DNA of 64,000 nucleotides from a virus. The notes beneath the pieces are model-generated. The model did no database searches and was not told where the DNA came from. It saw only the letters and a list, made by a program, of their open reading frames with translations. Both the position numbers and the translations under genes were made by a program. Below are positions 1-64,000 of this stretch, piece by piece. Within the stretch, counting starts at the first letter, position 1; each line of letters opens with the position of its first letter. Location of the stretch: the IMG/VR virus record IMGVR_UViG_3300023174_002543, positions 187,664-251,663 of that record, one strand, 5' to 3'.

Positions 1-1285
1 ATGTGTCATTAAATTCACTACGGTCAAAGAATACATCTACCCAATGATTATCTACTGTAGAATGAAATAGGCTGCGCTTTCTTTTGTTATTGGGTTTATA
101 TTCACTAGGACTATCACCTAATTCAGTAAGTTGTTTTTGTGGTTTGATACGTGTTAATGTATAGATCGCGGCACTGGGATAATCTTTTCTTGTCAAATCG
201 TAACCGGTACCAGTGATATATCTTTGAAGCATTCTATCATACAGTCTAGCTCTACTGCCTGTAGGGTCATCATCTTTTTCTGCACTGAAATTCAACATCA
301 CCGGTTTACGCTTGGCAATGAATTGTTGCATGGCAGTCAACACAGTGGCAAACACACGCGGAGCATCGCCTTCTCCGGTGATCTCCATGTTTTCATCACG
401 CTCAAACTCCACCATCCAGCTGTTGTCGCCCTGGGCCATGAACAGTACAACTAATTCACTGCCGTCATCTAAGTCGGATGTAGCATGCCAGTCACCATTT
501 GTTTTTTCCCAATGAACATTATAAGGTTGGTTAAAGGCTTCTAGTATACCTTGTTCTTTAAGTTGCGGTATCGGAACATATGCTAGTATATCTTTTTTAT
601 TCATTAACTCGGCAGCGGCCCATGCTCTATGTGTACCATCTAATATATAACCTCTTGTATCTATAACAATAGGTCTCTTGTCTATATGATGCATACTATA
701 TTCACCTGCATGTCTAAAGTCTACAAATCTGCCACGACCGTATGGATCATATGTATCAGGTTCTTGTTCTGCATCATCATACTCTTGGTCAGGTATATGT
801 AGACTAGATAAAGGAACACGCTTCAATTGATATTGCGGATGACGCATTATTAATCTCTTTAAGAATCCACCACCTTGTTGGTCTTTAGGATGTATATCAC
901 CTACATAATTCCATACTTCTATATTGGATACAACATTAGAATTTGTTTCTTCCCAAACACGAACTTCTTCTCCACGGTGTTTATTCCAGAAACCTGCACC
1001 TGCATCAGTTTGGTCATAACTTCTAACAATCTTATAGCCAAGTTTTTTGATATAATCATACATCACTTTAGCAATACCTTGACCTTGATATTTTTCATTA
1101 ACCCACAGGTCTTGTGGATCTAGCTCTTTGTCATCACCCATATAGAATGTAACATGACCTAATACGTTATTACCCCAGTCATCAAGGGCATCAACCATTA
1201 ACTCATAGTCATTCTTGGTTACTTTTAGTGTTATGCCTTCGTAGTCTACTAGTTTGGCTTCTGTTATAAATTCACTTGCTCTCAT
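1..1285 (-). CDS. Partial (3' end beyond window) large protein starting MRASEFITEA (T4 CTS-like leader); GNAT acetyltransferase-like motif (KYQGQGIAKVMYDYIKKLGY), ParB/Srx-like motif (IVIDTRGYILDGTHRAWAAAELM) and a second copy of the 'EAFxQPY...ITGEGDA..FATVL' domain found at the N-terminus of the next gene
   Basis: Manual reverse translation from ATG at 1285-1283 (ORF track omits it because it runs off the window); start overlaps upstream stop as ATGA; 28-nt DNA identity with 3207-3235. Confidence 0.5.
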   Translation of the reverse strand, partial: MRASEFITEAKLVDYEGITLKVTKNDYELMVDALDDWGNNVLGHVTFYMGDDKELDPQDLWVNEKYQGQGIAKVMYDYIKKLGYKIVRSYDQTDAGAGFWNKHRGEEVRVWEETNSNVVSNIEVWNYVGDIHPKDQQGGGFLKRLIMRHPQYQLKRVPLSSLHIPDQEYDDAEQEPDTYDPYGRGRFVDFRHAGEYSMHHIDKRPIVIDTRGYILDGTHRAWAAAELMNKKDILAYVPIPQLKEQGILEAFNQPYNVHWEKTNGDWHATSDLDDGSELVVLFMAQGDNSWMVEFERDENMEITGEGDAPRVFATVLTAMQQFIAKRKPVMLNFSAEKDDDPTGSRARLYDRMLQRYITGTGYDLTRKDYPSAAIYTLTRIKPQKQLTELGDSPSEYKPNNKRKRSLFHSTVDNHWVDVFFDRSEFNDT

Positions 1286-3231
1286 AGTACTGCCAAATAT
1301 TCTTTAAATTTATTGTGTCTATCTTGTAGTCCACTTAGACCGGGATTGATTGCATTGGTTACTTCTTTTGTGTTGCTAAAATTACTAACATTGGGTCTAA
1401 CTTGATTCTTCCAGAACCATAGTGCAATTTGAGCACCTACATCTAGATTACTAGCCAGGTCGGGGTTTTTTACCAATCTATCATCTCCGAATATTTGCTT
1501 GCTTGCTCGGGTATAATTGTCACGTCCAGTCAACTGAATAAAGCCACGACCTTTAAATAGTTCTCCGTCGCCTTTTACTTTGTTACCTAATTGTCTTGCC
1601 TTGCGCGGAGCTTCATATTTGGCAAATCTTTTTTTATTGCCCACTTCCTTCATCTTACCAAAGTCCCAACTCTCATGCCGAGTCTGAGCCATGAATTGTG
1701 CCAGTTCTACTCCATTGAGTCCTGCGGCTTTAGCAGCAGTTTGTAGTGCAGCTTCAGCATCACTATTGTCACTTAATAATGTTACACCTTTTTCTTCTTC
1801 TTTGTCATCACGTGAAAACTTTGGAATCATTGATGTAAGTTTATCTTTAAATGAAGTTGTTGGTTGTGCAACTGGTTGTGCAACTTTAGTAGGCTCTTGC
1901 TTAAGAGTAGGCTTTACAGTAGCGGGCATTTTACTAATAGGTTTAGAATAATCAGGTACTATAACTTTTTGTCCTATTTCTAACTTAGTATTACGACCCA
2001 TCTTGTTGAGTTTGTATATCTCTAATGGATTTACATTGTTTTGTCTTGCTATACTGTAAACGGTATCTCCGGGTTCAACTATTTGTTGAACCATTTGAGG
2101 AGCCTTTGCATTAGCACCCATTGCCATCGCACCTGCCATAGCACCTGTTGCTAGTGCAGATTTCCAATCTTCTTCTAACTCATTTTCTGTTACACCTTGC
2201 TTACTTTCATTCATACCCTCTGCACCATAATGAGCAATTTTACCTGCTTTGTGCATGTTTTTTACTTGTTTGAATACTTTATCTAAATCATCAGTAACAC
2301 GGACTATCCACCCTTGACTAGCGATATATTTAAATGGATCACCGATGGGCATTTGTTTAATAGGCTTACTAGGATTTTCACTAAACCATTCACCTGTTGG
2401 TAATTGTCTGAAATCGCCAGCATCAAACACAGTTAAGTAAGTTTTACGACTACGCATTGCTGGCAAATCTTTTTGGTCAAAATAAACAATAGGTTGACCG
2501 TTTTGCGTAAACTCTACATAGCGTGTTTCATGTGCATTGCCTGTAGCGTACAGTGCTGTTCTACGCGGATCACCGGCAAACAATCCTTTAGTAGTGTTAG
2601 TTTTAAGATTTTTGTTTTTCCAATAACTATCGTCACCTGTATCTAAACCACTCTGACTCCAATCATCCGTATGCTTGTATGCTTTGAGGCCAGACACAAA
2701 ATCTGTGACAGGTTTAGAATCAATTCGTGTTACTGTTGCACCTTCCGCCACACCTTGTTTTAATCTACTCAATTCATATATAACTAAATCACCATTATCT
2801 GCACGAAAAGCCCTATAACCCCAGGCTTTGGCATAACGAATCACCAGTCTGTCATACAACTTGGCACGACTCTCAGGATTTGGTTGAGGCTGGTCAGGCT
2901 CATAATATATTGTTGGATCAGTTGCTTTAATAGCTGAAAAACTCAATCTTGAAGGTTTGTATTTTTTGATGTATTTTTGTATAGCGTTTAACACCGTGGC
3001 AAAGATACGCTGTGCATCACCTTCGCCTGTGACTTCTTGGCTGTTGTTTCTATAAAATTCAACCTGCACTACTTCTTTGCCTTCGTCATCTTGTTGATTG
3101 TTGAACATGATGCTTAAATTTGTTCCGTCGGGCAATTTTGTGTTTAAATCAACGTCACCGTAATCGCTTTTTTCCCATTTGCCTTTATAGGGTTGGTCAA
3201 AGGCCTCTGTTATAAATTCACTTGCTCTCAT
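1282..3231 (-). CDS. CTS-like leader (MRASEFITEAF) + duplicated N-domain + LysM (GDTVYSIARQNNVNPLEIYKLN) + C-terminal GH19 chitinase-like lysozyme domain (GRGFIQLTGRDNY); probable virion/injected peptidoglycan hydrolase. ORF-track start 3282; internal Met at 3231 preferred
   Basis: Motifs read from translation; GH19 signature GxGxIQLTGxxNY; LysM consensus. Confidence 0.6.
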   Translation of the reverse strand: MRASEFITEAFDQPYKGKWEKSDYGDVDLNTKLPDGTNLSIMFNNQQDDEGKEVVQVEFYRNNSQEVTGEGDAQRIFATVLNAIQKYIKKYKPSRLSFSAIKATDPTIYYEPDQPQPNPESRAKLYDRLVIRYAKAWGYRAFRADNGDLVIYELSRLKQGVAEGATVTRIDSKPVTDFVSGLKAYKHTDDWSQSGLDTGDDSYWKNKNLKTNTTKGLFAGDPRRTALYATGNAHETRYVEFTQNGQPIVYFDQKDLPAMRSRKTYLTVFDAGDFRQLPTGEWFSENPSKPIKQMPIGDPFKYIASQGWIVRVTDDLDKVFKQVKNMHKAGKIAHYGAEGMNESKQGVTENELEEDWKSALATGAMAGAMAMGANAKAPQMVQQIVEPGDTVYSIARQNNVNPLEIYKLNKMGRNTKLEIGQKVIVPDYSKPISKMPATVKPTLKQEPTKVAQPVAQPTTSFKDKLTSMIPKFSRDDKEEEKGVTLLSDNSDAEAALQTAAKAAGLNGVELAQFMAQTRHESWDFGKMKEVGNKKRFAKYEAPRKARQLGNKVKGDGELFKGRGFIQLTGRDNYTRASKQIFGDDRLVKNPDLASNLDVGAQIALWFWKNQVRPNVSNFSNTKEVTNAINPGLSGLQDRHNKFKEYLAVL

Positions 3232-3782
3232 AGACTCTTGCCCCAACGTGTATTGATGACATTCCAGTTTATGATCTTCCATTGTTCACGCAAATACTTC
3301 TTTTTATCGGCTCCGTAGTCAAGTGTCCAGGCATGTTCCCACCAATCAATTAATAACAATATATCATTACGAACTTCATGGTTTTTGATTGTTTTGAGTT
3401 TGCCATCACTTGCTAGATAAATCCAACCACTACCCTGTATAGTCATAGCCTCAGTCTCAATACTATCTTTGAGACCGTCGTAACTTCCATAATGCTTGTT
3501 TATAAATCCAAGCATAGGGCCGTTGGGCTTGTTATTGTTGCGTACCTCACGGAACTGAGGGAACAGAGTATTGTGTAGGAAAGCACCTGCGTAGTTAAAT
3601 TCTTTATCACCTTCACCCTTGTTATATCTATCAGCATATCCATGTGCTAGTTTACCAAAGTGCAAGTCTAAGGCACCGGCACTGAATACAGGCTTTACAT
3701 CCTTATATTCAAAATTTAACGGAATGATTTCTATATCTTGAGGCTTGTTTTTATCCTCAAGAAGGCTGATTATATCTCGCAT
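3228..3782 (-). CDS. Fe/Mn superoxide dismutase-like protein (C-terminal DWWEHAW..LDY motif = DxWEHAYY metal-ligand motif; H-x3-K-x2-H N-terminal region)
   Basis: Motif match in translation; 184 aa slightly short for SodA/B. Confidence 0.5.
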   Translation of the reverse strand: MRDIISLLEDKNKPQDIEIIPLNFEYKDVKPVFSAGALDLHFGKLAHGYADRYNKGEGDKEFNYAGAFLHNTLFPQFREVRNNNKPNGPMLGFINKHYGSYDGLKDSIETEAMTIQGSGWIYLASDGKLKTIKNHEVRNDILLLIDWWEHAWTLDYGADKKKYLREQWKIINWNVINTRWGKSL

Positions 3783-3813
3783 ACTTATATTTATCGTATG
3801 CGAGATATGTTTA

Positions 3814-6153
3814 TCAGAAGCGTACTGCTAATTGAATTTGTGCTATATCAGCAACGACTCCATTTTGTCTTTGTTGACCTATTTTTAGTATCATAGTAGA
3901 GTTGTTTTGTGCGTTATACATCAATGTTCCGTAAGCAGTAGATAGATTTTTATTGTTTTGTGCTACTTCCCCGGATACTGCCCAATTTTGATTAAATTGG
4001 TGTTCATAGCGCATTCCATACTCTGTAGTATCAACTGTTTGCTTTAGGTTAGTATAGTCAACTGCTGTTAGTGAAGAACCAGTTTCCATAACATAGTCAC
4101 GTGAATTATGTTCTTTTCTAGCACCAACGAAAGGTCTGAATCCCTTCATAGCAGGGGTATATACACGCAAATGCGCCCAGGTATCCTGACCATGTGTATT
4201 AGCATTGTTACTCATACTTAATTCAGGTAATGTATGGAATGTATTATAAGTATTTTTGGATTGTCCTACATCAGTTTTAAATATCCAATCATTATGTACA
4301 TATAGGTTATAGATAGTAAGTGCTTCTTTGTATAAACTACCGCCACTGTTAGTGCCATCTAATACAGTGCTTATTCGGTTGTATTGTAAACCTAACAATG
4401 AAGAACGACTAATTCTATGCTCTGCACCAAATGTATCTATTGTTGCAGTATAACTATACCCATCTGATAAGTTAGACTTTGTTTTTGAACCATGTATATA
4501 AATGTTAATATCACGGTCATCAAAACTACGGTTAGAGATTCTATCGTCTTTAACTAAGTTTCTACTTAATGGATCACTTAATAAACTATAGTTGATTCTA
4601 GTATTGGTTTCAGATAGTTTATCCATTTGGTCAATGCGTGTAGTATAGTTTTGATCCGTTGAGGTAATCTGAACATCATCTACAATAGTTGTAGTTGTTG
4701 TCACATCATTTCTTGTAGTAACTACGGTTACAGGAGTATCTGTTGTAGTAGTTGTTGTACCATCACTCCAAGTAGTAACTGAAGTAGGAGTTGTAACGGT
4801 AGTTATAGTTACCGGTGTTGTATTAGTAACCACAGTAGTTACAGGTGTTGTACTAGTTAGTGTGGTAGTACGAATGATATTGAGTTCTCTTACACCACGC
4901 TCACCTCTAGTATTAGCATATGTAGTAACATCAACGGTTGAACCCCTTGTTATATTACTTGTTGTTACTGTTGTACCTGGTGTTTCTGTTACTACAACCG
5001 ATGATGTGCCCGGTGTAGTACTGACTACTGTAGGTGCAGGTGTAGACATACTGCTTACAGAGCCTGCGGTTCCTGGATTAGCAATAGAACCAACTAATGT
5101 ACTTGTGCTGGTTGATGTGTTATTACTATCATAGTAATAGGTAACTTCACCTATCTGTACGCTATCACATGCTAATGTACCTAATGCTGATTGACAACCT
5201 GATATTGAACCATACGTATCAATAGCCTTAATGCTAGGGAATGTTATAAAGTAATAAACATATGGATTATTATTATTAATAGTAATCATACTTGTTTGAG
5301 TATAACGACCGCTGACATTTTCTAATGTTGTACTTTGATTTGCAGTAATCTCAGTCCAAGTACGACCATCATTACTACCATACAAGGTAAACTTAGTAGG
5401 ATCTCTTGGTACAAAGTCGTTAGCAGTAGTAAATTTAATACCATTGATGACTTTACCTGCATTCAATGTAATTGTAAATCCTGCATTAGCACGGTCAAAG
5501 TTTAAATATTTCGTACCACTACTTCCGTCAACTGCCTTAGTTGCACCTTCACCACTTGGACTATTACTACTTGTAGGAGTAACAGTACTGATAATGCTAC
5601 TTGTAACTGCTGTATAGTTTACAGTAGGTGCAACAGTTTGTCCTGCGGCTAATGGAGTAGTTGAACCACCTACACTCAATGCATTAACTTGTGATAATGT
5701 TGGATTGCGTGTTCCAGTCCATGACAACCCACTAGTGTTAGCAAAACCTTGTGTCATACTAAACAACTGACCGGTGTTGTTATCATTGCCCACAAAGAAG
5801 AAATAGTCTGTGCCCATATTAATAATATGCCCAGTGCCCATTACTGCTTTTTGAACGCCTGCTGAATTATATTGAATAGCATTGTATGGATTTGTGCTGT
5901 TACCTGTAGCTACAAATTTAATATAGTCTCCGGAAGACCAACTTAGTTGACCACTTGTCCATGGAATCTTATATGCTGTTCCAGGATTTTTACTATAGAT
6001 TTGACAAGTGGTCGTATTCATACAAGCATTAACATTCCACTGACTATCTGCTATCTGTGCTTGACCAAATTGTAAATCTGTAAAATCTGCACTTGCATTT
6101 ACGCTCATGGCGGTAAGCAGAGCCATAATGGCTCCCTTTAAAAATCTTATCAT
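3814..6153 (-). CDS. Secreted/outer-membrane protein: Sec signal peptide (MIRFLKGAIMALLTAMSVNASA), F5/8 type C (discoidin) domain (KAVDGSSGTKYLNFD...), long Thr-rich linker, C-terminal autotransporter-like beta-barrel ending in ...LAVRF
   Basis: Signal peptide and terminal aromatic residue seen in translation; Thr-codon repeats 4690-5100. Confidence 0.5.
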   Translation of the reverse strand: MIRFLKGAIMALLTAMSVNASADFTDLQFGQAQIADSQWNVNACMNTTTCQIYSKNPGTAYKIPWTSGQLSWSSGDYIKFVATGNSTNPYNAIQYNSAGVQKAVMGTGHIINMGTDYFFFVGNDNNTGQLFSMTQGFANTSGLSWTGTRNPTLSQVNALSVGGSTTPLAAGQTVAPTVNYTAVTSSIISTVTPTSSNSPSGEGATKAVDGSSGTKYLNFDRANAGFTITLNAGKVINGIKFTTANDFVPRDPTKFTLYGSNDGRTWTEITANQSTTLENVSGRYTQTSMITINNNNPYVYYFITFPSIKAIDTYGSISGCQSALGTLACDSVQIGEVTYYYDSNNTSTSTSTLVGSIANPGTAGSVSSMSTPAPTVVSTTPGTSSVVVTETPGTTVTTSNITRGSTVDVTTYANTRGERGVRELNIIRTTTLTSTTPVTTVVTNTTPVTITTVTTPTSVTTWSDGTTTTTTDTPVTVVTTRNDVTTTTTIVDDVQITSTDQNYTTRIDQMDKLSETNTRINYSLLSDPLSRNLVKDDRISNRSFDDRDINIYIHGSKTKSNLSDGYSYTATIDTFGAEHRISRSSLLGLQYNRISTVLDGTNSGGSLYKEALTIYNLYVHNDWIFKTDVGQSKNTYNTFHTLPELSMSNNANTHGQDTWAHLRVYTPAMKGFRPFVGARKEHNSRDYVMETGSSLTAVDYTNLKQTVDTTEYGMRYEHQFNQNWAVSGEVAQNNKNLSTAYGTLMYNAQNNSTMILKIGQQRQNGVVADIAQIQLAVRF

Positions 6154-6241
6154 TGTAGAACTCCTTTGTTATTTTTATTATTGTTTGTCTACAATAATAT
6201 TTAACTAAAGAGTTGGTGCAATCAATGCTAGTATTTATTTT

Positions 6242-7135
6242 TTAGCAGTTGTACACGCCTGGATCCATAACTATAGTACCATTACCGTCTGAATTATACC
6301 AACTACCTCCGCCAGCACCAGCACCACTGTATGGGCTATCCGAACTACGTGATAATCCTATGAAGGTTAACTGGTGTCCTACTGCACTGTTATCTTCTGC
6401 TAATGTAGGATTTCCATACCCAAGTGATTGAATCAATGCGATACAATTTGAAACAGCAGGTAATGGTGCAGTTGGAACTGTAATTGTACTTGATGTTGGA
6501 TTATATACATACGAATTTGAAACTATGCGAATATCTGTTTGATAACCTACAAAAGGTAAACCATCTTGCGGATTTGGCCAACCATTACCAATAGTCAATG
6601 AATTAGATTCATACACTATATTGTCTGTTTGCGTACCACCGCAACGAACTCCGTTAACCCAAACGGCCTCTACATTACTATTGGCAGCATTTCTACTTAC
6701 TGCAATATGATACCAAACATTTTTTACAAAATTTGTACTAGGTACATATATATTTTGACCAACAAAATATCCATCTACTCTTATGTTTGAATTATTAACT
6801 GTTTGACTACCGTCCCAATAATTATCATTAACATATATTCCTAGATAGTGCGGTTGTCTTGTGGTATCGCTTGGACTACCTATAAAAGTACCTACGCATC
6901 TACTAGCACTATTATCCCATTTAACCCATCCCTCTACTGTAAATGAACGGGTAGTAGTTGGTCTTGCTTTACCAGTTATGAGATTATAAGGTCCGGTATA
7001 ATCTGTGTTATTTACGATAGCGTCATTTGGAGTAGAACCGGATCCACCTCCACCTCCGCCTGTGCCGGCTCCGAATGTGATCCCTTTGCCTATTGTTAGG
7101 CCTGCGTGTAATGTTAATGTTAATGGTGCAACCAT
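6242..7135 (-). CDS. Gly-rich protein with LamG/ConA-like jelly-roll features (TFTVEGWVKWD...); possible fibre/adhesin component
   Basis: Weak motif-level similarity only. Confidence 0.3.
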   Translation of the reverse strand: MVAPLTLTLHAGLTIGKGITFGAGTGGGGGGSGSTPNDAIVNNTDYTGPYNLITGKARPTTTRSFTVEGWVKWDNSASRCVGTFIGSPSDTTRQPHYLGIYVNDNYWDGSQTVNNSNIRVDGYFVGQNIYVPSTNFVKNVWYHIAVSRNAANSNVEAVWVNGVRCGGTQTDNIVYESNSLTIGNGWPNPQDGLPFVGYQTDIRIVSNSYVYNPTSSTITVPTAPLPAVSNCIALIQSLGYGNPTLAEDNSAVGHQLTFIGLSRSSDSPYSGAGAGGGSWYNSDGNGTIVMDPGVYNC

Positions 7136-7171
7136 GATAATCCTTTTTAATTATCACGTATTTATCTCTTT

Positions 7172-7387
7172 TTAACGTCTACGGGTAATTCTGCCCTTAG
7201 ATAAATCATAGGGGCTAAACTCTACCTCTACAGTATCGCCTAATAATATCTTAATATCGTGCTTACGCATTCTACCACTAATATAGCCCATTATGATATT
7301 ACTACCGGGCATCTCTATCCTAAACATAGCGTTGGGTAATACTTCTACTACCTTCCCGTCTAGTTTAATACCTTCTTCTTTTGCCAT
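7172..7387 (-). CDS. infA: Translation initiation factor IF-1
   Basis: 71 aa; near-colinear with E. coli InfA (MAKE..NAMFR.E...[27 protein letters not shown]). Confidence 0.85.
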
Positions 7388-7777
7388 TTATCTCCTCATT
7401 TTACTGATATCTTGAGCCTCTTCATCACTAAAGATGGGTACTGCATTGCTCTTATGCATAGTACCGATACCAATAATTTTAGTACCTGTGTATTTTGGAA
7501 TTTGTTTTACACTTGCAATACCATCACCCGTGTTACGACTTGGAATATGTGTAGTTGTGCGACCTGCAGGGGCGGATAATTTATATGTGAGTGGCTCGGC
7601 TTTTAACGCACGTTTACGTTTCTTGTCGTCCTGCTCTACTTCCCAACGCTTTTGCAATTCTTTCCAAGAGGCGTCTAGTTCACGTGCCTTACGTGCTTCC
7701 TCTGCATTACGGAATTTGAATTTACCCTTACGCTTACCGGTCAATGTTAGAGCCGGACCTACTAAGTGCATAGTCAT
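7388..7777 (-). CDS. Hypothetical basic Lys/Arg-rich protein (ORF-track start 7819 overlaps promoter; internal Met preferred)
   Basis: ORF in minus-strand array; no recognisable domain. Confidence 0.35.
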   Translation of the reverse strand: MTMHLVGPALTLTGKRKGKFKFRNAEEARKARELDASWKELQKRWEVEQDDKKRKRALKAEPLTYKLSAPAGRTTTHIPSRNTGDGIASVKQIPKYTGTKIIGIGTMHKSNAVPIFSDEEAQDISKMRR

Positions 7778-7807
7778 AATGATAATTGTTGAGTTGACAT
7801 AGTTGTT

Positions 7808-7836
7808 AGTATAGCACAAATAGGATTTATTGTCAA
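7808..7836 (-). promoter_or_regulatory. sigma70-type promoter TTGACA-N17-TATACT
   Basis: Hexamers read directly; 17-nt spacer. Confidence 0.5.
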
Positions 7837-7838
7837 CC

Positions 7839-8249
7839 TTATTTTTTTAAGATTTTCCACATTTCTTCCGCATGTAATATCTCTTTTTCCATTTCGCGGT
7901 ACTCATCACCCAATTTCTTGAGTTTTTCCCACTTTTCTTCTAACTTTTCATTTGGGTGTAATATAGCTAATCTTTTTTCTATGTTATCTATTAACTTAGT
8001 AAGGCTTTTACCTTTTATTTTAACATCACCTTCAAACTCAGCATCACCGCCAACTAGTAATGATGCACCCTTAAGGTTAGGATCTGCACTTATAGTGTAA
8101 GGGCCAGAACCAGTACTTACAGTCCACGGGCTTGTGTTTGTAGTTGTTGTAGTTCCCCAGGTAATTGTGCTACTTGCACCGTTACTCATTAATACTTGTC
8201 CTGATGTGCCTGTGATAGGGCTAGTATATGTATATGTGGGACTACTCAT
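7839..8249 (-). CDS. Hypothetical protein, Thr/Ser-rich N-terminus, coiled-coil C-terminus
   Basis: ORF only. Confidence 0.35.
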   Translation of the reverse strand: MSSPTYTYTSPITGTSGQVLMSNGASSTITWGTTTTTNTSPWTVSTGSGPYTISADPNLKGASLLVGGDAEFEGDVKIKGKSLTKLIDNIEKRLAILHPNEKLEEKWEKLKKLGDEYREMEKEILHAEEMWKILKK

Positions 8250-8440
8250 TATTTCTTAGCCTTACTGATAATATAACGACCTTTATCATCAACACTAAAC
8301 TCTAGCGTATCACCCTCTTTCCAACCTAGTTTACGTAATAATGGAGGGGGTAATGGGATAACTACATCCCCGTTCTCGTCAAATGTAGTTACTTCATAAC
8401 TTTCTTTACTAGGAACGAAATTCTTTGATGATTTTGTCAT
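8249..8440 (-). CDS. AbrB/MazE/SpoVT-type swapped-hairpin DNA-binding domain protein (VIPLPPPLLRKLGWKEGDTLEFSVDDKGRYIISK)
   Basis: Motif pattern 'ip.elrkklglkeGd.lev.vedg.iil.p'. Confidence 0.45.
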   Translation of the reverse strand: MTKSSKNFVPSKESYEVTTFDENGDVVIPLPPPLLRKLGWKEGDTLEFSVDDKGRYIISKAKK

Positions 8441-8463
8441 TTGTGTATTATAGTACTTTTTTC

Positions 8464-9018
8464 TTAGATAGTCAAATCTCTTTTACCCACATATGGATTA
8501 TAGATTTTTTCTAATTGTTGTATAGTGTGACCAGTACTTTCATCACTATGTTTAACTGCAATGCCACCTGCACTAGCCCAAGCACTCAAGTACTTTCCGA
8601 AGTCATCTACTAATACTTGTGGTTTACCGTTTTTAGTAGCATATTTATATTTTGCACTTGTAAAGATAGCATTACTGCTAGTACCCGGATTGTAAGTGTC
8701 TAACCATTCACGCTTACCTTTGATGCTTGCTTGCCCCTCCATTCTAAGAGGAGCACTTAATACAGTAAAAGGTATTTTGTTTCTATGTAACCAAGCAATG
8801 ATTACCTGTCCACCAGGTAATGGATCTAAGTCTCTAAAAAAATGATATACATTTTCGGGACCTGATTTTGCCAATCTAACGATTGCTTCCTCAGGGTTTG
8901 TGATATCTTTATAATGTTTAACTTTTTCTATCTCAGCCCAACGACCAAAGAAGTCGGCTTGAACTCCATCCATATCAAGGTATAAATGGGGCATTGATTC
9001 GATTTCTTGGATTTTCAT
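8464..9018 (-). CDS. HAD-superfamily 5'(3')-deoxyribonucleotidase-like (NT5C family; LYLDMDGVQADF motif I). True start may be Met9 (8994)
   Basis: DxDGV motif near N-terminus. Confidence 0.55.
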   Translation of the reverse strand: MKIQEIESMPHLYLDMDGVQADFFGRWAEIEKVKHYKDITNPEEAIVRLAKSGPENVYHFFRDLDPLPGGQVIIAWLHRNKIPFTVLSAPLRMEGQASIKGKREWLDTYNPGTSSNAIFTSAKYKYATKNGKPQVLVDDFGKYLSAWASAGGIAVKHSDESTGHTIQQLEKIYNPYVGKRDLTI

Positions 9019-9024
9019 ATTAAT

Positions 9025-9053
9025 AGTATACTATATTGTATTTAGTATGTCAA
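9025..9053 (-). promoter_or_regulatory. sigma70-type promoter TTGACA-N17-TATACT; only 6 nt between -10 and the first ATG (9018)
   Basis: Read directly. Confidence 0.5.
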
Positions 9054-9122
9054 TATTTATTTGACCAAAATCAAATAAATACTAATAAGAAGTATTATAA
9101 CTAAAGTATAAGGAGTCAATCT

Positions 9123-9899
9123 GTGGATCCATTAACACTGTTTGCGTTAGCCAACGGGGCAGTAGCCGCTGTTAAGAAAGGGTGTCAATTATATAAGGAC
9201 ATCAAAGGCGCCGCGGGTGATGTTAAAGCAGTATTAAAGGATCTTGACGAACAGTTTAGTAAAGCACATCCACCAGAAAAGCCAGCAAGTCCTGAGGCAC
9301 GTAAACAGTTCATAGAAGAAAAAAATCGTGTTATTGAATTGAATAAACGTGACGGTGAAACTGCCGGTATATACACCGAACTAGGTGAACATCTAGGTGC
9401 ATACTATGACAACTACTACAAGTGCATGGCTGTGTTTGAGGAAGAAGAAAAACGTGCAAAGACTGAGGTTTATCACGGAGATGCTAGTTTAGGTAAACGC
9501 GCCTTACAACGTGTTTTAATGCGTAAACAACTAGAACAGATGGGTGTGGAATTACGTGAGATAATGGTCTATCAAAGTCCAGCCGAATTGGGTGCGTTGC
9601 ACACTGAAGTTGAAGAAATGATGAAAGAAATGGGCAAACAACAAAAAATTCTAATTGCCCAGCAAATGCAACGTGACCGTGCCATGGCAATTAAAAGACG
9701 TAAAAAAAATGAAAATCTTTGGATACAGGCAACATGGGGAGTAGGCGCAATTATAATCATTGCAGCATTTAGCATAATGTTAGCAATGGTAGTAGAATCA
9801 CGTAGGAATTTATATCCTCAATTAGGCAATCAATGGATACCTAAAACAGAACAACAACGTAAAAAAGAAGCAGAACCACAAATATACATAGGAAGGTAA
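9123..9899 (+). CDS. Hypothetical protein with C-terminal transmembrane segment; GTG start with AAGGAG RBS
   Basis: RBS 8 nt upstream of GTG 9123; plus-strand island. Confidence 0.45.
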   Translation: MDPLTLFALANGAVAAVKKGCQLYKDIKGAAGDVKAVLKDLDEQFSKAHPPEKPASPEARKQFIEEKNRVIELNKRDGETAGIYTELGEHLGAYYDNYYKCMAVFEEEEKRAKTEVYHGDASLGKRALQRVLMRKQLEQMGVELREIMVYQSPAELGALHTEVEEMMKEMGKQQKILIAQQMQRDRAMAIKRRKKNENLWIQATWGVGAIIIIAAFSIMLAMVVESRRNLYPQLGNQWIPKTEQQRKKEAEPQIYIGR

Positions 9900-9909
9900 C
9901 CATGATAAT

Positions 9910-10068
9910 ATGGCAGATAATAATAAAAAAGAAGAATACGAATCCTTATGGGAATCATTTGTTGATATGGGAATTAAAAAGGCTTTATTACTAGTATGGT
10001 CTGTGTATATAGTAGCATATATTGCAGCCATGGCTATATTGTATTGGGCCCACAAACATTATAGATAA
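9910..10068 (+). CDS. Small (52 aa) membrane protein, not in ORF track
   Basis: Manual translation MADNNKKEEYESLWESFVDMGIKKALLLVWSVYIVAYIAAMAILYWAHKHYR. Confidence 0.3.
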   Translation: MADNNKKEEYESLWESFVDMGIKKALLLVWSVYIVAYIAAMAILYWAHKHYR

Positions 10069-10117
10069 AATAAATAATTATATGAAATTATCACTATATA
10101 CAATTAATACACATCAT

Positions 10118-10140
10118 GCCCCTATTTTGGGGCTTTTTTT
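10118..10140 (+). terminator. Rho-independent terminator GCCCC-TATTTT-GGGGC-TTTTTTT
   Basis: Perfect 5-bp GC stem + 7 T. Confidence 0.65.
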
Positions 10141-10153
10141 AGGAGGAAAACCT

Positions 10154-10291
10154 ATGAGTTGGTTTAATAGAAAACCCAGATTAAGAGAACCAAGCAGACC
10201 TTCTGCGCCACATCGCACTAGTCCAGTCTCAGAAAAAATATTAAAAGAAGCAAAAAAATTAGGTCCAAAGAAAAAACTAAAAAAAGAATGA
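10154..10291 (+). CDS. Small (45 aa) Lys/Pro-rich basic protein; AGGAGG RBS 8 nt upstream
   Basis: Terminator at 10118-10140 lies inside the longer ORF-track ORF 10022..10291, so the downstream ATG 10154 with consensus SD is preferred. Confidence 0.45.
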   Translation: MSWFNRKPRLREPSRPSAPHRTSPVSEKILKEAKKLGPKKKLKKE

Positions 10292-10344
10292 AGTATTAGT
10301 TTACCCAAGTTTTATCTTTATAAATATATACAAAGGTAACTTAT

Positions 10345-10536
10345 ATGATAACAAAAATGATATGTAGGTTGCGTAAACTTTTAATATATGTATTCAAGGA
10401 AATACCAATTATATTGTTACTTGAGATATGGACTATCGCTAGGGTGTTGTCAACCTTAACGATAGTATTCTATATTATAATTAACAATTTTTTGAAAAAT
10501 AATGTTGATGCTTGTATATTAAGTTTTTTTAAATAG
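10345..10536 (+). CDS. Hypothetical small hydrophobic protein
   Basis: ORF only. Confidence 0.25.
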   Translation: MITKMICRLRKLLIYVFKEIPIILLLEIWTIARVLSTLTIVFYIIINNFLKNNVDACILSFFK

Positions 10537-10543
10537 GCTATTT

Positions 10544-10852
10544 ATGAAATTTTTATACACACTTTTACTATTATCAGTTATGACAACTGCAAATGCTCAA
10601 GTCTCAGAAACTATTACAACCGTTATGCCATGCGGTGAAACAAAACTTATTACTGATAAGTTAAAAAACAGTTATAATGAGAACCCTATTATAATCGGTA
10701 TAGCCGATGATGAGGTTAATAGTTTAATGTCATTGTGGGCTAATACTAAAACCGGTAGTTGGACACTAGTTGCATCTAGTCAAGGACTAAGTTGCATTAT
10801 AGGTACTGGAAAAAATTTAAAGGTTGTCGAGTCTGCTGGCAAGACTATTTAA
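10544..10852 (+). CDS. Small secreted protein (signal peptide MKFLYTLLLLSVMTTANA|Q)
   Basis: Signal peptide pattern. Confidence 0.45.
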   Translation: MKFLYTLLLLSVMTTANAQVSETITTVMPCGETKLITDKLKNSYNENPIIIGIADDEVNSLMSLWANTKTGSWTLVASSQGLSCIIGTGKNLKVVESAGKTI

Positions 10853-11214
10853 AACACCATTGTCAATATAAACAAGTATGTTATCTGATGTGCCATTTGG
10901 TCTAATCCCAAGTGATTCCAAAATTGAATTTTTGACACATCTGTCTCCCCATAATTCATTTTAGTCCAGTCAATGTGATAATGCAATAAACTGTCAATAA
11001 TTGCCAATATCATAGCATATAAAAAGTAACCTTGACCAGTAATCGCTAGTATACAGAATAAAGTAGCTATACCATGTTTGATGCTATGTGTCATACCTTG
11101 CATACTACCATAGATGCCCTTATGTTCCAACTCGCTTTTGGTTTGTGCGGCAAAATCAATATACCAATGTTTGATTTGCAATAGTATGTATAGTGTGATT
11201 AATTCAACTGACAT
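10849..11214 (-). CDS. Hypothetical polytopic membrane protein
   Basis: Hydrophobic segments. Confidence 0.4.
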   Translation of the reverse strand: MSVELITLYILLQIKHWYIDFAAQTKSELEHKGIYGSMQGMTHSIKHGIATLFCILAITGQGYFLYAMILAIIDSLLHYHIDWTKMNYGETDVSKIQFWNHLGLDQMAHQITYLFILTMVF

Positions 11215-11222
11215 GTTTTTCC

Positions 11223-11474
11223 TTATTTTCTGATGGGTGTATAATCAACGTTTGGGGTGGGTGAATAATCTTTGGTAAAGCTATTACGCATCTCATCACC
11301 ATACTTTAATGTGATATAACTAAAGAGTGTATCTTTACCTTCATTTATTCCTATACGCAAATAGTTTAGCCACTTGATTTTTTCATGGATATGCTTTTTA
11401 AGATTGATATCTTTTAGTATATCATCAAAGTTATTTGATTCACGGTAAAAAGTAATGTACTTCATTTTTTCCAA
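11223..11474 (-). CDS. Hypothetical protein
   Basis: ORF. Confidence 0.3.
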   Translation of the reverse strand: MEKMKYITFYRESNNFDDILKDINLKKHIHEKIKWLNYLRIGINEGKDTLFSYITLKYGDEMRNSFTKDYSPTPNVDYTPIRK

Positions 11475-11671
11475 AGTATAAAGTTTATATAGTCTGTCTC
11501 TGATTCAAAATAGAATGTATATTTGCCGGGAAGTAATCCTGCCATACCTTGTATATCATAACCCCAATCTGCAATGCATTGGTTTTGACACCAATTCATT
11601 ATAGGTGCAAGCTGACCAAACTTAATGTCAATTTCAGTCTTGTACTGTGTGTTGGGTGACATTGACTCCAC
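11462..11671 (-). CDS. Hypothetical protein
   Basis: ORF. Confidence 0.3.
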   Translation of the reverse strand: MESMSPNTQYKTEIDIKFGQLAPIMNWCQNQCIADWGYDIQGMAGLLPGKYTFYFESETDYINFILWKK

Positions 11672-12152
11672 TCTTATTTAAGAAATTTATACCATCATCG
11701 CTACGATAAGTGTTACGGTATAAAACGTTGTTAATACCACTTTGGTAGATAAGTTTGGCACAGTCCAAACATGGAGCATGGGTAATAAACAAAGTAGCAC
11801 CCACACCAGATTCGTTAGATTTAGCAAGTTTCGCAATCGCATTCGTTTCAGCATGTAATACCTCGGGCTTAGTTTTTAGTCCGTAACGCACATCACGTTG
11901 GACACTATCGTGCCATTCTTCATACGGATACTTTTCTGCAAACTCATCTGGATCCAACCATCCGCCTGCTCCAGGATCATAAACTTTGTCTTCACAGTTA
12001 TTATCCCAACCACTGGGCATACCGTTATACCCAATAGATATGATTCTATCATCTTTAACAATGATGGCACCAACTTTCAATCGTATAGCATGGCTTAACT
12101 GACTTGTACGTTCGGCTACATCCATGAAATAGTTAATAAACTTTTGTTTCAT
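11634..12152 (-). CDS. cd: dCMP deaminase (HAETNAI...ATLFITHAPCLDCAKLI zinc-binding motifs)
   Basis: H-A-E and P-C-x2-C cytidine/dCMP deaminase motifs. Confidence 0.8.
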   Translation of the reverse strand: MKQKFINYFMDVAERTSQLSHAIRLKVGAIIVKDDRIISIGYNGMPSGWDNNCEDKVYDPGAGGWLDPDEFAEKYPYEEWHDSVQRDVRYGLKTKPEVLHAETNAIAKLAKSNESGVGATLFITHAPCLDCAKLIYQSGINNVLYRNTYRSDDGINFLNKSGVNVTQHTVQD

Positions 12153-12388
12153 TTAACATAAAATGTTTTAATATGGTCTCTGGCTGCTTTGTTGTTTAAT
12201 ATACTTAGCACGTGATTGGTCTCGTTATATTTTTCACAAAAATATTGACCTAATTTTTTATCACCTTTGATTTGTTCAAATAAGAAGCCCTTGAAAAATT
12301 GTTCAAACTCTTGTTCATCAATTTTGAAATTGCTCCTATTTTTACCCAATGATTGTAATTCTAATTGTTTTGCTAAATTATCAAACAT
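12149..12388 (-). CDS. Hypothetical protein (ORF-track start 12430; Met15 preferred)
   Basis: ORF. Confidence 0.3.
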   Translation of the reverse strand: MFDNLAKQLELQSLGKNRSNFKIDEQEFEQFFKGFLFEQIKGDKKLGQYFCEKYNETNHVLSILNNKAARDHIKTFYVK

Positions 12389-12389
12389 A

Positions 12390-12926
12390 TCAATCCCACA
12401 AGTTACGATAATACTTACCAAACAAATCAAGACCTTCTTGTATGCGGTCTTCGTGTTTCTTGTGTCCTACATGGTCATACCAATGTTCATCTGGATTTTT
12501 ATCAACCATTTGATATGTCGCTTCCATTACACCTGTTATAGGATTAGGATAAAGTTTATCAGTTTCTTTCCAATCATACTTTGCCTCACCGTGATGATAC
12601 TTACTATCGTAGTCTCCGTCAGCAATTTGCTGAAAGCTCCAAATCATTTTGTCTAATGCATCGTCCCATGATTTGATTCGTTCATTGAATAGTTCGTCAA
12701 CATTTTCTTTGTAAAAATCAAAACTATCTTGATTGTTATAACTCTCACCGCCTACTTCTGAGAAGTCATGGGGCACACCGTGCTTTGTTGCTTTCAGTTG
12801 TAACAACATGGGGTAGATAATCATAGCCAGGGTATGATCCATATTCCATGTATCATATTTGTCTATTTGTATATCAACTTTTCTATTCCCATTGCCTTTA
12901 GGAAAAGGACCAATTTTAATCTTCAT
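12390..12926 (-). CDS. Hypothetical protein
   Basis: ORF. Confidence 0.35.
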   Translation of the reverse strand: MKIKIGPFPKGNGNRKVDIQIDKYDTWNMDHTLAMIIYPMLLQLKATKHGVPHDFSEVGGESYNNQDSFDFYKENVDELFNERIKSWDDALDKMIWSFQQIADGDYDSKYHHGEAKYDWKETDKLYPNPITGVMEATYQMVDKNPDEHWYDHVGHKKHEDRIQEGLDLFGKYYRNLWD

Positions 12927-13308
12927 GCTTTACTTTTTCTATAACTTCGCCGTCATAGTGATATGCTTGTTTATCATGGAAGACGAACACATCTGTTAAT
13001 TTTGTATATTCTCTGCACCGTTTACAAAGTTCCTCTAATGTAGAAGCCTGACATACAAAGTTGCTTTGGTCTACTGTGTACAAATACAATTCATCATTAA
13101 TAGTTTCCGTTTTAAACATCATCGACCTTGCGACTTCTAACACATGTTCATCTTCTGTATTAAGTCTCTCAATATCTTCTATTTCAATTTCTCTTCCGGT
13201 CATTTTTTCAAATAGGCTAAGCATACGCATTACTGCCATAAACTCGCCTACATGATACCCTACTATAAGGATAAGGATAATTTCAAGTAGTGTGTAAAAG
13301 TCTTCCAT
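12916..13308 (-). CDS. Hypothetical protein with N-terminal TM helix
   Basis: ORF. Confidence 0.35.
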   Translation of the reverse strand: MEDFYTLLEIILILIVGYHVGEFMAVMRMLSLFEKMTGREIEIEDIERLNTEDEHVLEVARSMMFKTETINDELYLYTVDQSNFVCQASTLEELCKRCREYTKLTDVFVFHDKQAYHYDGEVIEKVKHED

Positions 13309-13325
13309 AGAATATACCTCTACTT

Positions 13326-13622
13326 TTATTTATTAATTGTAAGATTAGACCATTGTTTCAATTTTTCAAACTTCTTCATTTTGGCTTCAAAGATGCCTTG
13401 ATCGGTTATGCCAACTTTACAGTCAACTAATAATTCAACCATAGCCATCAAGTCACCAATTTCTTCTTCAAGCATACTAAGATTAGTTCGTTCTTTACCT
13501 GGCTTTAGTTGGTCAGGGCCAAAACGAAAACACTTACTAATTGCTTGTGTTACTTCTGCACACTCTTCCATAAGGATGAGTAATGTTTCTCTCAAATCTT
13601 CATTCATTTTTATTTGTCCCAT
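13326..13622 (-). CDS. mazG: MazG-like nucleoside triphosphate pyrophosphohydrolase (EExxE...EEIGDLM motifs)
   Basis: Small MazG-family acidic motifs. Confidence 0.55.
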   Translation of the reverse strand: MGQIKMNEDLRETLLILMEECAEVTQAISKCFRFGPDQLKPGKERTNLSMLEEEIGDLMAMVELLVDCKVGITDQGIFEAKMKKFEKLKQWSNLTINK

Positions 13623-13825
13623 GTATTCAATTCAGTAACAATGTGTTCTAAAGCCTCTGTAACTTCCCATGTACCATGCGGGGGTGCATAGACGAATGTT
13701 ACATTTTCTAATATACCGTTTTCTCTTGTAATTGTGTTAGTGTAGATAGATATAATTTCAGTAATTTTAATTGCTACTTTATTACCCTTATGGGCTTCAG
13801 TTGCATTTGTCAATGTTATAAACAT
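13610..13825 (-). CDS. Hypothetical protein
   Basis: ORF. Confidence 0.3.
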   Translation of the reverse strand: MFITLTNATEAHKGNKVAIKITEIISIYTNTITRENGILENVTFVYAPPHGTWEVTEALEHIVTELNTWDK

Positions 13826-14292
13826 TATTTTATTCCTTGTAAATATTCTTCGTGTTGTATCCAGTCTGATTTTTTATCAGAACCTTTTAAGAAACCCCAA
13901 TCACGTTGTTGTGGTCCCATGAAGAATAATGTAGTAGCAGGTCCAACATTCTCATCAAGTTCTAACCAGTGATAGTCTTTTGCACCTCGTATAATAACAG
14001 AGCCTGGCCTACGCCACACTTGGAACTCTGCAATCTTTTTGCCCTCGTTATTAAAGACAGGAGTGTGTTCCCAGTATCCACCTTTGATGATAACTGTCAT
14101 ATAGGGCCAGGGATGGTCATGAAAGATTGGATCATCACTAATCAATATTTTATGTAATGTGACATTAAATGGGAACCATTTGCGGTCTTTAAGAAAGACA
14201 TAGTATCTATGCATATAGTCACGACCTGTTCTGCGGTCTGGGATTAAACGATAGCGACCTAACTTATCCATTACTCGGTGAAACCAACTCAT
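13825..14292 (-). CDS. Hypothetical protein (possible cupin-like fold, HDH motif)
   Basis: Weak. Confidence 0.3.
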   Translation of the reverse strand: MSWFHRVMDKLGRYRLIPDRRTGRDYMHRYYVFLKDRKWFPFNVTLHKILISDDPIFHDHPWPYMTVIIKGGYWEHTPVFNNEGKKIAEFQVWRRPGSVIIRGAKDYHWLELDENVGPATTLFFMGPQQRDWGFLKGSDKKSDWIQHEEYLQGIK

Positions 14293-14340
14293 AACATCTC
14301 CTATAGAGTATTATAGCACATAAATGATTTTATGTAAACA

Positions 14341-14365
14341 GAAAAAGGGCATTAAATGCCCTTTT
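14341..14365 (-). terminator. Hairpin terminator AAAGGGCAT-TAA-ATGCCCTTT followed by T-run on minus strand (bidirectional)
   Basis: 9-bp perfect stem. Confidence 0.55.
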
Positions 14366-14382
14366 CTTAGTGCTAGTCTAAA

Positions 14383-14733
14383 TTAGACTTGCTCTGCCAA
14401 CGCACGATAGCCAGCGGCTACAACTGCACGGCTAGGAGTACCCAAACGGTACTTGGTAAAAGTTTGACCAAGACGATTAGTACGCTTGTTAGCGTAAATT
14501 GCAAAACCGTTAAAACGCAATGCGCTAACAGATGCAGTTGGGTTAGCAATACCAAAACGATGGGTAATTTGCTTTGCGGTGAGTTCTTCACCTTTACGTA
14601 GTGCCTCTAAGAGGGCTTGTGATTTAGTCACGTTCATTTTATTTTCCTTAAATGTTTCATTGTTCTCACAATGTACAAAGATTATACGATATTCTTTGCG
14701 CTTATGCAATACATATTGGACACCTTGTTTCAC
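14383..14733 (-). CDS. Small basic putative DNA-binding protein (possible real start MNVTK at ~14637)
   Basis: ORF; followed by terminator. Confidence 0.3.
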   Translation of the reverse strand: MKQGVQYVLHKRKEYRIIFVHCENNETFKENKMNVTKSQALLEALRKGEELTAKQITHRFGIANPTASVSALRFNGFAIYANKRTNRLGQTFTKYRLGTPSRAVVAAGYRALAEQV

Positions 14734-15582
14734 TTAAATGTCCAAATATTTTAACTGAAAACTATCAGCATGTTCATCGTGGCCCTTATATCCTCTTGGA
14801 TTGCACACAATACGTGTGTTACCAATCATATAATCAAATGGTTCATGCGTATGACCATGAGTCCACAATGCAATTTGTGGGTGATTCAAAATGAATTCAC
14901 TCAACTCACTATGGTATCCACCATTCATCAACATATCACCTTTGTATCTATCATGGATTGATTGGTGACTTGGTGTATGGTGACCTACAATAACACACTT
15001 CTGGTCTTTTCTATCGGCTAGAACATTTTTAAAGTAACTCATTGTTTGCGAATGGCGATACATTGTTTGTGCCGGTCGTAACTTAGTGAAACCTTTTTCA
15101 TCATTGCGAATAATGCGATAGTCATTCATCATGTCCGTTAGTGCATGAAGTGTTAGTGGATCACCTTTATTACAATCAGTCCACAATGTAGCACCAATGA
15201 ATGTTACATCATTGATAACTTTCAAATCGTTTTCTAAAAAGTAAACGTTGGGAAACTTAGCACATTCTTCTCGCAAATGGTCCAAACTAGCCTTCCAACG
15301 ACCATGATAGAATTCGTGATTACCTGCAATGTAAATCACATGTGGGAATTGAAAACTACAGCGGCTAAGGAAGTCACGGAAGCGCAACGCTACGACCTGT
15401 CTACGACCAAGGTCAGCAAGATTAATGTTACTATACATTCCATAACTCATTTCCGGATGATTATGTAAATCTTCCGCAATCATAATATCACCGCCGAGGA
15501 TAAGTACCTCCGCACCTTCTTCGTTTTTAAGGTTGATATCTTCAAATTCTAAATGTAGGTCACTACATACTGCTATTTTCAT
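14734..15582 (-). CDS. Calcineurin-like metallophosphoesterase (DLHLE, GGDI, GNHEF, GHHTP motifs)
   Basis: Metallophosphoesterase motif series. Confidence 0.6.
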   Translation of the reverse strand: MKIAVCSDLHLEFEDINLKNEEGAEVLILGGDIMIAEDLHNHPEMSYGMYSNINLADLGRRQVVALRFRDFLSRCSFQFPHVIYIAGNHEFYHGRWKASLDHLREECAKFPNVYFLENDLKVINDVTFIGATLWTDCNKGDPLTLHALTDMMNDYRIIRNDEKGFTKLRPAQTMYRHSQTMSYFKNVLADRKDQKCVIVGHHTPSHQSIHDRYKGDMLMNGGYHSELSEFILNHPQIALWTHGHTHEPFDYMIGNTRIVCNPRGYKGHDEHADSFQLKYLDI

Positions 15583-15929
15583 TTTAATCCTTCAACGTGT
15601 TTGCACTTGCCCCTAAATACAAATCCAGGGCATGAACATGTATGTCCATTTTCTTCTTCAGTAACAGTATATTCGTTGCCTTTACTACCTTTAACTATCC
15701 ATGACTTTGATACTTGTTTAAGTTCGTCAATATGGATATAACCATATGTATTTGGGATTTCTTTGAAAGTACGACCGCGTGTGTCAATACGAATAAAATT
15801 CTTTAATGTACGAACCTCTTTCGAACCATGCGGTACATAAGCATACAATTTAGTTTTGTCATCACTCAAGTAATAAGCATGGTTGGGACAATCAACATCC
15901 CATTTAGTAGTTTCTTGAAATAACTTCAT
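15579..15929 (-). CDS. SWIM zinc-finger protein (CSCPGFVFRGKCKHV)
   Basis: CxCx(n)CxH SWIM pattern. Confidence 0.5.
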   Translation of the reverse strand: MKLFQETTKWDVDCPNHAYYLSDDKTKLYAYVPHGSKEVRTLKNFIRIDTRGRTFKEIPNTYGYIHIDELKQVSKSWIVKGSKGNEYTVTEEENGHTCSCPGFVFRGKCKHVEGLK

Positions 15930-15996
15930 AACATCTCCCTTTGATATCTTATTATAGTACCAAAAGGAGATATTGTCAACATCTTACTTGTTGTTT

Positions 15997-16602
15997 TTAT
16001 ACAACATTATTTGTAATACGTTTTTCTAACACTTTATCCGCTAGCCCATACTCCACTGCTTGGGTAGCACTCATAAAATTATCACGTTCCATATCAGCAG
16101 ATAATTGTTCAAATGTTTTACCCACACTATTATGCTTAACATAAATGTTAGTGAGGTTCTTTTTCATCTCAATAATTTCATTTACCTGAATAAGCATATC
16201 AGTTGCTTGCCCACGTGCGCCACCTGATGGCTGGTGAATCATGTGTCGTGCATTGGGAAGAATAAAACGCTTACCGGGGGAGCCTGCTTGTGCAAGTAAA
16301 CTACCCATTGAACATGCCTGACCCATAACAATTGTATGTACATCTGGTCCGATAAATTGCATTGCATCATAGATAGCCATACCAGCAGTTACACTACCAC
16401 CTGGGCTATTGATGTAAACTGAAATGTCTTTATTGCTATCTTCGCTTTCTAAGAATAACAATTGGGCAACAATAAGATTTGCCATTTGGTCATGAACCTC
16501 ACCCTCAAGTAAGATAACACGGTCACGCATTAATCGACTATAAATGTCGTAACTACGTTCACCCTTTGATGTTTGTTCAATAACGATTGGTACTAATGCC
16601 AT
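15997..16602 (-). CDS. clpP: ATP-dependent Clp protease proteolytic subunit ClpP (Ser GQACSMGS, His MIHQPSGG, Asp ERD)
   Basis: Catalytic triad motifs in order. Confidence 0.85.
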
Positions 16603-16626
16603 ATAACTTCCTATAAAATAGTAATT

Positions 16627-16655
16627 ATTATATAAGAAATTTACTTGATTGTCAA
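16627..16655 (-). promoter_or_regulatory. sigma70 consensus promoter TTGACA-N17-TATAAT upstream of clpP; -35 embedded in palindrome CTTGATTGTCAAG
   Basis: Read directly. Confidence 0.55.
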
Positions 16656-16663
16656 GTGTTTAG

Positions 16664-18259
16664 TTATCTTTTTTTGACCACTGATTGCTTGCTGCGACCC
16701 ACATTACCGCCTGCTTTAACCTGTTGTGATAGTTTGGTAACTTTATCGGGTTCGGCTATACTTTGTGAAATTTCGGGTTCGTCAATATCTACATCTGGCG
16801 TAGTGTCAACATCAATATATGGACCGTCTGGGCCCATATCTTCATAGTCACTTGCGTTACGACCTAACTTGAAACTAAACCCAGCACTACTTGGTTCTAC
16901 TGCACTAGATTTGTTTTCCATAGTTACAACGCCTTCAAGTTTTGAGGGCCATTGTGTAGCAAATGTTATCTCACCATTAGAATTGTAATCGGTGTATTGT
17001 TGAATAAAGTTCATTTCTAAAACTTGTAGAATAGTATCTGCAAATTCTGGAACAACTGCTTTACTGTTAACTAACTGTGCAATGGTTTTCTTAATCTTAT
17101 AAACCATTTTACCACCGTCACTAGCCTTCTCACTGTTAACATCATTTATTAAAGGTTGATATACTTGCGGTAATTGTAATGATTGTATACCCTTTTCATT
17201 CTTTTGACCCTTGATACTATTAATACTTGCAATACATTGTTGTTGTAGTTTAGGAGCCTTGCTTTCAAATGGTAAAAATTTATGCCAAACTTTTGGTACA
17301 CCGTTTGGACTAACTGAATATAAGAAATCCATAATCTTAAATGCCTGTACAATAGTACTTGGACCAGTCTCATCTTTACCTGCCTGACATAATTCAATTA
17401 ATCTAACTGCATTCTTTAATTTTGCATTACGTTTGATATCTGGACTTATCTTCAACCCTGATATTGCAGGAGCTGCTCCACCACCGGTACCTTTACTACT
17501 GATATTCAAACTATGGCTTGTATTTGGATTTTTAATAACTGCATAACTATCAGCAATGTTATTGTTAGCCGCACTAGGGAAGTTCAATGTTAACTCACCG
17601 ATATCACCACCTAGCCACTCTAAGAACTGTTGCTTTCTTGGGAAGCGACTACGACCATATAATAATGCCAGTACACCCAAGTATTCACCTGCATAATCAA
17701 CAATTGCTTTGCGTTCTGATTCTTTTGCTTTTTCTAAATATTCAGGTGGTAATTGACAATATTCACCTGCAATAATATATTGTGCTAGTTGAATAACTAC
17801 TCTACCATAGTCTGTACTTTGAAGTACTTGATTGCCTGCAATTTGTTCGTATAAATCCGTAGCAGGAATATCTCTGTCTGTAATCTTAATTAAACTTGGT
17901 TTCAGTAATACGGATTCTTTTGTACTACCGCCAAATTCTTCATTCTTGGCCAATTGTGACATCGGAATTTCTTGTCCGTCTTTAGTTAAGATAGTTGTTT
18001 TCTCACCCTTGAACGTACCGTCCTTCTTCATTTTAGTTAGACGCTTTGCCTCATTTGGATCAATAAAGATTTGGTCACCTGTTACATTGTCAATGAAGGG
18101 TTGATTTGTGGATATCTTTTGAATCAATAACGTCCAACGTGCAGGGTCTTTGTTTATTTGGGTGGGGGTTAAGCCGTTAGCAAAAAGAGTTTGAGGAGCA
18201 TTAGGATCCTTCTTTGTTGCTTCTTCTAAATTTTCTAGTATTGTTAATAAATCACGCAT
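16664..18259 (-). CDS. Hypothetical 531-aa protein, no recognised domain
   Basis: ORF. Confidence 0.4.
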   Translation of the reverse strand: MRDLLTILENLEEATKKDPNAPQTLFANGLTPTQINKDPARWTLLIQKISTNQPFIDNVTGDQIFIDPNEAKRLTKMKKDGTFKGEKTTILTKDGQEIPMSQLAKNEEFGGSTKESVLLKPSLIKITDRDIPATDLYEQIAGNQVLQSTDYGRVVIQLAQYIIAGEYCQLPPEYLEKAKESERKAIVDYAGEYLGVLALLYGRSRFPRKQQFLEWLGGDIGELTLNFPSAANNNIADSYAVIKNPNTSHSLNISSKGTGGGAAPAISGLKISPDIKRNAKLKNAVRLIELCQAGKDETGPSTIVQAFKIMDFLYSVSPNGVPKVWHKFLPFESKAPKLQQQCIASINSIKGQKNEKGIQSLQLPQVYQPLINDVNSEKASDGGKMVYKIKKTIAQLVNSKAVVPEFADTILQVLEMNFIQQYTDYNSNGEITFATQWPSKLEGVVTMENKSSAVEPSSAGFSFKLGRNASDYEDMGPDGPYIDVDTTPDVDIDEPEISQSIAEPDKVTKLSQQVKAGGNVGRSKQSVVKKR

Positions 18260-18268
18260 AATATGTAT

Positions 18269-18760
18269 TTAGCACTTGAACAAATCTTGGTGTTTAAACC
18301 AACGTTTTTGTCCATGACTAGTTTTTAGCGCAATACCGTGTTTAGCTAATTTGTCACGGAATACAAAGAAACTAGGACCGTGACTTAGAATGAAATCTTT
18401 ACCTTTTCTATAACGCTTGGGTCCATCTATATCCCATTGATATTGATGACACATTTCATGTGCTAGTGTAGTTACCATCCACTGCGGGCAGAACCATTTA
18501 TCCATCATTTTTATAGTACAGTAACTCCCTGTATAGTTTATTGAAGTTTCTGCTATACACATGCCCCAGTATTTCTTACAATGACTAGCTAAAACTAACT
18601 TTGGCATATGTAGTTTATTGTCAAAAATTAACCAATTCAGTTGTTCATATACATGTCTAATATCACTTTTTGAGGGTCTATAGGGTAATTTTCTCTGTAA
18701 ATAAACAGGGGGAAGAGGAAAATCCATTATTTCTTCTAAGGAGTAGTTAATGAGTTTCAT
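18269..18760 (-). CDS. SprT-like/WLM-type zinc metallopeptidase (LAHEMCHQ HExxH motif)
   Basis: HEMCH motif. Confidence 0.4.
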   Translation of the reverse strand: MKLINYSLEEIMDFPLPPVYLQRKLPYRPSKSDIRHVYEQLNWLIFDNKLHMPKLVLASHCKKYWGMCIAETSINYTGSYCTIKMMDKWFCPQWMVTTLAHEMCHQYQWDIDGPKRYRKGKDFILSHGPSFFVFRDKLAKHGIALKTSHGQKRWFKHQDLFKC

Positions 18761-18829
18761 ACATATATTTATGAAAAATATACTACTTTAGTGCAAACCA
18801 ACTAAATAATAGTACAAGGAGAATTTATC

Positions 18830-19111
18830 ATGGAATTGATTATTGGAATCGCAGTTATTGCAGTTGTTGGTTATTTTGTTTTACGCAAAAAACCAGAAGT
18901 AGTGCAAGAAATCGTTGAGGAAGTTAAAGAAGTCGAGAAAAAAGCTGAAGTAGCAGTTGCTAAGGTTGAAGCAGAAGTTAAAGAAGTTGCTAAAAAGACT
19001 ACCACCCGTGTTAAAAAAGCATTGGATGTTAATCAAGATGGCAAGGTCAATGCTAAAGACGCAGTTGCTGCCGTTAAAAAAGCACGTAAACCACGTGCCC
19101 CTAAGGCGTAA
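18830..19111 (+). CDS. Small membrane-anchored Lys/Val/Glu-repeat protein
   Basis: AAGGAG RBS; plus-strand island. Confidence 0.4.
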   Translation: MELIIGIAVIAVVGYFVLRKKPEVVQEIVEEVKEVEKKAEVAVAKVEAEVKEVAKKTTTRVKKALDVNQDGKVNAKDAVAAVKKARKPRAPKA

Positions 19112-19134
19112 TTCTTTAATTAAACATTAACGGA

Positions 19135-19156
19135 AATAGGGCTACGGCCCTATTTT
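19135..19156 (+). terminator. Hairpin AATAGGGC-TACG-GCCCTATT + T-rich tail
   Basis: 8-bp stem. Confidence 0.45.
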
Positions 19157-19159
19157 ACT

Positions 19160-19855
19160 ATGATTTTTGGCTTTGATATAATTAGTGATTTAAACCTAAC
19201 AGAGAATGATATCTTTGATTGGGAAGGAAAGCCAACAAGTCTTTATTGTGTGCTTGCAGGTAACATATCTAGCGACCTGCACGTACTCTATAAAACTATC
19301 AAACATTTGAGTAAGTTATATCAAGGTGTTTTTTATATAGATGGTTTTATAGAAAATAGCCAAATAGAAGATAAAGACCGCGTTATAGATGAAATATCAA
19401 AAATATTCACTGGTATGAAAAATGCAGTATATCTACATAACAATGTAGTTGTAGTAGAGGGAGTAGCATTAGTAGGAGTGAATGGGTGGTACGGAAATCA
19501 AGCCACTACACAAGGAGACACACTCAATCTAAGAATGAATAGGTATGATGATTTGGCATACCTGCAAAAAACAATAGAGAAATTGCAACTTCATATAGAT
19601 GTAAAACAAATCGTAATAATTTCTAATAGTATACCTTCTATTGAATTGTATTTTGGTGAGAAACCTAATATAGATCCAGCTGAGATAAATCTAAATTATG
19701 TGTTAGATACTGATACTGAGAGTAAAATAACTACTTGGGTATTCGGAACACATAAAAAAATAGTTGACACCAAAATTAACGGTGTCAACTATTTTAATAA
19801 CCCTTGTCTTACTAAGATTCCTTATTACCCTAAAAGAATCAATATAGAAGTTTAA
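19160..19855 (+). CDS. Hypothetical protein
   Basis: ORF. Confidence 0.35.
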   Translation: MIFGFDIISDLNLTENDIFDWEGKPTSLYCVLAGNISSDLHVLYKTIKHLSKLYQGVFYIDGFIENSQIEDKDRVIDEISKIFTGMKNAVYLHNNVVVVEGVALVGVNGWYGNQATTQGDTLNLRMNRYDDLAYLQKTIEKLQLHIDVKQIVIISNSIPSIELYFGEKPNIDPAEINLNYVLDTDTESKITTWVFGTHKKIVDTKINGVNYFNNPCLTKIPYYPKRINIEV

Positions 19856-20163
19856 ACTTCGCTTTCAATTTTGACTTGTAAGGGGAAACCTTCTTGTCTT
19901 GCATCAAGTGTAACTTCAATTCCCTTTTGTTCTGCAATCTCGTATGGCAATACTGCAACTACAGCACTTCCTTGTTCATGTATACCTACTGTGATATTTT
20001 GTGCGGTATCACTGGTATAATTAAAGTGATCCACTAAACTACGTACTACAAAATCCATAGAAGTTAGTTCATCATTTAAATAGATAACCTTGAACATAGG
20101 GGGTTCTTGGATAGCTAGATTAGGCTTGATTTTAATTTTTGTATCTATATGTGTTGATGCCAT
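19852..20163 (-). CDS. clpS: ClpS adaptor protein
   Basis: Colinear with E. coli ClpS core (K.I.LND..T.M.FV...L...F.....A......H..G.AV). Confidence 0.75.
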   Translation of the reverse strand: MASTHIDTKIKIKPNLAIQEPPMFKVIYLNDELTSMDFVVRSLVDHFNYTSDTAQNITVGIHEQGSAVVAVLPYEIAEQKGIEVTLDARQEGFPLQVKIESEV

Positions 20164-20224
20164 TTTAAACCCTTAAAGTTAGTAGTGCATATTTCTATAC
20201 ACTACTTTTATTTACAATAAATGT

Positions 20225-20253
20225 ATTATACTATTTAGTGTAGTTTATTGCAA
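20225..20253 (-). promoter_or_regulatory. Promoter TTGCAA-N17-TATAAT upstream of clpS
   Basis: Read directly. Confidence 0.5.
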
Positions 20254-20698
20254 TACTCTTGGGTTTTTTGTCTTCCGGGACTAAACGTTCGCATGTAATA
20301 GTCAAAATACCGTTATTATGCTCGGCATTTTTAACTTCCATGTGTTCTCCTAAGATAAATTCACGTTGGAAGTTTCTATAACTAATACCACGGTGTAGAT
20401 ATTCTTTTGGTTTATCCAAATCCTGAATTTTGTTACCAGTGACAGTAAGCATACGATTTTCTATCTCAATAGAAATTTCCCCTTGAGTAAATCCTGCAAC
20501 TGCAATTTCAATTGCAAAATTGTCCTCAGAGATTTGTACCACATTGTACGGTGGGTAATTATTATTTGTTTGTGTTGCATTCATACGCATCAATTCGTCT
20601 AACATAGAATCAAATCCTATGCCAAATCTATGAATTGCAGGTATGTCTAATGAACGTAATGATAATGTGTTTGTCATGTTTTTCTCCTTATTAAGCAA
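20231..20698 (-). CDS. Small heat-shock protein Hsp20/IbpA family (alpha-crystallin domain)
   Basis: Size and ACD pattern (GISYRNFQREF..). Confidence 0.7.
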   Translation of the reverse strand: MLNKEKNMTNTLSLRSLDIPAIHRFGIGFDSMLDELMRMNATQTNNNYPPYNVVQISEDNFAIEIAVAGFTQGEISIEIENRMLTVTGNKIQDLDKPKEYLHRGISYRNFQREFILGEHMEVKNAEHNNGILTITCERLVPEDKKPKSIAINYTK

Positions 20699-20708
20699 GT
20701 ATATGACA

Positions 20709-20760
20709 AGCGGGCCTCGAAAGCGCCCGCTATCTTTATAGAATCTTATTTAGATTCTTT
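20709..20760 (-). terminator. Two tandem hairpins (AGCGGGC..GCCCGCT and AGAATCT-TATTT-AGATTCT) immediately after dnaK stop
   Basis: Inverted repeats read directly. Confidence 0.4.
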
Positions 20761-22677
20761 TACCTCTGCATCAACCACTGTTGACTCATCAACGGGTTTT
20801 GCAGTTTCTTCTGTAGTAGCAGTTGGATTTGCTGCCTCTTCAGCCTTCTTCTTGGCTTCTTCTTCCTCATACTTAAACTTAGTAATTGGACCGATAGCCT
20901 CGTATAACTTAGGAATACTATCTTGGATTGCTTTAGGATCATCACCTTCCATAGCAGTTTCAACAGCCTTAATAGCTTCGTCTGCTTTGTTGCGTTCTTC
21001 TTCGGTGACCTTATCCTTATAAGCCTCAAAGTCTTTCTTAAAGCCAAACAATGTACCTTCAGCACTATTACGTGCTTGTACTAATTCAACATGTTTCTTA
21101 TCGGCTTCAGCATTCAACTCACCATCTTTAACCATTTGTTGAATTTCTGCTTCACTTAATCCTGAATTAGCCTTGATAGTGATTTTGTTCTCTTTACCAG
21201 TACCTTTGTCCTTAGCGGACACTTTGAGAATACCGTTAGCATCAATATCTAATGTAACTTCAATCTGTGGTTGACCACGTGGTGCTGGTGGAATGTCACC
21301 CAAACTAAACTCACCCAATACTTTATTATATTGGAATAGTTCACGTTCACCTTGACCTACTTTAATAGTAACTGCCGGCTGATTGTCATCCGCAGTACTA
21401 AAAGTTTGTGAATGTTTAGTTGGGATAGTTGTATTCTTGTTAATCAATTTAGTGAATACACCACCGACTGTTTCGATACCAAGACTCAATGGAGTAACGT
21501 CAAGTAATAGAACGTCACTACGGCCACCACTCAATACATCACCCTGAATAGCAGCACCTGCGGCAACTGCTTCGTCTGGGTTAACATCTTTGCGTGGTGC
21601 CTTGCCGAATAATGATTCAACAACTTCTTGCACCTTAGGCATACGTGTCATACCGCCAACTAAGATAACTTCATCAATGTCACCTGCACTAACATTAGCA
21701 TCTTGCATAGCCTGACGACATGGAGCCAAACTACGTTGGATTAACTCGTCAACCAATTGTTCTAATTTAGAACGTGATAGTTTAACGTTCATGTGCTTAG
21801 GACCATTTGCATCGGCTGTAATATATGGCAAGTTAACATCTGTTTGTGCTGAACTTGATAATTCAATCTTAGCCTTTTCTGCGGCTTCTTTTAGTCGTTG
21901 TAGTGCCAACACATCTTTACTTAAATCAACTCCGTTGTCTTTCTTAAACTCATCAATTAAGAAATCCATAATACGTTGGTCAAAGTCTTCACCACCTAAG
22001 AATGTATCACCGTTCGTAGACAATACTTCGATTTGTTTGTCACCGTCAACATCTGCTAATTCAATGATAGATACGTCAAATGTACCACCACCTAAGTCAT
22101 AGACTGCAATTTTACGGTCACGTTTTTCTTGTTTATCAACACCATATGCTAGTGCGGCCGCTGTTGGCTCGTTAATAATACGCAATACTTCTAAGCCTGC
22201 AATTTTACCTGCATCCTTAGTTGCTTGACGTTGACTATCGTTAAAGTAAGCAGGAACTGTAATAACTGCTTGGGTTACATCATGTCCAAGATAGTCTTCG
22301 GCAGTCTTTTTCATCTTGCGTAGTACTTCGGCACTAATTTGCGGGGGTGCTAACTTTTCATCATTAACTTGTACCCATGCATCACCGTTATCGTTCTGTA
22401 CGATTTTGTATGGCATTAGGTCAATATCTTTTTGCACAGCCTGTTCATTAAACTTACGTCCAATTAAACGTTTGCTTGCATAGATTGTGTTCTTTGGATT
22501 TGTAACTGCTTGGCGTTTGGCGCTTGCACCAACCAAGATTTCATCGTTTGCGTAGGCAACGATTGAGGGTGTAGTTCTAGCACCTTCTGAATTTTCAATT
22601 ACTTTGGGGATTCCGTTTTCGATAACGGCTACGCATGAATTTGTGGTACCCAAATCGATACCGATGACTTTGCTCAT
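20746..22677 (-). CDS. dnaK: Hsp70 chaperone DnaK
   Basis: [25 protein letters not shown], full-length 643 aa. Confidence 0.9.
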
Positions 22678-22783
22678 TTTTTTCTCCTTTAAAAAGCAAG
22701 ATGTTTATATAGACCTGACTATCAGCGTCCATATGTATTTATATATTTTACATTGTTGCGTAAAATATTTGTATATTATTGGG

Positions 22784-23002
22784 TTAATATTGTTTAGGGG
22801 GAAGTGTTTGGTCACGCAAATACTTTTTCCAACGACTCTTTGCTTTACTCTTATCTATCTTACGCTTAGTAGTGGGTTTTACAAATTCTTGTCTATCACG
22901 GATTTCTTGGATTAATCCTGACTCTAAGATTTTTTTTTTGAATTTACGTAATGCTTTTTCAACATTTCCGTCTGGTCCTACTATTACTTTTCTTCCTGGC
23001 AT
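22784..23002 (-). CDS. rpsU: Ribosomal protein bS21
   Basis: MPxxKV....ALR.FK......G...E.R.R..F.KPT..RK motif, 72 aa. Confidence 0.8.
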   Translation of the reverse strand: MPGRKVIVGPDGNVEKALRKFKKKILESGLIQEIRDRQEFVKPTTKRKIDKSKAKSRWKKYLRDQTLPPKQY

Positions 23003-24192
23003 ATGATTGGTGTTGGTTTAATAATCTGCTCCCTACTTATATTTATCTTTTTAACATTAAACTTACGATATTCACGTGTCCGATACATATGGCACATTAA
23101 TGCTTTTTCAATTTCAGTGTGCAAGCCCCTAGCACCGGTCTTTAGTGCTAGTGTATTTTCTGCTAATTGATCCAATGCATCTTCTGTAAAGGTCAAATCA
23201 ATTTCATCTAATTTAAGCAAATATTGATATTGACTGATATAGTTGTTTTTCACATCTGTAAGAATATGTATTAATTGTTCTTTAGTGAGGTTTTTTACAC
23301 TAATAGTGGTTGTAAAACGACCTACAAATTCCGGAATTAATCCAAACTTAGTCAAGTCATCAGGGGTGACTTCTGACAAATCACCTTCTATTTTACTATC
23401 TTTAATGTCTGCGGCAAATCCAATACTAGTACCATTGGTGCGTTTTGCTATAATTTCTTTTAATCCTACAAATGCACCACCTGCAATGAATAATATATTT
23501 TTAGTATCAATCTCAACCATGTCTGAACCAGGGTGTTTACGTCCACCTTGATTAGGTACACGACAAACTGTACCCTCAACTAACTTAAGCAATGCTTGCT
23601 GTACGCCCTCACCTGACACATCACGGGTAATGCTAGTACTTTCACTTTTACGGGCAATTTTGTCAATTTCATCAATGAATACGATACCCTTTTCAGCTAA
23701 AGATTTGTCTCCTCCAGCCGCGTTAAGCAACATACTAATCATTGATTCAACATCATCACCTACATATCCGGCTTCGGTTAAACTAGTAGCATCGGCAACA
23801 ACAAACGGAACCTTTAAATACTTGGCGGCAGTTTTAGCCAATAGTGTTTTACCACTACCAGTTGGACCAACTAACAATACATTGCCTTTTTGAATTTCTA
23901 AGTCTTTGGGAGGACGACTAATACGCTTATAATGATTAGTGATTGCGACACTTAACACTATTTTAGCACTATCTTGACCCACAATATGTTGGTCCAAATA
24001 TTCTTTAATACTTTCAGGATCATATTGGGGTTCTTCTTGTGGACCTGAGGTTTCATCAACTATTAATTCTTGGCAAAGTTCAACACAATCGCTACAGATT
24101 GCTACACTTTCACCTACGATTAATTTTTTGACTGTTTCTTTACTAGTACCACAAAAACTACAATGAGTGAGTTGTTTATTTTCTTCTGTCAT
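22984..24192 (-). CDS. clpX: ClpX ATP-dependent unfoldase (N-terminal C4 zinc-binding domain CSFCG..CSDC; Walker A GPTGSGKT)
   Basis: ZBD + AAA+ motifs. Confidence 0.85.
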
Positions 24193-24228
24193 TATAATAC
24201 TTATCTAAGTACAAATACTTGATAGAAT

Positions 24229-25200
24229 TTATACTTTACCTAAGCATACATTTCTGTTAGAAGTCATATATACGTTAACATGATCCATGCGTTTTAGGTC
24301 ATTGAATGTTTTACTATCCTTAGGAATAGTATATGCGGCATTAACAGTAAAAGGATCAATCATACCAATTGCACTAAAATTAGGGTAATCACCGCAACCA
24401 CGAATGATAGAATTACCATTTACATCTACTACTTCAACTACGGAGAACATGGTGATGAATATAGACTCAAATGTTTTCTTGTAAATTTTTTCATCATTGA
24501 TAAACAATTCAAGTTTTTCATCAAATGCACTAAATGATGATTTAGGTTTACGCCATATTGAAATTTTTCTATATGTAGATTTACCATCATCACTTACTCT
24601 GTTTAAATTTTCAACCAATGAATCTACCCATTTTGGATTCCAAGTAACAACGGCAGATATCTCAATAATCATATCTCGGTCATTGTTTAATTTAATTTTA
24701 GTGGATGTTACATTAGAATTGAATGCACTTTTCGGGTATCCATTGAGAAGATTACCTATTAATTTTTCCGCATCGTCACGTTCTTTACTATAAGAATCAT
24801 ATTGTGCATATATCCTAGACGAATCTAATACACCTTTTTTATTACCGGTACTTAAAATTACATCAGCAATTTGACTGTTCTTAACTTTAACATCCATAGT
24901 AATACTATAACCCAAACTAGTGTGTGATTGGTCAATGAGTTTGAAATCATCGACATAACCACTGCTATGTTTTAGAATTTGGTCACGTACTAGTACGTTA
25001 TTGGTTGCTTGTTTTTCAGTTATTACTATCGCACCAACAGCCATTTCAACTGCTAATTGAAATCCATTACGTCTAGCCTCTTCTACTGTTTTACCAGTAC
25101 CGAGCACTCGTACATAACCATTTTCTACTTTGGCTTCTTTAGAAGGTGTGCTTGCACAGGCCGAAAGTATCAGCACTAGCACTATGGCTAGATATTTCAT
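24229..25200 (-). CDS. Lipoprotein (lipobox LSAC), LPP20-like N-terminal domain
   Basis: Signal peptide + Cys. Confidence 0.45.
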   Translation of the reverse strand: MKYLAIVLVLILSACASTPSKEAKVENGYVRVLGTGKTVEEARRNGFQLAVEMAVGAIVITEKQATNNVLVRDQILKHSSGYVDDFKLIDQSHTSLGYSITMDVKVKNSQIADVILSTGNKKGVLDSSRIYAQYDSYSKERDDAEKLIGNLLNGYPKSAFNSNVTSTKIKLNNDRDMIIEISAVVTWNPKWVDSLVENLNRVSDDGKSTYRKISIWRKPKSSFSAFDEKLELFINDEKIYKKTFESIFITMFSVVEVVDVNGNSIIRGCGDYPNFSAIGMIDPFTVNAAYTIPKDSKTFNDLKRMDHVNVYMTSNRNVCLGKV

Positions 25201-25823
25201 TTCATTCTATTGGCAAGTTGATTACGAACGGCTTCGCTATCCAAATCCCAACGAATGGTAACTGCTACTTCTTGAGGACCAATTACTTCTTCTTTGATTT
25301 TTATAAAACCTTTAAGTATTGCACTTGAGTTTGTTTTGATTGTTTCAGTTAATTGAACAACCGTATCGTTTTGGTTCTCACGCAAACTAGTATTTGCGGC
25401 TTCTTTATCAGTCATTTCAACTGTTGAACCATCTGCATTACCGGATTTAACAACATCTTTTGCTTTTTCAATGTTCTTGGCAATAGTAGTGTTAACACGG
25501 TTAGTACTAATTTCTTTATTTAAGAATTCACTTACATTGCTATTCGCCCTCATTTCGGCAATAGTCAACGCATTTTTACGGTTGCTAGTTGTAGCACCGA
25601 ATGTTGGTGCAGTACCGGTTGACTCAATGGCAACAATCTTACAATTACTACCTAAACCAAACCATTCACATTTGGTTTCAACTTTGATTTTTTCACTTAC
25701 AAAGTTGGTAGACAATTTTTGACTTGTGATGGGTCCGGAACTATTAGCACCGTCTACCGACTTCATACTAGAACATGCAGACAAAAGTACTACAATTGCT
25801 ACTGCTGAAAGTTTGAGTTTCAT
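25197..25823 (-). CDS. Lipoprotein (lipobox LSAC)
   Basis: Signal peptide + Cys; ATGA overlap with downstream gene. Confidence 0.45.
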   Translation of the reverse strand: MKLKLSAVAIVVLLSACSSMKSVDGANSSGPITSQKLSTNFVSEKIKVETKCEWFGLGSNCKIVAIESTGTAPTFGATTSNRKNALTIAEMRANSNVSEFLNKEISTNRVNTTIAKNIEKAKDVVKSGNADGSTVEMTDKEAANTSLRENQNDTVVQLTETIKTNSSAILKGFIKIKEEVIGPQEVAVTIRWDLDSEAVRNQLANRMK

Positions 25824-25853
25824 AAAAACCTCTCTGAGTTAAACTATGAACAT

Positions 25854-25882
25854 AGTATAACATTATTCGGAATTATTGTCAA
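25854..25882 (-). promoter_or_regulatory. Promoter TTGACA-N17-TATACT
   Basis: Read directly. Confidence 0.5.
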
Positions 25883-25886
25883 CCTT

Positions 25887-27686
25887 TTAGATGGTATTTT
25901 TGTCTTCTTTTATGTATTGGGCAATTGCGTCTTGTTCAGCAGGAGTCAAATGATCCGGATCATATTCTCCGCTAGCAATTTTCTCAATTAAATGTTGGAT
26001 ATAACCATCTTCAGATAGATGACTATCAGTATTTTCACGGTTTACTTCTATCCATTTTCTACCGTTAAATTTAAAAATTCTATGCGGAATAACATCAATA
26101 CGGGTAAACATATCACCTAAAGCTGGTACTTTGGGAAAATTATCACCGAATGTAACGTTTGGTTCAGTAGGATCATCAACTTTTAATTTTAAATCATTGA
26201 CAAGATGTAAGTCGGGGCGCAAATCAGAGAGAACACTTTTATGCATTCTTTTCCCACCGTATACTATGTAATCGCCGGGACTGTCTTTTAGTAGATTACT
26301 TAACTCAATGTCTTCTTCTTTTGGAGCTTCAAAAGCAGGTCCTGTTTGTACCCATTCGCCTGTTGTTAAATCTTTAAAGCCTTCAAAGTTAGGTGTATCA
26401 TCCTTTTTAACTTCTGGTTCCTCTATTTGCTCACGTATAGTCATAGTGTGTTGCTTTAAGAAACCTACAGATACTGAATCATCCTCTTTAGTTGTAATAA
26501 CTGGGTCTGTATAATCTGGTTCGTGATCCTCTTCTACAAACTTGTATTCAATATCAATTGCAGGTGTTTTAGACGTAACAGGTTCTTCTACCTTTTCTTC
26601 AACTACAGGAATGTTGTCAGCAGGATTTGAGTTAGTGACTACCAGTTGAATAGGTTCAGAACCATCAAAGGGCCCATCTAATACATCACACTCTTTATTT
26701 GGACAGAATAATCCAATGCCAGGTGCCTTAACAAGAGGAGTATTGCAAATATGGCAATTAATTGGATCATCTAATTCTTTAACTACATCTTCATCTATCG
26801 GAAATAATTCGTCTTTGTTAGTAAGTTCACCTGTTGGTAAATCTTCTTTGGCACGTTCACGTAATGCCGCTAGTGCTTCCTCATTAATTGGACCGTCATC
26901 TTGTTCGTATTTGTGTTTGTCTTCTTTTTCTTCTTTAAGCCAACCAAATGTCATTTGAGCCGCTAATAGCATAACAATTGCTAACGGGTCAAACACAATA
27001 ACAATAAGAATAATAACCCAAGTTACTGCACGTTCTAACACATTAGTATCAGGGTTGTCACCATAGACAAATGCCGCTATGTACTTGATTGGCCCTACTT
27101 CTGCTTCAACCTTACGAACCTCGGCTGCGATGGGTGCCCTTTCTTCGCTAAGGGCGGCAACAGTTTTCTGTTCGGTCGCAATCTCAGATTGAAGGCGGAC
27201 ACGTTCTTTTTGCTGTGCTCTTCGGATTTGAACAGCTTTCTCGGCACCTTTTTCATCATTGCTTCGACCCATAACTTGGTCCACAGCCTCATCCATTTGT
27301 TTAAGCGCCTTCCGGTTCGCATCTATGTTGTCCTTTGCTGTTTTGATTTTTTCGTCATATACTGCAATCTTACTTTGTACATCACCACTTACTAATGTTT
27401 GGTCACTATGTGCTTTGCTTAAAAAACCAAAAATACCTAAACTAGTAATAACCATTAAAATAACAACGGCAATAATAGCATATGACTTCATTAAAAATGG
27501 AGCTTGTGTCCATCGTGCTTTTACCCAACTTGCAATAACAAGTTTACCTACCTCAAGACTGATACCCATAACCATGATAGGTATTGCCGCGGCAGAGAAT
27601 ATCGCAACCAAACCTGCGACAGAATAATAAATGGCAACCGCTGAAATAGTTAAGCCGGAAAGTAGGAGTAATATAGCTAGGATCAT
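25887..27686 (-). CDS. Membrane protein (3-4 TM helices), long coiled coil, C4 zinc ribbon (CHICNT..CPNKEC), large C-terminal domain
   Basis: Hydrophobic segments and Cys pairs. Confidence 0.4.
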   Translation of the reverse strand: MILAILLLLSGLTISAVAIYYSVAGLVAIFSAAAIPIMVMGISLEVGKLVIASWVKARWTQAPFLMKSYAIIAVVILMVITSLGIFGFLSKAHSDQTLVSGDVQSKIAVYDEKIKTAKDNIDANRKALKQMDEAVDQVMGRSNDEKGAEKAVQIRRAQQKERVRLQSEIATEQKTVAALSEERAPIAAEVRKVEAEVGPIKYIAAFVYGDNPDTNVLERAVTWVIILIVIVFDPLAIVMLLAAQMTFGWLKEEKEDKHKYEQDDGPINEEALAALRERAKEDLPTGELTNKDELFPIDEDVVKELDDPINCHICNTPLVKAPGIGLFCPNKECDVLDGPFDGSEPIQLVVTNSNPADNIPVVEEKVEEPVTSKTPAIDIEYKFVEEDHEPDYTDPVITTKEDDSVSVGFLKQHTMTIREQIEEPEVKKDDTPNFEGFKDLTTGEWVQTGPAFEAPKEEDIELSNLLKDSPGDYIVYGGKRMHKSVLSDLRPDLHLVNDLKLKVDDPTEPNVTFGDNFPKVPALGDMFTRIDVIPHRIFKFNGRKWIEVNRENTDSHLSEDGYIQHLIEKIASGEYDPDHLTPAEQDAIAQYIKEDKNTI

Positions 27687-27697
27687 AGTGTATATAT

Positions 27698-27910
27698 TTA
27701 GTCTTTAAATAAATGTCCGAATGTATTGTTAAACTCGTCTAGTTGCATAACTAGTTTTCTAGGTAAACTAGCATTCATTGAAATAAAATAATGAACCCAT
27801 AATCCATCTTCTCTTTCTTTAAGTTGGATTATCTCAATCATTGCCCCGTCTTCAAACGAAAACTTCTTACCTATTAAATCTAAATAATCATCCATTGTTA
27901 ACATCTTCAA
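27698..27910 (-). CDS. Hypothetical protein
   Basis: ORF. Confidence 0.3.
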   Translation of the reverse strand: MKMLTMDDYLDLIGKKFSFEDGAMIEIIQLKEREDGLWVHYFISMNASLPRKLVMQLDEFNNTFGHLFKD

Positions 27911-28736
27911 CTAATGAACCACATTCTGGACAAGTATCCTCACCATCATCGTTAGATTTTGTGTCGGTCCAATCACCGGTCCATTTACACTCTGTACACT
28001 TCATGGGAACTACATCACTTGTCGCTACTAATTCATCAAACTCACGTTTCAATTCTTCTAATGCGTTTTCTAATTCTGTTTCATCGACCGGTTCTTCCTC
28101 ACGACTATCCATCATTACCCAACCTTCATGGCAATCAGGACAATGATATTGCCCACTCAATTCAGGCAAGTCACTTTCTTTATGCATAGCACCACAACTA
28201 AAACAAGGAACTTCTTCCTCAGCGTCTTTGGCTTCTTTGGCCCATCGTGCGGAACGTTCATCAGATTCTTTTTTATCTTTGATGCCTGCTTCGGTTAACT
28301 CAGTGTCACTATCACACATTGGGCAAACTTTCTTTGGTTCATCAAGGTCTTTGCCATCACTGTCTTGCCATTGCCAATCAGCATCATAATTCTGACCAAC
28401 CCATTTACATTTAGTACACTTGTGTGTTGGTTCGGGTGGAGAAGGTTCGTGATGGTAACTATCTTCATCACCATATTCGTAAGTAACCTCATACCCGCCT
28501 TTACGGTCAGTCCAACAATCATCATATTGGAATTCCCAATCTATTTCAATATCATTTTCCCAGGCTTCATTGATGATATCCTCAATATCAGCTTCACCAT
28601 TTTCAAGTTGCTCTAACAAACTAGCAATTTCATCTTCATCCATATCAGGATAAATTTCACTCAATATATCTTCATCAAGTTCATAAGTATATTGGCGGTC
28701 TGTGCTATGCCATTCATGTTTTACGATAGTTACCAT
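27888..28736 (-). CDS. Highly acidic protein with six CxxC pairs (three predicted zinc ribbons)
   Basis: CTKCKW, CPMCDS, CFSCGA, CPDCHEGW, CTECKW, CPECGS. Confidence 0.4.
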   Translation of the reverse strand: MVTIVKHEWHSTDRQYTYELDEDILSEIYPDMDEDEIASLLEQLENGEADIEDIINEAWENDIEIDWEFQYDDCWTDRKGGYEVTYEYGDEDSYHHEPSPPEPTHKCTKCKWVGQNYDADWQWQDSDGKDLDEPKKVCPMCDSDTELTEAGIKDKKESDERSARWAKEAKDAEEEVPCFSCGAMHKESDLPELSGQYHCPDCHEGWVMMDSREEEPVDETELENALEELKREFDELVATSDVVPMKCTECKWTGDWTDTKSNDDGEDTCPECGSLVEDVNNG

Positions 28737-28761
28737 TTGTAATCCTTAAAAGTTTAACTTA

Positions 28762-29376
28762 TTATATGCTACTATTTAAATCTTGTACAGACAATCGGGA
28801 AAGAATTTCTTCTTGGGTATCCAAATCTTCTGGCTTAGTATGTAAGTCACATGCCGTATACAACCATCCAACACCCCTGCGTCTTCCTGGATTCCCGCAA
28901 TTTTCACATGTCCTACTTGAAAATCCCTCAGCCATACTTACCAAGCCTCTAATGTAGTCATCACCACCATTATAATAAAACCTCAATGTACCAAACTTTT
29001 CTTTAATTTGACTTGCAACTACTTGGTGTGGTGCTTCCGGAACTTGTCTTGGTTGATTTCTTTTAATTTCAAACTCTACGTTCTCATAAGTCTTTTCGTT
29101 TGGGCTATCTCCATAAGTAAAATATTTGACTAACCCAGATTTATCACCCTTCAGTGCCTTAGCCAGCAAACGATTATATTTTAATGCACGGACACGTTGA
29201 TTACGTTTCCAATCAATATGATGTTGTATCTGATTACACAATAAATCTAATATGTTGTACCATCCTGTGCCACATTCAAAACCCCAACACATTGCGGTTT
29301 CTTGCATAGGTTTATATCTATCTCTAAAAATTTTAGGATACTTTTTAACTAAGTCATCATCTAGTTTAGAATTCAT
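28762..29376 (-). CDS. Hypothetical protein with C-terminal zinc ribbon (CENCGNPGRRRG)
   Basis: ORF. Confidence 0.35.
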   Translation of the reverse strand: MNSKLDDDLVKKYPKIFRDRYKPMQETAMCWGFECGTGWYNILDLLCNQIQHHIDWKRNQRVRALKYNRLLAKALKGDKSGLVKYFTYGDSPNEKTYENVEFEIKRNQPRQVPEAPHQVVASQIKEKFGTLRFYYNGGDDYIRGLVSMAEGFSSRTCENCGNPGRRRGVGWLYTACDLHTKPEDLDTQEEILSRLSVQDLNSSI

Positions 29377-29636
29377 TGGTTCTTCCTTCTTTTAACCTCA
29401 TGTATTACGCGCCTTACATGGTCTACTATTTTGTTGTAATCTTCGGATCCTTCTACAGGCCAAGTTTTTTCTCTGAAATATTCACCCTCTGCGATAACTC
29501 CGATAAATGCCATAATCACACACATGAAAATCATCATTGGTTGTGTATACACTATACCAAAAAATATACCTACTGTACTAACCGTATACAGTAGGTAAAA
29601 TCCATATTGTATGAATTTATCTTTTTTATCCTTCAT
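29373..29636 (-). CDS. Small membrane protein
   Basis: ORF. Confidence 0.3.
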   Translation of the reverse strand: MKDKKDKFIQYGFYLLYTVSTVGIFFGIVYTQPMMIFMCVIMAFIGVIAEGEYFREKTWPVEGSEDYNKIVDHVRRVIHEVKRRKNQ

Positions 29637-29830
29637 ACCTTATCTCTTGGTAGGCACTGATAACTTCGGTTAGCATTGATTGATTGTTTCATACGAACAA
29701 CCATACATTCTTTTTTAGTATTAAAATAATCAACCACGTCATATTCAACTTTAGCAATACCATTTATATTAGTCATAAAAATTGCAACTAATACCCACTC
29801 ATTCATACAACACGTCCTAATCCTAACCAA
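29633..29830 (-). CDS. Hypothetical small protein
   Basis: ORF. Confidence 0.25.
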   Translation of the reverse strand: MVRIRTCCMNEWVLVAIFMTNINGIAKVEYDVVDYFNTKKECMVVRMKQSINANRSYQCLPRDKV

Positions 29831-30024
29831 ATTAACTGCTCAAGTTCAGTTTGATAGTCCTGTCCAATCCTACGTTTTTGATAAATGGACTCTAGTATTT
29901 CTTTACCATCTCCATAGTCCGTGACTCCCGATCCACGTGACTCCAATTCTTCAATCAAATCATCGGTATCAAAGTCACCCAAGTCAACGTCAACTTCTAC
30001 TTCTGTGTAAATTGTTTTATACAT
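29803..30024 (-). CDS. Hypothetical small acidic protein
   Basis: ORF. Confidence 0.25.
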   Translation of the reverse strand: MYKTIYTEVEVDVDLGDFDTDDLIEELESRGSGVTDYGDGKEILESIYQKRRIGQDYQTELEQLIWLGLGRVV

Positions 30025-31361
30025 TATTTGTCATCCCTAAATCTAACAAAGCGAGGGAAACGTAAACTATACGTACCATCACGATTTTGTGTAATCACAT
30101 CGCACATGATTTCAGCAGTACGACCAATGATGTGATTAGTGTTAGCCCAAAACTCATCACGATCATCATCGCTAAAACCACTTCCCACATTGACGGAGAT
30201 TTCTTTTCCGTCATCGAATCCCGAACAAACCAGTGCACCAAGTCGTCCTTCATTTCTTCCAGTACCTTCTTCGACACCTATGACCTCCAAGTCTACAGTA
30301 ATGACAGGCTTCCACTTCATCCAGTCTGTACTACGCTTACAGACATATGGCGCATCAACATTCTTAATCATAATGCCCTCGAATCCAAGATTCACTTGAT
30401 CCTTAGCATATCGTTCTAATTGATTTTTACCTGCCGCTGTATCCAAATCAACCATGATATGTGGTAACAATTCAACATTAGGCATGTCATCAATGATACT
30501 ACGCATATCTTCTAAAATGTTAATGCGTTTGTGTAGTTGTGCATTCCAATGACCTTCACGGAAAGCATCAATTGGTAGAATGTCAAATACATTAAACACA
30601 CTATCCTCTGCTTGTACATCAGTCTTGCGGCGCGCCTGACGCATAAGTTCTTGGAATGTATTACCAATCACTTCACCATCCATCACAAAGCCCATGCTCA
30701 AGTTACTACTTGCGGCTTTATGTGTAAGTTTTACAAAGTTCTCACGTATTTGATTTTCAATATGACCAAAGTTGTCAAACTGTTTACCATTGCGACTGAA
30801 ACAAATAGTGACAATATTGCCATCCTCATCAGGGATAGCTGTCAACAACACACGAACGCCGTCAAGTTTAGGCTCAAGACGTTTGATGCCTTTCATCTCT
30901 GGACGACCTTCACTATTAGTTGCTAGTTGACAACCAAAGATTGGTACTTCATATTCAGTACCTTTACAAATCTTATTGATTGTCTTATCACTGATACCTG
31001 CTCGTAAGTCTCTACGCAACACTGGTGCTAAGAATGTGTTCCATTCAATACTATCAAACCGCTCAGACATATTTTGTACAGCATCACGTGCCGCATGACC
31101 TGTCAATTTACGTTGGCTAAGTTGATACATCAACATATTGAATTCATCCCAGGGATTTTCTGCGTCAACAATACCTACAGTATCGGGTACTTGACGAATA
31201 CCAAATGTAACATAGGGATTATAACAGGCGTTGGTAAAACCCAAGAAAATTTGACTATTGCGACTGCCTAGGACACTTGCCTCAAGAGCCTGCAAAATTA
31301 CATCTTCTTTATGAAGGCGACTATCGCTCTCGTTTAATTTATTAATCCAACTTGCACTCAT
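30024..31361 (-). CDS. ATP-dependent DNA ligase (KLDG motif I, EGIMIK motif IV, LRFPRF motif VI)
   Basis: Nucleotidyltransferase motifs in order. Confidence 0.8.
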   Translation of the reverse strand: MSASWINKLNESDSRLHKEDVILQALEASVLGSRNSQIFLGFTNACYNPYVTFGIRQVPDTVGIVDAENPWDEFNMLMYQLSQRKLTGHAARDAVQNMSERFDSIEWNTFLAPVLRRDLRAGISDKTINKICKGTEYEVPIFGCQLATNSEGRPEMKGIKRLEPKLDGVRVLLTAIPDEDGNIVTICFSRNGKQFDNFGHIENQIRENFVKLTHKAASSNLSMGFVMDGEVIGNTFQELMRQARRKTDVQAEDSVFNVFDILPIDAFREGHWNAQLHKRINILEDMRSIIDDMPNVELLPHIMVDLDTAAGKNQLERYAKDQVNLGFEGIMIKNVDAPYVCKRSTDWMKWKPVITVDLEVIGVEEGTGRNEGRLGALVCSGFDDGKEISVNVGSGFSDDDRDEFWANTNHIIGRTAEIMCDVITQNRDGTYSLRFPRFVRFRDDK

Positions 31362-31369
31362 TTATATCT

Positions 31370-31547
31370 CCTATGCCATTTTGTCAATGTTACTACCTTT
31401 GTCAAGGTCTTGCGGTCTAATTTGTTCTAATTCACGTTGTCTATCTTTGATAACTTTAATCTGTTGTTGTTTAATTGTTTCTTGATGGGCAAGTTTCTGT
31501 AACTCAATTTTATGAGCCATTGCTGGATTAATTCTATCAACCTTCAT
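31370..31547 (-). CDS. Small (59 aa) coiled-coil protein, not in ORF track; GGAG RBS
   Basis: Manual translation MKVDRINPAMAHKIELQKLAHQE... Confidence 0.3.
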
Positions 31548-31597
31548 CTATGTCACTCCTATGTTATAGTCAGTGTCAAAATAAAGCAGATAGGTTT

Positions 31598-32392
31598 TCA
31601 TTTTGGCATCATCAATGCATTGAAGTTTGAAGGAACAACAATAGTCTGTACTTGACCGTTCTTGATACCTTCACTGATATTCAACATGGCTTGTGCTTGC
31701 ATGAATGCAATACTAGCACCTGAGTTATTAGCCAATGCTGCCATTCTGCGACTTTCTGCTTCGGCAGTTTTTACTTCAACTTCCTTTTGCTTGAGTTCGT
31801 TTTTGCTACGAACCAATGCATTTGCAGATTCAACCACTGTATCGCTAGGCAACACATTACGAATCATCACTTGACTGATTGTGATACTGCCATCTAGTTT
31901 TTCTTCGGCAAGATTGCGAGTAATCTCATCCTTGATGTAGTTCTCCATGTCAGTGCGATTGTCTGCCATGTCCAGTGCTTCGTGCTTGCGGGCTGATTTG
32001 TAAATAGCATTGCGGGCATTTTGCACAATGTAGTTATACATCACATAAGTGTCACCACGAAACTCAGCGTGAAAACTCTTGTTCTTGGTTGCGTACAACT
32101 CACTTACTTGTTGTGGGTTGATGTTGTAAACAACTACAGCATCAAAGTCTTTCATTGTAGAATTGTCTTTAGCAACAGGAGTCATGTTCTCCAATGTCAC
32201 ATTAACGTCCTTGATAGGGAATGTAAGCACATCACCGATCAATGTTTGATTGAATGATCCGGGCATCAATTCACCTGGCTGAACCTGTCTATCAAAGCCA
32301 ACTCGCACGCCAACTTCACCTGTTTCAATACGTGTACAACCTGTTGCCAAAACTGCAGCAGCAAGAATAGAGAGGGTGAAAATACGTTTCAT
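31598..32392 (-). CDS. SPFH/Band-7 (HflC/stomatin-like) lipoprotein (lipobox LATGC)
   Basis: SPFH core and coiled-coil tail. Confidence 0.55.
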   Translation of the reverse strand: MKRIFTLSILAAAVLATGCTRIETGEVGVRVGFDRQVQPGELMPGSFNQTLIGDVLTFPIKDVNVTLENMTPVAKDNSTMKDFDAVVVYNINPQQVSELYATKNKSFHAEFRGDTYVMYNYIVQNARNAIYKSARKHEALDMADNRTDMENYIKDEITRNLAEEKLDGSITISQVMIRNVLPSDTVVESANALVRSKNELKQKEVEVKTAEAESRRMAALANNSGASIAFMQAQAMLNISEGIKNGQVQTIVVPSNFNALMMPK

Positions 32393-32405
32393 TATGTTTC
32401 CTTAA

Positions 32406-32579
32406 AATAAAATAACAATCAACATTAACAGCACTATTGCTGTCAATGCACATAGTATACTATAACCAAGCAATTTTGTCAATGCCCATTTGTCTTTCCC
32501 GGACAAATCCCTGTAGCCTTTTATGCCAAAATAAAACACGAAAAACACAAACAAAAATGCCAATATAATTTTAATCATT
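32406..32579 (-). CDS. Small (57 aa) membrane protein, not in ORF track
   Basis: Manual translation MIKIILAFLFVFFVFYFGIKGYRDLSGKDKW... Confidence 0.3.
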
Positions 32580-32773
32580 CTTCAACTCCAAATGTATTTT
32601 TAAAATCTTTAACGCAAAACAATATACTGTTAGCATTTTGTTTAGTAACCTCTGATTGAAGTTCATGTTGAAAAGCCACGCATTGACTAAAAGTATCATG
32701 CTTGCCCAATTCACCTAGAGGGAAAGACTGCTCAAAGGGTTCAAACAAAACTAAAATCAATGACCACATGATA

Positions 32774-33181
32774 TTACCAGCTACTGTTGTAAAAGACTTT
32801 CAATCCTAAAAATATTTCTGCTTTGGCTTCAATACAGAATTTTAAATCATCGTGATAATAAATGTTATCTGCAGGATTACCAAAAAAGAAACCTGTTGTA
32901 TTAGGCAAATGTCTTTTCTTAATGTCTTTTTCAAGCCTACTAATATCTTCCCATGATAATTCAAGTTCAATACCATTGAAGGTTTTAGTACCACCTTTTT
33001 CACGATATAGATTTTCCATCCAGCCATGTAGGTTAGGATGCTTACGCCAATATGCTAATTCACGCGGTTTGGTTATAGTGCTTGAATCTTTTTCCCAATC
33101 ATAGTTTTCATAATATTCTTTCATCTTGTCGGCTTTAGAGGCGACATAAGCATACATATCTAAACCCATATTAATCTCCAA
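32774..33181 (-). CDS. Hypothetical protein
   Basis: ORF. Confidence 0.35.
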   Translation of the reverse strand: MEINMGLDMYAYVASKADKMKEYYENYDWEKDSSTITKPRELAYWRKHPNLHGWMENLYREKGGTKTFNGIELELSWEDISRLEKDIKKRHLPNTTGFFFGNPADNIYYHDDLKFCIEAKAEIFLGLKVFYNSSW

Positions 33182-33445
33182 AAACTAAAATTATAATTGC
33201 TAAAAATAATGACCAGCCAAGATGACCTAGCATCAACAACATGAGTACACCAATCCAAGCCATTTATTTTGCCTGCTCAATCGCAATTGCTTTTGTTTTC
33301 TCAATACTGTTGTCCACCATTTTAGCAATACCGCTAAAACCTACGGTAGCGACTACAATACCAAAAACTGTACCAATGATAAAAGTCTTCATACGAACTC
33401 CTGTGTGTAAAGATGATTATAGTATACTATATTGCGTAATATATG

Positions 33446-34099
33446 TCAAGTTAATTTGACCCGACTCAATTGGGTACTATTGTCACGGTGTGCTTTAACA
33501 GTACCATTGACAATGATATTTTGTCCAACTGGGATACTTTCTTTGTAAGAAAAAAACACTACCTCATCTGCGGGTGTAACTCCGGTAATAAAATTCACAT
33601 TATATCTATGTGAGAAAATAGATTTTAGTACTTCCAATTTAATTAGTGTAGCCTTTAATCCGGGCTTGCTAATGTAGCCACCTTGTGCAAATTTAATACG
33701 TTGGTCAACATTATCCCGTGCAACCGCACGTACATAAGAATTGGGCAAACTTGCAATAACTGCTAGGTCAAAGTTTTCGGTGATAACATCACGATTGCTA
33801 ATCAACATAACATTATTATCAAAGTCATTAAGTTTGATACCTTTAAGAACCTTGAATGTAAGACCTTGATAATATTGACGAACCTTTTTACCTTGCTCAC
33901 GGTTTTCATCAGTAATTTGGGTAGTATCTTCCATCAATGATACTATGATTTCACGATTAGCACGTGTACCATTCGTAAGTTGGTCGCTAGTTAATTCATT
34001 TAATTTTATATAACTGCCGTTAACTTGTTGAGCCTGACATGCTGCGGCCCAAACATCATTGGCATTATAATTCAGTACAGGTTTTTTATGTACAGCCAT
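33446..34099 (-). CDS. Hypothetical protein
   Basis: ORF. Confidence 0.4.
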   Translation of the reverse strand: MAVHKKPVLNYNANDVWAAACQAQQVNGSYIKLNELTSDQLTNGTRANREIIVSLMEDTTQITDENREQGKKVRQYYQGLTFKVLKGIKLNDFDNNVMLISNRDVITENFDLAVIASLPNSYVRAVARDNVDQRIKFAQGGYISKPGLKATLIKLEVLKSIFSHRYNVNFITGVTPADEVVFFSYKESIPVGQNIIVNGTVKAHRDNSTQLSRVKLT

Positions 34100-34581
34100 T
34101 ATACAGTCTCCACTTGTTTCAATGCAAACTCTAAACTAACCAATTCAGTCATGTCGCCGCTAGTAACATACCAAACATCGTCACGCATGATGTACATAAA
34201 CTCACAACCCATATCTTGGTAGTATTCAACTGCCTCAGAAAATTTAGTAAATGTTTTATAGCCTTGGTCTTCTTCGCCGCGGTCACGACCATAGAATGTA
34301 GACCAACCTTTAGATTCTGCTTCCTCATACAAAGCAATAAGGGCATCAACGTCGGGCGACTTGTCGTTGATTTCAAATTTGCTAAATGGGTGTTGTTCGC
34401 CGATATTAGGACGCAAACTAGAAAGATTACCAAGTGCTACCAGATAATTTGCTTTGGGACTATCATAATGCTTTTGCAAAATTTCACCATTGTGTTCCAA
34501 GTAACCGTCCCAATGACAGTATACCATTTTGCAGTTATCACCATGCATCACACCAATTGCTGAACGTGTAGCCATTTGCAA
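34099..34581 (-). CDS. Hypothetical protein
   Basis: ORF; preceded by consensus promoter. Confidence 0.4.
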   Translation of the reverse strand: MQMATRSAIGVMHGDNCKMVYCHWDGYLEHNGEILQKHYDSPKANYLVALGNLSSLRPNIGEQHPFSKFEINDKSPDVDALIALYEEAESKGWSTFYGRDRGEEDQGYKTFTKFSEAVEYYQDMGCEFMYIMRDDVWYVTSGDMTELVSLEFALKQVETV

Positions 34582-34609
34582 ACTCCTTTAATTAACTGAT
34601 TAAGACTCT

Positions 34610-34638
34610 ATTATATACCCAAAGTGATTTATTGTCAA
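34610..34638 (-). promoter_or_regulatory. Consensus promoter TTGACA-ATAAATCACTTTGGGTA-TATAAT
   Basis: Perfect -35/-10, 17-nt spacer. Confidence 0.65.
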
Positions 34639-34826
34639 CCTTTTTCGACCACGGTCAAATCGTTGACCCACTCTAGTTCCATCAATGCATCTTCCTCATT
34701 ATCAAACCCTACCGCATCATGTCCTGATGCATAGTGTTTAATGTAGAATTTTCCGTTGCCCGGGCTTGCCTCAGTATCGATACCAACTTCACCGACACCT
34801 TCAACTATTCTAACAATGAAATCCAT
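34635..34826 (-). CDS. Hypothetical small protein
   Basis: ORF. Confidence 0.3.
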   Translation of the reverse strand: MDFIVRIVEGVGEVGIDTEASPGNGKFYIKHYASGHDAVGFDNEEDALMELEWVNDLTVVEKG

Positions 34827-34827
34827 G

Positions 34828-35100
34828 TTATACTCCTACTCTATACGTATTATAATTACGGATTTTGCTTTGGCGATTAGTATGGCTTTCGTTGAAACGG
34901 ATTTCATAGCCACGTTCACGCAGGGCAGTAATCAATACTGACAAATCACAATCCTCTTCCAAGAAAGCATTCTCACCTTTTTGATAACTATAAGTAGAGA
35001 TTTTATCAGCGATACCAAGTTTCACCAATTTGGACTTAGCAATACGTGCCCAAGCATGACCTGGATCTGCAAAAACTTTGATAGAGATTTTTTTAGTCAT
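34828..35100 (-). CDS. Hypothetical small protein
   Basis: ORF. Confidence 0.35.
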   Translation of the reverse strand: MTKKISIKVFADPGHAWARIAKSKLVKLGIADKISTYSYQKGENAFLEEDCDLSVLITALRERGYEIRFNESHTNRQSKIRNYNTYRVGV

Positions 35101-35109
35101 TTGTACTCC

Positions 35110-35382
35110 TTAGACCAAATCAACTTGTACTTGTTTGCCACGGAAAGTGTCACCGAGACCTGTTGGAATCGTTTCGTTTTTGCGTTTGGCTTCATAACGC
35201 AAATAAGACAATTTAATCATTGCGTCCCAGCAAAGTGAGCGGGCGTTAACTGTAGCAAATTGCTCGGTCATTTGCTGGATTGTCATATAAAAACCAACGT
35301 CATTTTCACTACCGTCACCCTTGAAAATGATACGGAATTTTTGTGAATTTTTGAAACCGTCAATGATAGTTTTTGTACGCAT
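35110..35382 (-). CDS. Hypothetical small protein
   Basis: ORF with promoter+RBS. Confidence 0.4.
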   Translation of the reverse strand: MRTKTIIDGFKNSQKFRIIFKGDGSENDVGFYMTIQQMTEQFATVNARSLCWDAMIKLSYLRYEAKRKNETIPTGLGDTFRGKQVQVDLV

Positions 35383-35415
35383 TTTGTAGTCCTTTTCTTT
35401 ACTGTCTAAGATTCT

Positions 35416-35444
35416 ATTATATACCCAAATCCATTTATTGTCAA
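35416..35444 (-). promoter_or_regulatory. Consensus promoter TTGACA-ATAAATGGATTTGGGTA-TATAAT
   Basis: Read directly. Confidence 0.65.
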
Positions 35445-35785
35445 GCCATTTTGTATGATTTTATGAATTCAGGACCAACATCTAGACTAACAAAAGTATC
35501 ACCTTGCATACCTTGCTCAGAATAAGAAACATCAGTACCTAATTCTAGTCTAGAAAGTAATACTTTTACATTACTTAAAAATTCTTTATCCGTATAGATG
35601 AGGCCGTAAACATTCACATTCCAAGTATCAGGGCTAAAGTGTACCCTTAGTTCACCAAACTCCCAATCATCAGATGTATACGAAAGTTCTAATCCGGTAA
35701 CTAGTACTGTTTTAGCCAGGTTAGACCAATAACCAGAACCATCTGTACTCAACTTTGTATTAACTTTAATCATTAATTGCTCCAA
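35441..35785 (-). CDS. Hypothetical protein
   Basis: ORF. Confidence 0.35.
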   Translation of the reverse strand: MEQLMIKVNTKLSTDGSGYWSNLAKTVLVTGLELSYTSDDWEFGELRVHFSPDTWNVNVYGLIYTDKEFLSNVKVLLSRLELGTDVSYSEQGMQGDTFVSLDVGPEFIKSYKMA

Positions 35786-36063
35786 AAAGATTCGCTAGAG
35801 GGTGAACAGAAATACGGGGTATCATACCGTTCCTTGTATGTCTTACCAGTCATTAAATTTTGCTTAATTTCATAAGTTTGGAACATCTCAACAATGAAGC
35901 CCAACTTGCGTTTTGATTCAGCAACAGCCTCGATATAGTCTTTAGTAGAAGGGGCAAAATCTTCTTTTTTAATAAGACGTTTACCTTCTTTGACACGTTT
36001 GTCAGATTTGTAAATTTCAAGTGTGTAGCAAAGCATTTGTGACATTTGTGTTCCTTTAATCAA
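35773..36063 (-). CDS. Hypothetical protein
   Basis: ORF with promoter. Confidence 0.4.
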   Translation of the reverse strand: MIKGTQMSQMLCYTLEIYKSDKRVKEGKRLIKKEDFAPSTKDYIEAVAESKRKLGFIVEMFQTYEIKQNLMTGKTYKERYDTPYFCSPSSESFWSN

Positions 36064-36074
36064 TCAATACAAGT

Positions 36075-36103
36075 ATTATATACCCAAATCCATTTATTGT
36101 CAA
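36075..36103 (-). promoter_or_regulatory. Consensus promoter TTGACA-ATAAATGGATTTGGGTA-TATAAT (identical to 35416-35444)
   Basis: Read directly. Confidence 0.65.
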
Positions 36104-36105
36104 CC

Positions 36106-36480
36106 TCAGGCCGCTTTTCTAAAGTAATTATAGGGCAATCCCTGAGTAAAGCAAAAGTATTCATAATCACCGTTAGCACCCTCAGCATCCATCAACCAAG
36201 CAATCACACGTTCACGATTGGTACCAGTGTGCATGAGGTTAGTAATAGTATCCTCAAACTTAGCAATAGCCGCTGCCTCAGCAATTTTACGTTGGGCATC
36301 CTCTTGTTCAATAGCAGTAGCCAATGAAGCAAACTCTGCTTCAAATACCTCAAGGGTCCAACCAGAAGTGTCAACACCGCGAGGGCGAACGCCATAAGCA
36401 TCCTTGTACATATCCCAATATGTGCATTGGGCTTGTTCCAACTCAGACATTTCTTCCCAAGATTTGAATTCGTTTGACAT
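36106..36480 (-). CDS. Hypothetical acidic protein
   Basis: ORF with promoter and AAAGGAG RBS. Confidence 0.4.
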   Translation of the reverse strand: MSNEFKSWEEMSELEQAQCTYWDMYKDAYGVRPRGVDTSGWTLEVFEAEFASLATAIEQEDAQRKIAEAAAIAKFEDTITNLMHTGTNRERVIAWLMDAEGANGDYEYFCFTQGLPYNYFRKAA

Positions 36481-36513
36481 TTTGTACTCCTTTAATCAAC
36501 TAACTAAGACTCT

Positions 36514-36542
36514 ATTATATACCCAAATCCATTTATTGTCAA
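36514..36542 (-). promoter_or_regulatory. Consensus promoter TTGACA-ATAAATGGATTTGGGTA-TATAAT (third identical copy)
   Basis: Read directly. Confidence 0.65.
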
Positions 36543-36775
36543 GTTTTGGATTTCTCAGCACCGACGATTTCCCAATGATTTCCGTCACATTTGACAAAAA
36601 TCTTACGACCGAAAACTGTCACAAAACCATACTCACCGTCTTGGTAGACGTTGACCGGATCAGGGATAATGGTCACCGTGCGGGGTGTCTCACAGTAATC
36701 CCAACGCCTAGTAGGAAGTTTGTTTTTGAAATACATGTAATTCTGACTACCTGTAACAAAAAGTTTTACCTTCAT
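36539..36775 (-). CDS. Hypothetical small protein
   Basis: ORF. Confidence 0.35.
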   Translation of the reverse strand: MKVKLFVTGSQNYMYFKNKLPTRRWDYCETPRTVTIIPDPVNVYQDGEYGFVTVFGRKIFVKCDGNHWEIVGAEKSKT

Positions 36776-36805
36776 AACTAGCTCCTTTAATCAATCAATA
36801 CAAGT

Positions 36806-36834
36806 ATTATATACCCAAACCGATTTATTGTCAA
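36806..36834 (-). promoter_or_regulatory. Consensus promoter TTGACA-ATAAATCGGTTTGGGTA-TATAAT
   Basis: Read directly. Confidence 0.65.
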
Positions 36835-36848
36835 ATTTTGGGTTGTTG

Positions 36849-37049
36849 TTATTCTGCAACAGGAGCAAACATTTTTGCGCCCTCAACCATAAATATCCTA
36901 TACGCTTGCATGGTCTTTTCGCTATAGACCATTCGACCGTCTTTTTGAATGTCAGCTAAAAGTTCTAATAGACCTAGACCCAAAAATTCTTGTTCTTTTT
37001 TAAGTTGGGCTATTGCAGTTTCAATTTTCATAACAACTCCTTTAATCAA
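36849..37049 (-). CDS. Hypothetical small protein
   Basis: ORF. Confidence 0.35.
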   Translation of the reverse strand: MIKGVVMKIETAIAQLKKEQEFLGLGLLELLADIQKDGRMVYSEKTMQAYRIFMVEGAKMFAPVAE

Positions 37050-37060
37050 TCAATACATGT

Positions 37061-37089
37061 ATTATATGCCCAAAATGATTTATTGTCAA
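37061..37089 (-). promoter_or_regulatory. Consensus promoter TTGACA-ATAAATCATTTTGGGCA-TATAAT
   Basis: Read directly. Confidence 0.65.
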
Positions 37090-37096
37090 GCCGTGG

Positions 37097-37121
37097 AAAA
37101 GCCCCGACTAGCAGGGCTTTT
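37097..37121 (-). terminator. Hairpin AAAAGCCC-N9-GGGCTTTT after gene 37135..37407, immediately followed by next promoter
   Basis: 8-bp stem incl. T-run. Confidence 0.55.
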
Positions 37122-37134
37122 GAAACTAAAAGTA

Positions 37135-37407
37135 TTACTTTTTAGTTGTAGTACTTTGATTTACAAAACCATACATTTTTTCTGCGGTTTCTAAAATCTG
37201 CTCTAATCCAGGAAACTCTGGTGCGGCAACTGAATTAACAAGTTGTCCTGTTGCAGGATCTTTCTTTGCAGTTAGTTCCCAACCAGCAAATTTCATGCTG
37301 TATTCTTTTTCTACAAAATCTTTAGCCATTCCAAGAACATCGCTGCGAATTTCGTATCCGTTTTTACTGAATTTTACTTCAGGCATTTTTGGTGTAAAAT
37401 CTGACAT
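37135..37407 (-). CDS. Hypothetical small protein
   Basis: ORF with promoter, GGAG RBS and terminator. Confidence 0.45.
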   Translation of the reverse strand: MSDFTPKMPEVKFSKNGYEIRSDVLGMAKDFVEKEYSMKFAGWELTAKKDPATGQLVNSVAAPEFPGLEQILETAEKMYGFVNQSTTTKK

Positions 37408-37431
37408 ATTGTCTCCTGTGTTTGTGTGTAA

Positions 37432-37460
37432 ATTATATAGCCATTAAGATTGAAAGTCAA
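37432..37460 (-). promoter_or_regulatory. Promoter TTGACT-N17-TATAAT; -35 inside palindrome AGATTGAAAGTCAATCT
   Basis: Read directly. Confidence 0.55.
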
Positions 37461-37492
37461 TCTAGTTTGGGTTTATCTACCCTTTAAACTAG
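37461..37492 (-). terminator. Imperfect hairpin CTAGTTTGGGT..ACCCTTTAAACTAG downstream of 37553..37738
   Basis: Inverted repeat with internal bulge. Confidence 0.3.
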
Positions 37493-37552
37493 AATCGTTT
37501 CTATGTTTTTTAATAGCTTGGATGGCTTCTAAGATGCTTAGAATAAATTTTT

Positions 37553-37738
37553 TCATAGTATACCTCTAGATATTTTCATGTTGTATTCAACTGTAAGACG
37601 TTCCACATCACCTGAATGTTGTGGGTTACGCTCAGTAATATATTGTTCTAAACTAGAACCATATGAAGTGTCGTTTGAAATTTTGGCAACTTTATAACCG
37701 GCATAAGCCAATGCTACAATAAGTAGAGTTATTAACAT
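37553..37738 (-). CDS. Small membrane protein (N-terminal TM helix)
   Basis: ORF. Confidence 0.35.
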   Translation of the reverse strand: MLITLLIVALAYAGYKVAKISNDTSYGSSLEQYITERNPQHSGDVERLTVEYNMKISRGIL

Positions 37739-37739
37739 A

Positions 37740-38027
37740 TTACTTTGTTTTCTTGCTTGCAGCTTTAGCAGGTGCTGTTGGTGCGAATTTATCTAAACCA
37801 TATGCTGAAATAAGGTCTTTAACAAAGTCTTTCTTTGTAACAAGTGTACCAAAATTCAACATTGTTTCAATGTTTGTGTCTAATACTGATTTAGTGTATT
37901 CTGTTTGGGCTTGAACGAATTTAGTCATCGTTTCTGCTAGACCTTCGTGTTTAACGAAAGCTGAAACGAATTGTAGTTTACCCTTTTGTACCGCATCAAC
38001 GGCATCGTGTGTGAAAGATTGAATCAT
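37740..38027 (-). CDS. Hypothetical small protein
   Basis: ORF. Confidence 0.35.
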   Translation of the reverse strand: MIQSFTHDAVDAVQKGKLQFVSAFVKHEGLAETMTKFVQAQTEYTKSVLDTNIETMLNFGTLVTKKDFVKDLISAYGLDKFAPTAPAKAASKKTK

Positions 38028-38299
38028 AATTTTCTCCTATGTGTGTGTATGATTTTGGGTTTTTATACAGAACCCATAACTGCACAAGTATTTATGCCTG
38101 TGAATTTTTATTATAACATACTTCTCTGTATTTGTGTAGAGCCTTGACTCTAATTAGAGCCAATCGTATTGTTACATAATCTGATAACGGTTCATCATCA
38201 ATTTCATGATGGACTATCTTCGGGCGATCAAACCCTCTTTGTAAGTCTAGTTCGTCTGGTCCGGGCGGACCGTTACCTTCATCATCAATGTCAAATATT

Positions 38300-38509
38300 T
38301 TATTTGGATGCCTTACTATCTTTAGCAGGTTTCTTTGCGTCCTTGGCAGTGCTAGAACTTTTACTGGGACTTTTGGTGGTGTCCACCTTTGCATCCTTAC
38401 TGTGGTCTTTTTTCTTTGCCAATTTAACACCCGAATCAGTTACGGTTGGTTCATTTGCATATGCTACGAATGTGAATGTTGCTAGAATGATTGCGATAAG
38501 TTGTTTCAT
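38300..38509 (-). CDS. Small secreted Lys-rich protein (signal peptide MKQLIAIILATFTFVAYA|N)
   Basis: Signal peptide; overlaps alternative frame ORF 38092..38430. Confidence 0.35.
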   Translation of the reverse strand: MKQLIAIILATFTFVAYANEPTVTDSGVKLAKKKDHSKDAKVDTTKSPSKSSSTAKDAKKPAKDSKASK

Positions 38510-38542
38510 TTTATGTTCCTTTAAAAATATTACTCATATATA

Positions 38543-38563
38543 TAACGCGGTAGCCCGCGTTAT
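38543..38563 (-). terminator. Hairpin ATAACGCGG-TAGC-CCGCGTTAT
   Basis: 9-bp perfect stem. Confidence 0.4.
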
Positions 38564-38576
38564 CGTTGACAAGTAT

Positions 38577-38753
38577 TTATCCGCCTCTACCACTTCGTCT
38601 TACTACACTAGCACCACCGAATCCCTTTGTATTTGCTTTTGGCCCTTGTTTCTTTGGTGCTTTACCTAATCCAGGATGCTCGCCTTGATTTTTCTTTTTA
38701 GCATCGTTAGCCATATTGATGAATGGGTTCTTGCTTTTCTTTTCTTCTGTCAT
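38577..38753 (-). CDS. Small (58 aa) basic Gly/Lys-rich protein, not in ORF track
   Basis: Manual translation MTEEKKSKNPFINMANDAKKKNQGEHPGLGKAPKKQGPKANTKGFGGASVVRRSGRGG. Confidence 0.25.
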   Translation of the reverse strand: MTEEKKSKNPFINMANDAKKKNQGEHPGLGKAPKKQGPKANTKGFGGASVVRRSGRGG

Positions 38754-39193
38754 TATCGTACCTTTACTGATTTAAGATATTCTGATATGTTACCATACAG
38801 ACTAACCAACATAGCAATCTTACTGTCATATAATCTTATGAAAGGTTTCTTGCTATCTTCTACTTTATTTACGCCTATGTAGTAGGGACATTTTAATTTT
38901 TTATTTAACTCTAATAGATAATTATGCCAGCCGCCACCAGACTTGGTATCTATTGTAAAATCGTAATTATAAAATTCTATTTTGGCATACCTGAATGATA
39001 AATCACCGATATCAGATAATCGTAGTCCGCCATCTGGTCTTTGAACCATCCACCATTTTTTCATGGCTTCTTCTTGTGTCCAAGTAGGACCGTCTATATC
39101 TAATTCTTTGATAATTTGTTGTGTGACTAATTCTTTATAAGATAGTTTAGTCATCTGGATAAACTCTAGTGCCGGTAGATAGAAACACGACAC
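38753..39193 (-). CDS. Hypothetical protein
   Basis: ORF. Confidence 0.35.
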   Translation of the reverse strand: MSCFYLPALEFIQMTKLSYKELVTQQIIKELDIDGPTWTQEEAMKKWWMVQRPDGGLRLSDIGDLSFRYAKIEFYNYDFTIDTKSGGGWHNYLLELNKKLKCPYYIGVNKVEDSKKPFIRLYDSKIAMLVSLYGNISEYLKSVKVR

Positions 39194-39446
39194 TAAATTT
39201 ATCTGTTTTGAATTGGTTGTTTAATTTGCGACAGAGATTTCTGGCGTGCCCTGGATTACTAAAACTAGTCTTCTTATATTTGGGCACAGTATTGCTATCT
39301 AAGTAATGTGAACTTTTTAAATTGATAGGTTGGTCATCATAGAAGACTGCCCATATTCCACTGGCTTCTACGATTTGGTCACATTTATAACTTGTTTTAT
39401 CTACTATCTCTAATAGAACTTTTGGTTGTGTTCTACTCATTACCAA
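39147..39446 (-). CDS. Hypothetical protein
   Basis: ORF. Confidence 0.3.
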   Translation of the reverse strand: MVMSRTQPKVLLEIVDKTSYKCDQIVEASGIWAVFYDDQPINLKSSHYLDSNTVPKYKKTSFSNPGHARNLCRKLNNQFKTDKFSVVFLSTGTRVYPDD

Positions 39447-39628
39447 CGCTCCCCTCTCATAACTACTTGTATGTTATCATCTACTGTATGTCCACGCTGG
39501 TCTAACATGATTTTCATAATATCGTCACGTAATTGTTTAGCTTCATTTAACGGTAATACAACTTGTACCGCGTTGCGGGTTTCTGCTAACGCAACTTTGT
39601 CAATAAACTTTTTTACATTTATCATCAA
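39440..39628 (-). CDS. Hypothetical small protein
   Basis: ORF. Confidence 0.3.
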   Translation of the reverse strand: MMINVKKFIDKVALAETRNAVQVVLPLNEAKQLRDDIMKIMLDQRGHTVDDNIQVVMRGERW

Positions 39629-40080
39629 GTATTTATGCTACTATTTAACTCATCCTCGGTATTAAATGGCCCGAGATACTCATATCTACATACAAAAATG
39701 TACTTTGGACAAAAAATATTGACAAATTCTGTATTTTGTTTGACTGCAAACCAGCCGGCTGCATGATAGCATTTGCTTTTTGGTTCTTTAGTAAACAAAT
39801 GTAGTTTGCGTTTTACATCAAATACACTATTATAAACTTTACTTTTTCCTGTAGGAAAATTAGAAAATGTAACTGCTACTGTATCTTGTGGTTTACGAAA
39901 TTTTTCAAATTCAATCTTTTTGAATTTTTCAATTTGTTTAGTACTGTTATAATGTTCAATATTGTTTCCAATCTTTACATCAAATCCTGTACCTTGACTC
40001 TCTACGTTTCCTATTTTTTTATCACCGTCCGTGATAACCCAATATTGATTTTTGATAATTGGTTTTGCTACTAAGTTCAT
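39625..40080 (-). CDS. Hypothetical protein (ORF-track start 40110 gives poly-Arg N-terminus; Met11 preferred)
   Basis: ORF. Confidence 0.35.
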   Translation of the reverse strand: MNLVAKPIIKNQYWVITDGDKKIGNVESQGTGFDVKIGNNIEHYNSTKQIEKFKKIEFEKFRKPQDTVAVTFSNFPTGKSKVYNSVFDVKRKLHLFTKEPKSKCYHAAGWFAVKQNTEFVNIFCPKYIFVCRYEYLGPFNTEDELNSSINT

Positions 40081-40541
40081 TCTTCGTCCTCTTCTTCGTC
40101 TTCTTCCCAACCAAATTCATCTGATATGAATTCTTTGTATTCTTCTGGGTCTTCGTCTTGGGTAAGCGTATCATCATCAAAGTACTCGCCGTCCCAATCA
40201 GCCACACCTGCAAATCCTATACCTGGTTCAAAATACTTTAATTTAAATATACAATCAGGGTTTTCTTCACCCCATGATTTGAATGCCTCAATAGGCGGGG
40301 ACCATGCAGTATCAAATGATATAGTAAGTACCTTATCATCTTCTGACACATCGAATTGTGCATCACTTACTTCCCACTTAGTACCCCATGCATTAATTTG
40401 CTTATGATACCATTCAGGATCATTCTCCTCCATTGGAACTAAATGATTAAGTAATTTATCTTTTTCGATAGCATCAACTAATGCTTTGATTTTTTCAACA
40501 GGTGCTATAATAGTAACCTGATTCATACACCAATTAGGCAT
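40077..40541 (-). CDS. Hypothetical strongly acidic protein (C-terminal EEDEEEDEE)
   Basis: ORF. Confidence 0.35.
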   Translation of the reverse strand: MPNWCMNQVTIIAPVEKIKALVDAIEKDKLLNHLVPMEENDPEWYHKQINAWGTKWEVSDAQFDVSEDDKVLTISFDTAWSPPIEAFKSWGEENPDCIFKLKYFEPGIGFAGVADWDGEYFDDDTLTQDEDPEEYKEFISDEFGWEEDEEEDEE

Positions 40542-40740
40542 TTACAATCTCCTTGAGTTCTCTTACACGATATGCAACAATCACCGGACCATTACGCCAT
40601 GCCCTGCCACCATCAATCTTTTTATTCCACATATCACATCTAGCATTAGCCTCTTCTAATGTATCACAGAGGTTGTGTATCTCCCAACGCTCAGGTACTG
40701 TTTTGAATTTTAACAATCTATCTATTGCATAATTAGACAT
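40534..40740 (-). CDS. Hypothetical small protein
   Basis: ORF. Confidence 0.3.
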   Translation of the reverse strand: MSNYAIDRLLKFKTVPERWEIHNLCDTLEEANARCDMWNKKIDGGRAWRNGPVIVAYRVRELKEIVNA

Positions 40741-41194
40741 TGTTATGATCCTTTGTTAGTTCTGCTAGAAATAAAAAATGTTCGTATGCCTTTTTAACTG
40801 CAGGTACAGACAACAACTTGTCTGCCTCTATTTGCATTACTTTAACTGCATCTTCGGCTACTTCTCTAGCACTAGGCCATTCTAACATACGTGCATCTTC
40901 ACCGAATTCTTTTACTAGATTTTCCCAAGCCTCTTGTTGCCCTTTAGTAATAGGTGCTCGTTTAGGGCGCATATCACTGGCCTTTCTTATTGCCTCACTA
41001 ATCTTATCTTCTGCTACACGACCTGCGGCAATCATCGGTGCATATGCAGGATTTACATTATAACGTGTGCTTTGCCCGCCTGGATAGCAAATTACCAAAT
41101 GACTACCTTTAGGAAACGAATCCATAAGTGTCTGGTCATACTCATGCACAGGAACATACCTGCGCCCAACTTTTTTGTAAAAAATTTCCTTCAT
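40733..41194 (-). CDS. Hypothetical protein
   Basis: ORF. Confidence 0.35.
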   Translation of the reverse strand: MKEIFYKKVGRRYVPVHEYDQTLMDSFPKGSHLVICYPGGQSTRYNVNPAYAPMIAAGRVAEDKISEAIRKASDMRPKRAPITKGQQEAWENLVKEFGEDARMLEWPSAREVAEDAVKVMQIEADKLLSVPAVKKAYEHFLFLAELTKDHNNV

Positions 41195-41403
41195 AGCCTA
41201 AATTTCTTTAGATATTCTTTAACAAAACTCAAATCTTCACAATCATATGAGGGTTTTCTAGGGGCCACTGGGATATCACTTAAATCGTCTAAGCCATAAT
41301 TCTCAGCATAGTATTCAACTAGACTATCAATCACTGCGGCAAGCATACGCTCATCCATCATCTTTAATGCGTCAAGGTTAACTCTAATTTCTTTATCATT
41401 CAT
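41191..41403 (-). CDS. Hypothetical small acidic protein
   Basis: ORF. Confidence 0.3.
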   Translation of the reverse strand: MNDKEIRVNLDALKMMDERMLAAVIDSLVEYYAENYGLDDLSDIPVAPRKPSYDCEDLSFVKEYLKKFRL

Positions 41404-41404
41404 G

Positions 41405-41635
41405 TTACTCTCCTAGTTTATCCCAAATATATTCTGATTCTTTTACGTATGCTACTGGGTTAATCCAACCTCTGTCAATACACTCAGCTAAAATCAAACC
41501 ATATTCACGTGGGCAACTTTTAGAAACTTCAAAACCTGCACGTGGTGTAATTGTTATTCCGTTCTTGATGTACCAACCAGGATCACCTATTTTGATAGTT
41601 TTAATTTTCTGTTTTGGTTCAGTGATTTTAATCAT
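41405..41635 (-). CDS. Hypothetical small protein
   Basis: ORF. Confidence 0.3.
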   Translation of the reverse strand: MIKITEPKQKIKTIKIGDPGWYIKNGITITPRAGFEVSKSCPREYGLILAECIDRGWINPVAYVKESEYIWDKLGE

Positions 41636-41901
41636 TTGTAAGCCTTAACATCTTTATGTTTAACTCGAATAAAGTTATAAACTTTATCTTCAAATTTGAT
41701 AGGTAAATCTAAGTGTACACTAATATATGGACCTTCAATTTCATTAAGTTGCGTATCATTACCTACTGTACCTACAAATGGAATACCATTCCATTTACCT
41801 ATGATACGATCACCTATGTTCCATTTAGCCTTGTATCTGTTTAGTGAAAAATAATCTGCTAAACTTGGCATAGTACCCCCTTGTATGGATTGTTTAACCA
41901 C
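41632..41901 (-). CDS. Hypothetical small protein
   Basis: ORF. Confidence 0.3.
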   Translation of the reverse strand: MVKQSIQGGTMPSLADYFSLNRYKAKWNIGDRIIGKWNGIPFVGTVGNDTQLNEIEGPYISVHLDLPIKFEDKVYNFIRVKHKDVKAYK

Positions 41902-42863
41902 TTGCTATATGTCTCGGCATTCTGTGATATCTTCTCAAGTTCGTACTTACCACAGAATTTCATCAAGTGAATGCCTACTTGAGGTGTAGTTTCAAGCCTA
42001 ACACCAGTTTTAATAGCATTGTCAACATTAGTCTTTACCCAATCAGGCTGACATGTCAAGTCAATCAATTGACGATTGCGCTCATAGTCGTCCTTAACAC
42101 GATGCTCGACACCATCATGGTCAACCCAGCGTTGCAGCATCATGTTATTCCAATTAAAACCTTGCTTAGTACGATCCTCGTATGCTTCCATCAAGCCGAT
42201 TTTGTTCTTAGTACCTTTCTCACGCACACCTGGATATGCCGAAAACACATTGTCGCTTGAATCACCGCGCATACATTTTTTGAAAAGCAACCATTGAGGA
42301 TCTTCTAAGAGTTTGGGCTCTTTAGTTTTCTTATCAACGATTAGTTTTCCTTTATCATCAAAATATCCATCTGGGGTGATAAGTTGGTTAGTGATTCCAT
42401 TGTACTGATGTACTGTATCTGATATAAGCTGGATATAATCGCCATCAGAACTAATAATAAAAATTTTATCATTTGGGTGTAAGTGTATAAATCTTGCAAT
42501 TAAATCGTCAGCCTCTGCTTGCGGTTCACGCAATACGCTAACGTTCGTTTTCTCTTTTAGAAATGTAGTGAACTTTTCATAAGTATCCCAAAACATTTCC
42601 GATTCTTCTTTTTCTGCCTCAGTCAATGCCTGATTAGCAACTGCTCGTTGTGCCTTGTAGGGCTTGTATAGGTCTTTGCGAAACGACCTACCTTCTAAGC
42701 AAAACACAACGTGGTCAATGCCAAATTTGCGTACAATCTGATTGACACTCGCAAGTGTCAAGTGTAGTGCCATTCCCACTTTCTCCCACGGGTCACTATT
42801 ACGTGATGCAACGTGACGGGCACGGAAGAAAGTGTTGGCAGTGTCGATAAGTGCGTAGTTCAT
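41859..42863 (-). CDS. rnh: T4-type RNase H / 5'-3' flap endonuclease (LIDT..., EADDLIA, ISSDGDYIQL, RGDSSDNV motifs)
   Basis: FEN acidic-residue motifs colinear with T4 Rnh. Confidence 0.75.
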   Translation of the reverse strand: MNYALIDTANTFFRARHVASRNSDPWEKVGMALHLTLASVNQIVRKFGIDHVVFCLEGRSFRKDLYKPYKAQRAVANQALTEAEKEESEMFWDTYEKFTTFLKEKTNVSVLREPQAEADDLIARFIHLHPNDKIFIISSDGDYIQLISDTVHQYNGITNQLITPDGYFDDKGKLIVDKKTKEPKLLEDPQWLLFKKCMRGDSSDNVFSAYPGVREKGTKNKIGLMEAYEDRTKQGFNWNNMMLQRWVDHDGVEHRVKDDYERNRQLIDLTCQPDWVKTNVDNAIKTGVRLETTPQVGIHLMKFCGKYELEKISQNAETYSKWLNNPYKGVLCQV

Positions 42864-42869
42864 GTGTGT

Positions 42870-42898
42870 ATTATATACGTATATTTAGATTTTGTCAA
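42870..42898 (-). promoter_or_regulatory. Consensus promoter TTGACA-N17-TATAAT only 6 nt upstream of rnh ATG
   Basis: Read directly. Confidence 0.55.
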
Positions 42899-42899
42899 G

Positions 42900-43691
42900 T
42901 TATTTCAATTTAATTTGGGCAACGTTTAATCGTGCAAACACATCGTGCCCAAATTCCCAGCCTTCCGGCATACTTGTTTGTAAGTCTAATTCATTGTCTA
43001 ATAACTCTGCCTCTTCATTTGTAATCAATACTATTGCTAAATTATTTTTAATCATTTGTGCAATTTCGGTCACGCTATGTTTTTCCATAGTCATTGTTAC
43101 CGCTTGATTATAGATAAGGATACAAGGAACAATATGTTCACGGTAGGTGTTTTCTTTAGTACGATTAACTGATTCACCAATTGTAATCAAATAGTCAATA
43201 CTATCTCCCTCAAGCAATGCTCGGGTATTTTCTAAGCCAAATCCATCTTCACTGTCAATAAAGTATTTGAAACGTTTGGCAATCTTTTCAAAGATATTAC
43301 GTTCACTTACCTCACGTGCAATTGGCTTAATTGCCTGACCTCGTACCTTACGTACAATAGTAGTAATGGATTCGATGATTCCAACTAGAACCCAAAAGTT
43401 TTCGAGTACATCTCCGTCAAAGTGTACATTGATAAAATCTTTTTCGTCCTTGCGCTTTTCACTACGCTTGCCTTTTTTCTCAACAAACCCTGCATCAATA
43501 AATTGTTGACGCATAGTAGCAACATCTTCTGGTCTTGCTAACCAGCCTATTGTATAGTGATTCTTTTTAATCTCGCATTTGATTCCGTTATTGGAATATA
43601 ATACGTATACCCCGCGGTCATGGTATATGCGTTCAGTATAACCACGATCCTCACAGGACTGTTTGAACAAGTCAAAAGAGATTTCGGACAT
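42900..43691 (-). CDS. Hypothetical protein
   Basis: ORF with promoter. Confidence 0.4.
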   Translation of the reverse strand: MSEISFDLFKQSCEDRGYTERIYHDRGVYVLYSNNGIKCEIKKNHYTIGWLARPEDVATMRQQFIDAGFVEKKGKRSEKRKDEKDFINVHFDGDVLENFWVLVGIIESITTIVRKVRGQAIKPIAREVSERNIFEKIAKRFKYFIDSEDGFGLENTRALLEGDSIDYLITIGESVNRTKENTYREHIVPCILIYNQAVTMTMEKHSVTEIAQMIKNNLAIVLITNEEAELLDNELDLQTSMPEGWEFGHDVFARLNVAQIKLK

Positions 43692-43715
43692 AATAACTTT
43701 CTGAGTTTATGTTTT

Positions 43716-43744
43716 ATTATACACCCAAACTAGTTACTTGTCAA
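43716..43744 (-). promoter_or_regulatory. Consensus promoter TTGACA-AGTAACTAGTTTGGGTG-TATAAT (same family as 34.6-37.1 kb copies)
   Basis: Read directly. Confidence 0.6.
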
Positions 43745-43749
43745 CCTTT

Positions 43750-44667
43750 TTATGTCAATTCAAAAAGAGTACTAAAGAGTGCGTTTTGTTGGGCAAGTTT
43801 TTCCGCTTTTCTCTCAGCGGCCCGGCGTCTGTGCCCTTCAGCAATTTTTTGCTTCGTTTCCTCGCTTCTAGGTTTACCCTTAAGTGCTTCACTGATTTTT
43901 TTATTAGCAATGGGGTCAAAGGGTTTTGGTTTTTTCTTCAAGCCTTTCATTGCTGCACTAACTGCGGCTCGATGTTCCGGTGATAATGGACCTCTAGGTT
44001 TCTGCTTCTTACCTCTCAAAGCATCACCAATTTTTTTCTTAGTTTCTTCGGAATGAACTGCGGGAGGTCTTTGTTTATTATTCTCTAGTCTAGTTTTAAC
44101 TCGTTTATCTATAACTTCCTGTGGTATAGTTGACCCTAAATTTCTTTCCCGCAGTCGTTGAATTGCGAGTGCAGACGGTTTTCTTCCCATTTGTCTCTTG
44201 CTAATATTTTTGCAAAATTCTTCAGTACGAATTTTACCTTTATTTCCCTCACCAATTTTTTTTCTAGTTTCAAGAGATACTGGTTTACCTTTTCTGCCTA
44301 TAATACCCAATCTGTTTAGTTCACTTAATCTTTCCCTAGTCTCCGGTGACGGATTACTCATTCCCTCACCACCATCTGTTCGATTTAACAAAACACCGGT
44401 TTTAAGGTCTTTTCGCCCCCACCATCTAATCATTCTTCGTTCTAATGCAAATGCACCTAATTCAGTTAGATTATCTTCTAATATAACTATTCGAGATAAT
44501 TCTTTGGGTTTAGAACCATTGGTATGTTTGTTATCAACTGCACGATTTCCCTTACCTTTTCCTATGTAGTAGGGGGTTCCGGCGGTTGCTGTTATTGAGG
44601 TGTAGGCACGAATATACGCATAAATATAAAATCCTTTAGGAGGATTGTTTTTATCGTATATACGCAT
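43750..44667 (-). CDS. GIY-YIG homing endonuclease with four NUMOD3 DNA-binding repeats (Seg-like, free-standing)
   Basis: [18 protein letters not shown]; repeats [67 protein letters not shown]. Confidence 0.75.
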
Positions 44668-45089
44668 TAACTTACTTCTGTGCGTCCATCACCTAAATCA
44701 CGTGTTCTAATGGGGCGGACATCCCTATTTGTAGGATCTGCTACTACTTGTTCATAGACCTCAAGTGCTATATTGCGACAAACTACTTGAAACCAACGAT
44801 CGGCTATAACATCATCAGTGTCAGTATCTTTTTGTTTGTATCCCGCTTTTATCAAATTGATAATAAACTTATCATTCCAGTCAAGTTCAAATGCACCGTT
44901 GTGCATATCATTGGGATCAATATCTACTTTAGTAATTGCAATATAGGGTTCACCTGCTAATGTTGCTTTTTCTTTGTCTGATAACTCAAGTGCAACCTTA
45001 GGTTCTTTTGGCTTGCGTGGTTTCTTTGGTTTAGGCTCAACCTTTACAGGCTCTGGCTTTTTAAAAATACTTTTAATCTTATCAAACAT
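44667..45089 (-). CDS. Hypothetical protein with Lys/Pro-rich N-terminus
   Basis: ORF. Confidence 0.35.
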
Positions 45090-45095
45090 AGTATA

Positions 45096-46205
45096 CTATT
45101 TACTGAAAACGTAAATGCCTTCAAATTTTTCTCTACCTTCATTACGAAAGTTACCAACACCTGGTCTAGTGTTTAATATCATTTTGATTGTCTTACGATA
45201 TTTGAATCCTAAACTTTCAGCAGTACTTATCCATTTATCAACTACAAAGAACTCGCCACCTATACCCTTGTAGTCAGCAATGTTAGTAGCAAACAATCCA
45301 TCAACATTCAACCCATTATATATATTACGCATAGTTGGGACTACATAACCATCAAACCATTCATCCAATGTAGTATAACGATTCATACATTGTGTTGGTT
45401 CGTCACAATACTTTTCTAAGTTAAAGTAAGGCGGACTACTGAATGCTAAGTCAATATTTTCTGGTTGATAGTCTTCACTAACAGTATTGTATAACTCCAC
45501 ATCATTGTCACAAAACTTTTGTAGATAGTTAAGATATTTAAATGTTTCTGTATTTGGGTCTATACCTATATAGGTATAGTGCATATTACTAAGACTAGTG
45601 CCTAGCATTCGTCCACCGTATCCTGAACTATAATCATATATACGACCGAACATAGTAGGGCATAGATGTTCAATGATACTACGTGCGTTTAATGATTTAA
45701 AGTTTTGTATGTTCTCACCGGTTACTAACTCTAATGCAGTTCTAATTAATGTAGGATAAACTAATCTTGCGCCACCACTACGATGTTCAAAGCAAATACG
45801 AATGGCTCTATCTAGTTTAGTATCGTTTAAGAACCTATCACGCAAACTATTACCTGCACGACCTTTTGGTAATGCAGTTAACATATTAGGGAATAAGAAA
45901 CGATTGATTGTCTGTCCACCATTGTTACCTAAAGGTAGTATATCGTTATGTATCTCGTTATACTTTCTATCTTTTAGTGTGTTAATTTCATCTATTAATC
46001 CCTGTTCGGTGTAGTAATACATTGGAACAAGATTAATACTACGATATAGTTCTAGTATTTGTTTACGTACACCTTCTGGATCTTTAGCATAAACTTCTTC
46101 TGTAAACTTATCAAACTCAGGGTATAGGCTTTCATAACCAGTAAACTTGTCACCGTGTATATGTTCAGGCTTTACACCCCAAATTTGATATAGTTCATCT
46201 ATCAC
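45096..46205 (-). CDS. DNA amino-methyltransferase (N6-adenine or N4-cytosine; motif I IYDYSSGYGGR, motif IV SSPPY)
   Basis: SPPY catalytic motif. Confidence 0.7.
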   Translation of the reverse strand: MIDELYQIWGVKPEHIHGDKFTGYESLYPEFDKFTEEVYAKDPEGVRKQILELYRSINLVPMYYYTEQGLIDEINTLKDRKYNEIHNDILPLGNNGGQTINRFLFPNMLTALPKGRAGNSLRDRFLNDTKLDRAIRICFEHRSGGARLVYPTLIRTALELVTGENIQNFKSLNARSIIEHLCPTMFGRIYDYSSGYGGRMLGTSLSNMHYTYIGIDPNTETFKYLNYLQKFCDNDVELYNTVSEDYQPENIDLAFSSPPYFNLEKYCDEPTQCMNRYTTLDEWFDGYVVPTMRNIYNGLNVDGLFATNIADYKGIGGEFFVVDKWISTAESLGFKYRKTIKMILNTRPGVGNFRNEGREKFEGIYVFSK

Positions 46206-47206
46206 TTACAATATTTTTCGTAAAAGTCAATGCTAGCCAAGTTCTTAGCCTTAGACTCGCACATGATATCAAAGTTCTCATTGAAACTAGCCGCCCACTT
46301 GTTAACTTCAACATTCCAGTAGTAGTCACTATGGGCACGTAGTTTTTGTTTGTTATGACCTTCAGTTAATAGTTGTGCATGATTGGGTCTAGTCTTTGTA
46401 TCATGACCAACTAGAATGTCTTCACGACTAACGCTATAGTGGAGAGTAGGACGCATTCCGCGCCAACTATCAATAACACGAATAACCCTAGAGTCCAAAG
46501 GGTCGATGTATTCACCTTCTCGGATCCAATGATGATGTATGTCAAGAACAATAGGCACCAAATCGGAAAGCTGCAAACAAGTATCCAATCCATGACTCAT
46601 CTCCTCGTTCTCTATAGTTAAACAATTACGTGCCTCGGGACTTAGGCGGGTATATGCTTTACGAATACCATCAGGACCTTGACGACCACTAATATGTACA
46701 TTGATTTTCATGTCTTGAAATTTACGACCATAGCCCATCCAGCGAGCCATATCACAATGATATTCAAATTCACGTATGCTATTAGTAACAACTTCTTCAC
46801 GTTCGCTTGCTAGTACAACAAACTGGTCAGGGTGAAAACTAACACGAATGTCATTAGCACGTGCAGTCTCACCTAATGGTGCAAACCATTTAGACAACAT
46901 ATTTTGTACGTCAGATGATTGCCAGAAGTAAAGATAATCGGGGTGCGTATAGAAACTAAGCATATCGCTAGTTAGTCGTAACATACGTAGTTCAGGAGGA
47001 AGTGTTGCAACTTTCTTAATCAATGCATGTGTGTTAAGAATATTTTTCTTAGCCACTTCAATGATTTTTTCTTCAACCATTTGCTTGTTATTGCGTTTTG
47101 CCCATGCCATTGTAGTGCCACCGGTGTTAAGACCCTCAGCACTAACAATCTCACCTTTTTTATTAATCTCTGCCCATTTGCAAGCAAAGCCTACACGTTT
47201 AGTCAT
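46202..47206 (-). CDS. uvdE: UV damage endonuclease UvdE
   Basis: Colinear with B. subtilis UvdE (FHPDQF, NVHISG, TIENEE, LDIHHH, RAHSDY). Confidence 0.7.
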   Translation of the reverse strand: MTKRVGFACKWAEINKKGEIVSAEGLNTGGTTMAWAKRNNKQMVEEKIIEVAKKNILNTHALIKKVATLPPELRMLRLTSDMLSFYTHPDYLYFWQSSDVQNMLSKWFAPLGETARANDIRVSFHPDQFVVLASEREEVVTNSIREFEYHCDMARWMGYGRKFQDMKINVHISGRQGPDGIRKAYTRLSPEARNCLTIENEEMSHGLDTCLQLSDLVPIVLDIHHHWIREGEYIDPLDSRVIRVIDSWRGMRPTLHYSVSREDILVGHDTKTRPNHAQLLTEGHNKQKLRAHSDYYWNVEVNKWAASFNENFDIMCESKAKNLASIDFYEKYCK

Positions 47207-47237
47207 AAAGTATTACCGTTATAGTTAGTCATACTGT

Positions 47238-47266
47238 AGTGTAGCATAGTTGTGATTATTTGTCAA
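47238..47266 (-). promoter_or_regulatory. Promoter TTGACA-N17-TACACT upstream of uvdE
   Basis: Read directly. Confidence 0.45.
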
Positions 47267-48086
47267 TCTTTAATAAATCCTTAATATCATAAAGATGTTT
47301 CATGTACTCACTAACATTTCCCAACACACTAACTGCAATATCACCTTCTCTACGAGGTCCATACTTAACGTCAATGGTAAGGTTGTTAACTGTTTCAAAT
47401 ATACTAACCATTTCTTTAACGGTATAACCTACACCATGACCCAAACATTCAATATTATTGCTAGGTGTTTCTATGGCAGTACGCAATGCATCGCATATTT
47501 CATTCACGTGTACATAATCACGTACACAAGTACCATCCCAACTTTCATTGTAGTTTTTCCCAAAGATAGTAAATTCACCAGTGTCTTTTGCCTTGAATAA
47601 ATTGTACATTAATCCATCAGGGTTAGTAGGTGCAAATCCATCACTACCAATTACATTGTAAAATCTAAAGATAGTATATGGTATGTTTCTGTATTCACAC
47701 ATTTCTTTAATACAATCTTCAGCCGCTTTCTTACTTGTACCGTATGCGCTTTCGCATTTTTCGGCTGCACCTGTACTAGCAAAAATAAAATTATCTGTAT
47801 CTACCCAAGTTAATAGATTCAATGAACCAATCATATTAGTCAAATAATAATCAGTGGGTGTCCTTTGACTTTCACCTACATTGACTAATGCGGCTAGATG
47901 TATAACTGCATCAAAATGTTCTTTCTTTAATGTAAACTGGTTTTTGATATTTCTATTAAAGTGTCTACTAACTTTATATTGAGGATCTTTGATATCTAAT
48001 CCCACAATCTCATACTCACCATCTAACATCTTACAAAGATGTGATCCTATGTAACCACTGTTACCTGTTATTAATATTTTTTTCAT
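47256..48086 (-). CDS. NAD-dependent epimerase/dehydratase (short-chain Rossmann; ILITGNSGYIGSHL)
   Basis: GxxGxxG N-terminus, YxxxK implied. Confidence 0.6.
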   Translation of the reverse strand: MKKILITGNSGYIGSHLCKMLDGEYEIVGLDIKDPQYKVSRHFNRNIKNQFTLKKEHFDAVIHLAALVNVGESQRTPTDYYLTNMIGSLNLLTWVDTDNFIFASTGAAEKCESAYGTSKKAAEDCIKEMCEYRNIPYTIFRFYNVIGSDGFAPTNPDGLMYNLFKAKDTGEFTIFGKNYNESWDGTCVRDYVHVNEICDALRTAIETPSNNIECLGHGVGYTVKEMVSIFETVNNLTIDVKYGPRREGDIAVSVLGNVSEYMKHLYDIKDLLKIDK

Positions 48087-49435
48087 ACTAGTTCAAATAA
48101 TCCTAATCCTGTTACTTCCTCTAATGGTTCATAGCTAGGATCCTTGGTTAGATAAGTTTCCTTGTCTGTATAGATTATACGATACTTGTGTTTATTTGTC
48201 AATACACTACGAATGTCATCAATGCAAATTAAACTACGACCCAAATCTTTAATGTAATCACTATGTTTGACCGTAGTGTTCTCTAATATTTTGGCTGTGT
48301 TACTGTTTGATTGCTTTGGCTTAAACTCATTGAAACATTCATTCCATTTATGAAATACATCTGATTCTAAATTTTGTGTATCTCGCAATGCATTTTTGTC
48401 ATACCAAGATTTAGCAGTTGGGTAAGCGTGATATGCATCCTTAACATCTTCTGCCATTTGTTTTTTATTAGTTACAAAGAAGAATCTACCTTTAAAATTA
48501 TTAGTCCAACGTTGATTCTCTAAACAGAACGTGGGTAGTTGTGTAATCTGTTCATAGAAAGCCATACCATAACTCTCAACAATACTAGGATTGAATGCAA
48601 CTCTTGCACTTGTAATGAAATCTACTTTTTCTTGACCAATAATACCTACTTTTATTTCATAAGGTACACCAATCTTCTTTAATCGTTCTTCAAATTTCTT
48701 AGCACCATTTGCGCTAGTCATTACCTTAGCGGGTAGTTTAGTTTGTTCAATCAGTTCTAAGAATAGTTCAGGGTTTTTGCCTTCTTCCCAACGACCAACA
48801 AACAATATACCCTCACGTGGCTTGTGATGTTCTTCTAGCAATCCTTGTTCTGTAATTGGAATAGGTAAATGATAAGATGATTCATCTAGGTTAAGCCAAT
48901 TGTATTTGCTTTGTGTACCAACATATACACCGGGAGTACTAAGTTGTTGACGCATCAACACATTGGTATTATATAAGAAAGGATTCTTTGTATCCTTAAA
49001 GATTTGACTTTCTAAATGAGTATATGCAATAACTTGAATACAATCTTCAAGTCCCATTGTAATAGCAACCTGCACTGTTTCGTATGTGTTACAAATGAAT
49101 GCATCATATAAATTATGTTCTAATGCTTCTACAATACTATTTCGGAAGTTAGCCATACGTTCATAGTTGAATGTATCACCATACATAAAGATATTACTAT
49201 GTGTTGTATAGGCTAATGACACTTTAGGATATATAATATTTGCCTTCAATGATTTAACAAACTCATTGTCTTTGGGTTCTTTATCAGTGATTATATCAAC
49301 TTTAATGTTATGGCTATCCATCAATTCGCAAAAACTCTTTGCAAATTGCCCTATACCACCATGAGGTATAAGAGTTTGATAACTTACTAAGAAGCCAATT
49401 CTTTTATCATATGTTCTCATTGTTTTAATTTCCAA
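48083..49435 (-). CDS. GT-B fold glycosyltransferase-like protein (ILFVGRWEEGKNPELFLELIE)
   Basis: GT4-like C-domain motif. Confidence 0.45.
   Translation of the reverse strand: MEIKTMRTYDKRIGFLVSYQTLIPHGGIGQFAKSFCELMDSHNIKVDIITDKEPKDNEFVKSLKANIIYPKVSLAYTTHSNIFMYGDTFNYERMANFRNSIVEALEHNLYDAFICNTYETVQVAITMGLEDCIQVIAYTHLESQIFKDTKNPFLYNTNVLMRQQLSTPGVYVGTQSKYNWLNLDESSYHLPIPITEQGLLEEHHKPREGILFVGRWEEGKNPELFLELIEQTKLPAKVMTSANGAKKFEERLKKIGVPYEIKVGIIGQEKVDFITSARVAFNPSIVESYGMAFYEQITQLPTFCLENQRWTNNFKGRFFFVTNKKQMAEDVKDAYHAYPTAKSWYDKNALRDTQNLESDVFHKWNECFNEFKPKQSNSNTAKILENTTVKHSDYIKDLGRSLICIDDIRSVLTNKHKYRIIYTDKETYLTKDPSYEPLEEVTGLGLFELV
48174..48202 (-). promoter_or_regulatory. Consensus promoter TTGACA-N17-TATAAT located inside the 3' end of the glycosyltransferase gene, ~88 nt upstream of the epimerase ATG
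   Basis: Read directly. Confidence 0.5.
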
Positions 49436-49650
49436 ATAATATGTTCATGTTTATCATGCCATTTACATTCAAAGACAGTGGCACCAGGTCCAGTATATAA
49501 TGCAGTAAGTTTATAACCAAACTCTAACCATATAGGTTTATCTGATATGTTACACTTTACTGGAAACCAAGCAAATTTTAACTCTGTACCTACTAATTTA
49601 TTATAAAACATTTCGTCTAGTGTCGTTGGTCTATACCCCGTGCCCATCAT
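49417..49650 (-). CDS. Hypothetical small protein
   Basis: ORF. Confidence 0.3.
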   Translation of the reverse strand: MMGTGYRPTTLDEMFYNKLVGTELKFAWFPVKCNISDKPIWLEFGYKLTALYTGPGATVFECKWHDKHEHIIWKLKQ

Positions 49651-49961
49651 TTTTTACCACCAGTGACCCATTTAGTGTATGCTTCCACAAATAGTTTTTC
49701 ACGTTCAGGATTATTAAGTTGTTTTACGTGTTCAACGAATCTAGGTACACCTCGATCGGCTGAGATTATCTCTAACAATCCTACATCAAGTTCAGTCAAT
49801 GCAATTTTATTAGTAATATCAATAAACTTACCACTTGAATCTTTTTCCTGAGCAACCACTACATCAAGTTCAACCGTAACACCGTGAATCGTGCCTCTAC
49901 CGGTGAGTGGCACTTTCATTACTGCACCCATGTCATTGTCTAAAATGCGTGTACTAATCAT
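49647..49961 (-). CDS. Hypothetical protein
   Basis: ORF. Confidence 0.3.
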   Translation of the reverse strand: MISTRILDNDMGAVMKVPLTGRGTIHGVTVELDVVVAQEKDSSGKFIDITNKIALTELDVGLLEIISADRGVPRFVEHVKQLNNPEREKLFVEAYTKWVTGGKK

Positions 49962-49975
49962 TTAATATTTTCTTG

Positions 49976-50608
49976 TTATTCATTCATTCTCCATTTGTTC
50001 TCTGGTAATCCATAGTCCCACTTTGAATCCATTTCAACATTCCATCTAGTAGTAGCAACATTGAAATCTGGTATCTTCATTTCTTTAGGGTTAGATGCCG
50101 GTTCTAAAATAACAATACGATTATTTGGTTGTGCAGCAAACTGTCCATTATCGCACTTGATAAAGTTAAAGGACTTATGATCCTCAACGTCTTCACTGTG
50201 TCCACAATCAAGAGTATTAAAATCGGGATGTGAGGAATCAACAGTAAAAAGATATTCACCCTCTAACCATGAACCATCTTTCATTTTAATTTTACATCTC
50301 ATATTTGCTATCATTGCTTTTTTAATTACAGTGATATCATAAGACATGCTGTTCCATAATTGTAAAAAATCTAAAGGATACGGATCACCTTCTATAGGTT
50401 TCCAGCAGTAAGCATGTAATGGAAGTTTATCATATAACGCACCATAGTGATTTAAGTACGATTCAATTCTAAATGCTTGGCTACGTTGAGACTTTATTGA
50501 TATCCACCAACATGGTTCAAGTTCCCCTTGACCCTTCTCAAAATCATACAAAAATTCTCTGCGAATAAAACATTTTACTGGTGGCAAGTTTGCTACTAAA
50601 AAACTCAT
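49976..50608 (-). CDS. Hypothetical protein
   Basis: ORF. Confidence 0.35.
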   Translation of the reverse strand: MSFLVANLPPVKCFIRREFLYDFEKGQGELEPCWWISIKSQRSQAFRIESYLNHYGALYDKLPLHAYCWKPIEGDPYPLDFLQLWNSMSYDITVIKKAMIANMRCKIKMKDGSWLEGEYLFTVDSSHPDFNTLDCGHSEDVEDHKSFNFIKCDNGQFAAQPNNRIVILEPASNPKEMKIPDFNVATTRWNVEMDSKWDYGLPENKWRMNE

Positions 50609-50609
50609 T

Positions 50610-51260
50610 TTAATATTTTCCTGATGCCAATACTATTTTACAAATATGTTCTAATCGTTCAATGTGTTCATAGGCACGCCATGGACTTGTGTCAATAGCA
50701 ACTACTCCATGTCCTTTGATACCTACAATGTCATATGCGATGTTTCCATAGTCATCTAATTCTAATCTATAGTGACACTGGTCAGCAAGTTCTTGGCTAA
50801 TTGGTTTCACATCTCCTACATTGGGCGCTACCTTTGTATAACGATTAAGTTCTGGAAAACTATCACTAATTGTACTTAAATCAATACCGGCATGCATCGC
50901 AGCAATACAATATGTAGGATGAACGTGTACGACTACCCGCACATCGTCTGTATGTTGTCCCATTTCTTTTTGCAATCCAAAGTGTAAGGGGAGTTCTCCG
51001 CTGGGCTTTAAGTTAGCACTTATATCGGTATAAAATTCTTCCTGCCAAGATTTTGTTAAGAAAGGCGGGGAGGCACTGATATTATCAACTAATTTAATTT
51101 TCTTAAATTGATCGGGCTGTAATGTTTGCTTACGTACACCACTCGGGGTGATGTAGAAATGGTCACGGTCATGATGCCGAATACTCACATTGCCGTCACG
51201 ACTTGTAATCCAATTACGCTTGTAGGCGTCTTCTAATACTTCACATATTGTTTCTAACAT
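50610..51260 (-). CDS. Class II aldolase/adducin-domain protein (GNVSIR...FYITPSG; HVHPTY)
   Basis: Class II aldolase N-terminal motifs. Confidence 0.5.
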   Translation of the reverse strand: MLETICEVLEDAYKRNWITSRDGNVSIRHHDRDHFYITPSGVRKQTLQPDQFKKIKLVDNISASPPFLTKSWQEEFYTDISANLKPSGELPLHFGLQKEMGQHTDDVRVVVHVHPTYCIAAMHAGIDLSTISDSFPELNRYTKVAPNVGDVKPISQELADQCHYRLELDDYGNIAYDIVGIKGHGVVAIDTSPWRAYEHIERLEHICKIVLASGKY

Positions 51261-51436
51261 ATTTTAGGTTCCCCATTTTACGTTGAGCCATACTCGTTCA
51301 TGTATGTAATGTAATACAGTTAACACTATATTAGCCCATATTGCCCCACTCCACCCTGCCCAAATTGCAGTTACGCATGTAGCTATTATACGCCATACTA
51401 TGGCTCTTACTATTGTTCTTTTGTGTGTTTCTGACA

Positions 51437-52294
51437 TTAAGTTCCCCACTCGTTTTTGAATAGTGGCACTTGTAATCTATCACTGTACCGCCAGCCTTTT
51501 TGCATTGCCATTTCTGCCACTGCACGATTGTTAAGGGAATACACCCGCTCAACACCACCGACAGGCATAAGATACACGCTACCTTTAAAACCATTTTTAC
51601 GGTACTCATTTACTGCTCTTTCTGCATCTTTTACATCATGTTCAGTAGCAACTACCAATTTTAAATAAGTATGACCAACATCTTGGTATTGACACACAAC
51701 ATCTGGTTTGATAGCATCACTCCAACTTTCACCACTGCAAGGTAGTTTAGCACTTACACTAAATGTTAATGCATTGTATCCTCGTTCTTTATTGCCTAGA
51801 GTCCAGTTCAATAAATAGTGTCTGAAATCAGGTGTAAGAAGTTGTGTACCGTTTGTTTCAAAGGTCAATTCTTTGAGTGATTTCATCTTATCATTTTGTA
51901 ATAAATCTATAAATGATTTTTGCCATCCGAGAAGAGGTTCACCGCCTGTAATAACTAGATGTTCATCTATCCAACGCTCATGAGGGAGCATATCCATAAT
52001 TCCATCTACGATAGCATCAGTAGAGATAACAGCACTAAGATGTTTAAACCTAGGATCCCAACTAGCATAACTATCGCAACCAGTACTGACTAAAGGTAAT
52101 TCCTTATAATTATTATATAAGTGTACTACTTGTGCAATTTCTTCTGCCTCAGCACTTAACATACCACCGGGCATACCAAATCCCGCACATTTAAAATTAC
52201 AACCGAATGTACGAAGGAATACGCTAGGCACACCCATGTATCTACCTTCACCTTGTATACTATAAAACAACTCTGCGATTTTAATTTTGCTCAT
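51437..52294 (-). CDS. queE: 7-carboxy-7-deazaguanine synthase QueE-like radical SAM protein ([33 protein letters not shown]); cluster motif is CxxxCxxF, third Cys absent
   Basis: N-terminal QueE signature; verified codon by codon. Confidence 0.6.
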
Positions 52295-52475
52295 TTTTAA
52301 TCCATAGTTCTAATGCTTTTGCCGGATAAATCTGAACAGAGCCTTTTTCAGTATCGCTTTCAACTGCATAGCCTTCAGGTGTCAATTCAGTTGAATATGT
52401 ACCAACAACAACAACACCGTGCCATTGTGACCCGGAAACTTTTTTTACTAAATCACCTAATTTAAATTTACTCAT
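52281..52475 (-). CDS. Hypothetical small protein
   Basis: ORF. Confidence 0.3.
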
Positions 52476-52692
52476 CTTGTTCCAACCAATTTGTTACTTG
52501 ATCCTCTGCATCTACTTGGCTGGATGCATATACGGTAAATGTTGCAACACCATTGCGGCATCTAACATTGAACGGGACAGTACCATTAGGTAACCATCCG
52601 GTTTCTACTTCACGTTTTACTTCATAGAATTGCATGTCACTAGATTTAATTCTACCGAATAATTCATCGGCTATTTGTTTTGCTGTTTTCAT
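52468..52692 (-). CDS. Hypothetical small protein
   Basis: ORF. Confidence 0.3.
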
Positions 52693-52701
52693 TATTGATC
52701 C

Positions 52702-52862
52702 TTACCAATGTCTTATCACACCTGCTATGATAAAAAAGTTTGTTATTACATATATTAACACAATACAGGTGCGGATGCAAGCAATACGGTCAGCTTCCTG
52801 ATCTGTATCACCTGACTTCTCTCCTAAACTTTTAGCCCAAAGTCTCCACATTTTTTTCATTT
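52702..52862 (-). CDS. Small (53 aa) membrane protein, not in ORF track
   Basis: Manual translation MKKMWRLWAKSLGEKSGDTDQEADRIACIRTCIVLIYVITNFFIIAGVIRHW. Confidence 0.25.
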
Positions 52863-53050
52863 TTTACCTGTGGATAATAATATGTACAATCACTACGGCG
52901 TATGTCCCAACTGCTGCCTAGACCACCTAGGTGTTGTAGGGCCCATCTAGCACGGTCATGTGCTTGTGGCACTGCCATTGGCCAGGGCGTATTGTTGCGG
53001 CACTGAATGTACTGCTTTAGATAAACATAACTTTGTTCACGTGCCCACAT
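52832..53050 (-). CDS. Hypothetical small protein (overlaps by ATGTGGGCACGTGA with a 41-aa ORF 53050..53173)
   Basis: ORF. Confidence 0.25.
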   Translation of the reverse strand: MWAREQSYVYLKQYIQCRNNTPWPMAVPQAHDRARWALQHLGGLGSSWDIRRSDCTYYYPQVKNEKNVETLG

Positions 53051-53176
53051 GTCTGCCCCTAATTTTACGCCACACTATTTCAAATGTGTCAGGCCTGATA
53101 AACACTTCCCATCCTTTGGGAATATGCTCAGGAAAAAGACTTGCCTTACCGTTACTGTGTTTATACAGTTTCATTC

Positions 53177-53626
53177 TTAACCTTCGTAAATAGCACTATT
53201 AGCACCGTGTTCTGCACATTCTACTTTAACGCAATAGCAACGGTTATTGGTATTAGCTCTAATTAAATTGTCAGCAAATGTGAAAGCATGTTGGGCAAAC
53301 TTCTCTGCACCAACACCATCAAAAATTCTAATCTCTGCTAGATCCAATGCTTCTAGTTCTTTAAATTTAGATAGATGTGGATCTGATTTATCCAGTGCCA
53401 GCTTATGGTCGAAATGGTCTTCTAGCCATGCCTTAAGCATTTTAAGTCCACCGAAGTCTACTGCCCAATTTTTATCATCTAGTGTGTCACATCCAAATGT
53501 AAATGTAAAGGCTAGACTGTAACCATGTAGTAAATGACAATGACTGTGGTCTGCATTGGGTTGTCTAAATACAGCACTTAGTCCAATGTTGTGTCCGTAA
53601 TGTTTTGTTGAATAATATTTTGCCAT
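53177..53626 (-). CDS. queD: 6-carboxy-5,6,7,8-tetrahydropterin synthase QueD (HCHLLHGY motif)
   Basis: CxxxHGH-type PTPS motif. Confidence 0.7.
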   Translation of the reverse strand: MAKYYSTKHYGHNIGLSAVFRQPNADHSHCHLLHGYSLAFTFTFGCDTLDDKNWAVDFGGLKMLKAWLEDHFDHKLALDKSDPHLSKFKELEALDLAEIRIFDGVGAEKFAQHAFTFADNLIRANTNNRCYCVKVECAEHGANSAIYEG

Positions 53627-53702
53627 GTTAATTCTCCTATGTTAATTATAGCATAGGACGCAGAATTTGTATACCGGGATGAGCCCATAAGGCCGGTTAT
53701 CT

Positions 53703-54170
53703 TTATTTACCTTTTTTGGCTTCTGCCTGATAAACACGTTTACGTAAACTTGTACTACTGAAACTATGGTCACGCCCATTAAATACAATTTCAATGCCAC
53801 GCTGAAAACATGCTTGATCTCCAGTAAATTGTTTACCTTCATATTCAATACCTAGTATACGAACATTAAGAGGTAATATCAATAACAAGTCAACCAAGTC
53901 TTGTTCAGTTTGATATACAACTACCTCATCAACATAGCGGCATGCACTTAGTTGAATTTGTCGTTCTACAATGCTTTGAATAGGTTTGTTCTTTGTATCA
54001 GGTCTATCAAGTGTTGGATCAGTTTGTAATCCCGCAATCAAATAATCACAATGATTTTTTGCCTCACTAAGCATTGCAATATGACCTGCATGTAACATAT
54101 CAAAAGTACTAAAGGTAATTCCAATTCGTTTACCATCTTTGTTAAGTTTTTTAATTTTATTGAATATCAT
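53703..54170 (-). CDS. Cytidylyltransferase-family nucleotidyltransferase (TagD / HldE-domain-II-like; FSTFDMLHAGHIAML, RYVDEV)
   Basis: (H/T)xGH motif and RYVDEV identical to TagD. Confidence 0.6.
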   Translation of the reverse strand: MIFNKIKKLNKDGKRIGITFSTFDMLHAGHIAMLSEAKNHCDYLIAGLQTDPTLDRPDTKNKPIQSIVERQIQLSACRYVDEVVVYQTEQDLVDLLLILPLNVRILGIEYEGKQFTGDQACFQRGIEIVFNGRDHSFSSTSLRKRVYQAEAKKGK

Positions 54171-54433
54171 TCTAACTCCGTAATTTCTTCTACTATTGGA
54201 TCCGGTTCACCTTCTTCACTAAACCCATATGTAACTTCATATTCTCTACCTATATAATGAAATGTTTCAGTAAAGGTTCTTTGGTTGTTACTAGAATCTG
54301 TTGGACCAATCAATGCTAAAACTAATAGCATGTGTTCACGTTCAGTCCCCAGTAAAGTTCTGCGTTTTTTCATGCCTATACTTTTTAAAAATTCAAGTGC
54401 TTCCTCTTGATTTCTGAAGGGTGAACGATTCAT
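54167..54433 (-). CDS. Hypothetical small protein
   Basis: ORF. Confidence 0.3.
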   Translation of the reverse strand: MNRSPFRNQEEALEFLKSIGMKKRRTLLGTEREHMLLVLALIGPTDSSNNQRTFTETFHYIGREYEVTYGFSEEGEPDPIVEEITELE

Positions 54434-54666
54434 CTTTTTAATATCTCAATTATCTTTTCTTGTTCTTTTAGTTTGAGCCATTCTTCTTCTGGTGCAAATG
54501 TACTACATTTTCTTAATGATTCATCAATCAACCATTTAAGTTCGTATAGTTCTTGTTTAACACCCCAAGACACAAATCCATCATTACGTGGATTTGTGCA
54601 TTCATAACGCATGGCCCATATGCCATGTTTAATAGCATTTAAGTCCCAGTCTTTACGAAAGCCCAT
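54430..54666 (-). CDS. Hypothetical small protein
   Basis: ORF. Confidence 0.3.
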   Translation of the reverse strand: MGFRKDWDLNAIKHGIWAMRYECTNPRNDGFVSWGVKQELYELKWLIDESLRKCSTFAPEEEWLKLKEQEKIIEILKR

Positions 54667-54896
54667 TATTCAACTCCCATACGGTCTTTAATGTAATCAC
54701 TTATCCTACTAGAATGACTACGAATTTCTTTATCATTGAGAGATTGTATATTATTGTTAAAGGTTAATGCATGTTTGGCACATTCCTGAACAATCAACTC
54801 GGCGAACTTAGACATAAAGGCAGTTTGTTCTTCCCAACTATCGCCAAAGTTTGATTTGGCCGCCTCAGACCAAAGTTGTTTAACTCGTTCGTTCAC
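54666..54896 (-). CDS. Hypothetical small protein
   Basis: ORF. Confidence 0.3.
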   Translation of the reverse strand: MNERVKQLWSEAAKSNFGDSWEEQTAFMSKFAELIVQECAKHALTFNNNIQSLNDKEIRSHSSRISDYIKDRMGVE

Positions 54897-55576
54897 TTAC
54901 AACCTTGTCGGGCAATTTGATAGAATTCAGCACGTGCAGCTGAATCAGTTTTGAACCCGCCACCTAATCGTGTAGTTACTGTTGAACTACCTGTATCCTC
55001 AACACCACGTGACTTTACACAATAATGTTGGGCGTCAATCATAACTGCGACATCCTCTGTCTCTAAGATGAACTGTAAGGTGTGAAATACTTGTTCAGTT
55101 AGCCGTTCCTGTATTTGTGGACGCTTGCTGAAATATTCTACAATCCTGTTAATCTTACTAAGCCCTAAGACTTTATCTTTAGGGACATAAGCTACTGTCG
55201 CTAATCCATCTATGACCACAAAGTGATGTTCACAGTTAGATTGAACACTTACGTTACGCTCACATACCATTTCGTTGTACTTCATCTTATTATCGACTGT
55301 TGTACATTTTGGAAATGCCTCGTAATCTAAACCCCAGAAAATCTCATTCACATACATCTTAGCTACTCGCTTTGGTGTATCAATCAGACTATCATCAGTT
55401 AGGTCTAAACCTAATACTTCCATGATGCCTTGAAAATGACTTTCAATTAACTCAATCTTACCCTTACGATCCATATGACCTGTATAAGTAGTTGGTGTTT
55501 CAACTCCCATCTTAACTAGATGTTCGTGTACTTTTAATCCTAATTCAGGATCCGTTTTTGTTTTATTATAACTCAT
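54893..55576 (-). CDS. folE: GTP cyclohydrolase I FolE (CEHHFVVIDG)
   Basis: CEHH zinc motif and overall colinearity. Confidence 0.8.
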   Translation of the reverse strand: MSYNKTKTDPELGLKVHEHLVKMGVETPTTYTGHMDRKGKIELIESHFQGIMEVLGLDLTDDSLIDTPKRVAKMYVNEIFWGLDYEAFPKCTTVDNKMKYNEMVCERNVSVQSNCEHHFVVIDGLATVAYVPKDKVLGLSKINRIVEYFSKRPQIQERLTEQVFHTLQFILETEDVAVMIDAQHYCVKSRGVEDTGSSTVTTRLGGGFKTDSAARAEFYQIARQGCK

Positions 55577-55635
55577 AGATAACCTTCCTTTGTGATGGTT
55601 TTGTTTTGATATTTTGTAACCGTTGTGTTACATAC

Positions 55636-56190
55636 TTATTTATCTGTTTCTTCAATACTATTAAAAATATTCGCATTTGATGATGGACCAAACGGCCATG
55701 CAGCATTTGGATTTAACGGGGGACGTTCTTTTAATTCGATATTCTCTTTGATTATTGTTCCGTAATCATCTGTATAATCAATTTGAAATGGTGCAGCAAT
55801 CATAACATATTCGTCTTCAAATTGCCAATCGTGATTACCTTCATGTAACCAGGCAGCACCACCTCGTTCGTATTCATCATCTTCATCACCATCAAAGTAA
55901 CAAGTCTTGATACGTTCTTGTTCTTCTTCAGTGATATCATCACTAAATTCCCAATCAACATTAATGCTATCATCAAATTCAGTGCCCCAGCCTATGTCAG
56001 TTTTGCAATAAGCAAGATTAGTATCTTTATATGGAAGGTCAGTTTCTTCTTCAACAAACCCTTGTCCCCAACGATAAAGTTCTTCCATATTAAACCAGCT
56101 AGTAGTACCATCTGGATTTTCACGATACATTTCTACTCGCCAATAGACGCTTTTCTTTTCTAACGGTTTAATACAATAAACATTACCCAT
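55636..56190 (-). CDS. Acidic protein with C-terminal NAAWPFGP motif (paralog of 57368..57940)
   Basis: Shared WPFGP motif. Confidence 0.35.
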   Translation of the reverse strand: MGNVYCIKPLEKKSVYWRVEMYRENPDGTTSWFNMEELYRWGQGFVEEETDLPYKDTNLAYCKTDIGWGTEFDDSINVDWEFSDDITEEEQERIKTCYFDGDEDDEYERGGAAWLHEGNHDWQFEDEYVMIAAPFQIDYTDDYGTIIKENIELKERPPLNPNAAWPFGPSSNANIFNSIEETDK

Positions 56191-56191
56191 G

Positions 56192-56968
56192 TTATTTCCT
56201 TATACGATTGTTGGCATTTTCAACTGCTTCTAGTATACCAATGCTATTATCAGTTCGTTGCAATAAATCAATTATAGCACGAACATCTTTAGGAAAGCAA
56301 GCACCACCGTACCCTAAACTTCCATCTGGTCCAGGTACATCTAAATGGCTATCACCCATTCTAGTATCTGTTTTCAACATACCTGTAAAGTGTTCCCAAT
56401 TTCCACCTAGACTATCAACTAATATCTTATATTGATTCATCATAATAACCTTGTTAGCTAGGAAGGTATTCATAAAATACTTTACTAAACTAGCAGTTAT
56501 CAAATCAGTAAACAAAATAGGTCCTGTAGTATTGATAGCACTTTGCGCTAACATATCTAATAAAAATAAATTGTCACCAGTGCCACCTATAAAGATGAAT
56601 TTTGGATTAAGATAATCATGTATGGCGGTTTTTGCTACAAGAAATTCTGGTATGTGCCATAGATTTTCAACACCCTCATACTGTTTCCAGAATACAGGGT
56701 CAGTTGTACTTTTTACAACAATATGTCCTTTATACGATGCTAATTTATTTAGGGTAGTTCTTACTATAGAAGTATCACAACTACCGTCGGGATTACTTGG
56801 TGTAGGTACACATACAAAAATTACATGCGGCTCACTATCAAGTAATTCTTGTATTGATACTGAACCACTAATAATCGGATCGTGAAATAATACAGTATTG
56901 TCAGTGCCTAACCAGCTAGCCTGTACTGCTTTACCCACATATCCTAAACCAACAATACCCACTCGCAT
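56192..56968 (-). CDS. UDP-glucose/GDP-mannose 6-dehydrogenase-like, N-terminal NAD and central catalytic domains only (MRVGIVGLGYVG; GGACFPKD); UDP-binding C-domain absent
   Basis: Motifs seen; length 258 aa vs ~390-450 for full UGDH. Confidence 0.5.
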   Translation of the reverse strand: MRVGIVGLGYVGKAVQASWLGTDNTVLFHDPIISGSVSIQELLDSEPHVIFVCVPTPSNPDGSCDTSIVRTTLNKLASYKGHIVVKSTTDPVFWKQYEGVENLWHIPEFLVAKTAIHDYLNPKFIFIGGTGDNLFLLDMLAQSAINTTGPILFTDLITASLVKYFMNTFLANKVIMMNQYKILVDSLGGNWEHFTGMLKTDTRMGDSHLDVPGPDGSLGYGGACFPKDVRAIIDLLQRTDNSIGILEAVENANNRIRK

Positions 56969-56970
56969 TA

Positions 56971-57159
56971 TTAGGCCTTAGCTTCTTTACGTGCGGCTTT
57001 CTCAGCAGTAATTTCATTACGGCGTGCTTTGATTGCTTTAGCCATTTCTGCTAATGCTTTGCGGGCACGTGTGCCTGCTGCCGCGTTACCTTTTTCAAAT
57101 TTTTCATGTTCTGCTAGGTAGGCTTCTAGTTGTGTGTTAATATCATTATGTGCGCTCAT
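56971..57159 (-). CDS. Small basic helical protein
   Basis: ORF. Confidence 0.3.
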   Translation of the reverse strand: MSAHNDINTQLEAYLAEHEKFEKGNAAAGTRARKALAEMAKAIKARRNEITAEKAARKEAKA

Positions 57160-57368
57160 AGTTTCTCCTTTGATTTACGCTTTGGTTTTGCCTCAGTAAT
57201 TGTTACCGATGCAATTGCTTCTCTTACTTCTTTTAATAGTTGTTCATCATCCCAAACAAGTTCAGTTGAACCATCCTCAAAAGTTTTTACAGTCAAATGC
57301 GTACCTTGATTAATCAAGGGCCAGCCACCTGATGGTACGTTTTCTGTTTTCTTTTTACGTGTTGCCAT
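57156..57368 (-). CDS. Hypothetical small protein
   Basis: ORF. Confidence 0.3.
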   Translation of the reverse strand: MATRKKKTENVPSGGWPLINQGTHLTVKTFEDGSTELVWDDEQLLKEVREAIASVTITEAKPKRKSKEKL

Positions 57369-57940
57369 TAATCTTCCTCTTTAGGACCTTCTTTTGGTCT
57401 ATCAAAGGGCCATTTGACTGTTTCAATAGTAGACGCAAGTTCGGGTCCAAACGGCCACTGAGTGGGTTTTTCTAGCATTGCTCTTGCCTCAGCCTCAGAA
57501 GTTATAACCTCTAGTTGATTGTTAATTTCTTCTTCAGTCTGACCTGTGTGTATGATTTGCTCAGTATCACCATCAACACGTTCAATGATTAAATCACAAT
57601 CAATAATCATTTCGGTATCACCTTGTGACCAATCATGTTCCTCTAAATCGTAATATGAATTTTCTTCTAAGAATTCTTCGAGCCATTCTTCTAGGTCTTC
57701 ATCATCAACAGTGACTTCTTCCCAGCAACCATCATTAGTTTCTACTAACTCAGTTTCATAATCACAATTATAGATATCCACACCTGCTTCAATATCAGGG
57801 GGATTATCATCATCTGTATAAACAATAAATTCTCCCCAACGCCAGCCCGTTTCTGCTGTGATAGTTGCACCATCTTTGTGATAGTAATTACGTTCAATAA
57901 TTGATTTTTTCCACTGGGGTTTTACGCTCCATTCAGCCAT
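57368..57940 (-). CDS. Strongly acidic protein with C-terminal TQWPFGP...WPFDRP motif
   Basis: ORF. Confidence 0.35.
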   Translation of the reverse strand: MAEWSVKPQWKKSIIERNYYHKDGATITAETGWRWGEFIVYTDDDNPPDIEAGVDIYNCDYETELVETNDGCWEEVTVDDEDLEEWLEEFLEENSYYDLEEHDWSQGDTEMIIDCDLIIERVDGDTEQIIHTGQTEEEINNQLEVITSEAEARAMLEKPTQWPFGPELASTIETVKWPFDRPKEGPKEED

Positions 57941-57941
57941 T

Positions 57942-59135
57942 TTAGTATTTTCCTTCTCTAGTATGTTTACGATAATCTGTACTCATTCTAAGCATTGTAT
58001 CACCTTTGCCTTCAAGTACGTCAATGATTCGGTCAATCGTGCCGTCGTTGTAGTCACTAATCTTACCTATATGTTCACTCGGTTTCGCTAATAACTTTTC
58101 TAATTTGTCTAGTGCATCTTCTATTGACCAAGGAACATATAATCTGGAATAATCATTGGCAAAAGTTTCAGGAAAACTCCGGTAAGCAGGATAAAGAACA
58201 TTACAACCCAAAGCATCTGCTTCCGAGACAGTATTACTGACCCAATCTTGTAACGCACAATTAAATACAACACGACTATCATTAACAATATTGTAATAAT
58301 CATTTTTATCTAAATCCTCATTTAACGTTAATAGCCCTTTTGATTGTAAATCATGTGTTCGTTGCATGTAACTAAGATTGTTGCTTTTTAGTTTTGCACC
58401 ACTACATACACAAAATTCTACATATGTATTTGGATGGCGCACGTTCCATGCTTCAATGAGGTCCATATAAAAGTCTGGTTGTTTCTCTTGGTCCCATCTT
58501 GCACTAAACACAACACGATGTTTGCGTTCATTGAATGGTTTGATAGAACTAACCCGAGACCTCACCTCTTCTTTACCGAATGCAAGACCTGATATATTAT
58601 AGATTGGGGCTTCCCAGCCTGCAATCTTCATGTGCATTACCATTTCTTCATTCGTAGCGAGTACACCATCGACAAAGCTATCCACCATCTTTTCATAATG
58701 CCCCATAAATTTAGACATATTCCATACGTGAACAAAATCATCAGGATCAATGGATTGAGCAAGACAGCGAACAAAAATCCTAGGACGATTAATGCTGTCG
58801 ATTTGATTAAGTATATAAGGAAGGCTCTCGATACCGGGTTGAAACATGTCCTCAAAGTAGATAACATCTTCATTATTAAGTTCTCCTGCTTTCATCATAC
58901 GAATCAAATTCATTAGTTGCGACATACCGAAATATGTGCGACCATGTGCATCTAATACTTGCCCAGTAACAATCGCTTGGTCGTTACTTAGTGTTTCACC
59001 GGGGACAATGACATAATCAATGCCCCGTTTCTCAAAGACAACACGATTCCACTCTTGTAATTGTAGAGTGTACCTTGCTTTATAAGGCTCTAGCCCCATA
59101 TAGTAAAATTTACGCATGTCTACGTGCGTCCTCAT
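57942..59135 (-). CDS. GT-B glycosyltransferase-like protein (RVVFSARWDQEKQPDFYMDLIE; SEADALGCNVLYP)
   Basis: GT4-like motifs. Confidence 0.4.
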   Translation of the reverse strand: MRTHVDMRKFYYMGLEPYKARYTLQLQEWNRVVFEKRGIDYVIVPGETLSNDQAIVTGQVLDAHGRTYFGMSQLMNLIRMMKAGELNNEDVIYFEDMFQPGIESLPYILNQIDSINRPRIFVRCLAQSIDPDDFVHVWNMSKFMGHYEKMVDSFVDGVLATNEEMVMHMKIAGWEAPIYNISGLAFGKEEVRSRVSSIKPFNERKHRVVFSARWDQEKQPDFYMDLIEAWNVRHPNTYVEFCVCSGAKLKSNNLSYMQRTHDLQSKGLLTLNEDLDKNDYYNIVNDSRVVFNCALQDWVSNTVSEADALGCNVLYPAYRSFPETFANDYSRLYVPWSIEDALDKLEKLLAKPSEHIGKISDYNDGTIDRIIDVLEGKGDTMLRMSTDYRKHTREGKY

Positions 59136-59322
59136 CCCAACTGTTCTTTGCTGGCTTTCCAGTCATATACTTGTTGAATTGCCTAAATACATAACTACGC
59201 ATATCGTACAATGTTGCCTCATCATACTTATAACCATAATCTACGCAAAATTCTAAATACTTTTCTAAATCTTCAAAAATTTGACGAACTCTGTGGTTAG
59301 GTTGAAATGATTGTTTTGCCAT
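59110..59322 (-). CDS. Hypothetical small protein
   Basis: ORF. Confidence 0.3.
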   Translation of the reverse strand: MAKQSFQPNHRVRQIFEDLEKYLEFCVDYGYKYDEATLYDMRSYVFRQFNKYMTGKPAKNSWDEDARRHA

Positions 59323-59337
59323 TTGTTTTTTTCTCTC

Positions 59338-59934
59338 TTAGATTACAATACTATTGTATGGTTTTGTTGTGTTATAATAAATCGTAGCACCGTTTTCACC
59401 GTCTTCTGAAACAGTAATTTCAATGTCACGATCAGGGTACCGTGTTGCGATAGTTTGATATAAATCATCACTTATCATTTCACAGCTTTTGTTATTCAAT
59501 TCAAGTATGCCTTTACCGAATAAATTTTCGATCCAGCGTTTGAATTGAATGAACTCAATGTCACGATTATTGTGGAACACTTGAATGCCCACAGTAAAGT
59601 GAAATATATGACGATGCGGCATTCCTAAGAAACTCACATCATATTCGTCTCCCGTCTTTAGTGCGGGGTCATGATTGGCATCATAATATGCATGAATGCC
59701 TTCACGGCGTAGTGTAACCCATATCATACGCTTTGCCGCATCACTGATACGTGTGCGTTGTTCTGCTAAAGCCATTTGTCGTGGGTCAAATACTTCTTCT
59801 ACTACTGTAGATTCTTGTACTACTTCTGTTACTTTAGTCTTTTTTGGTCTTGCCATTTTAAAATGTCCTATTAAGTGTGGCCCATGTGAGCCATTGATGA
59901 AAGGTTTTGTAAACTGATTCTGCTTCACGTTCAT
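59338..59934 (-). CDS. Hypothetical protein
   Basis: ORF. Confidence 0.35.
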   Translation of the reverse strand: MNVKQNQFTKPFINGSHGPHLIGHFKMARPKKTKVTEVVQESTVVEEVFDPRQMALAEQRTRISDAAKRMIWVTLRREGIHAYYDANHDPALKTGDEYDVSFLGMPHRHIFHFTVGIQVFHNNRDIEFIQFKRWIENLFGKGILELNNKSCEMISDDLYQTIATRYPDRDIEITVSEDGENGATIYYNTTKPYNSIVI

Positions 59935-60094
59935 CTTGCGGCACTTTTACACCACGAACATAAAAGCCTTCTTGTGTAATTTTTAGCATTTCGTCAGACG
60001 CATCATTAGCATAAAATGTTACTGTGTTTTTTGTTTCCATGTATGTAGCACCTTTATTATCTGTGATCCAAGTTAAAATTTGATTAGACTTCAT
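59858..60094 (-). CDS. Hypothetical small protein
   Basis: ORF. Confidence 0.25.
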   Translation of the reverse strand: MKSNQILTWITDNKGATYMETKNTVTFYANDASDEMLKITQEGFYVRGVKVPQDEREAESVYKTFHQWLTWATLNRTF

Positions 60095-61655
60095 TTAAGA
60101 TTTTTTCCATCTCATCATCACTATCTTCTATCACTTCTTCAAATTCAACTTCTTCTGTATTTGCTTTTACTTCTTCAAACAATCCTGATTCTATGATAGA
60201 AATTGTATTAGTAGTTTTCTTACCACTCATACCTTGACTACCGCTTTTAAATTGTTCCCATAACTTTTCATGTTTTTCAATTAAAGCAATTGATTCATCT
60301 TTAGTTTTACACGCAAATACTTGGTCAATGATATCTTTGAAAAGAATCTTTTCAAAACGCTGACTCATTAACATACTTGGAATTACACCTTGTTCATACT
60401 TACGATTAGCCTCTTGTACAGCATTCATGTGCATCCAAACATTATGACTTTGAATCAATGTATAACTCAATGTATCCCAACTTGTTTTAGTTTCTTTACC
60501 ATGCTGACCTAAGAAACCTTGACCACGATAACACATATCCTTAAGTACTAGTTTATCAGTTATTGGACTATCTGTAAAGACTTTATGGATACCTTCAGCC
60601 ACAACTGCATCACTATATTTGCGAGTGTCATTTGCATACGACTTTTTCTCCGCAGTCTTTTCCATACTATATGACCACTTCTTGTTGTGTTCAATACTAG
60701 TATTAAAATATGCTAAGCCTTTTGCCGCGCCAAAGAATGGGCTTGCACAATCAAATGTAATTTTGAGATTTGAGTTATGATATTTGCGTATTGCTTTTTG
60801 AATATCAGTAAATAATACCGCATACTCCATAATACTTGTACCCAAACAATGAATCAAATCGTGTTTTCCTGGTTGTAGTAAACCATCATGAATTATACCA
60901 ACCATGCGTTTAAGCATTAACTCAACATCAATCTTATTCTGTCCACCAAATGCCCAACCGTTAAAGTGATTGTCTGGATAGATATTTGGGTCACAATACT
61001 TTTTCATTTCTTCATACCAACTATCACTTTGTGTATGAGTACGACCTTGCAATACGTTTAAGAACTTACAACTACCATTGCGATTCTTAATGAAGTATTC
61101 ATTATTGATATGTGTTGCTTTAATAGCATCTTCAATAGTTTTAATACCATGCGCTGATGTTTTAGTCTTTGGGTCTTGAATATGATAAGTTGTCAATGAC
61201 TGTGAAGGAATATCTAAACACATACCGTAGTTCATGTATGTATCCATCCATGTCAATACTTGTTGACGTTTCTTCATAGCACGGGGACAGTTAGGATCTT
61301 TCCAATCAGCGGGCCATTGTGCTTTAAGAATTTGGAAACCACCTGAATCACCTAACATAAATGTGTTAGGGTCACGTTTACGAATAATTGATTCGTTATT
61401 GTCATCCTTAGTTACATCTAAGTTTGCATGACCTGCACTATACAAGCCCCACTTATAATAGTAAAGACCTTTTTGTGCGTTTAAAAAGTTAAGACATTCA
61501 ACATCACCATTGAACTGTGCAGGGATACGTGCAGCATCAAAATAGTTCTCGCCTTCACGTTGTTTACCTAAGCCAGCAATATAAAAACTACTAATAGCAG
61601 GCAAGAATGTTGCCCACTCATCATTATGTTTTTGTGATAAATTGTCTTGTTCCAT
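60084..61655 (-). CDS. dpdA: DpdA-like DNA-guanine transglycosylase (TGT superfamily: FMLGDSGGFQ; KITFDCASP nucleophile region; no CxCxxC..H zinc site; ~100-aa acidic C-terminal extension)
   Basis: TGT catalytic motifs without zinc subdomain. Confidence 0.6.
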   Translation of the reverse strand: MEQDNLSQKHNDEWATFLPAISSFYIAGLGKQREGENYFDAARIPAQFNGDVECLNFLNAQKGLYYYKWGLYSAGHANLDVTKDDNNESIIRKRDPNTFMLGDSGGFQILKAQWPADWKDPNCPRAMKKRQQVLTWMDTYMNYGMCLDIPSQSLTTYHIQDPKTKTSAHGIKTIEDAIKATHINNEYFIKNRNGSCKFLNVLQGRTHTQSDSWYEEMKKYCDPNIYPDNHFNGWAFGGQNKIDVELMLKRMVGIIHDGLLQPGKHDLIHCLGTSIMEYAVLFTDIQKAIRKYHNSNLKITFDCASPFFGAAKGLAYFNTSIEHNKKWSYSMEKTAEKKSYANDTRKYSDAVVAEGIHKVFTDSPITDKLVLKDMCYRGQGFLGQHGKETKTSWDTLSYTLIQSHNVWMHMNAVQEANRKYEQGVIPSMLMSQRFEKILFKDIIDQVFACKTKDESIALIEKHEKLWEQFKSGSQGMSGKKTTNTISIIESGLFEEVKANTEEVEFEEVIEDSDDEMEKILNEV

Positions 61656-62044
61656 TAGCTTCCCATCATTTCTACTGGCTCATTACCTGGACTCTTAATA
61701 AGGGTTCTAATCATTTTGATTTGGTATTTTTTCTTTTCAATATCATTAACTAAGTCTTTGATACTAGGATGTTCTTGGGCTAATGCTTGTAATTCAAGTT
61801 CTTCAATACGTTTTTGTCTAGCCCAGTCAAGTAGACTTTCTGCTTCACCCGTGAGTCCTATGCTTGGCATAGCCATATTAAGCATGACCCAATTACTACC
61901 ATCAAACACTTCCATATTTTGCGAACTAGTATTGTATCGCATGTTACCCACACCTTGCAATCCTGAGTGCCCATTTACATAGGTACTAGCTATAGAATTG
62001 GTAACTGTTATATAACGCCCGAATGGTGTAATACTCTTAATCAT
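61655..62044 (-). CDS. Hypothetical protein
   Basis: ORF. Confidence 0.3.
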   Translation of the reverse strand: MIKSITPFGRYITVTNSIASTYVNGHSGLQGVGNMRYNTSSQNMEVFDGSNWVMLNMAMPSIGLTGEAESLLDWARQKRIEELELQALAQEHPSIKDLVNDIEKKKYQIKMIRTLIKSPGNEPVEMMGS

Positions 62045-62763
62045 TTTGTGTGTGCTGGCAATAAGTAACTGTAATTAGCAAGACCGCTATCAACTGTAAT
62101 CTCTAATGCACCTGCACCATTGATACGGAATACTTTGTCACCGGGAAGATTCAAAATACTGATTACATGCGTAATAGGCCACTTGAGTTTCTTTGACAAT
62201 GAACCAGTAACACCACTTTGGAATACAAAATTACCATTGTGTGTACTTACATCACCGAAGTCAAAATACAAATTACCATTTGCAATACGTGTTGCAAATG
62301 TTTCTTCTTCGCTATGCACCTGTGATTGTTTCTTTAGTCGCAGAATACTTTCTACGCTAGGAACAAATTCAACGTCCCAGTCTTTACCTTTGTATGCAAA
62401 AATCTTTACTTGGTCATCTGCAATTTCTTTGCTCATTAAACGATAGTCGTTTACAAAGTCACCGTTTTTGCTTTCAAAGTGAATACACTCTGGTAACGTT
62501 GCAGCATTGCGAACCATTGAGATTTTACTATCTTCACCATACTCGTCAAAACTCAAAATAGTTTTTAGTTTAGGTAGATTAGGCATACCGAATGTACCAA
62601 TGAAGTCTGGGCTAGCGTTTTTGAACGTTCCAGTAATCATTACTGTTTGTTTTTCACTACTAGCATTGATTTTAGTTTCTTGTTCAGTGCCAGTTACCTT
62701 AATAAGGTCAATAAATCCCAATGCACTTGTGTGTGCAATCATGTCTTGCAAATAATCTTTCAT
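62041..62763 (-). CDS. Possible gp45-like sliding clamp (size ~240 aa, acidic, directly downstream of DNA polymerase)
   Basis: Position and size only; weak C-terminal resemblance. Confidence 0.25.
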   Translation of the reverse strand: MKDYLQDMIAHTSALGFIDLIKVTGTEQETKINASSEKQTVMITGTFKNASPDFIGTFGMPNLPKLKTILSFDEYGEDSKISMVRNAATLPECIHFESKNGDFVNDYRLMSKEIADDQVKIFAYKGKDWDVEFVPSVESILRLKKQSQVHSEEETFATRIANGNLYFDFGDVSTHNGNFVFQSGVTGSLSKKLKWPITHVISILNLPGDKVFRINGAGALEITVDSGLANYSYLLPAHTK

Positions 62764-62852
62764 GTGTTTCCTTTAATTTGTTAACTATTTAAATAGTTTG
62801 ATTGTGTATTATAGATGGCTTTAATGAATAAGTCAACATCAGTTTAACCATA

Positions 62853-64000
62853 TTAGGCTAAACTGAATAAATCATCGAAGGTTGTGCTTACATCTGTATT
62901 CTCACGGATCTTCCAATCCAATACACCGAGTAAGTTATCAATCTTTTCATCCACTAATGTTTGTTCCATTGCGTCATCGTCAAATGGTAAGTCTTTGAAC
63001 CATTTTGGTAATCGTAGTTCATCAGTTGGATAAGCAATACTTGTATAGCCAAGAGGATTACTTCTTAGTTTACATACAACTACTTTCATACCATCGACAA
63101 TTTTCATACTATACTGGTCACCATTCATGTTACGCAAATAGTTATAGTTGATTGCCGCACGAACGTGTCCGGGCATGTTTGTTTTGCCTTCACGCTTTTC
63201 TTTTTCGGCATACATCGTCAACTTGTTTACTGATTTAGGTGAGCCTTTAGTCCAACTTTCTTGCTCTGATAGAACACGTTTAAACTCTTTTACCTTTTCA
63301 ATGACTTCTTCACGACCATAACCATCTTGAATTACCATGCACAATACACTCATTAAGAACTCTTGCACATATTTAGGTGTGTCAGCACGTTTCAAGTCAA
63401 GACCCATAGCCTTAACATCACCCTTGTTACCATCCTTATCCTTACGTTTACCTTCTTTATCAAAGATATTGATAGCATAGCGTTTCTTTGTAATAAAGAT
63501 ACTACGATCACCGATCAGTTCACGACCAGCCTTAATGATTGAACCATTTTTGCGAGGTGTATGAAATGCACGTTCCATGAATGCAGGGAAACTTTCGTTA
63601 GTTTCTTCGGCAATACTATCGTATAACTGAATACAAACATCTTTGTCCCAGACTAATTCACCATCGTCTATTTGTTTTTTAAGTGATGGGAGTGCAGTAA
63701 AATAGCAACTATCAGTATCACCATAAACAATAGCATCACCGTCATGTGTATACTTGCCTGTTACAATCTCATTGATTTGGCTCATCATATGACGAACAAT
63801 TTGACGACCACACAATGTAACACTTTGACCAATACGCTTGTCATAGAAACGACAATGCTCATTCAACAATGCACCATAAGCAGAATTCAATAAAATTTTA
63901 CGAACCAATTGTCGCTTATCCCAATATTCACGGTCTTCATCAGTAGTTGATTCACGCAATTTCTTTTGCATTTCTTTTCTATCACTATACCAACGACTCA
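62853..64000 (-). CDS. Family B DNA polymerase, C-terminal part (KILLNSAYG motif B region, YGDTDS motif C); N-terminus beyond window end
   Basis: Frame open past 64000; polB motifs. Confidence 0.8.
   Translation of the reverse strand, partial: SRWYSDRKEMQKKLRESTTDEDREYWDKRQLVRKILLNSAYGALLNEHCRFYDKRIGQSVTLCGRQIVRHMMSQINEIVTGKYTHDGDAIVYGDTDSCYFTALPSLKKQIDDGELVWDKDVCIQLYDSIAEETNESFPAFMERAFHTPRKNGSIIKAGRELIGDRSIFITKKRYAINIFDKEGKRKDKDGNKGDVKAMGLDLKRADTPKYVQEFLMSVLCMVIQDGYGREEVIEKVKEFKRVLSEQESWTKGSPKSVNKLTMYAEKEKREGKTNMPGHVRAAINYNYLRNMNGDQYSMKIVDGMKVVVCKLRSNPLGYTSIAYPTDELRLPKWFKDLPFDDDAMEQTLVDEKIDNLLGVLDWKIRENTDVSTTFDDLFSLA

Follow-up and report, generated by a model that had tools for sequence, protein, structure and literature searches.

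A conserved protease, chaperone and bS21 module with ROSE-like leaders in an uncultured T4-superfamily jumbo phage

Introduction

Genes for cellular-type proteases and chaperones in viral DNA raise the questions of whether they belong to the virus, what they would do during infection and how their expression is governed. Such genes (clpP, clpS, hsp20, dnaK, rpsU, which encodes bS21, and clpX) lie in one block of a 64,000-nucleotide stretch of IMG/VR record IMGVR_UViG_3300023174_002543 (positions 187,664 to 251,663), referred to here as the window. The initial annotation read the block as a rare complete set with which the phage replaces or retargets the degradation and folding machinery of its host. 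Here, the gene set is identified as a jumbo-phage module that is conserved and has been described before. What is new is a ROSE-like leader, similar to bacterial RNA thermometers, before phage hsp20 and the adjacent dnaK; this regulatory layer of promoters and leaders lay outside the initial annotation and is added here. In our view, the region likely serves an uncultured T4-superfamily jumbo phage as a conserved module for host takeover and proteostasis, and we attach to this reading a working model of gated leaders.

Composition of the module

The coding features of the block are as follows (positions in the window).

15997..16602, minus strand: clpP, 201 aa (NF001368, 308 bits; cutoff 249)
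16664..18259, minus strand: gene for a 531-aa protein, between the SprT-like gene and clpP
18269..18760, minus strand: gene for a SprT-like zinc metallopeptidase with an HEMCH motif (PF10263, 27.7 bits; cutoff 25.6)
18830..19111, plus strand: 93-aa open reading frame with a dockerin/EF-hand-like motif (PF00404, 25.5 bits)
19160..19855, plus strand: gene for a 231-aa protein (p231), convergent with clpS, with a weak phosphoesterase-like match
19852..20163, minus strand: clpS, 103 aa (PF02617, 84.9 bits; cutoff 23)
20231..20677, minus strand: hsp20, 148 aa from its ATG (PF00011, 65.7 bits; cutoff 20.8)
20746..22677, minus strand: dnaK, 643 aa, a full-length Hsp70 (TIGR02350, 906.7 bits; cutoff 822.55)
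22784..23002, minus strand: rpsU (bS21), 72 aa (TIGR00030, 47.9 bits; cutoff 28.95)
22984..24192, minus strand: clpX, 402 aa, an AAA+ unfoldase with an N-terminal C4 zinc-binding domain and an IGF ClpP-docking loop (NF003745, 518.9 bits; cutoff 359)

All six genes of the set lie on the minus strand, are full length and retain their functional motifs. Coordinates and Pfam/NCBIfam matches thus bear out the set as first annotated, and its description as mostly contiguous is accurate, the four conserved interrupters being the SprT-like peptidase gene, the gene for the 531-aa protein and the two plus-strand reading frames. Across the module genes, dN/dS is 0.10–0.16 at saturated dS (0.10 each for clpP, dnaK and clpX; 0.15 for the 531-aa protein), which indicates purifying selection. 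The SprT-like gene is common to many close relatives, and such peptidases have been noted for group 2.2 jumbo phages (PMC7824862). The 531-aa protein matched no Pfam or NCBIfam family and has homologues in a subset of relatives. The p231 match to NCBIfam TIGR03729 (E 0.0028) is far under the cutoff; the 93-aa reading frame, with a hydrophobic N-terminal segment followed by a K/E/A/V-rich stretch, has a homologue in few related loci only.

ClpX carries a C11/C14/C33/C36 zinc finger, Walker A (GPTGSGKT109) and Walker B (IDEIDK173) motifs, and GYVG142, RKH218, IGF257, GRF291 and GARGL353. By position in the E. coli protein, we take GRF to be the arginine finger and GARGL to be sensor-II. The start of rpsU overlaps the clpX stop by 19 nt, an arrangement that makes translational coupling of the two genes probable; a similar overlap is found in about 47 of 55 loci and in PA5oct. 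Phage-encoded bS21 as such was reportedly described by Mizuno et al. in 2019.

Hsp20 is an IbpA-like small heat-shock protein (sHsp) with a C-terminal I-A-I motif; among NCBIfam models it fits IbpA best, with a score of 124 bits that is below the cutoff of 212. A longer hsp20 reading frame with a TTG start was rejected in favor of the ATG because the TTG falls within the anti-Shine-Dalgarno motif of the leader described below.

ClpS keeps N30, D31, T34, M36 and H62 (N34, D35, T38, M40 and H66 in E. coli ClpS) as well as E75, E78 and K80 (E79, E82 and K84), and its proposed identity as an N-degron adaptor stands. Its proposed pairing with ClpXP does not: ClpS is an established adaptor for the N-domains of ClpA/ClpC, not ClpX (PMC7824862), and ClpXP plus ClpS is therefore not one machine. 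In tblastn searches with probes from E. coli and Atu_ph07, the window gave no match to ClpA, DnaJ or GrpE, in agreement with the absence of DnaJ and GrpE noted at the outset. Because ClpA, ClpB, DnaJ and GrpE were not found in the window or on the module-bearing contig stretches examined, the partners of ClpS and DnaK are assumed ones. The mechanism proposed in the initial annotation is in part wrong.

Conservation and related phages

The order clpX–bS21–(dnaK)–hsp20–clpS...clpP recurs in about 80 IMG/VR contigs. Among related loci, Hsp20 is present in 66 of 66, ClpS in 65 of 65, p231 in 62 of 63, bS21 (directly following clpX) in 58 of 78, ClpP in 31 of 43 and DnaK in 14 of 66. The complete set cannot be called rare, since all six genes occur together in 13 of 66 uncultured relatives and ClpX, ClpP, ClpS, Hsp20 and bS21 are already annotated, in the same order, in PA5oct. 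Of the 50,697 deposited phage records, no genuine one has matches to DnaK and ClpS together. Earlier discussions of the Clp set concern Atu_ph07 (PMC6102473) and jumbo phages in general (PMC7824862).

The closest cultured relatives are Atu_ph07 (Agrobacterium) and Phosso (Sinorhizobium), with identities of about 50% for PolB, 50–52% for ClpX and 68–70% for ClpP. Both encode ClpX, ClpP, ClpS and an sHsp, and Phosso also bS21, but their module genes are dispersed over tens of kilobases and not in one block, neither carries dnaK, and Atu_ph07 has extra ClpA, ClpB and DnaJ. In PA5oct, a more distantly related Pseudomonas jumbo phage (Arenbergviridae), gp255–gp260 comprise clpX, the overlapping bS21, two small reading frames, sHsp and clpS; ClpP is encoded about 8 kb further on, and genes for metallophosphoesterase, DNA ligase, GTP cyclohydrolase I and QueD lie in the neighbourhood, as in the window. 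Compared to the window, PA5oct is without dnaK, encodes an FtsH homologue that the window lacks, and shows protein identities of just 27–51%.

Phage DnaK has been described for moraphages (PMC12619734) and is also found in Lak and other huge phages. These phages are likewise large and uncultured, but belong to other lineages with Bacteroidota hosts. Moraphages also have Hsp20, with DnaJ in addition, and Lak phages also have ClpX and ClpP; ClpS had no match in moraphages, Lak or other DnaK-bearing huge phages, and no Clp genes are mentioned for moraphages (PMC12619734). The moraphage DnaK is from Flavobacteriales, whereas that of the window is nearest to Burkholderiales among the matches listed. 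Phage bS21 and the J-domain protein of the T4-like phage RB43 (as cited in PMC12619734) are comparable in that one phage-supplied part plugs into the host ribosome or DnaK system; in the window, bS21 is in an operon with clpX, and the phage supplies DnaK itself.

ROSE-like leaders of hsp20 and dnaK

Three regulatory features belong to the hsp20–dnaK part of the block.

20669..20736, minus strand: hsp20 5′ leader, ROSE-like; GC-rich hairpin 1, then GUCAU-CUUGCUU-loop-AGGAG-N5-AUGAC
22669..22738, minus strand: dnaK 5′ leader, ROSE-like; hairpin 1 with a bulged G, then CUUGCUU...AAGGAG...AUG
22736..22743, minus strand: TATAAATA box, T4-late-promoter-like, preceding hairpin 1 of the dnaK leader by a few bases

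Each gene lies behind a two-hairpin leader in which a UUGCU anti-SD, with a bulged G, is paired to the Shine-Dalgarno sequence (SD). Model R1 scores the dnaK leader at 69.4 bits (E 4e-13) and the hsp20 leader at 53.4 bits, and matches nothing else in the window; over 1.38 Mb of related loci, it found hsp20 and dnaK leaders and otherwise only two phasin-like genes. Outside its training set, it matches sHsp starts in PA5oct (36.4 bits, directly upstream of the gene), Phosso, Melnitz, S-CRM01, Mosig, Atu_ph07, P-SSM4 (where the hsp20 leader is the top match across 50 kb) and S-CAM9. This element is likewise found before hsp20 in PA5oct, Phosso and Atu_ph07, in cyanophages, and in phages of Pelagibacter and Methylophilales.

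Covariation supports the structure. Over the whole leader, 133 double-sided changes were counted against 39.5 in shuffles, none of 500 of which reached 133, and pairing is 89% compared to 41–50% in slid controls. Hairpin 1 covaries strongly: both sides have changed in 8 of its 10 pairs, and 93% of its cells are paired. Pairing reaches 97.7% in the SD/anti-SD helix, which varies too little to have covariation support of its own. A U–G wobble is conserved (72 of 80), which points to a structure formed by the sense-strand RNA.

The hsp20 leader covers the full Rfam ROSE_3 model (21.1 bits, E 0.44), and ROSE_3 is the top Rfam match at this leader in seven of nine related loci (23.6–34.8 bits, E to 0.0019). 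These scores, 21.1 in the window and 34.8 at best, are all under the gathering score of 43, and an Rfam search of PA5oct and Phosso gave no ROSE match. Compared to ROSE_3 of Pseudomonas ibpA (RF02523; PMC3669281), the phage leader shares the location in the 5′ UTR of an IbpA-like sHsp gene, two hairpins, the SD in the 3′ hairpin, imperfect U(U/C)GCU pairing with a G opposite the SD, and a hairpin 1 that matches the consensus GAUGCCGA..UCGGGUC almost letter for letter. It differs in its sub-threshold score, in a hairpin 2 that is shorter above the bulge, in a TAAATA box in place of a sigma-32 promoter, and in the start codon: AUG is unpaired in Pseudomonas, whereas the GUCAU-CUUGCUU arm of the hsp20 leader is able to pair the SD plus the start codon through a GUCAU/AUGAC helix. 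The self-regulation of E. coli IbpA (PMC10410725; Miwa 2021, as cited there) likewise involves an sHsp with an IX(I/V) motif, I-A-I in the phage, and a structured thermometer-type 5′ UTR on its own mRNA. RNA binding by the phage sHsp is putative, by analogy with IbpA. The phage leader also precedes a second gene, dnaK, whereas the E. coli dnaK 5′ UTR is not IbpA-regulated according to the same source (PMC10410725). No report of this phage leader was found in the searchable literature.

A TAAATA box lies before 58 of 59 hsp20 leaders in DnaK-minus loci and before 9 of 13 dnaK leaders, against a background of 4% per 70 nt. The exact TATAAATA occurs at a minority of leaders only, and in three copies in the window compared to about 10 expected.

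The leaders would most likely provide on-demand, temperature- or aggregation-gated translation of phage chaperones. Predicted SD accessibility in the dnaK leader rises from 0.21 at 4 °C to 0.84 at 37 °C. In the hsp20 leader, SD and AUG are predicted to stay masked, and hardly any opening is predicted for hsp20 leaders from 4 to 45 °C, so folding does not point to a pure thermometer for hsp20. This predicted closure, like the sub-threshold Rfam scores, would also suit a conserved RNA structure that senses neither temperature nor aggregation, such as a stabilising 5′ hairpin, a site of RNase processing or protection, or a repressor operator; GGAG might be shielded from a RegB-type nuclease, or the element might be the operator of a RegA-type translational repressor. 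T4-type phages encode RegA, regA lies immediately upstream of hsp20 in S-CRM01, and P-SSM4 has a regA and its second-best R1 match upstream of gp23. We regard such a non-sensing structure as unlikely, since the leader is not any hairpin but carries the specific ROSE signature (the U(U/C)GCU anti-SD, the bulged G opposite the SD and the near-identical hairpin 1), and accompanies sHsp genes in widely differing phages, its sole other positions being in front of dnaK and of a phasin-like gene.

ClpP and its promoter

A further regulatory feature precedes clpP.

16627..16655, minus strand: sigma-70 promoter TTGACA-N17-TATAAT, perfect consensus, directly upstream of clpP

The window holds 11 perfect sigma-70 matches, all on the minus strand, compared to 0.16 expected, and promoters scoring at least 11/12 lie upstream of clpP in 14 of 45 related loci; clpP may be driven by a strong host-sigma-70 (early-type) promoter. 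The protein has the intact catalytic triad first ascribed to it (S98/H123/D174), begins where the mature E. coli N-terminus does, without a propeptide, and aligns with E. coli ClpP end to end. Its best phage relatives are those of Phosso (69.6%) and Atu_ph07 (67.5%), which are nearer than any bacterial sequence within the phage collection.

An alternative is that the block serves morphogenesis and not proteostasis or takeover, with ClpP as the prohead (head-maturation) protease and ClpX as a chaperone of assembly or packaging. RefSeq labels the Atu_ph07 and PA5oct orthologues "head maturation protease", Iyer et al. considered that virion assembly is possibly aided by ClpA and ClpX, and NCBIfam head-maturation and ClpP-MCP models match the protein partially. 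However, the match to head-maturation model NF045542 spans residues 52–191 only and, at 107, is under its cutoff of 120, whereas the ClpP subfamily cutoff is passed. The gene lies behind the early-type promoter, its neighbours serve replication and nucleotide metabolism and include no structural genes, and the prohead protease of the T4 superfamily is of the gp21 type. A morphogenetic role is thus improbable.

DnaK and the origin of the block

DnaK is the variable gene of the module. Thirteen loci have it between clpX/bS21 and hsp20, and one has it at another site behind the same leader; only part of the clade carries this accessory cassette, inserted beside hsp20. Its relatives in the best 120 database clusters are all unnamed metagenomic proteins of 81–96% identity, and the phage DnaK clade comprises at least 120 clusters at the 90% level. 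Exactly the same DnaK occurs on contigs of 0.2–1 Mb. The closest cellular DnaKs among the matches listed are from freshwater Burkholderiales (70–73% full-length, up to 80% partial). Cellular dnaK loci have grpE (79 of 80) and dnaJ (75 of 80), and no module genes or phage neighbours.

The patchiness of dnaK and its two positions would fit genes captured recently (morons) that are functionally neutral and play no part in infection. We give little credence to this explanation, in view of full-length genes with intact motifs under purifying selection, the size of the phage DnaK clade, a dnaK GC content that has dropped to 40%, compared to 53–57% in the nearest Comamonadaceae genes among the matches listed, and a gene order conserved as far as PA5oct. 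An origin of the block in bacterial chromosome or in host DNA flanking a prophage, the objection foreseen in the initial annotation, is largely refuted and extremely unlikely: all six proteins are typical of cellular housekeeping, and the phage database does hold contaminated records with cellular dnaK/clpX/clpP ("Acinetobacter phage MD-2021a", "Campylobacter phage A11a"), but the genes around the module include those for a T4-type PolB, an ATP-dependent ligase, an exonuclease and an endolysin along with many ORFans, almost all lie on the same strand, GC content is 36–37%, and the window has no tRNA genes; eighty viral contigs are syntenic; cellular dnaK loci are built differently, with full-length identities of at most about 73% among the matches listed; and ClpP is nearest to phage sequences.

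The window is therefore T4-superfamily jumbo phage DNA, not cellular, from a phage related to Atu_ph07 and Phosso and more distantly to PA5oct. Related IMG/VR viral contigs reach 360 kb; one related record of 524,565 bp looks chimeric. The host is probably a freshwater Burkholderiales bacterium, an assignment for which the nearest cellular DnaKs among the matches listed are the sole basis.

Working model

In the takeover reading that we favor, ClpP and ClpX would form a self-sufficient phage ClpXP protease, with the IGF loops docking on a ClpP that has no propeptide, and bS21, coupled to clpX, would enter host ribosomes and bias translation initiation. The partner of ClpS would be a ClpA-type unfoldase of the host, or one encoded elsewhere in the phage genome; by docking on its N-domain, ClpS would redirect ClpAP towards N-degron substrates and away from others. 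DnaK would depend on DnaJ and GrpE supplied by the host or by another part of the phage genome.

dnaK and hsp20 would form one operon behind the T4-late-like TAAATA box. With the SD of each cistron paired to the bulged-G UUGCU anti-SD, translation would be low until the gate is opened, either by heat melting the helix or by aggregation-prone proteins titrating the sHsp, as in E. coli IbpA self-regulation. If this gating is true, it would give the phage a chaperone supply on demand during the mass production of virion proteins.

Composition of the block

The genes considered here lie in the following places, in window positions:

15997-24192, minus strand: block of clpX, bS21 (rpsU), dnaK, hsp20, clpS and clpP
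22669-22738, minus strand: ROSE-like two-hairpin leader of dnaK
20669-20736, minus strand: ROSE-like two-hairpin leader of hsp20

All six genes were recovered on the minus strand where the initial annotation had placed them, by ORF listing and with confirmation of each by Pfam and NCBIfam, and the models, with alignments to solved structures, also bear out its description of a full-length DnaK (643 aa), a ClpX with its zinc-binding domain and a ClpP with an intact catalytic triad. ClpX passes both ClpX equivalog models (NF003745, 518.9 bits against a cutoff of 359; TIGR00382, 496.1 against 370.75) and carries the C4 zinc finger (C11/C14/C33/C36), Walker A and B, and the GYVG, RKH, GRF and GARGL motifs. 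Its IGF tripeptide loop, at residues 257-259, aligns with that of E. coli ClpX and predicts docking to ClpP. ClpP has the Ser-His-Asp triad of MEROPS family S14 (S98/H123/D174, aligned with E. coli S97/H122/D171); it exceeds the subfamily model NF001368 (308 bits against 249), falls slightly below the stricter equivalog TIGR00493 (294.4 against 308.6) and fails the head-maturation model NF045542 (Clp_rel_HeadMat), with a partial match of 107.2 bits against 120. Its first residue aligns with the start of mature E. coli ClpP, and the protein therefore lacks a propeptide.

DnaK passes two equivalog cutoffs (TIGR02350, 906.7 bits against 822.55; NF001413, 974.3 against 648) and has the Hsp70 motifs DLGTTNS8, DLGGGTFD194 and VLLLDVTPL389, plus a further motif at 166; nucleotide-binding domain, interdomain linker, substrate-binding domain and lid are all represented. 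Hsp20 has an alpha-crystallin domain (PF00011, 65.7 bits against 20.8) and an IX(I/V) motif in its C-terminal ...KSIAINYTK; since it reaches 124 bits of the 212 required by the IbpA equivalog NF008013 of NCBIfam, it is IbpA-like rather than an IbpA orthologue. It starts at the ATG at 20677, as a longer, TTG-initiated ORF begins within the anti-SD motif of the leader. The bS21 protein matches TIGR00030 over its full length (47.9 bits against 28.95) and PF01165 (51.5 against 27). ClpS passes its Pfam model (PF02617, 84.9 bits against 23) and falls below every NCBIfam ClpS equivalog (the best 74.4 against 149), and is thus a divergent family member. The block is interrupted by four further genes, namely those for a SprT-like peptidase and a 531-aa protein of unknown function and two plus-strand ORFs. 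All eight module genes have dN/dS of 0.10-0.16, ratios that are approximate because dS is saturated.

A conserved module with a mobile dnaK

Local BLAST of the window proteins against 80 related loci revealed a fixed gene order: ligase, 599-aa membrane protein, (two lipoproteins) clpX, bS21, [dnaK], hsp20 and clpS, followed by an opposite-strand 231-aa gene, (SprT-like, 531-aa) and clpP. The stop codon of clpX is overlapped by the bS21 start in approximately 47 of 55 loci, and dnaK, where present, sits between clpX/bS21 and hsp20 in 13 of 14 cases, the exception being locus L022.

Genes downstream of clpX in related loci (denominators are loci with enough sequence)
Hsp20: 66/66
ClpS: 65/65
231-aa gene: 62/63
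bS21: 58/78
ClpP, within 9 kb: 31/43
DnaK: 14/66

The window holds clpX, an overlapping bS21 gene, sHsp, clpS and clpP within approximately 10 kb, an arrangement of the type found in PA5oct. Apart from dnaK, which it lacks, this cultured Pseudomonas phage shares the order (clpX, a bS21 gene overlapping it, two ORFs, sHsp and clpS, with ClpP approximately 8 kb on). In Phosso, the same genes are scattered over a stretch exceeding 17 kb. Atu_ph07 encodes clpX, clpP, clpS and hsp20, and its paper lists ClpX, ClpA, ClpB, ClpP, ClpS and DnaJ (PMC6102473). The Clp genes of jumbo phages in general are treated in PMC7824862, which does not mention DnaK. The moraphages carry DnaK, DnaJ and Hsp20, but belong to a different lineage with Bacteroidota hosts (PMC12619734). 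Clp, heat-shock and S21 genes go unmentioned in the main text of the paper on the PA5oct transcriptome.

Of 50,697 deposited phage records, 44 match DnaK, and these are Lak phages, further huge phages and clear cases of contaminating host DNA. ClpS matches 16, and no genuine phage record has both. The complete set had been called rare in a virus. The six-gene combination is indeed absent from deposited genomes, but it recurs in uncultured relatives, so its rarity was overstated and the kit is a further member of a known module. Several records in the phage collection (MG065691.1; CAKLQF02/CAKLQH02, Acinetobacter phage MD-2021a; the OR84xxxx series; AFYI01000001.1) are evidently bacterial DNA, as are many "phage" records matching dnaK, clpX or clpP, and counts of phages with DnaK from such collections are therefore inflated. 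Taken by itself, the gene kit is a further example of a module that PA5oct and Atu_ph07 were already annotated as carrying. The module is widespread and vertically conserved in a large uncultured freshwater clade, with DnaK as a mobile add-on.

Phage origin of the region and of dnaK

The initial annotation would have been overturned by a bacterial chromosomal or prophage-flanking origin of the region. This is contradicted by the polymerase, ligase and endolysin context, by the 80 viral loci and by the cellular DnaKs, which are distant and lack module neighbors. First, the window has 33-40% GC throughout, is coding almost wholly on one strand, has no tRNA genes, and encodes an endolysin-like protein, an ATP-dependent ligase, an exonuclease and a family-B DNA polymerase whose best relatives are those of the jumbo phages Atu_ph07, Phosso, RaK2-like phages and SCTP-2. 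For the 372-aa ORF at 62853-63971, a split polymerase of the Atu_ph07 kind was considered and rejected: the short ORF is an artifact of truncation, and the gene encodes one 902-aa PolB that is cut by the window edge. Second, the 80 loci were retrieved from IMG/VR by scanning with a ClpX alignment; they show 59-79% identity and lie on viral contigs that reach 360 kb in length. Contigs of 0.2-1 Mb carry an identical DnaK. Megablast found no match to the block in the 50,697 phage records, and its relatives could be reached at the protein level only. Two of the loci, L030 and L034, are diverged full modules, one with and one without dnaK, in a single record, IMGVR_UViG_3300027749_002876 (524,565 bp). 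Rather than a genome of 524 kb, this record is probably an assembly in which two related phages were concatenated or made into a chimera.

Third, the best 120 phage-clade DnaK clusters, all unnamed, show 81-96% identity, and the best cellular DnaKs among the GTDB matches listed show just 70-73% full-length identity. The cellular dnaK loci among the matches listed (n=80) are all ordinary, with grpE in 79/80, dnaJ in 75/80 and phage module genes in 0/80. The closest cellular DnaKs among these matches come from freshwater Burkholderiales (Limnohabitans, Rhodoferax, other Comamonadaceae and Polynucleobacter), a weak pointer, from sequence similarity, to Burkholderiales as the host. The capture of dnaK is not recent, since the phage gene has 40% GC compared to 53-57% in Comamonadaceae genes.

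A minus-strand cluster at 50610-56968 encodes GTP cyclohydrolase I, PTPS/QueD, a radical-SAM protein (a faint match), a cytidylyltransferase-like protein, a class II aldolase, a UDP-glucose/GDP-mannose dehydrogenase and a DHFR-like protein, which suggests 7-deazaguanine-type DNA modification or nucleotide-sugar chemistry; in PA5oct, GTP cyclohydrolase I and QueD lie immediately 5′ of clpX. Two proteins encoded at the left end of the window (1282-6153, minus strand) may be associated with the virion and act in lysis or adhesion: one of 666 aa has an endolysin/chitinase-like domain at its C-terminus, and one of 779 aa has a carbohydrate-binding domain of the F5/8 type C (discoidin) family.

ClpS and the partner proteins

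ClpS docks on the N-domain of ClpA/ClpC-type unfoldases, and is not known to act with ClpX. The pairing with ClpA/ClpC-type unfoldases rather than ClpX is echoed in PMC7824862. The phage protein keeps the N-degron pocket (N30, D31, T34, M36 and H62) and the ClpA N-domain contacts (E75, E78 and K80) in alignment, with E32 where E. coli has D36; we assume for these residues the roles assigned in E. coli ClpS. Because both pocket and contact residues are kept, the phage ClpS most likely targets a ClpA.

No ClpA was found in the window, where a tblastn probe with Atu_ph07 ClpA matched just the AAA+ module of clpX and no 750-aa Clp ATPase ORF was seen. The ClpAPS N-degron pathway is thus incomplete within the window, as a ClpA/ClpC-type unfoldase with an N-domain was not found beside ClpS. 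DnaJ and GrpE are likewise absent from the window by tblastn with E. coli and Atu_ph07 probes, as had been noted from the sequence, which leaves the DnaK-DnaJ-GrpE system incomplete there, while cellular dnaK loci have both partners. Scanning IMG/VR with Atu_ph07 ClpA and DnaJ gave 36 and 35 matches, respectively, and none on module-bearing contigs, a weak negative since exact 8-residue peptides of a distant relative were used. In locus L158, a 499-aa protein at 3317-4816 (approximately 2.8-4.3 kb past the right-hand edge of the window) was considered as a DnaJ and rejected, as it lacks a J-domain and an HPD motif and scores below the Pfam cutoff. The same protein has two CXXCXGXG zinc-finger motifs of the DnaJ central-domain type and a C-terminal HExxH-like HELTHH.

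The initial reading of the block is thus supported in part. Its phage origin and functional coherence hold. The rarity was overstated, and the joining of ClpS to ClpXP as one machine is mechanistically wrong: the partner of ClpS is ClpA/ClpC (established knowledge; PMC7824862), and the window has no ClpA. The phage ClpXP is complete in itself. That ClpS completes it is a tempting misreading, and the presence of ClpS points instead to manipulation of ClpAP, either that of the host or a second, phage-encoded one.

A ROSE-like leader upstream of hsp20 and dnaK

Every relative keeps an intergenic leader after bS21, composed of a (T)ATAAATA box, a hairpin, and CUUGCUU-loop-AAGGAG-AUG. The leader lies immediately 5′ of the sHsp gene in the window, in approximately 70 related loci and in 8 cultured phages, which predicts a 5′UTR location. 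ROSE elements block translation by pairing the SD with U(U/C)GCU, and heating melts this pairing; their features include an anti-SD imperfectly paired to the SD and a G opposite the SD (PMC3669281). In the phage leaders, the SD lies in the 3′-proximal of two hairpins, the anti-SD CUUGCU is nearly invariant (CUCGCU in cyanophages), and an unpaired G at alignment column 68, between pairs 67-82 and 69-81, corresponds to the ROSE-type G opposite the SD. In hsp20 leaders, an outer GUCAU/AUGAC helix can pair the start codon as well.

Covariation was assessed in a MAFFT alignment of 69 hsp20 and 13 dnaK leaders, from which the clade-specific covariance model R1 was built. In hairpin 1, 8 of 10 pairs have changed on both sides while pairing stays at 93%. 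The whole structure shows 133 double-sided changes compared to 39.5 in shuffled alignments, none of 500 of which reaches 133, and pairing of 89% compared to 41-50% in slid controls. The SD/anti-SD helix is 97.7% paired, yet almost invariant. A conserved U-G wobble (72/80) indicates that the structure is formed in the sense-strand RNA.

ROSE_3, the short ROSE-like thermometer of Pseudomonas ibpA, spans its full model on the window hsp20 leader (21.1 bits, E 0.44) and is the top Rfam match at the hsp20 leader in 7 of 9 related loci (23.6-34.8 bits, E down to 0.0019); its gathering score of 43 bits is not reached by the window (21.1 bits) or by its relatives (20-34.8 bits). As a positive control, the enterobacterial ibpA leader in a mislabeled "Campylobacter phage A11a" record gave 100.4 bits with ROSE_2. 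Rfam gave no ROSE match in PA5oct or Phosso, but R1 matched both.

In the window R1 has exactly two matches, the dnaK leader (69.4 bits) and the hsp20 leader (53.4 bits), and in 1.38 Mb of related loci its matches are confined to the leaders of hsp20 and dnaK and to two sites 5′ of a phasin-like gene. These two sites (L060:20765-20835 and L070:19811-19881) have a CUCGCU anti-SD and lie 5′ of a 91-aa protein (MFTADAIIDTVQ...), which suggests that phasin-like genes are a third class under the same leader type in some relatives. R1 also matches eight phages outside its training set, and each of these matches ends on the annotated sHsp start codon.

R1 matches at sHsp leaders of other phages (bits)
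Methylophilales phage Melnitz: 57.8
Cyanophage S-CRM01: 37.5
PA5oct: 36.4
Pelagibacter phage Mosig: 35.5
Phosso: 34.1
Atu_ph07: 29.7
P-SSM4: 27.0
S-CAM9: 26.4

In 50 kb of P-SSM4 searched with filters off, the hsp20 leader is the best match, followed by one of 20.1 bits before gp23 and others of at most 11.8. The gp23-side match (L246:333-410, Prochlorococcus phage P-SSM4; E 0.02) stands directly before the major capsid gene and may be due to chance or represent a related hairpin-plus-SD arrangement on a late gene.

Promoters and transcription units

Perfect TTGACA-N16-18-TATAAT sites number 11 in the window, all on the minus strand, compared to 0.16 expected, and one is directly upstream of clpP. 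The enrichment is limited to such perfect sites, as a general sigma-70 scan of the block gave 38 sites against 39 expected. Further features that may bear on transcription are as follows:

34610-37089, 42870-43744 and 48174-48202, minus strand: nine more perfect sigma-70 consensus promoters
24193-24215: GATAAGTA(A/T)TA motif immediately 5′ of the clpX ATG
24229-25200 and 25197-25823, minus strand: two predicted lipoprotein genes directly 5′ of clpX
19757-19795, minus strand: strong terminator-like hairpin with a 16-bp stem
19133-19156, plus strand: strong terminator-like hairpin

Six perfect sites within 2.5 kb (34.6-37.1 kb), before small ORFs, share TTGACAATAAAT...TTTGGG.ATATAAT, and these extended-motif promoters look, from their sequence, like an early class or array read by host sigma-70. 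The lipoproteins, with signal peptides ending in LSAC, have no Pfam family and are kept in closer relatives. Sigma-70-like promoters scoring at least 11/12 precede the first lipoprotein gene in 17 of 33 loci, so clpX-bS21 may be co-transcribed with the lipoproteins. The clpX gene has no AGGAG Shine-Dalgarno sequence, and the GATAAGTA(A/T)TA motif is found at the equivalent position in most relatives (L005-L084); it could be a non-SD initiation signal or the promoter of a nearly leaderless mRNA, which is notable beside a phage bS21 gene. The minus-strand hairpin, inside the 3′ end of the 231-aa gene and just downstream of clpS, may end the clpX-to-clpS transcription unit ahead of the SprT-like gene. 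The plus-strand hairpin lies between two plus-strand ORFs, just past the stop of a 93-aa gene.

The TAAATA box lies 5′ of the hsp20 leader in 58 of 59 DnaK-minus loci, against a background of 4% per 70 nt. TATAAATA is depleted in the window, not enriched, and with no window-wide enrichment, the reading of the box as a late promoter rests on its positional conservation across loci. In DnaK-plus loci, the box is found before dnaK in 9 of 13 and before hsp20 in just 3 of 10, and hsp20 still has the second hairpin plus CUUGCUU/AAGGAG leader. In L022, dnaK lies elsewhere, yet with the same box and leader, and in L007 and L055, hsp20 is coupled directly to the dnaK end. Going by this placement, dnaK behaves as a cassette in which gene, leader and box go together and which has taken over the control region of hsp20. 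This would yield a two-cistron dnaK-hsp20 operon with one gate per cistron.

A proposed translational gate for phage chaperones

The leader could possibly have a purely structural or RNase-protective role, or serve as a RegA-type operator. In ViennaRNA predictions, the dnaK leader of the window opens with warming, its SD accessibility being 0.21 at 4°C, 0.65 at 25°C and 0.84 at 37°C, and hsp20 leaders stay masked up to 45°C (SD 0.25-0.37, AUG at most 0.16). We favor an on-demand gate, which would respond to temperature, to titration of the sHsp by aggregates, or to both. There is a cellular precedent for the second signal, as E. coli IbpA represses its own mRNA through a ROSE 5′UTR until aggregates titrate IbpA, and the E. 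coli dnaK 5′UTR is outside IbpA control (PMC10410725). In the phage, the gate would open as virion proteins are produced in bulk.

Collectively, we tentatively propose, as a possibility somewhat short of an even chance, that hsp20 in the T4 superfamily (jumbo, cyano-, Pelagibacter and Methylophilales phages) has a ROSE-like translational gate, which in this freshwater jumbo-phage clade was duplicated onto a captured dnaK and acts as a temperature or aggregation sensor releasing chaperones on need. Full-text literature searches of an incomplete library turned up neither a ROSE-like element described from a phage nor a paper combining hsp20, cyanophage and thermometer. If the proposal is true, no ROSE element carried by a phage, and no dnaK controlled by one, would have preceded these.

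The gene hsp20 is among the most widespread "host-like" genes in T4-type cyanophages and pelagiphages. What seems to be new here is the ROSE-like leaders, how widely they occur among T4-type phages, and the presence of one on a captured dnaK as well. This regulatory finding outweighs the gene kit, as the conserved leader leads to the idea, directly testable in cultured PA5oct, P-SSM4, S-CRM01 and Melnitz, that phage chaperones may be held off until heat or aggregation stress.

Follow-up and report, generated by a model that had tools for sequence, protein, structure and literature searches.

A DpdL-type 7-deazaguanine DNA-modification module with a closely associated glycosyltransferase in an abundant clade of uncultured jumbo phages

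The dDG system of phage phiST combines FolE, QueD, QueE and DpdL without QueC, and its DNA has been shown to contain 100% dDG (Cui et al. 2023, PMC10516641). The locus described here, which lies in a 64-kb stretch of a viral genome of roughly 350 kb (the window), has the same gene set, and shares with phiST the C..LHGY variant of QueD, the LxxxHRHxF signature of DpdL and a DNA-polymerase neighbourhood. It differs in its DpdA, a 523-aa protein of another subfamily than the DpdA3 of phiST (hhalign only 54%, over a partial region), and in having two glycosyltransferases, GT-397 and GT-450, together with an epimerase and a cytidylyltransferase, all four of which phiST lacks. The base in phiST is known chemically, whereas that of the window clade is predicted from its genes. 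DpdL is a proposed decarboxylase of 7-carboxy-7-deazaguanine (CDG), and the pair of ACP17 dpdA and dpdL, given to E. coli without further genes, yielded no dDG, a result from which its authors suspected a requirement for additional enzymes.

In the Pseudomonas jumbo phage PA5oct (Wroclawvirus), whose DNA is resistant to G-site restriction enzymes, the order PolB, structural protein, DpdA, GT-397, DpdL and, further on, QueE is as in the window. The two DpdA proteins share 34.6% identity; the PA5oct cluster has an extra phosphoribosyltransferase, and the 25 kb examined contain no GT-450, epimerase or cytidylyltransferase, which the window has. The DpdA of the bacterial Dpd system (PDB 7UI4) is a preQ0 insertase with only 15% identity to the window DpdA, for which the predicted substrate is 7-deazaguanine (DG) and which, unlike the bacterial enzyme, is extended at the C-terminus by a long helical region and lacks a CxCxxC motif. 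The window DpdA gave no match in Pfam or PADLOC, and no DpdB or DpdC was identified.

A similar logic, in which a non-canonical base is decorated by phage GT-B enzymes using nucleotide sugars, operates in the glucosyl-hydroxymethylcytosine of T-even phages, and in T2 and T6 a second glycosyltransferase extends the glycan, as GT-450 could do here. The T-even base is, however, a pyrimidine made before replication and offering a hydroxymethyl acceptor, whereas the window would specify an analogue of a purine on which no acceptor group is evident, and the glycosyltransferase families differ. Glycosylation of 7-deazapurines is itself known, from the small molecule huimycin (HuiG) and from mannosyl- and galactosyl-queuosine in tRNA (QTMAN and QTGAL), showing that they can be used as acceptors. 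HuiG acts on the exocyclic amine of the free base, and QTMAN and QTGAL act on the cyclopentenediol that queuosine carries in tRNA; neither acceptor is in DNA, and the likeness drawn here is a chemical one.

We conclude that positions 47256-61655 hold a DpdL-type 7-deazaguanine DNA-modification module from an abundant uncultured jumbo-phage clade, with a probability of about 0.9 for deazaguanine DNA modification. Every listed ORF was confirmed at its coordinates on the minus strand:

47256..48086, minus: GalE-like NAD-dependent sugar epimerase (Pfam 2e-31; GalE 1e-45, below cut-off)
48083..49435, minus: GT-450, second GT4-like glycosyltransferase (weak Pfam GT1 match; motifs)
49976..50608, minus: phrog_3704 gene, known from cyanophages under the erroneous labels 'PurM' or ferredoxin (PHROG 6e-76)
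50610..51260, minus: class II aldolase/MtnB-like (Pfam 2e-27)
51437..52294, minus: QueE, CDG synthase, radical SAM (PHROG QueE-like 8e-50; several NCBIfam QueE models)
53177..53626, minus: QueD, CPH4 synthase, C..LHGY variant (PTPS 5e-13; PHROG QueD-like 4e-40)
53703..54170, minus: small nucleotidyltransferase, RfaE domain II/TagD-like (Pfam CTP_transf_like 2e-11; HAGH motif intact)
54893..55576, minus: FolE, GTP cyclohydrolase I (Pfam 1e-60; PHROG 5e-75)
56192..56968, minus: truncated UDP-sugar dehydrogenase-like ORF (N-terminal and central domains only)
57942..59135, minus: GT-397, GT-B (GT4-like) glycosyltransferase (orthologues, family profile, Foldseek)
59110..59322, minus: small ORF of 70 aa, conserved, separating DpdL from GT-397
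59338..59934, minus: DpdL homologue, a paralogue of QueD with a proposed role in CDG decarboxylation (signature and phmmer)
60084..61655, minus: DpdA-family DNA-guanine transglycosylase, putative, 523 aa, zinc-less, 'window-type' (motifs, hhalign, AF2)

The order PolB, DpdA, DpdL, GT-397, FolE, cytidylyltransferase, QueD, QueE, GT-450, epimerase is kept in 28 long relatives. An earlier note on this DNA, made from the letters alone, had assigned FolE, QueD, QueE and DpdA and placed the module downstream of the replication genes; the assignments hold (by Pfam and PHROG, and for DpdA by motifs and structure), and the position downstream of PolB is correct. FolE was found in 80/80 relatives, QueD in 62/70 and QueE in 61/62. 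The C..LHGY motif is common to the QueD proteins of phiST, ACP17 and BUCT, and the Cx3Cx~36C pattern of QueE is conserved across four lineages. The protein encoded at 60084-61655 gave no match in Pfam, PHROG or PDB sequences and, as the note had said, contains no CxCxxC zinc motif. Its membership of the DpdA family is confirmed by the invariant DSGG motif and D302, by hhalign to the ACP17-type DpdA (97.4%) and by a good AF2 model whose best structural matches are DpdA and TGTs; transglycosylase activity would follow from this kinship.

No QueC, QueF, Gat or YhhQ was found among all window ORFs of at least 50 aa, and no SGGxDS motif in any of the six frames, which bears out the reported lack of QueC within the window; the window is 64 kb of roughly 350 kb, so QueC could be encoded elsewhere. 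The CDG-type base predicted from that lack was not supported. The ORF at 59338-59934, missing from the first gene list, is a DpdL homologue whose LGMPHRHIF is an exact fit to the published LxxxHRHxF signature, with phmmer matches to PA5oct (2e-42), ACP17 ASD50405 (7e-38) and phiST CGPG_00067 (6e-13). It can be aligned with five other DpdL proteins and was found in 58/63 clade relatives. Since it lies between DpdA and GT-397, the set FolE, QueD, QueE, DpdL and DpdA fits the published dDG arrangement without QueC, and the exact signature leads to a predicted base of dDG, not CDG. We therefore regard DG as the probable inserted base, the decarboxylase role of DpdL being a published proposal. That status leaves some room for a dCDG product, possibly esterified or conjugated further, with a DpdL homologue that is not a decarboxylase, as do the lack of QueC within the window, the low level of dCDG naturally present in STSV-2 and the ability of DpdA2 to insert CDG. 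Against it stand the good conservation of DpdL, its exact signature and its place between DpdA and the glycosyltransferase, and the fact that the sole chemically characterised phage lineage with DpdL has dDG and no dCDG; we consider dCDG very unlikely.

Three classes can be told apart among the sugar genes: GT-397; GT-450 with the epimerase and the cytidylyltransferase; and sporadic passengers. Both window glycosyltransferases are themselves under the Pfam thresholds, which their orthologues exceed. The call of a GT-B-like gene at 57942-59135 proved sound: GT-397 orthologues exceed the Pfam GT1 threshold, and the family profile matches solved group-1 glycosyltransferases in the PDB (7EC7 at 5e-5). 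All Foldseek matches of the GT-397 model, which is poor (pLDDT 57.6), are GT-B. Four residues that bind the nucleotide sugar, R213, E217, K218 and E305, do not vary; in the window clade the E-x7-E motif begins with Asp in place of Glu, and GT-397 proteins are mildly acidic (pI 5.5-6.2). GT-397 was found in 58/65 clade relatives, and orthologues adjoin DpdA or DpdL in BUCT-ZZ01 (3e-177), ACP17, X1, PA5oct, Phosso and BCSR5.

Among 50,697 phage records, 6/6 tblastn matches of GT-397 were DpdL-positive; a more central query retrieved 23 phage records, 18 of them DpdL-positive, and in the remaining 5 the glycosyltransferase adjoins Gat-QueC and a GlcNAc deacetylase. The 42 viral loci, independently sampled contigs picked by glycosyltransferase homology alone, all have DpdL (median gap about 240 bp), with window-type DpdA in 41/42, FolE in 41/42, QueE in 39/42 and QueC in 0/42. 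A search of 185,579 species genomes gave three bacterial loci, in all of which the glycosyltransferase adjoins a window-type DpdA; one of them lies in an island flanked by an integrase and carrying a GmrSD enzyme. GT-397 is thus next to deazaguanine or DpdA genes in 23/23 phage records, 42/42 viral contigs and 3/3 bacterial loci, counts that are partly non-independent, as clade B is mostly one lineage and the module may travel as a unit. The association persists through rearrangement: GT-397 lies before or after DpdA depending on lineage, co-occurs with two distinct DpdA types, and in Phosso has remained beside DpdL although some 170 kb separate them from DpdA. It is quite probable that GT-397 functionally belongs to the deazaguanine pathway.

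The suggestion that sugars elaborate the base thus gains strong comparative support for GT-397. Support is moderate for the epimerase, the cytidylyltransferase and GT-450, which are clade-conserved, the first two from families generic in phages. GT-450 has the motifs GRWEEGKNP and ESYGMAFYE (E-x7-E) and occurs in 53/53 clade relatives, its start usually 180-600 bp past QueE; it recurs in X1/BUDD and in BUCT-ZZ01 (UTS52035, 39% identity, between FolE and DpdA), and none was found in clade B loci. The epimerase, whose proposed identity is upheld, has GxxGxxG and YxxxK motifs, has a 4-base overlap with GT-450 at the stop codon of the latter and was found in 52/52 clade relatives. The cytidylyltransferase, likewise correctly named, matches NCBIfam rfaE_dom_II (7e-22) and g3p cytidylyltransferase (3e-16), each below its own cut-off, and was found in 53/71 clade relatives; in clade B, homologues of 55-65% identity adjoin DpdA in 14/42 loci, and an SDR epimerase also recurs beside DpdA.

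No support for elaboration extends to the aldolase, the phrog_3704 gene or the truncated dehydrogenase, which are clearly accessory passengers outside the module core. Only for these three does the earlier note's alternative of co-residence in a hyperplastic region hold. The aldolase, correctly identified, occurs in 6/59 relatives, always with phrog_3704 and at variable position; phrog_3704, also in 6/59, is present in 114 cyanophage and pelagiphage records. The dehydrogenase-like ORF, truncated as described, retains the catalytic GGACFPKD, lacks the C-terminal domain and was found in 0/74 relatives; it is probably a lineage-specific remnant.

GTP is converted to CDG by the established FolE, QueD and QueE route, to which the three window genes are assigned by homology. 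Following the published proposal and the phiST chemistry, DpdL would then remove the carboxyl group to give 7-deazaguanine, which the large zinc-less DpdA-family enzyme is predicted to exchange for guanine in DNA after replication. GT-397 would act in the same pathway, most likely placing a sugar on deazaguanine in DNA, as its gene association suggests; GT-450 may lengthen the glycan, for which activated donors may come from the GalE-like epimerase and the small nucleotidyltransferase. The exclusivity of GT-397 hints at a previously undescribed sugar-bearing purine in DNA, and a glycosylated final base is plausible from this association, at somewhat less than even odds. 7-Deazaguanine has neither a hydroxyl nor an amine at C7, which leaves C7/C8 (giving a C-glycoside), N2 and O6 as possible acceptors, for none of which we know of a precedent in DNA; GT4-like enzymes are typically O-glycosyltransferases. 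The poor GT-397 model, the mild acidity of the GT-397 proteins and the Asp in their E-x7-E motif in the window clade also weigh against a glycosylated base.

This shortage of an obvious acceptor would suit a plain, unglycosylated dDG, with the glycosyltransferases, epimerase and cytidylyltransferase as co-resident LPS, capsule or virion glycosylation genes. So would the 100% dDG of phiST, which has no such glycosyltransferase, the presence of clear passengers, and the wide spread of the cytidylyltransferase (122 records) and GalE-like (147 records) families, which frequently serve as auxiliary genes in phages, cyanophages among them, that show no connection to deazaguanine. We nevertheless judge it unlikely, as GT-397 never occurs away from deazaguanine or DpdA genes, keeps this adjacency through several rearrangements, and does so across Pseudomonas, Synechococcus, Sinorhizobium, Xanthomonas and Burkholderia hosts with differing envelopes. 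It is similarly improbable that GT-397 serves the pathway without decorating DNA, by acting on the free base or nucleotide (huimycin-type, salvage or activation) or a protein, or as a mostly structural partner of DpdA. The invariant binding residues point to catalysis, PA5oct DNA is itself G-modified, and a DNA target would suit the bacterial DpdA-glycosyltransferase pair, which shares its defence-type island with a nuclease dependent on modification. That the glycosyltransferases decorate another base, such as 5-hydroxymethyl-cytosine or -uracil in T-even style, and only share a DNA-modification island is highly improbable: such genes do often cluster, and the structure search with the GT-397 model lists the alpha-glucosyltransferase of phage T4 at rank 27, but neither the window nor any fetched locus has a hydroxymethylase, compact modules and bacterial DpdA-glycosyltransferase pairs come without pyrimidine-modifying genes, and the PA5oct restriction data point to G.

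The DpdL homologue has either an N-terminal extension of about 70 aa or an internal true start, the ENA product being 172 aa. The 70-aa ORF beside it is found in 47/65 relatives, at a constant position.

Every ORF that the earlier note had named in the block at 47256-61655 was found on the minus strand with its coordinates unchanged. FolE matched its Pfam family at 1e-60, QueD matched PTPS at 5e-13 and its PHROG at 4e-40, and QueE matched its PHROG at 8e-50 as well as several NCBIfam QueE models; the GalE-like epimerase and the class II aldolase gave family matches of 2e-31 and 2e-27. The cytidylyltransferase is an RfaE-II/TagD-like nucleotidyltransferase (Pfam 2e-11; NCBIfam 7e-22), the nucleotide-sugar dehydrogenase ORF has N-terminal and central domains only, and the window copies of the two glycosyltransferases, GT-397 and GT-450, fall under Pfam thresholds. 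The window, which also codes for DnaK, ClpX, ClpP, DNA ligase and UvdE and whose edge cuts PolB, comes from a jumbo phage; megablast of the block against annotated phages returned no close relative.

Metagenomes contain the clade to which the window belongs in great abundance: homologues number in the thousands and contigs reach 483 kb, and one contig of about 370 kb carries a GT-397 identical to that of the window. We fetched 80 related loci by FolE and scored each gene of the block across them.

Genes of the block and their presence in the 80 related loci (loci with the gene/loci covering that position).
60084-61655, minus strand: DpdA-like gene; 45/54, core
59338-59934, minus strand: DpdL; 58/63, core
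57942-59135, minus strand: glycosyltransferase GT-397; 58/65, core
56192-56968, minus strand: truncated dehydrogenase; 0/74, sporadic
54893-55576, minus strand: FolE; 80/80, core
53703-54170, minus strand: cytidylyltransferase (CT); 53/71, core
53177-53626, minus strand: QueD; 62/70, core
51437-52294, minus strand: QueE; 61/62, core
50610-51260, minus strand: aldolase; 6/59, sporadic
49976-50608, minus strand: phrog_3704 gene; 6/59, sporadic
48083-49435, minus strand: glycosyltransferase GT-450; 53/53, core
47256-48086, minus strand: epimerase (Epim); 52/52, core

The gene order is conserved as PolB-st240-h129-DpdA-DpdL-h70b-GT397-Hc1-FolE-CT-QueD-QueE-h77-GT450-Epim, in which h70b is the ORF at 59110-59322, and the distance from QueE to the start of GT-450 is mostly 180-600 bp. 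Three genes that had been counted in the module, namely the aldolase, the phrog_3704 gene and the truncated dehydrogenase, are sporadic and drop out of it. The first two were rejected as pathway members on their presence in 6/59 relatives and because phrog_3704, mis-annotated as 'PurM', is a common cyanophage and pelagiphage gene. They form a two-gene cassette (window 49976-51260), co-present in those six relatives, which lies after QueE in the window and before QueE in other loci.

FolE, QueD and QueE convert GTP to 7-carboxy-7-deazaguanine (CDG), and DpdA enzymes swap G in DNA for a deazaguanine. The earlier note had predicted a CDG-type base, and had overlooked the ORF at 59338-59934 (phrog_17812, annotated as of unknown function), which contains LGMPHRHIF. 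This is the LxxxHRHxF signature that replaces the CxxxHGH of QueD and defines DpdL, a QueD paralogue whose proposed role is to remove the carboxyl group of CDG, giving 7-deazaguanine (DG) (Cui et al. 2023, PMC10516641). The window protein, which we aligned alongside QueDs and a further five DpdL proteins, matched phiST CGPG_00067 (6e-13), ACP17 (7e-38) and PA5oct (2e-42) in phmmer searches, and tblastn agreed on the homology. QueC, QueF, an amidotransferase and YhhQ were missing from the window ORFs of at least 50 aa and the SGGxDS motif from all six frames of the 64-kb window, which upholds the earlier observation that the window has no QueC. DpdL thus sits with FolE, QueD, QueE and DpdA, and QueC is absent both from the window and from all 42 clade-B loci, a set fetched by GT-397 homology. 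FolE, QueD, QueE, DpdL and DpdA in a set without QueC make up the published arrangement for dDG, the deoxynucleoside of DG, which replaces all G of phiST. Because a DpdL homologue is present and the set matches that arrangement, the predicted base is DG and not CDG, and we infer that DpdL makes it. The window QueD reads C..LHGY instead of CxxxHGH; this was ruled out as a defect, the motif of phiST QueD being identical. Among the DpdL proteins themselves, that of PA5oct (gp0318; locus L001, 14763-15140) has HFH where all others read HRH, and that of Vibrio phage Bakedbeans forms the C-terminal portion of an ORF of 383 aa (gp176; locus L093, 8221-9372), which suggests a fusion to an extra N-terminal domain.

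The DpdA-like protein had no match in Pfam-A, PHROGs v4, NCBIfam, PADLOC-DB or PDB sequences, an HMM built from 58 of its homologues retrieved nothing from PDB or Pfam, and the Pfam TGT profile (PF01702) matched neither the window protein nor any of the 58 family members. The silence of PADLOC is uninformative here, since the validated DpdA1 of phage 9g was missed too; PADLOC was likewise null for a bacterial DpdB/DpdC-type Dpd system among the scanned proteins, though the same miss applies. Detection succeeded solely by profile-profile and structure comparison. Profiles of the window protein and of the ACP17, X1 and BUCT-ZZ01 DpdA aligned with 97.4% probability (E 1.3e-11) and all motifs in register, including the ACP17-type DSGGLQ and SYDSTT. 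Both D103 (GDSGGFQ) and D302 (FDCASPF) are invariant among the 58 diverse homologues, as are D148 and H269/G272. An AlphaFold2 model calculated from a two-clade alignment (pLDDT 86.8, pTM 0.87) has the TIM-barrel fold of the TGT type, and Foldseek gave two significant matches only, both to TGTs. With invariant aspartate motifs, this profile match and a good model, the motif-based DpdA call proved right, and the CxCxxC motif is indeed lacking from this 'zinc-less' TGT-family protein. A canonical tRNA-guanine transglycosylase was excluded by the lack of both a PF01702 match and a CxCxxC...H zinc site. Identity with DpdA3 (phiST CGPG_00065) was also rejected, hhalign giving 54% over 82 columns only for a window protein twice as long, and so was DpdA1 (9g gp03; hhalign 0.5%), with the DSSS motif as the sole aligned part. 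On these comparisons we treat the protein as a putative separate and large 'window-type' DpdA subfamily, a family of 797 clusters at 50% identity. Its members adjoin deazaguanine genes in the window clade, PA5oct, clade B and Vibrio phage 2.275.O, in the last beside QueF, QueC, an amidotransferase and FolE. Those of PA5oct, Phosso and Vibrio phage 2.275.O are deposited as 'hypothetical protein', and the subfamily would go unlabelled in annotation that relies on the four profile collections searched (Pfam-A, PHROGs v4, NCBIfam and PADLOC-DB), none of which matches it.

GT-397 is predicted to be a GT-B, GT4-like enzyme of two-Rossmann fold with a Glycos_transf_1 C-terminal domain. The window copy lies under the Pfam Glycos_transf_1 threshold, which its orthologues X1_306 (45.5 bits) and BUCT_032 exceed, and the family profile matched solved group-1 glycosyltransferases in the PDB (7EC7 at 5e-5). 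Of the nucleotide-sugar-binding positions, R213, E217, K218 and E305 do not vary; the E-x7-E motif opens with Asp in the window clade, where the other lineages have Glu. The AlphaFold2 model was poor (pLDDT 57.6) owing to a shallow alignment, a joined PA5oct gp0316+gp0317 query having yielded DpdA homologues only. Searched with this model, Foldseek returned 287 matches, of which the best 50 all have the GT-B fold and are mostly glycosyltransferases, among them OtsA, MshA, LmbT, PimA, BshA and, at rank 27, T4 alpha-glucosyltransferase.

The genomic company of GT-397 was then examined across phages. With the window protein as query, 6 of 50,697 phage records matched and all six were DpdL-positive: BUCT-ZZ01 (64% identity), ACP17 twice, X1, BUDD and BCSR5. 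Profile and phmmer searches added PA5oct gp0317 and a Phosso 'glycosyltransferase', each directly adjoining DpdA or DpdL. The ACP17 orthologue as query found 23 records, 18 of them DpdL-positive; the other five are PhiXhv-type Xanthomonas and Erwinia phages, and in PhiXhv-15, the one examined of these, the glycosyltransferase adjoins a genuine fusion of Gat with QueC (Pfam QueC 4e-49). A strict tie between GT-397 and DpdL was rejected, because the PhiXhv-type enzymes pair with Gat-QueC and those of bacteria with DpdA alone. The PhiXhv-15 cluster (locus L177, 2406-10833) encodes a GNAT protein, Gat-QueC, a PIG-L GlcNAc de-N-acetylase, the GT-397-family glycosyltransferase and a GFO/IDH/MocA oxidoreductase, a gene content that suggests a GlcNAc-to-GlcN type decoration tied to an archaeosine- or ADG-type base. 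DpdL phages lacking the glycosyltransferase include RHph_I1_18, Ahp1 and Bakedbeans as well as phiST and D479, in both of which the DpdA is the small DpdA3; plain dDG has been demonstrated in DNA of the phiST lineage.

As an independent test we picked 80 viral contigs purely by homology to the glycosyltransferase (at least 584 exist) and scored the 42 loci of at least 14 kb. DpdL was present in 42/42, at a median gap of about 240 bp and a maximum of 2.5 kb, window-type DpdA and FolE in 41/42 each, QueE in 39/42, a phosphoribosyltransferase (PRT) in 25/42 and QueC in none, the commonest order being CT-Epim-DpdA-DpdL-GT397-PRT-FolE-QueE. The set is mostly one further clade, clade B, with singletons of GC 0.31-0.59, so that the 42 loci add lineages and do not amount to 42 independent events. 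A scan of 185,579 bacterial and archaeal species genomes, with a three-sequence alignment as query, found the glycosyltransferase in three loci only, each adjoining a window-type DpdA. In Ochrobactrum sp. MYb379 (locus L180, 638-10825) the pair lies in an integrase-flanked island beside a GmrSD type IV, modification-dependent nuclease; two large proteins of 853 and 411 aa are encoded there as well. The association of GT-397 with deazaguanine genes withstands rearrangement: among lineages the glycosyltransferase lies before or after DpdA and pairs with two different DpdA types, and in Phosso it remains beside DpdL with DpdA about 170 kb off. A phosphoribosyltransferase (Pfam 2e-11) joins the DpdA/GT-397/DpdL trio in PA5oct (gp0321; locus L001, 15946-16380) and BUCT-ZZ01 (locus L087, 8081-8542); the window has none. 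Possible roles are salvage of the guanine that DpdA releases and synthesis of a deazaguanine nucleotide.

The idea that the block elaborates its base with a sugar is well founded for GT-397, given this exclusive association, and plausible for three further genes; it fails for the three passengers. GT-450 has clear GT4 motifs, and its best phage relative lies between FolE and DpdA in BUCT-ZZ01; its absence from clade B marks it as a lineage-restricted addition. Motifs are intact in both the nucleotidyltransferase and the epimerase, whose families elsewhere are generic phage auxiliary genes. In clade B a nucleotidyltransferase 55-65% identical to the window copy is next to DpdA, as is an SDR epimerase that, at only 24-31% identity, is possibly not orthologous.

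Taken with the predicted base, the most likely reading, to which we give a rough probability of 0.45, is that GT-397 glycosylates deazaguanine in DNA. DpdL would make DG, the window DpdA, with its computed fold and motifs, is predicted to insert it into DNA, and GT-397 would act in the same pathway. More tentatively still, GT-397, alone or with GT-450, may attach a sugar directly to DG already placed in DNA by DpdA. As DG has no C7 substituent, this would need either a C-glycoside at the electron-rich pyrrole carbon that DpdL decarboxylation would unmask or an N-glycoside on the 2-amino group; the small-molecule enzyme HuiG is a precedent for N2-glycosides, and the sugars of tRNA queuosine are a conceptual precedent only. 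GT-450 may add a second residue, with the epimerase and the nucleotidyltransferase possibly supplying donors. That QueE, DpdA and DpdL are all encoded speaks against synthesis of a pterin glycoside, which would use FolE, the PTPS-family protein and a glycosyltransferase. A chemically attractive scheme would have the nucleotidyltransferase activate CDG and the SDR protein reduce it to a hydroxymethyl acceptor; its backing consists of weak PanC and thioester-reductase matches, and we set it aside. T4-type DNA glucosyltransferases act on a hydroxymethyl-pyrimidine that a phage hydroxymethylase makes; among the genes assigned in the window and related loci, none for such a hydroxymethylase was noticed. 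For glycosylation of DG in DNA, PA5oct is informative: it carries the trio and its DNA resists restriction enzymes that cut at G-containing sites, which indirectly backs base exchange on DNA by DpdA. Cui et al. (PMC10516641) had ACP17 dpdA among the genes they expressed, and ACP17 DpdA and DpdL alone gave no dDG in E. coli.

In at least eight lineages of phages, and also in islands of bacteria, GT-397-family genes are confined to neighbourhoods of DpdA, DpdL or Gat-QueC, a distribution indicative of a layer of purine hypermodification not recognised before. To our knowledge, eight 7-deazaguanine DNA modifications are known, none of which bears a sugar, and the glycosylated DNA bases known to us are all pyrimidines. 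A full-text literature search found neither a glycosylated deazaguanine in DNA nor a link between DpdA or DpdL and a glycosyltransferase, though the supplements of Cui et al. may tabulate some of the genes. If the reading is true, this would be the first purine analogue bearing a sugar to be known from any genome, and in PA5oct-like phages a sugar-bearing deazaguanine would account for the 'modified G'; it would be common among aquatic jumbo phages and would also occur in a few bacterial defence islands. The finding bears on the identity of that modified G in PA5oct and on the failure of ACP17 DpdA and DpdL to make dDG. It would touch restriction, CRISPR, END-nuclease and glycosylase defences, and would matter for therapy with PA5oct-like phages and for the sequencing and cloning of such DNA.

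Several smaller ORFs lie within the block. Those at 55636-56190 and 57368-57940 are very acidic (pI about 4.05-4.08, 24-28% Asp+Glu), have a common short C-terminal motif containing WPFGP and occur in 7/78 and 21/71 relatives, respectively; DNA mimicry or an anti-defence role is conceivable for them. Between GT-397 and FolE, 56971-57159 encodes a 62-aa basic protein (pI 9.7) of Pfam family Hc1, histone H1-like, present in 52/74 relatives, and a 64-aa ORF just upstream of QueE (52281-52475; 9/64 relatives) has a precomputed Pfam match to DHFR_2, the R67-type dihydrofolate reductase. Upstream of the module, 15997-24192 holds a ClpP, DnaK/Hsp70 (6.5e-257) and ClpX-like AAA+ set, an unusual phage cargo. 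The NUMOD3 homing-endonuclease ORF at 43750-44667 is in none of the related loci and is thus probably a recent mobile insertion.
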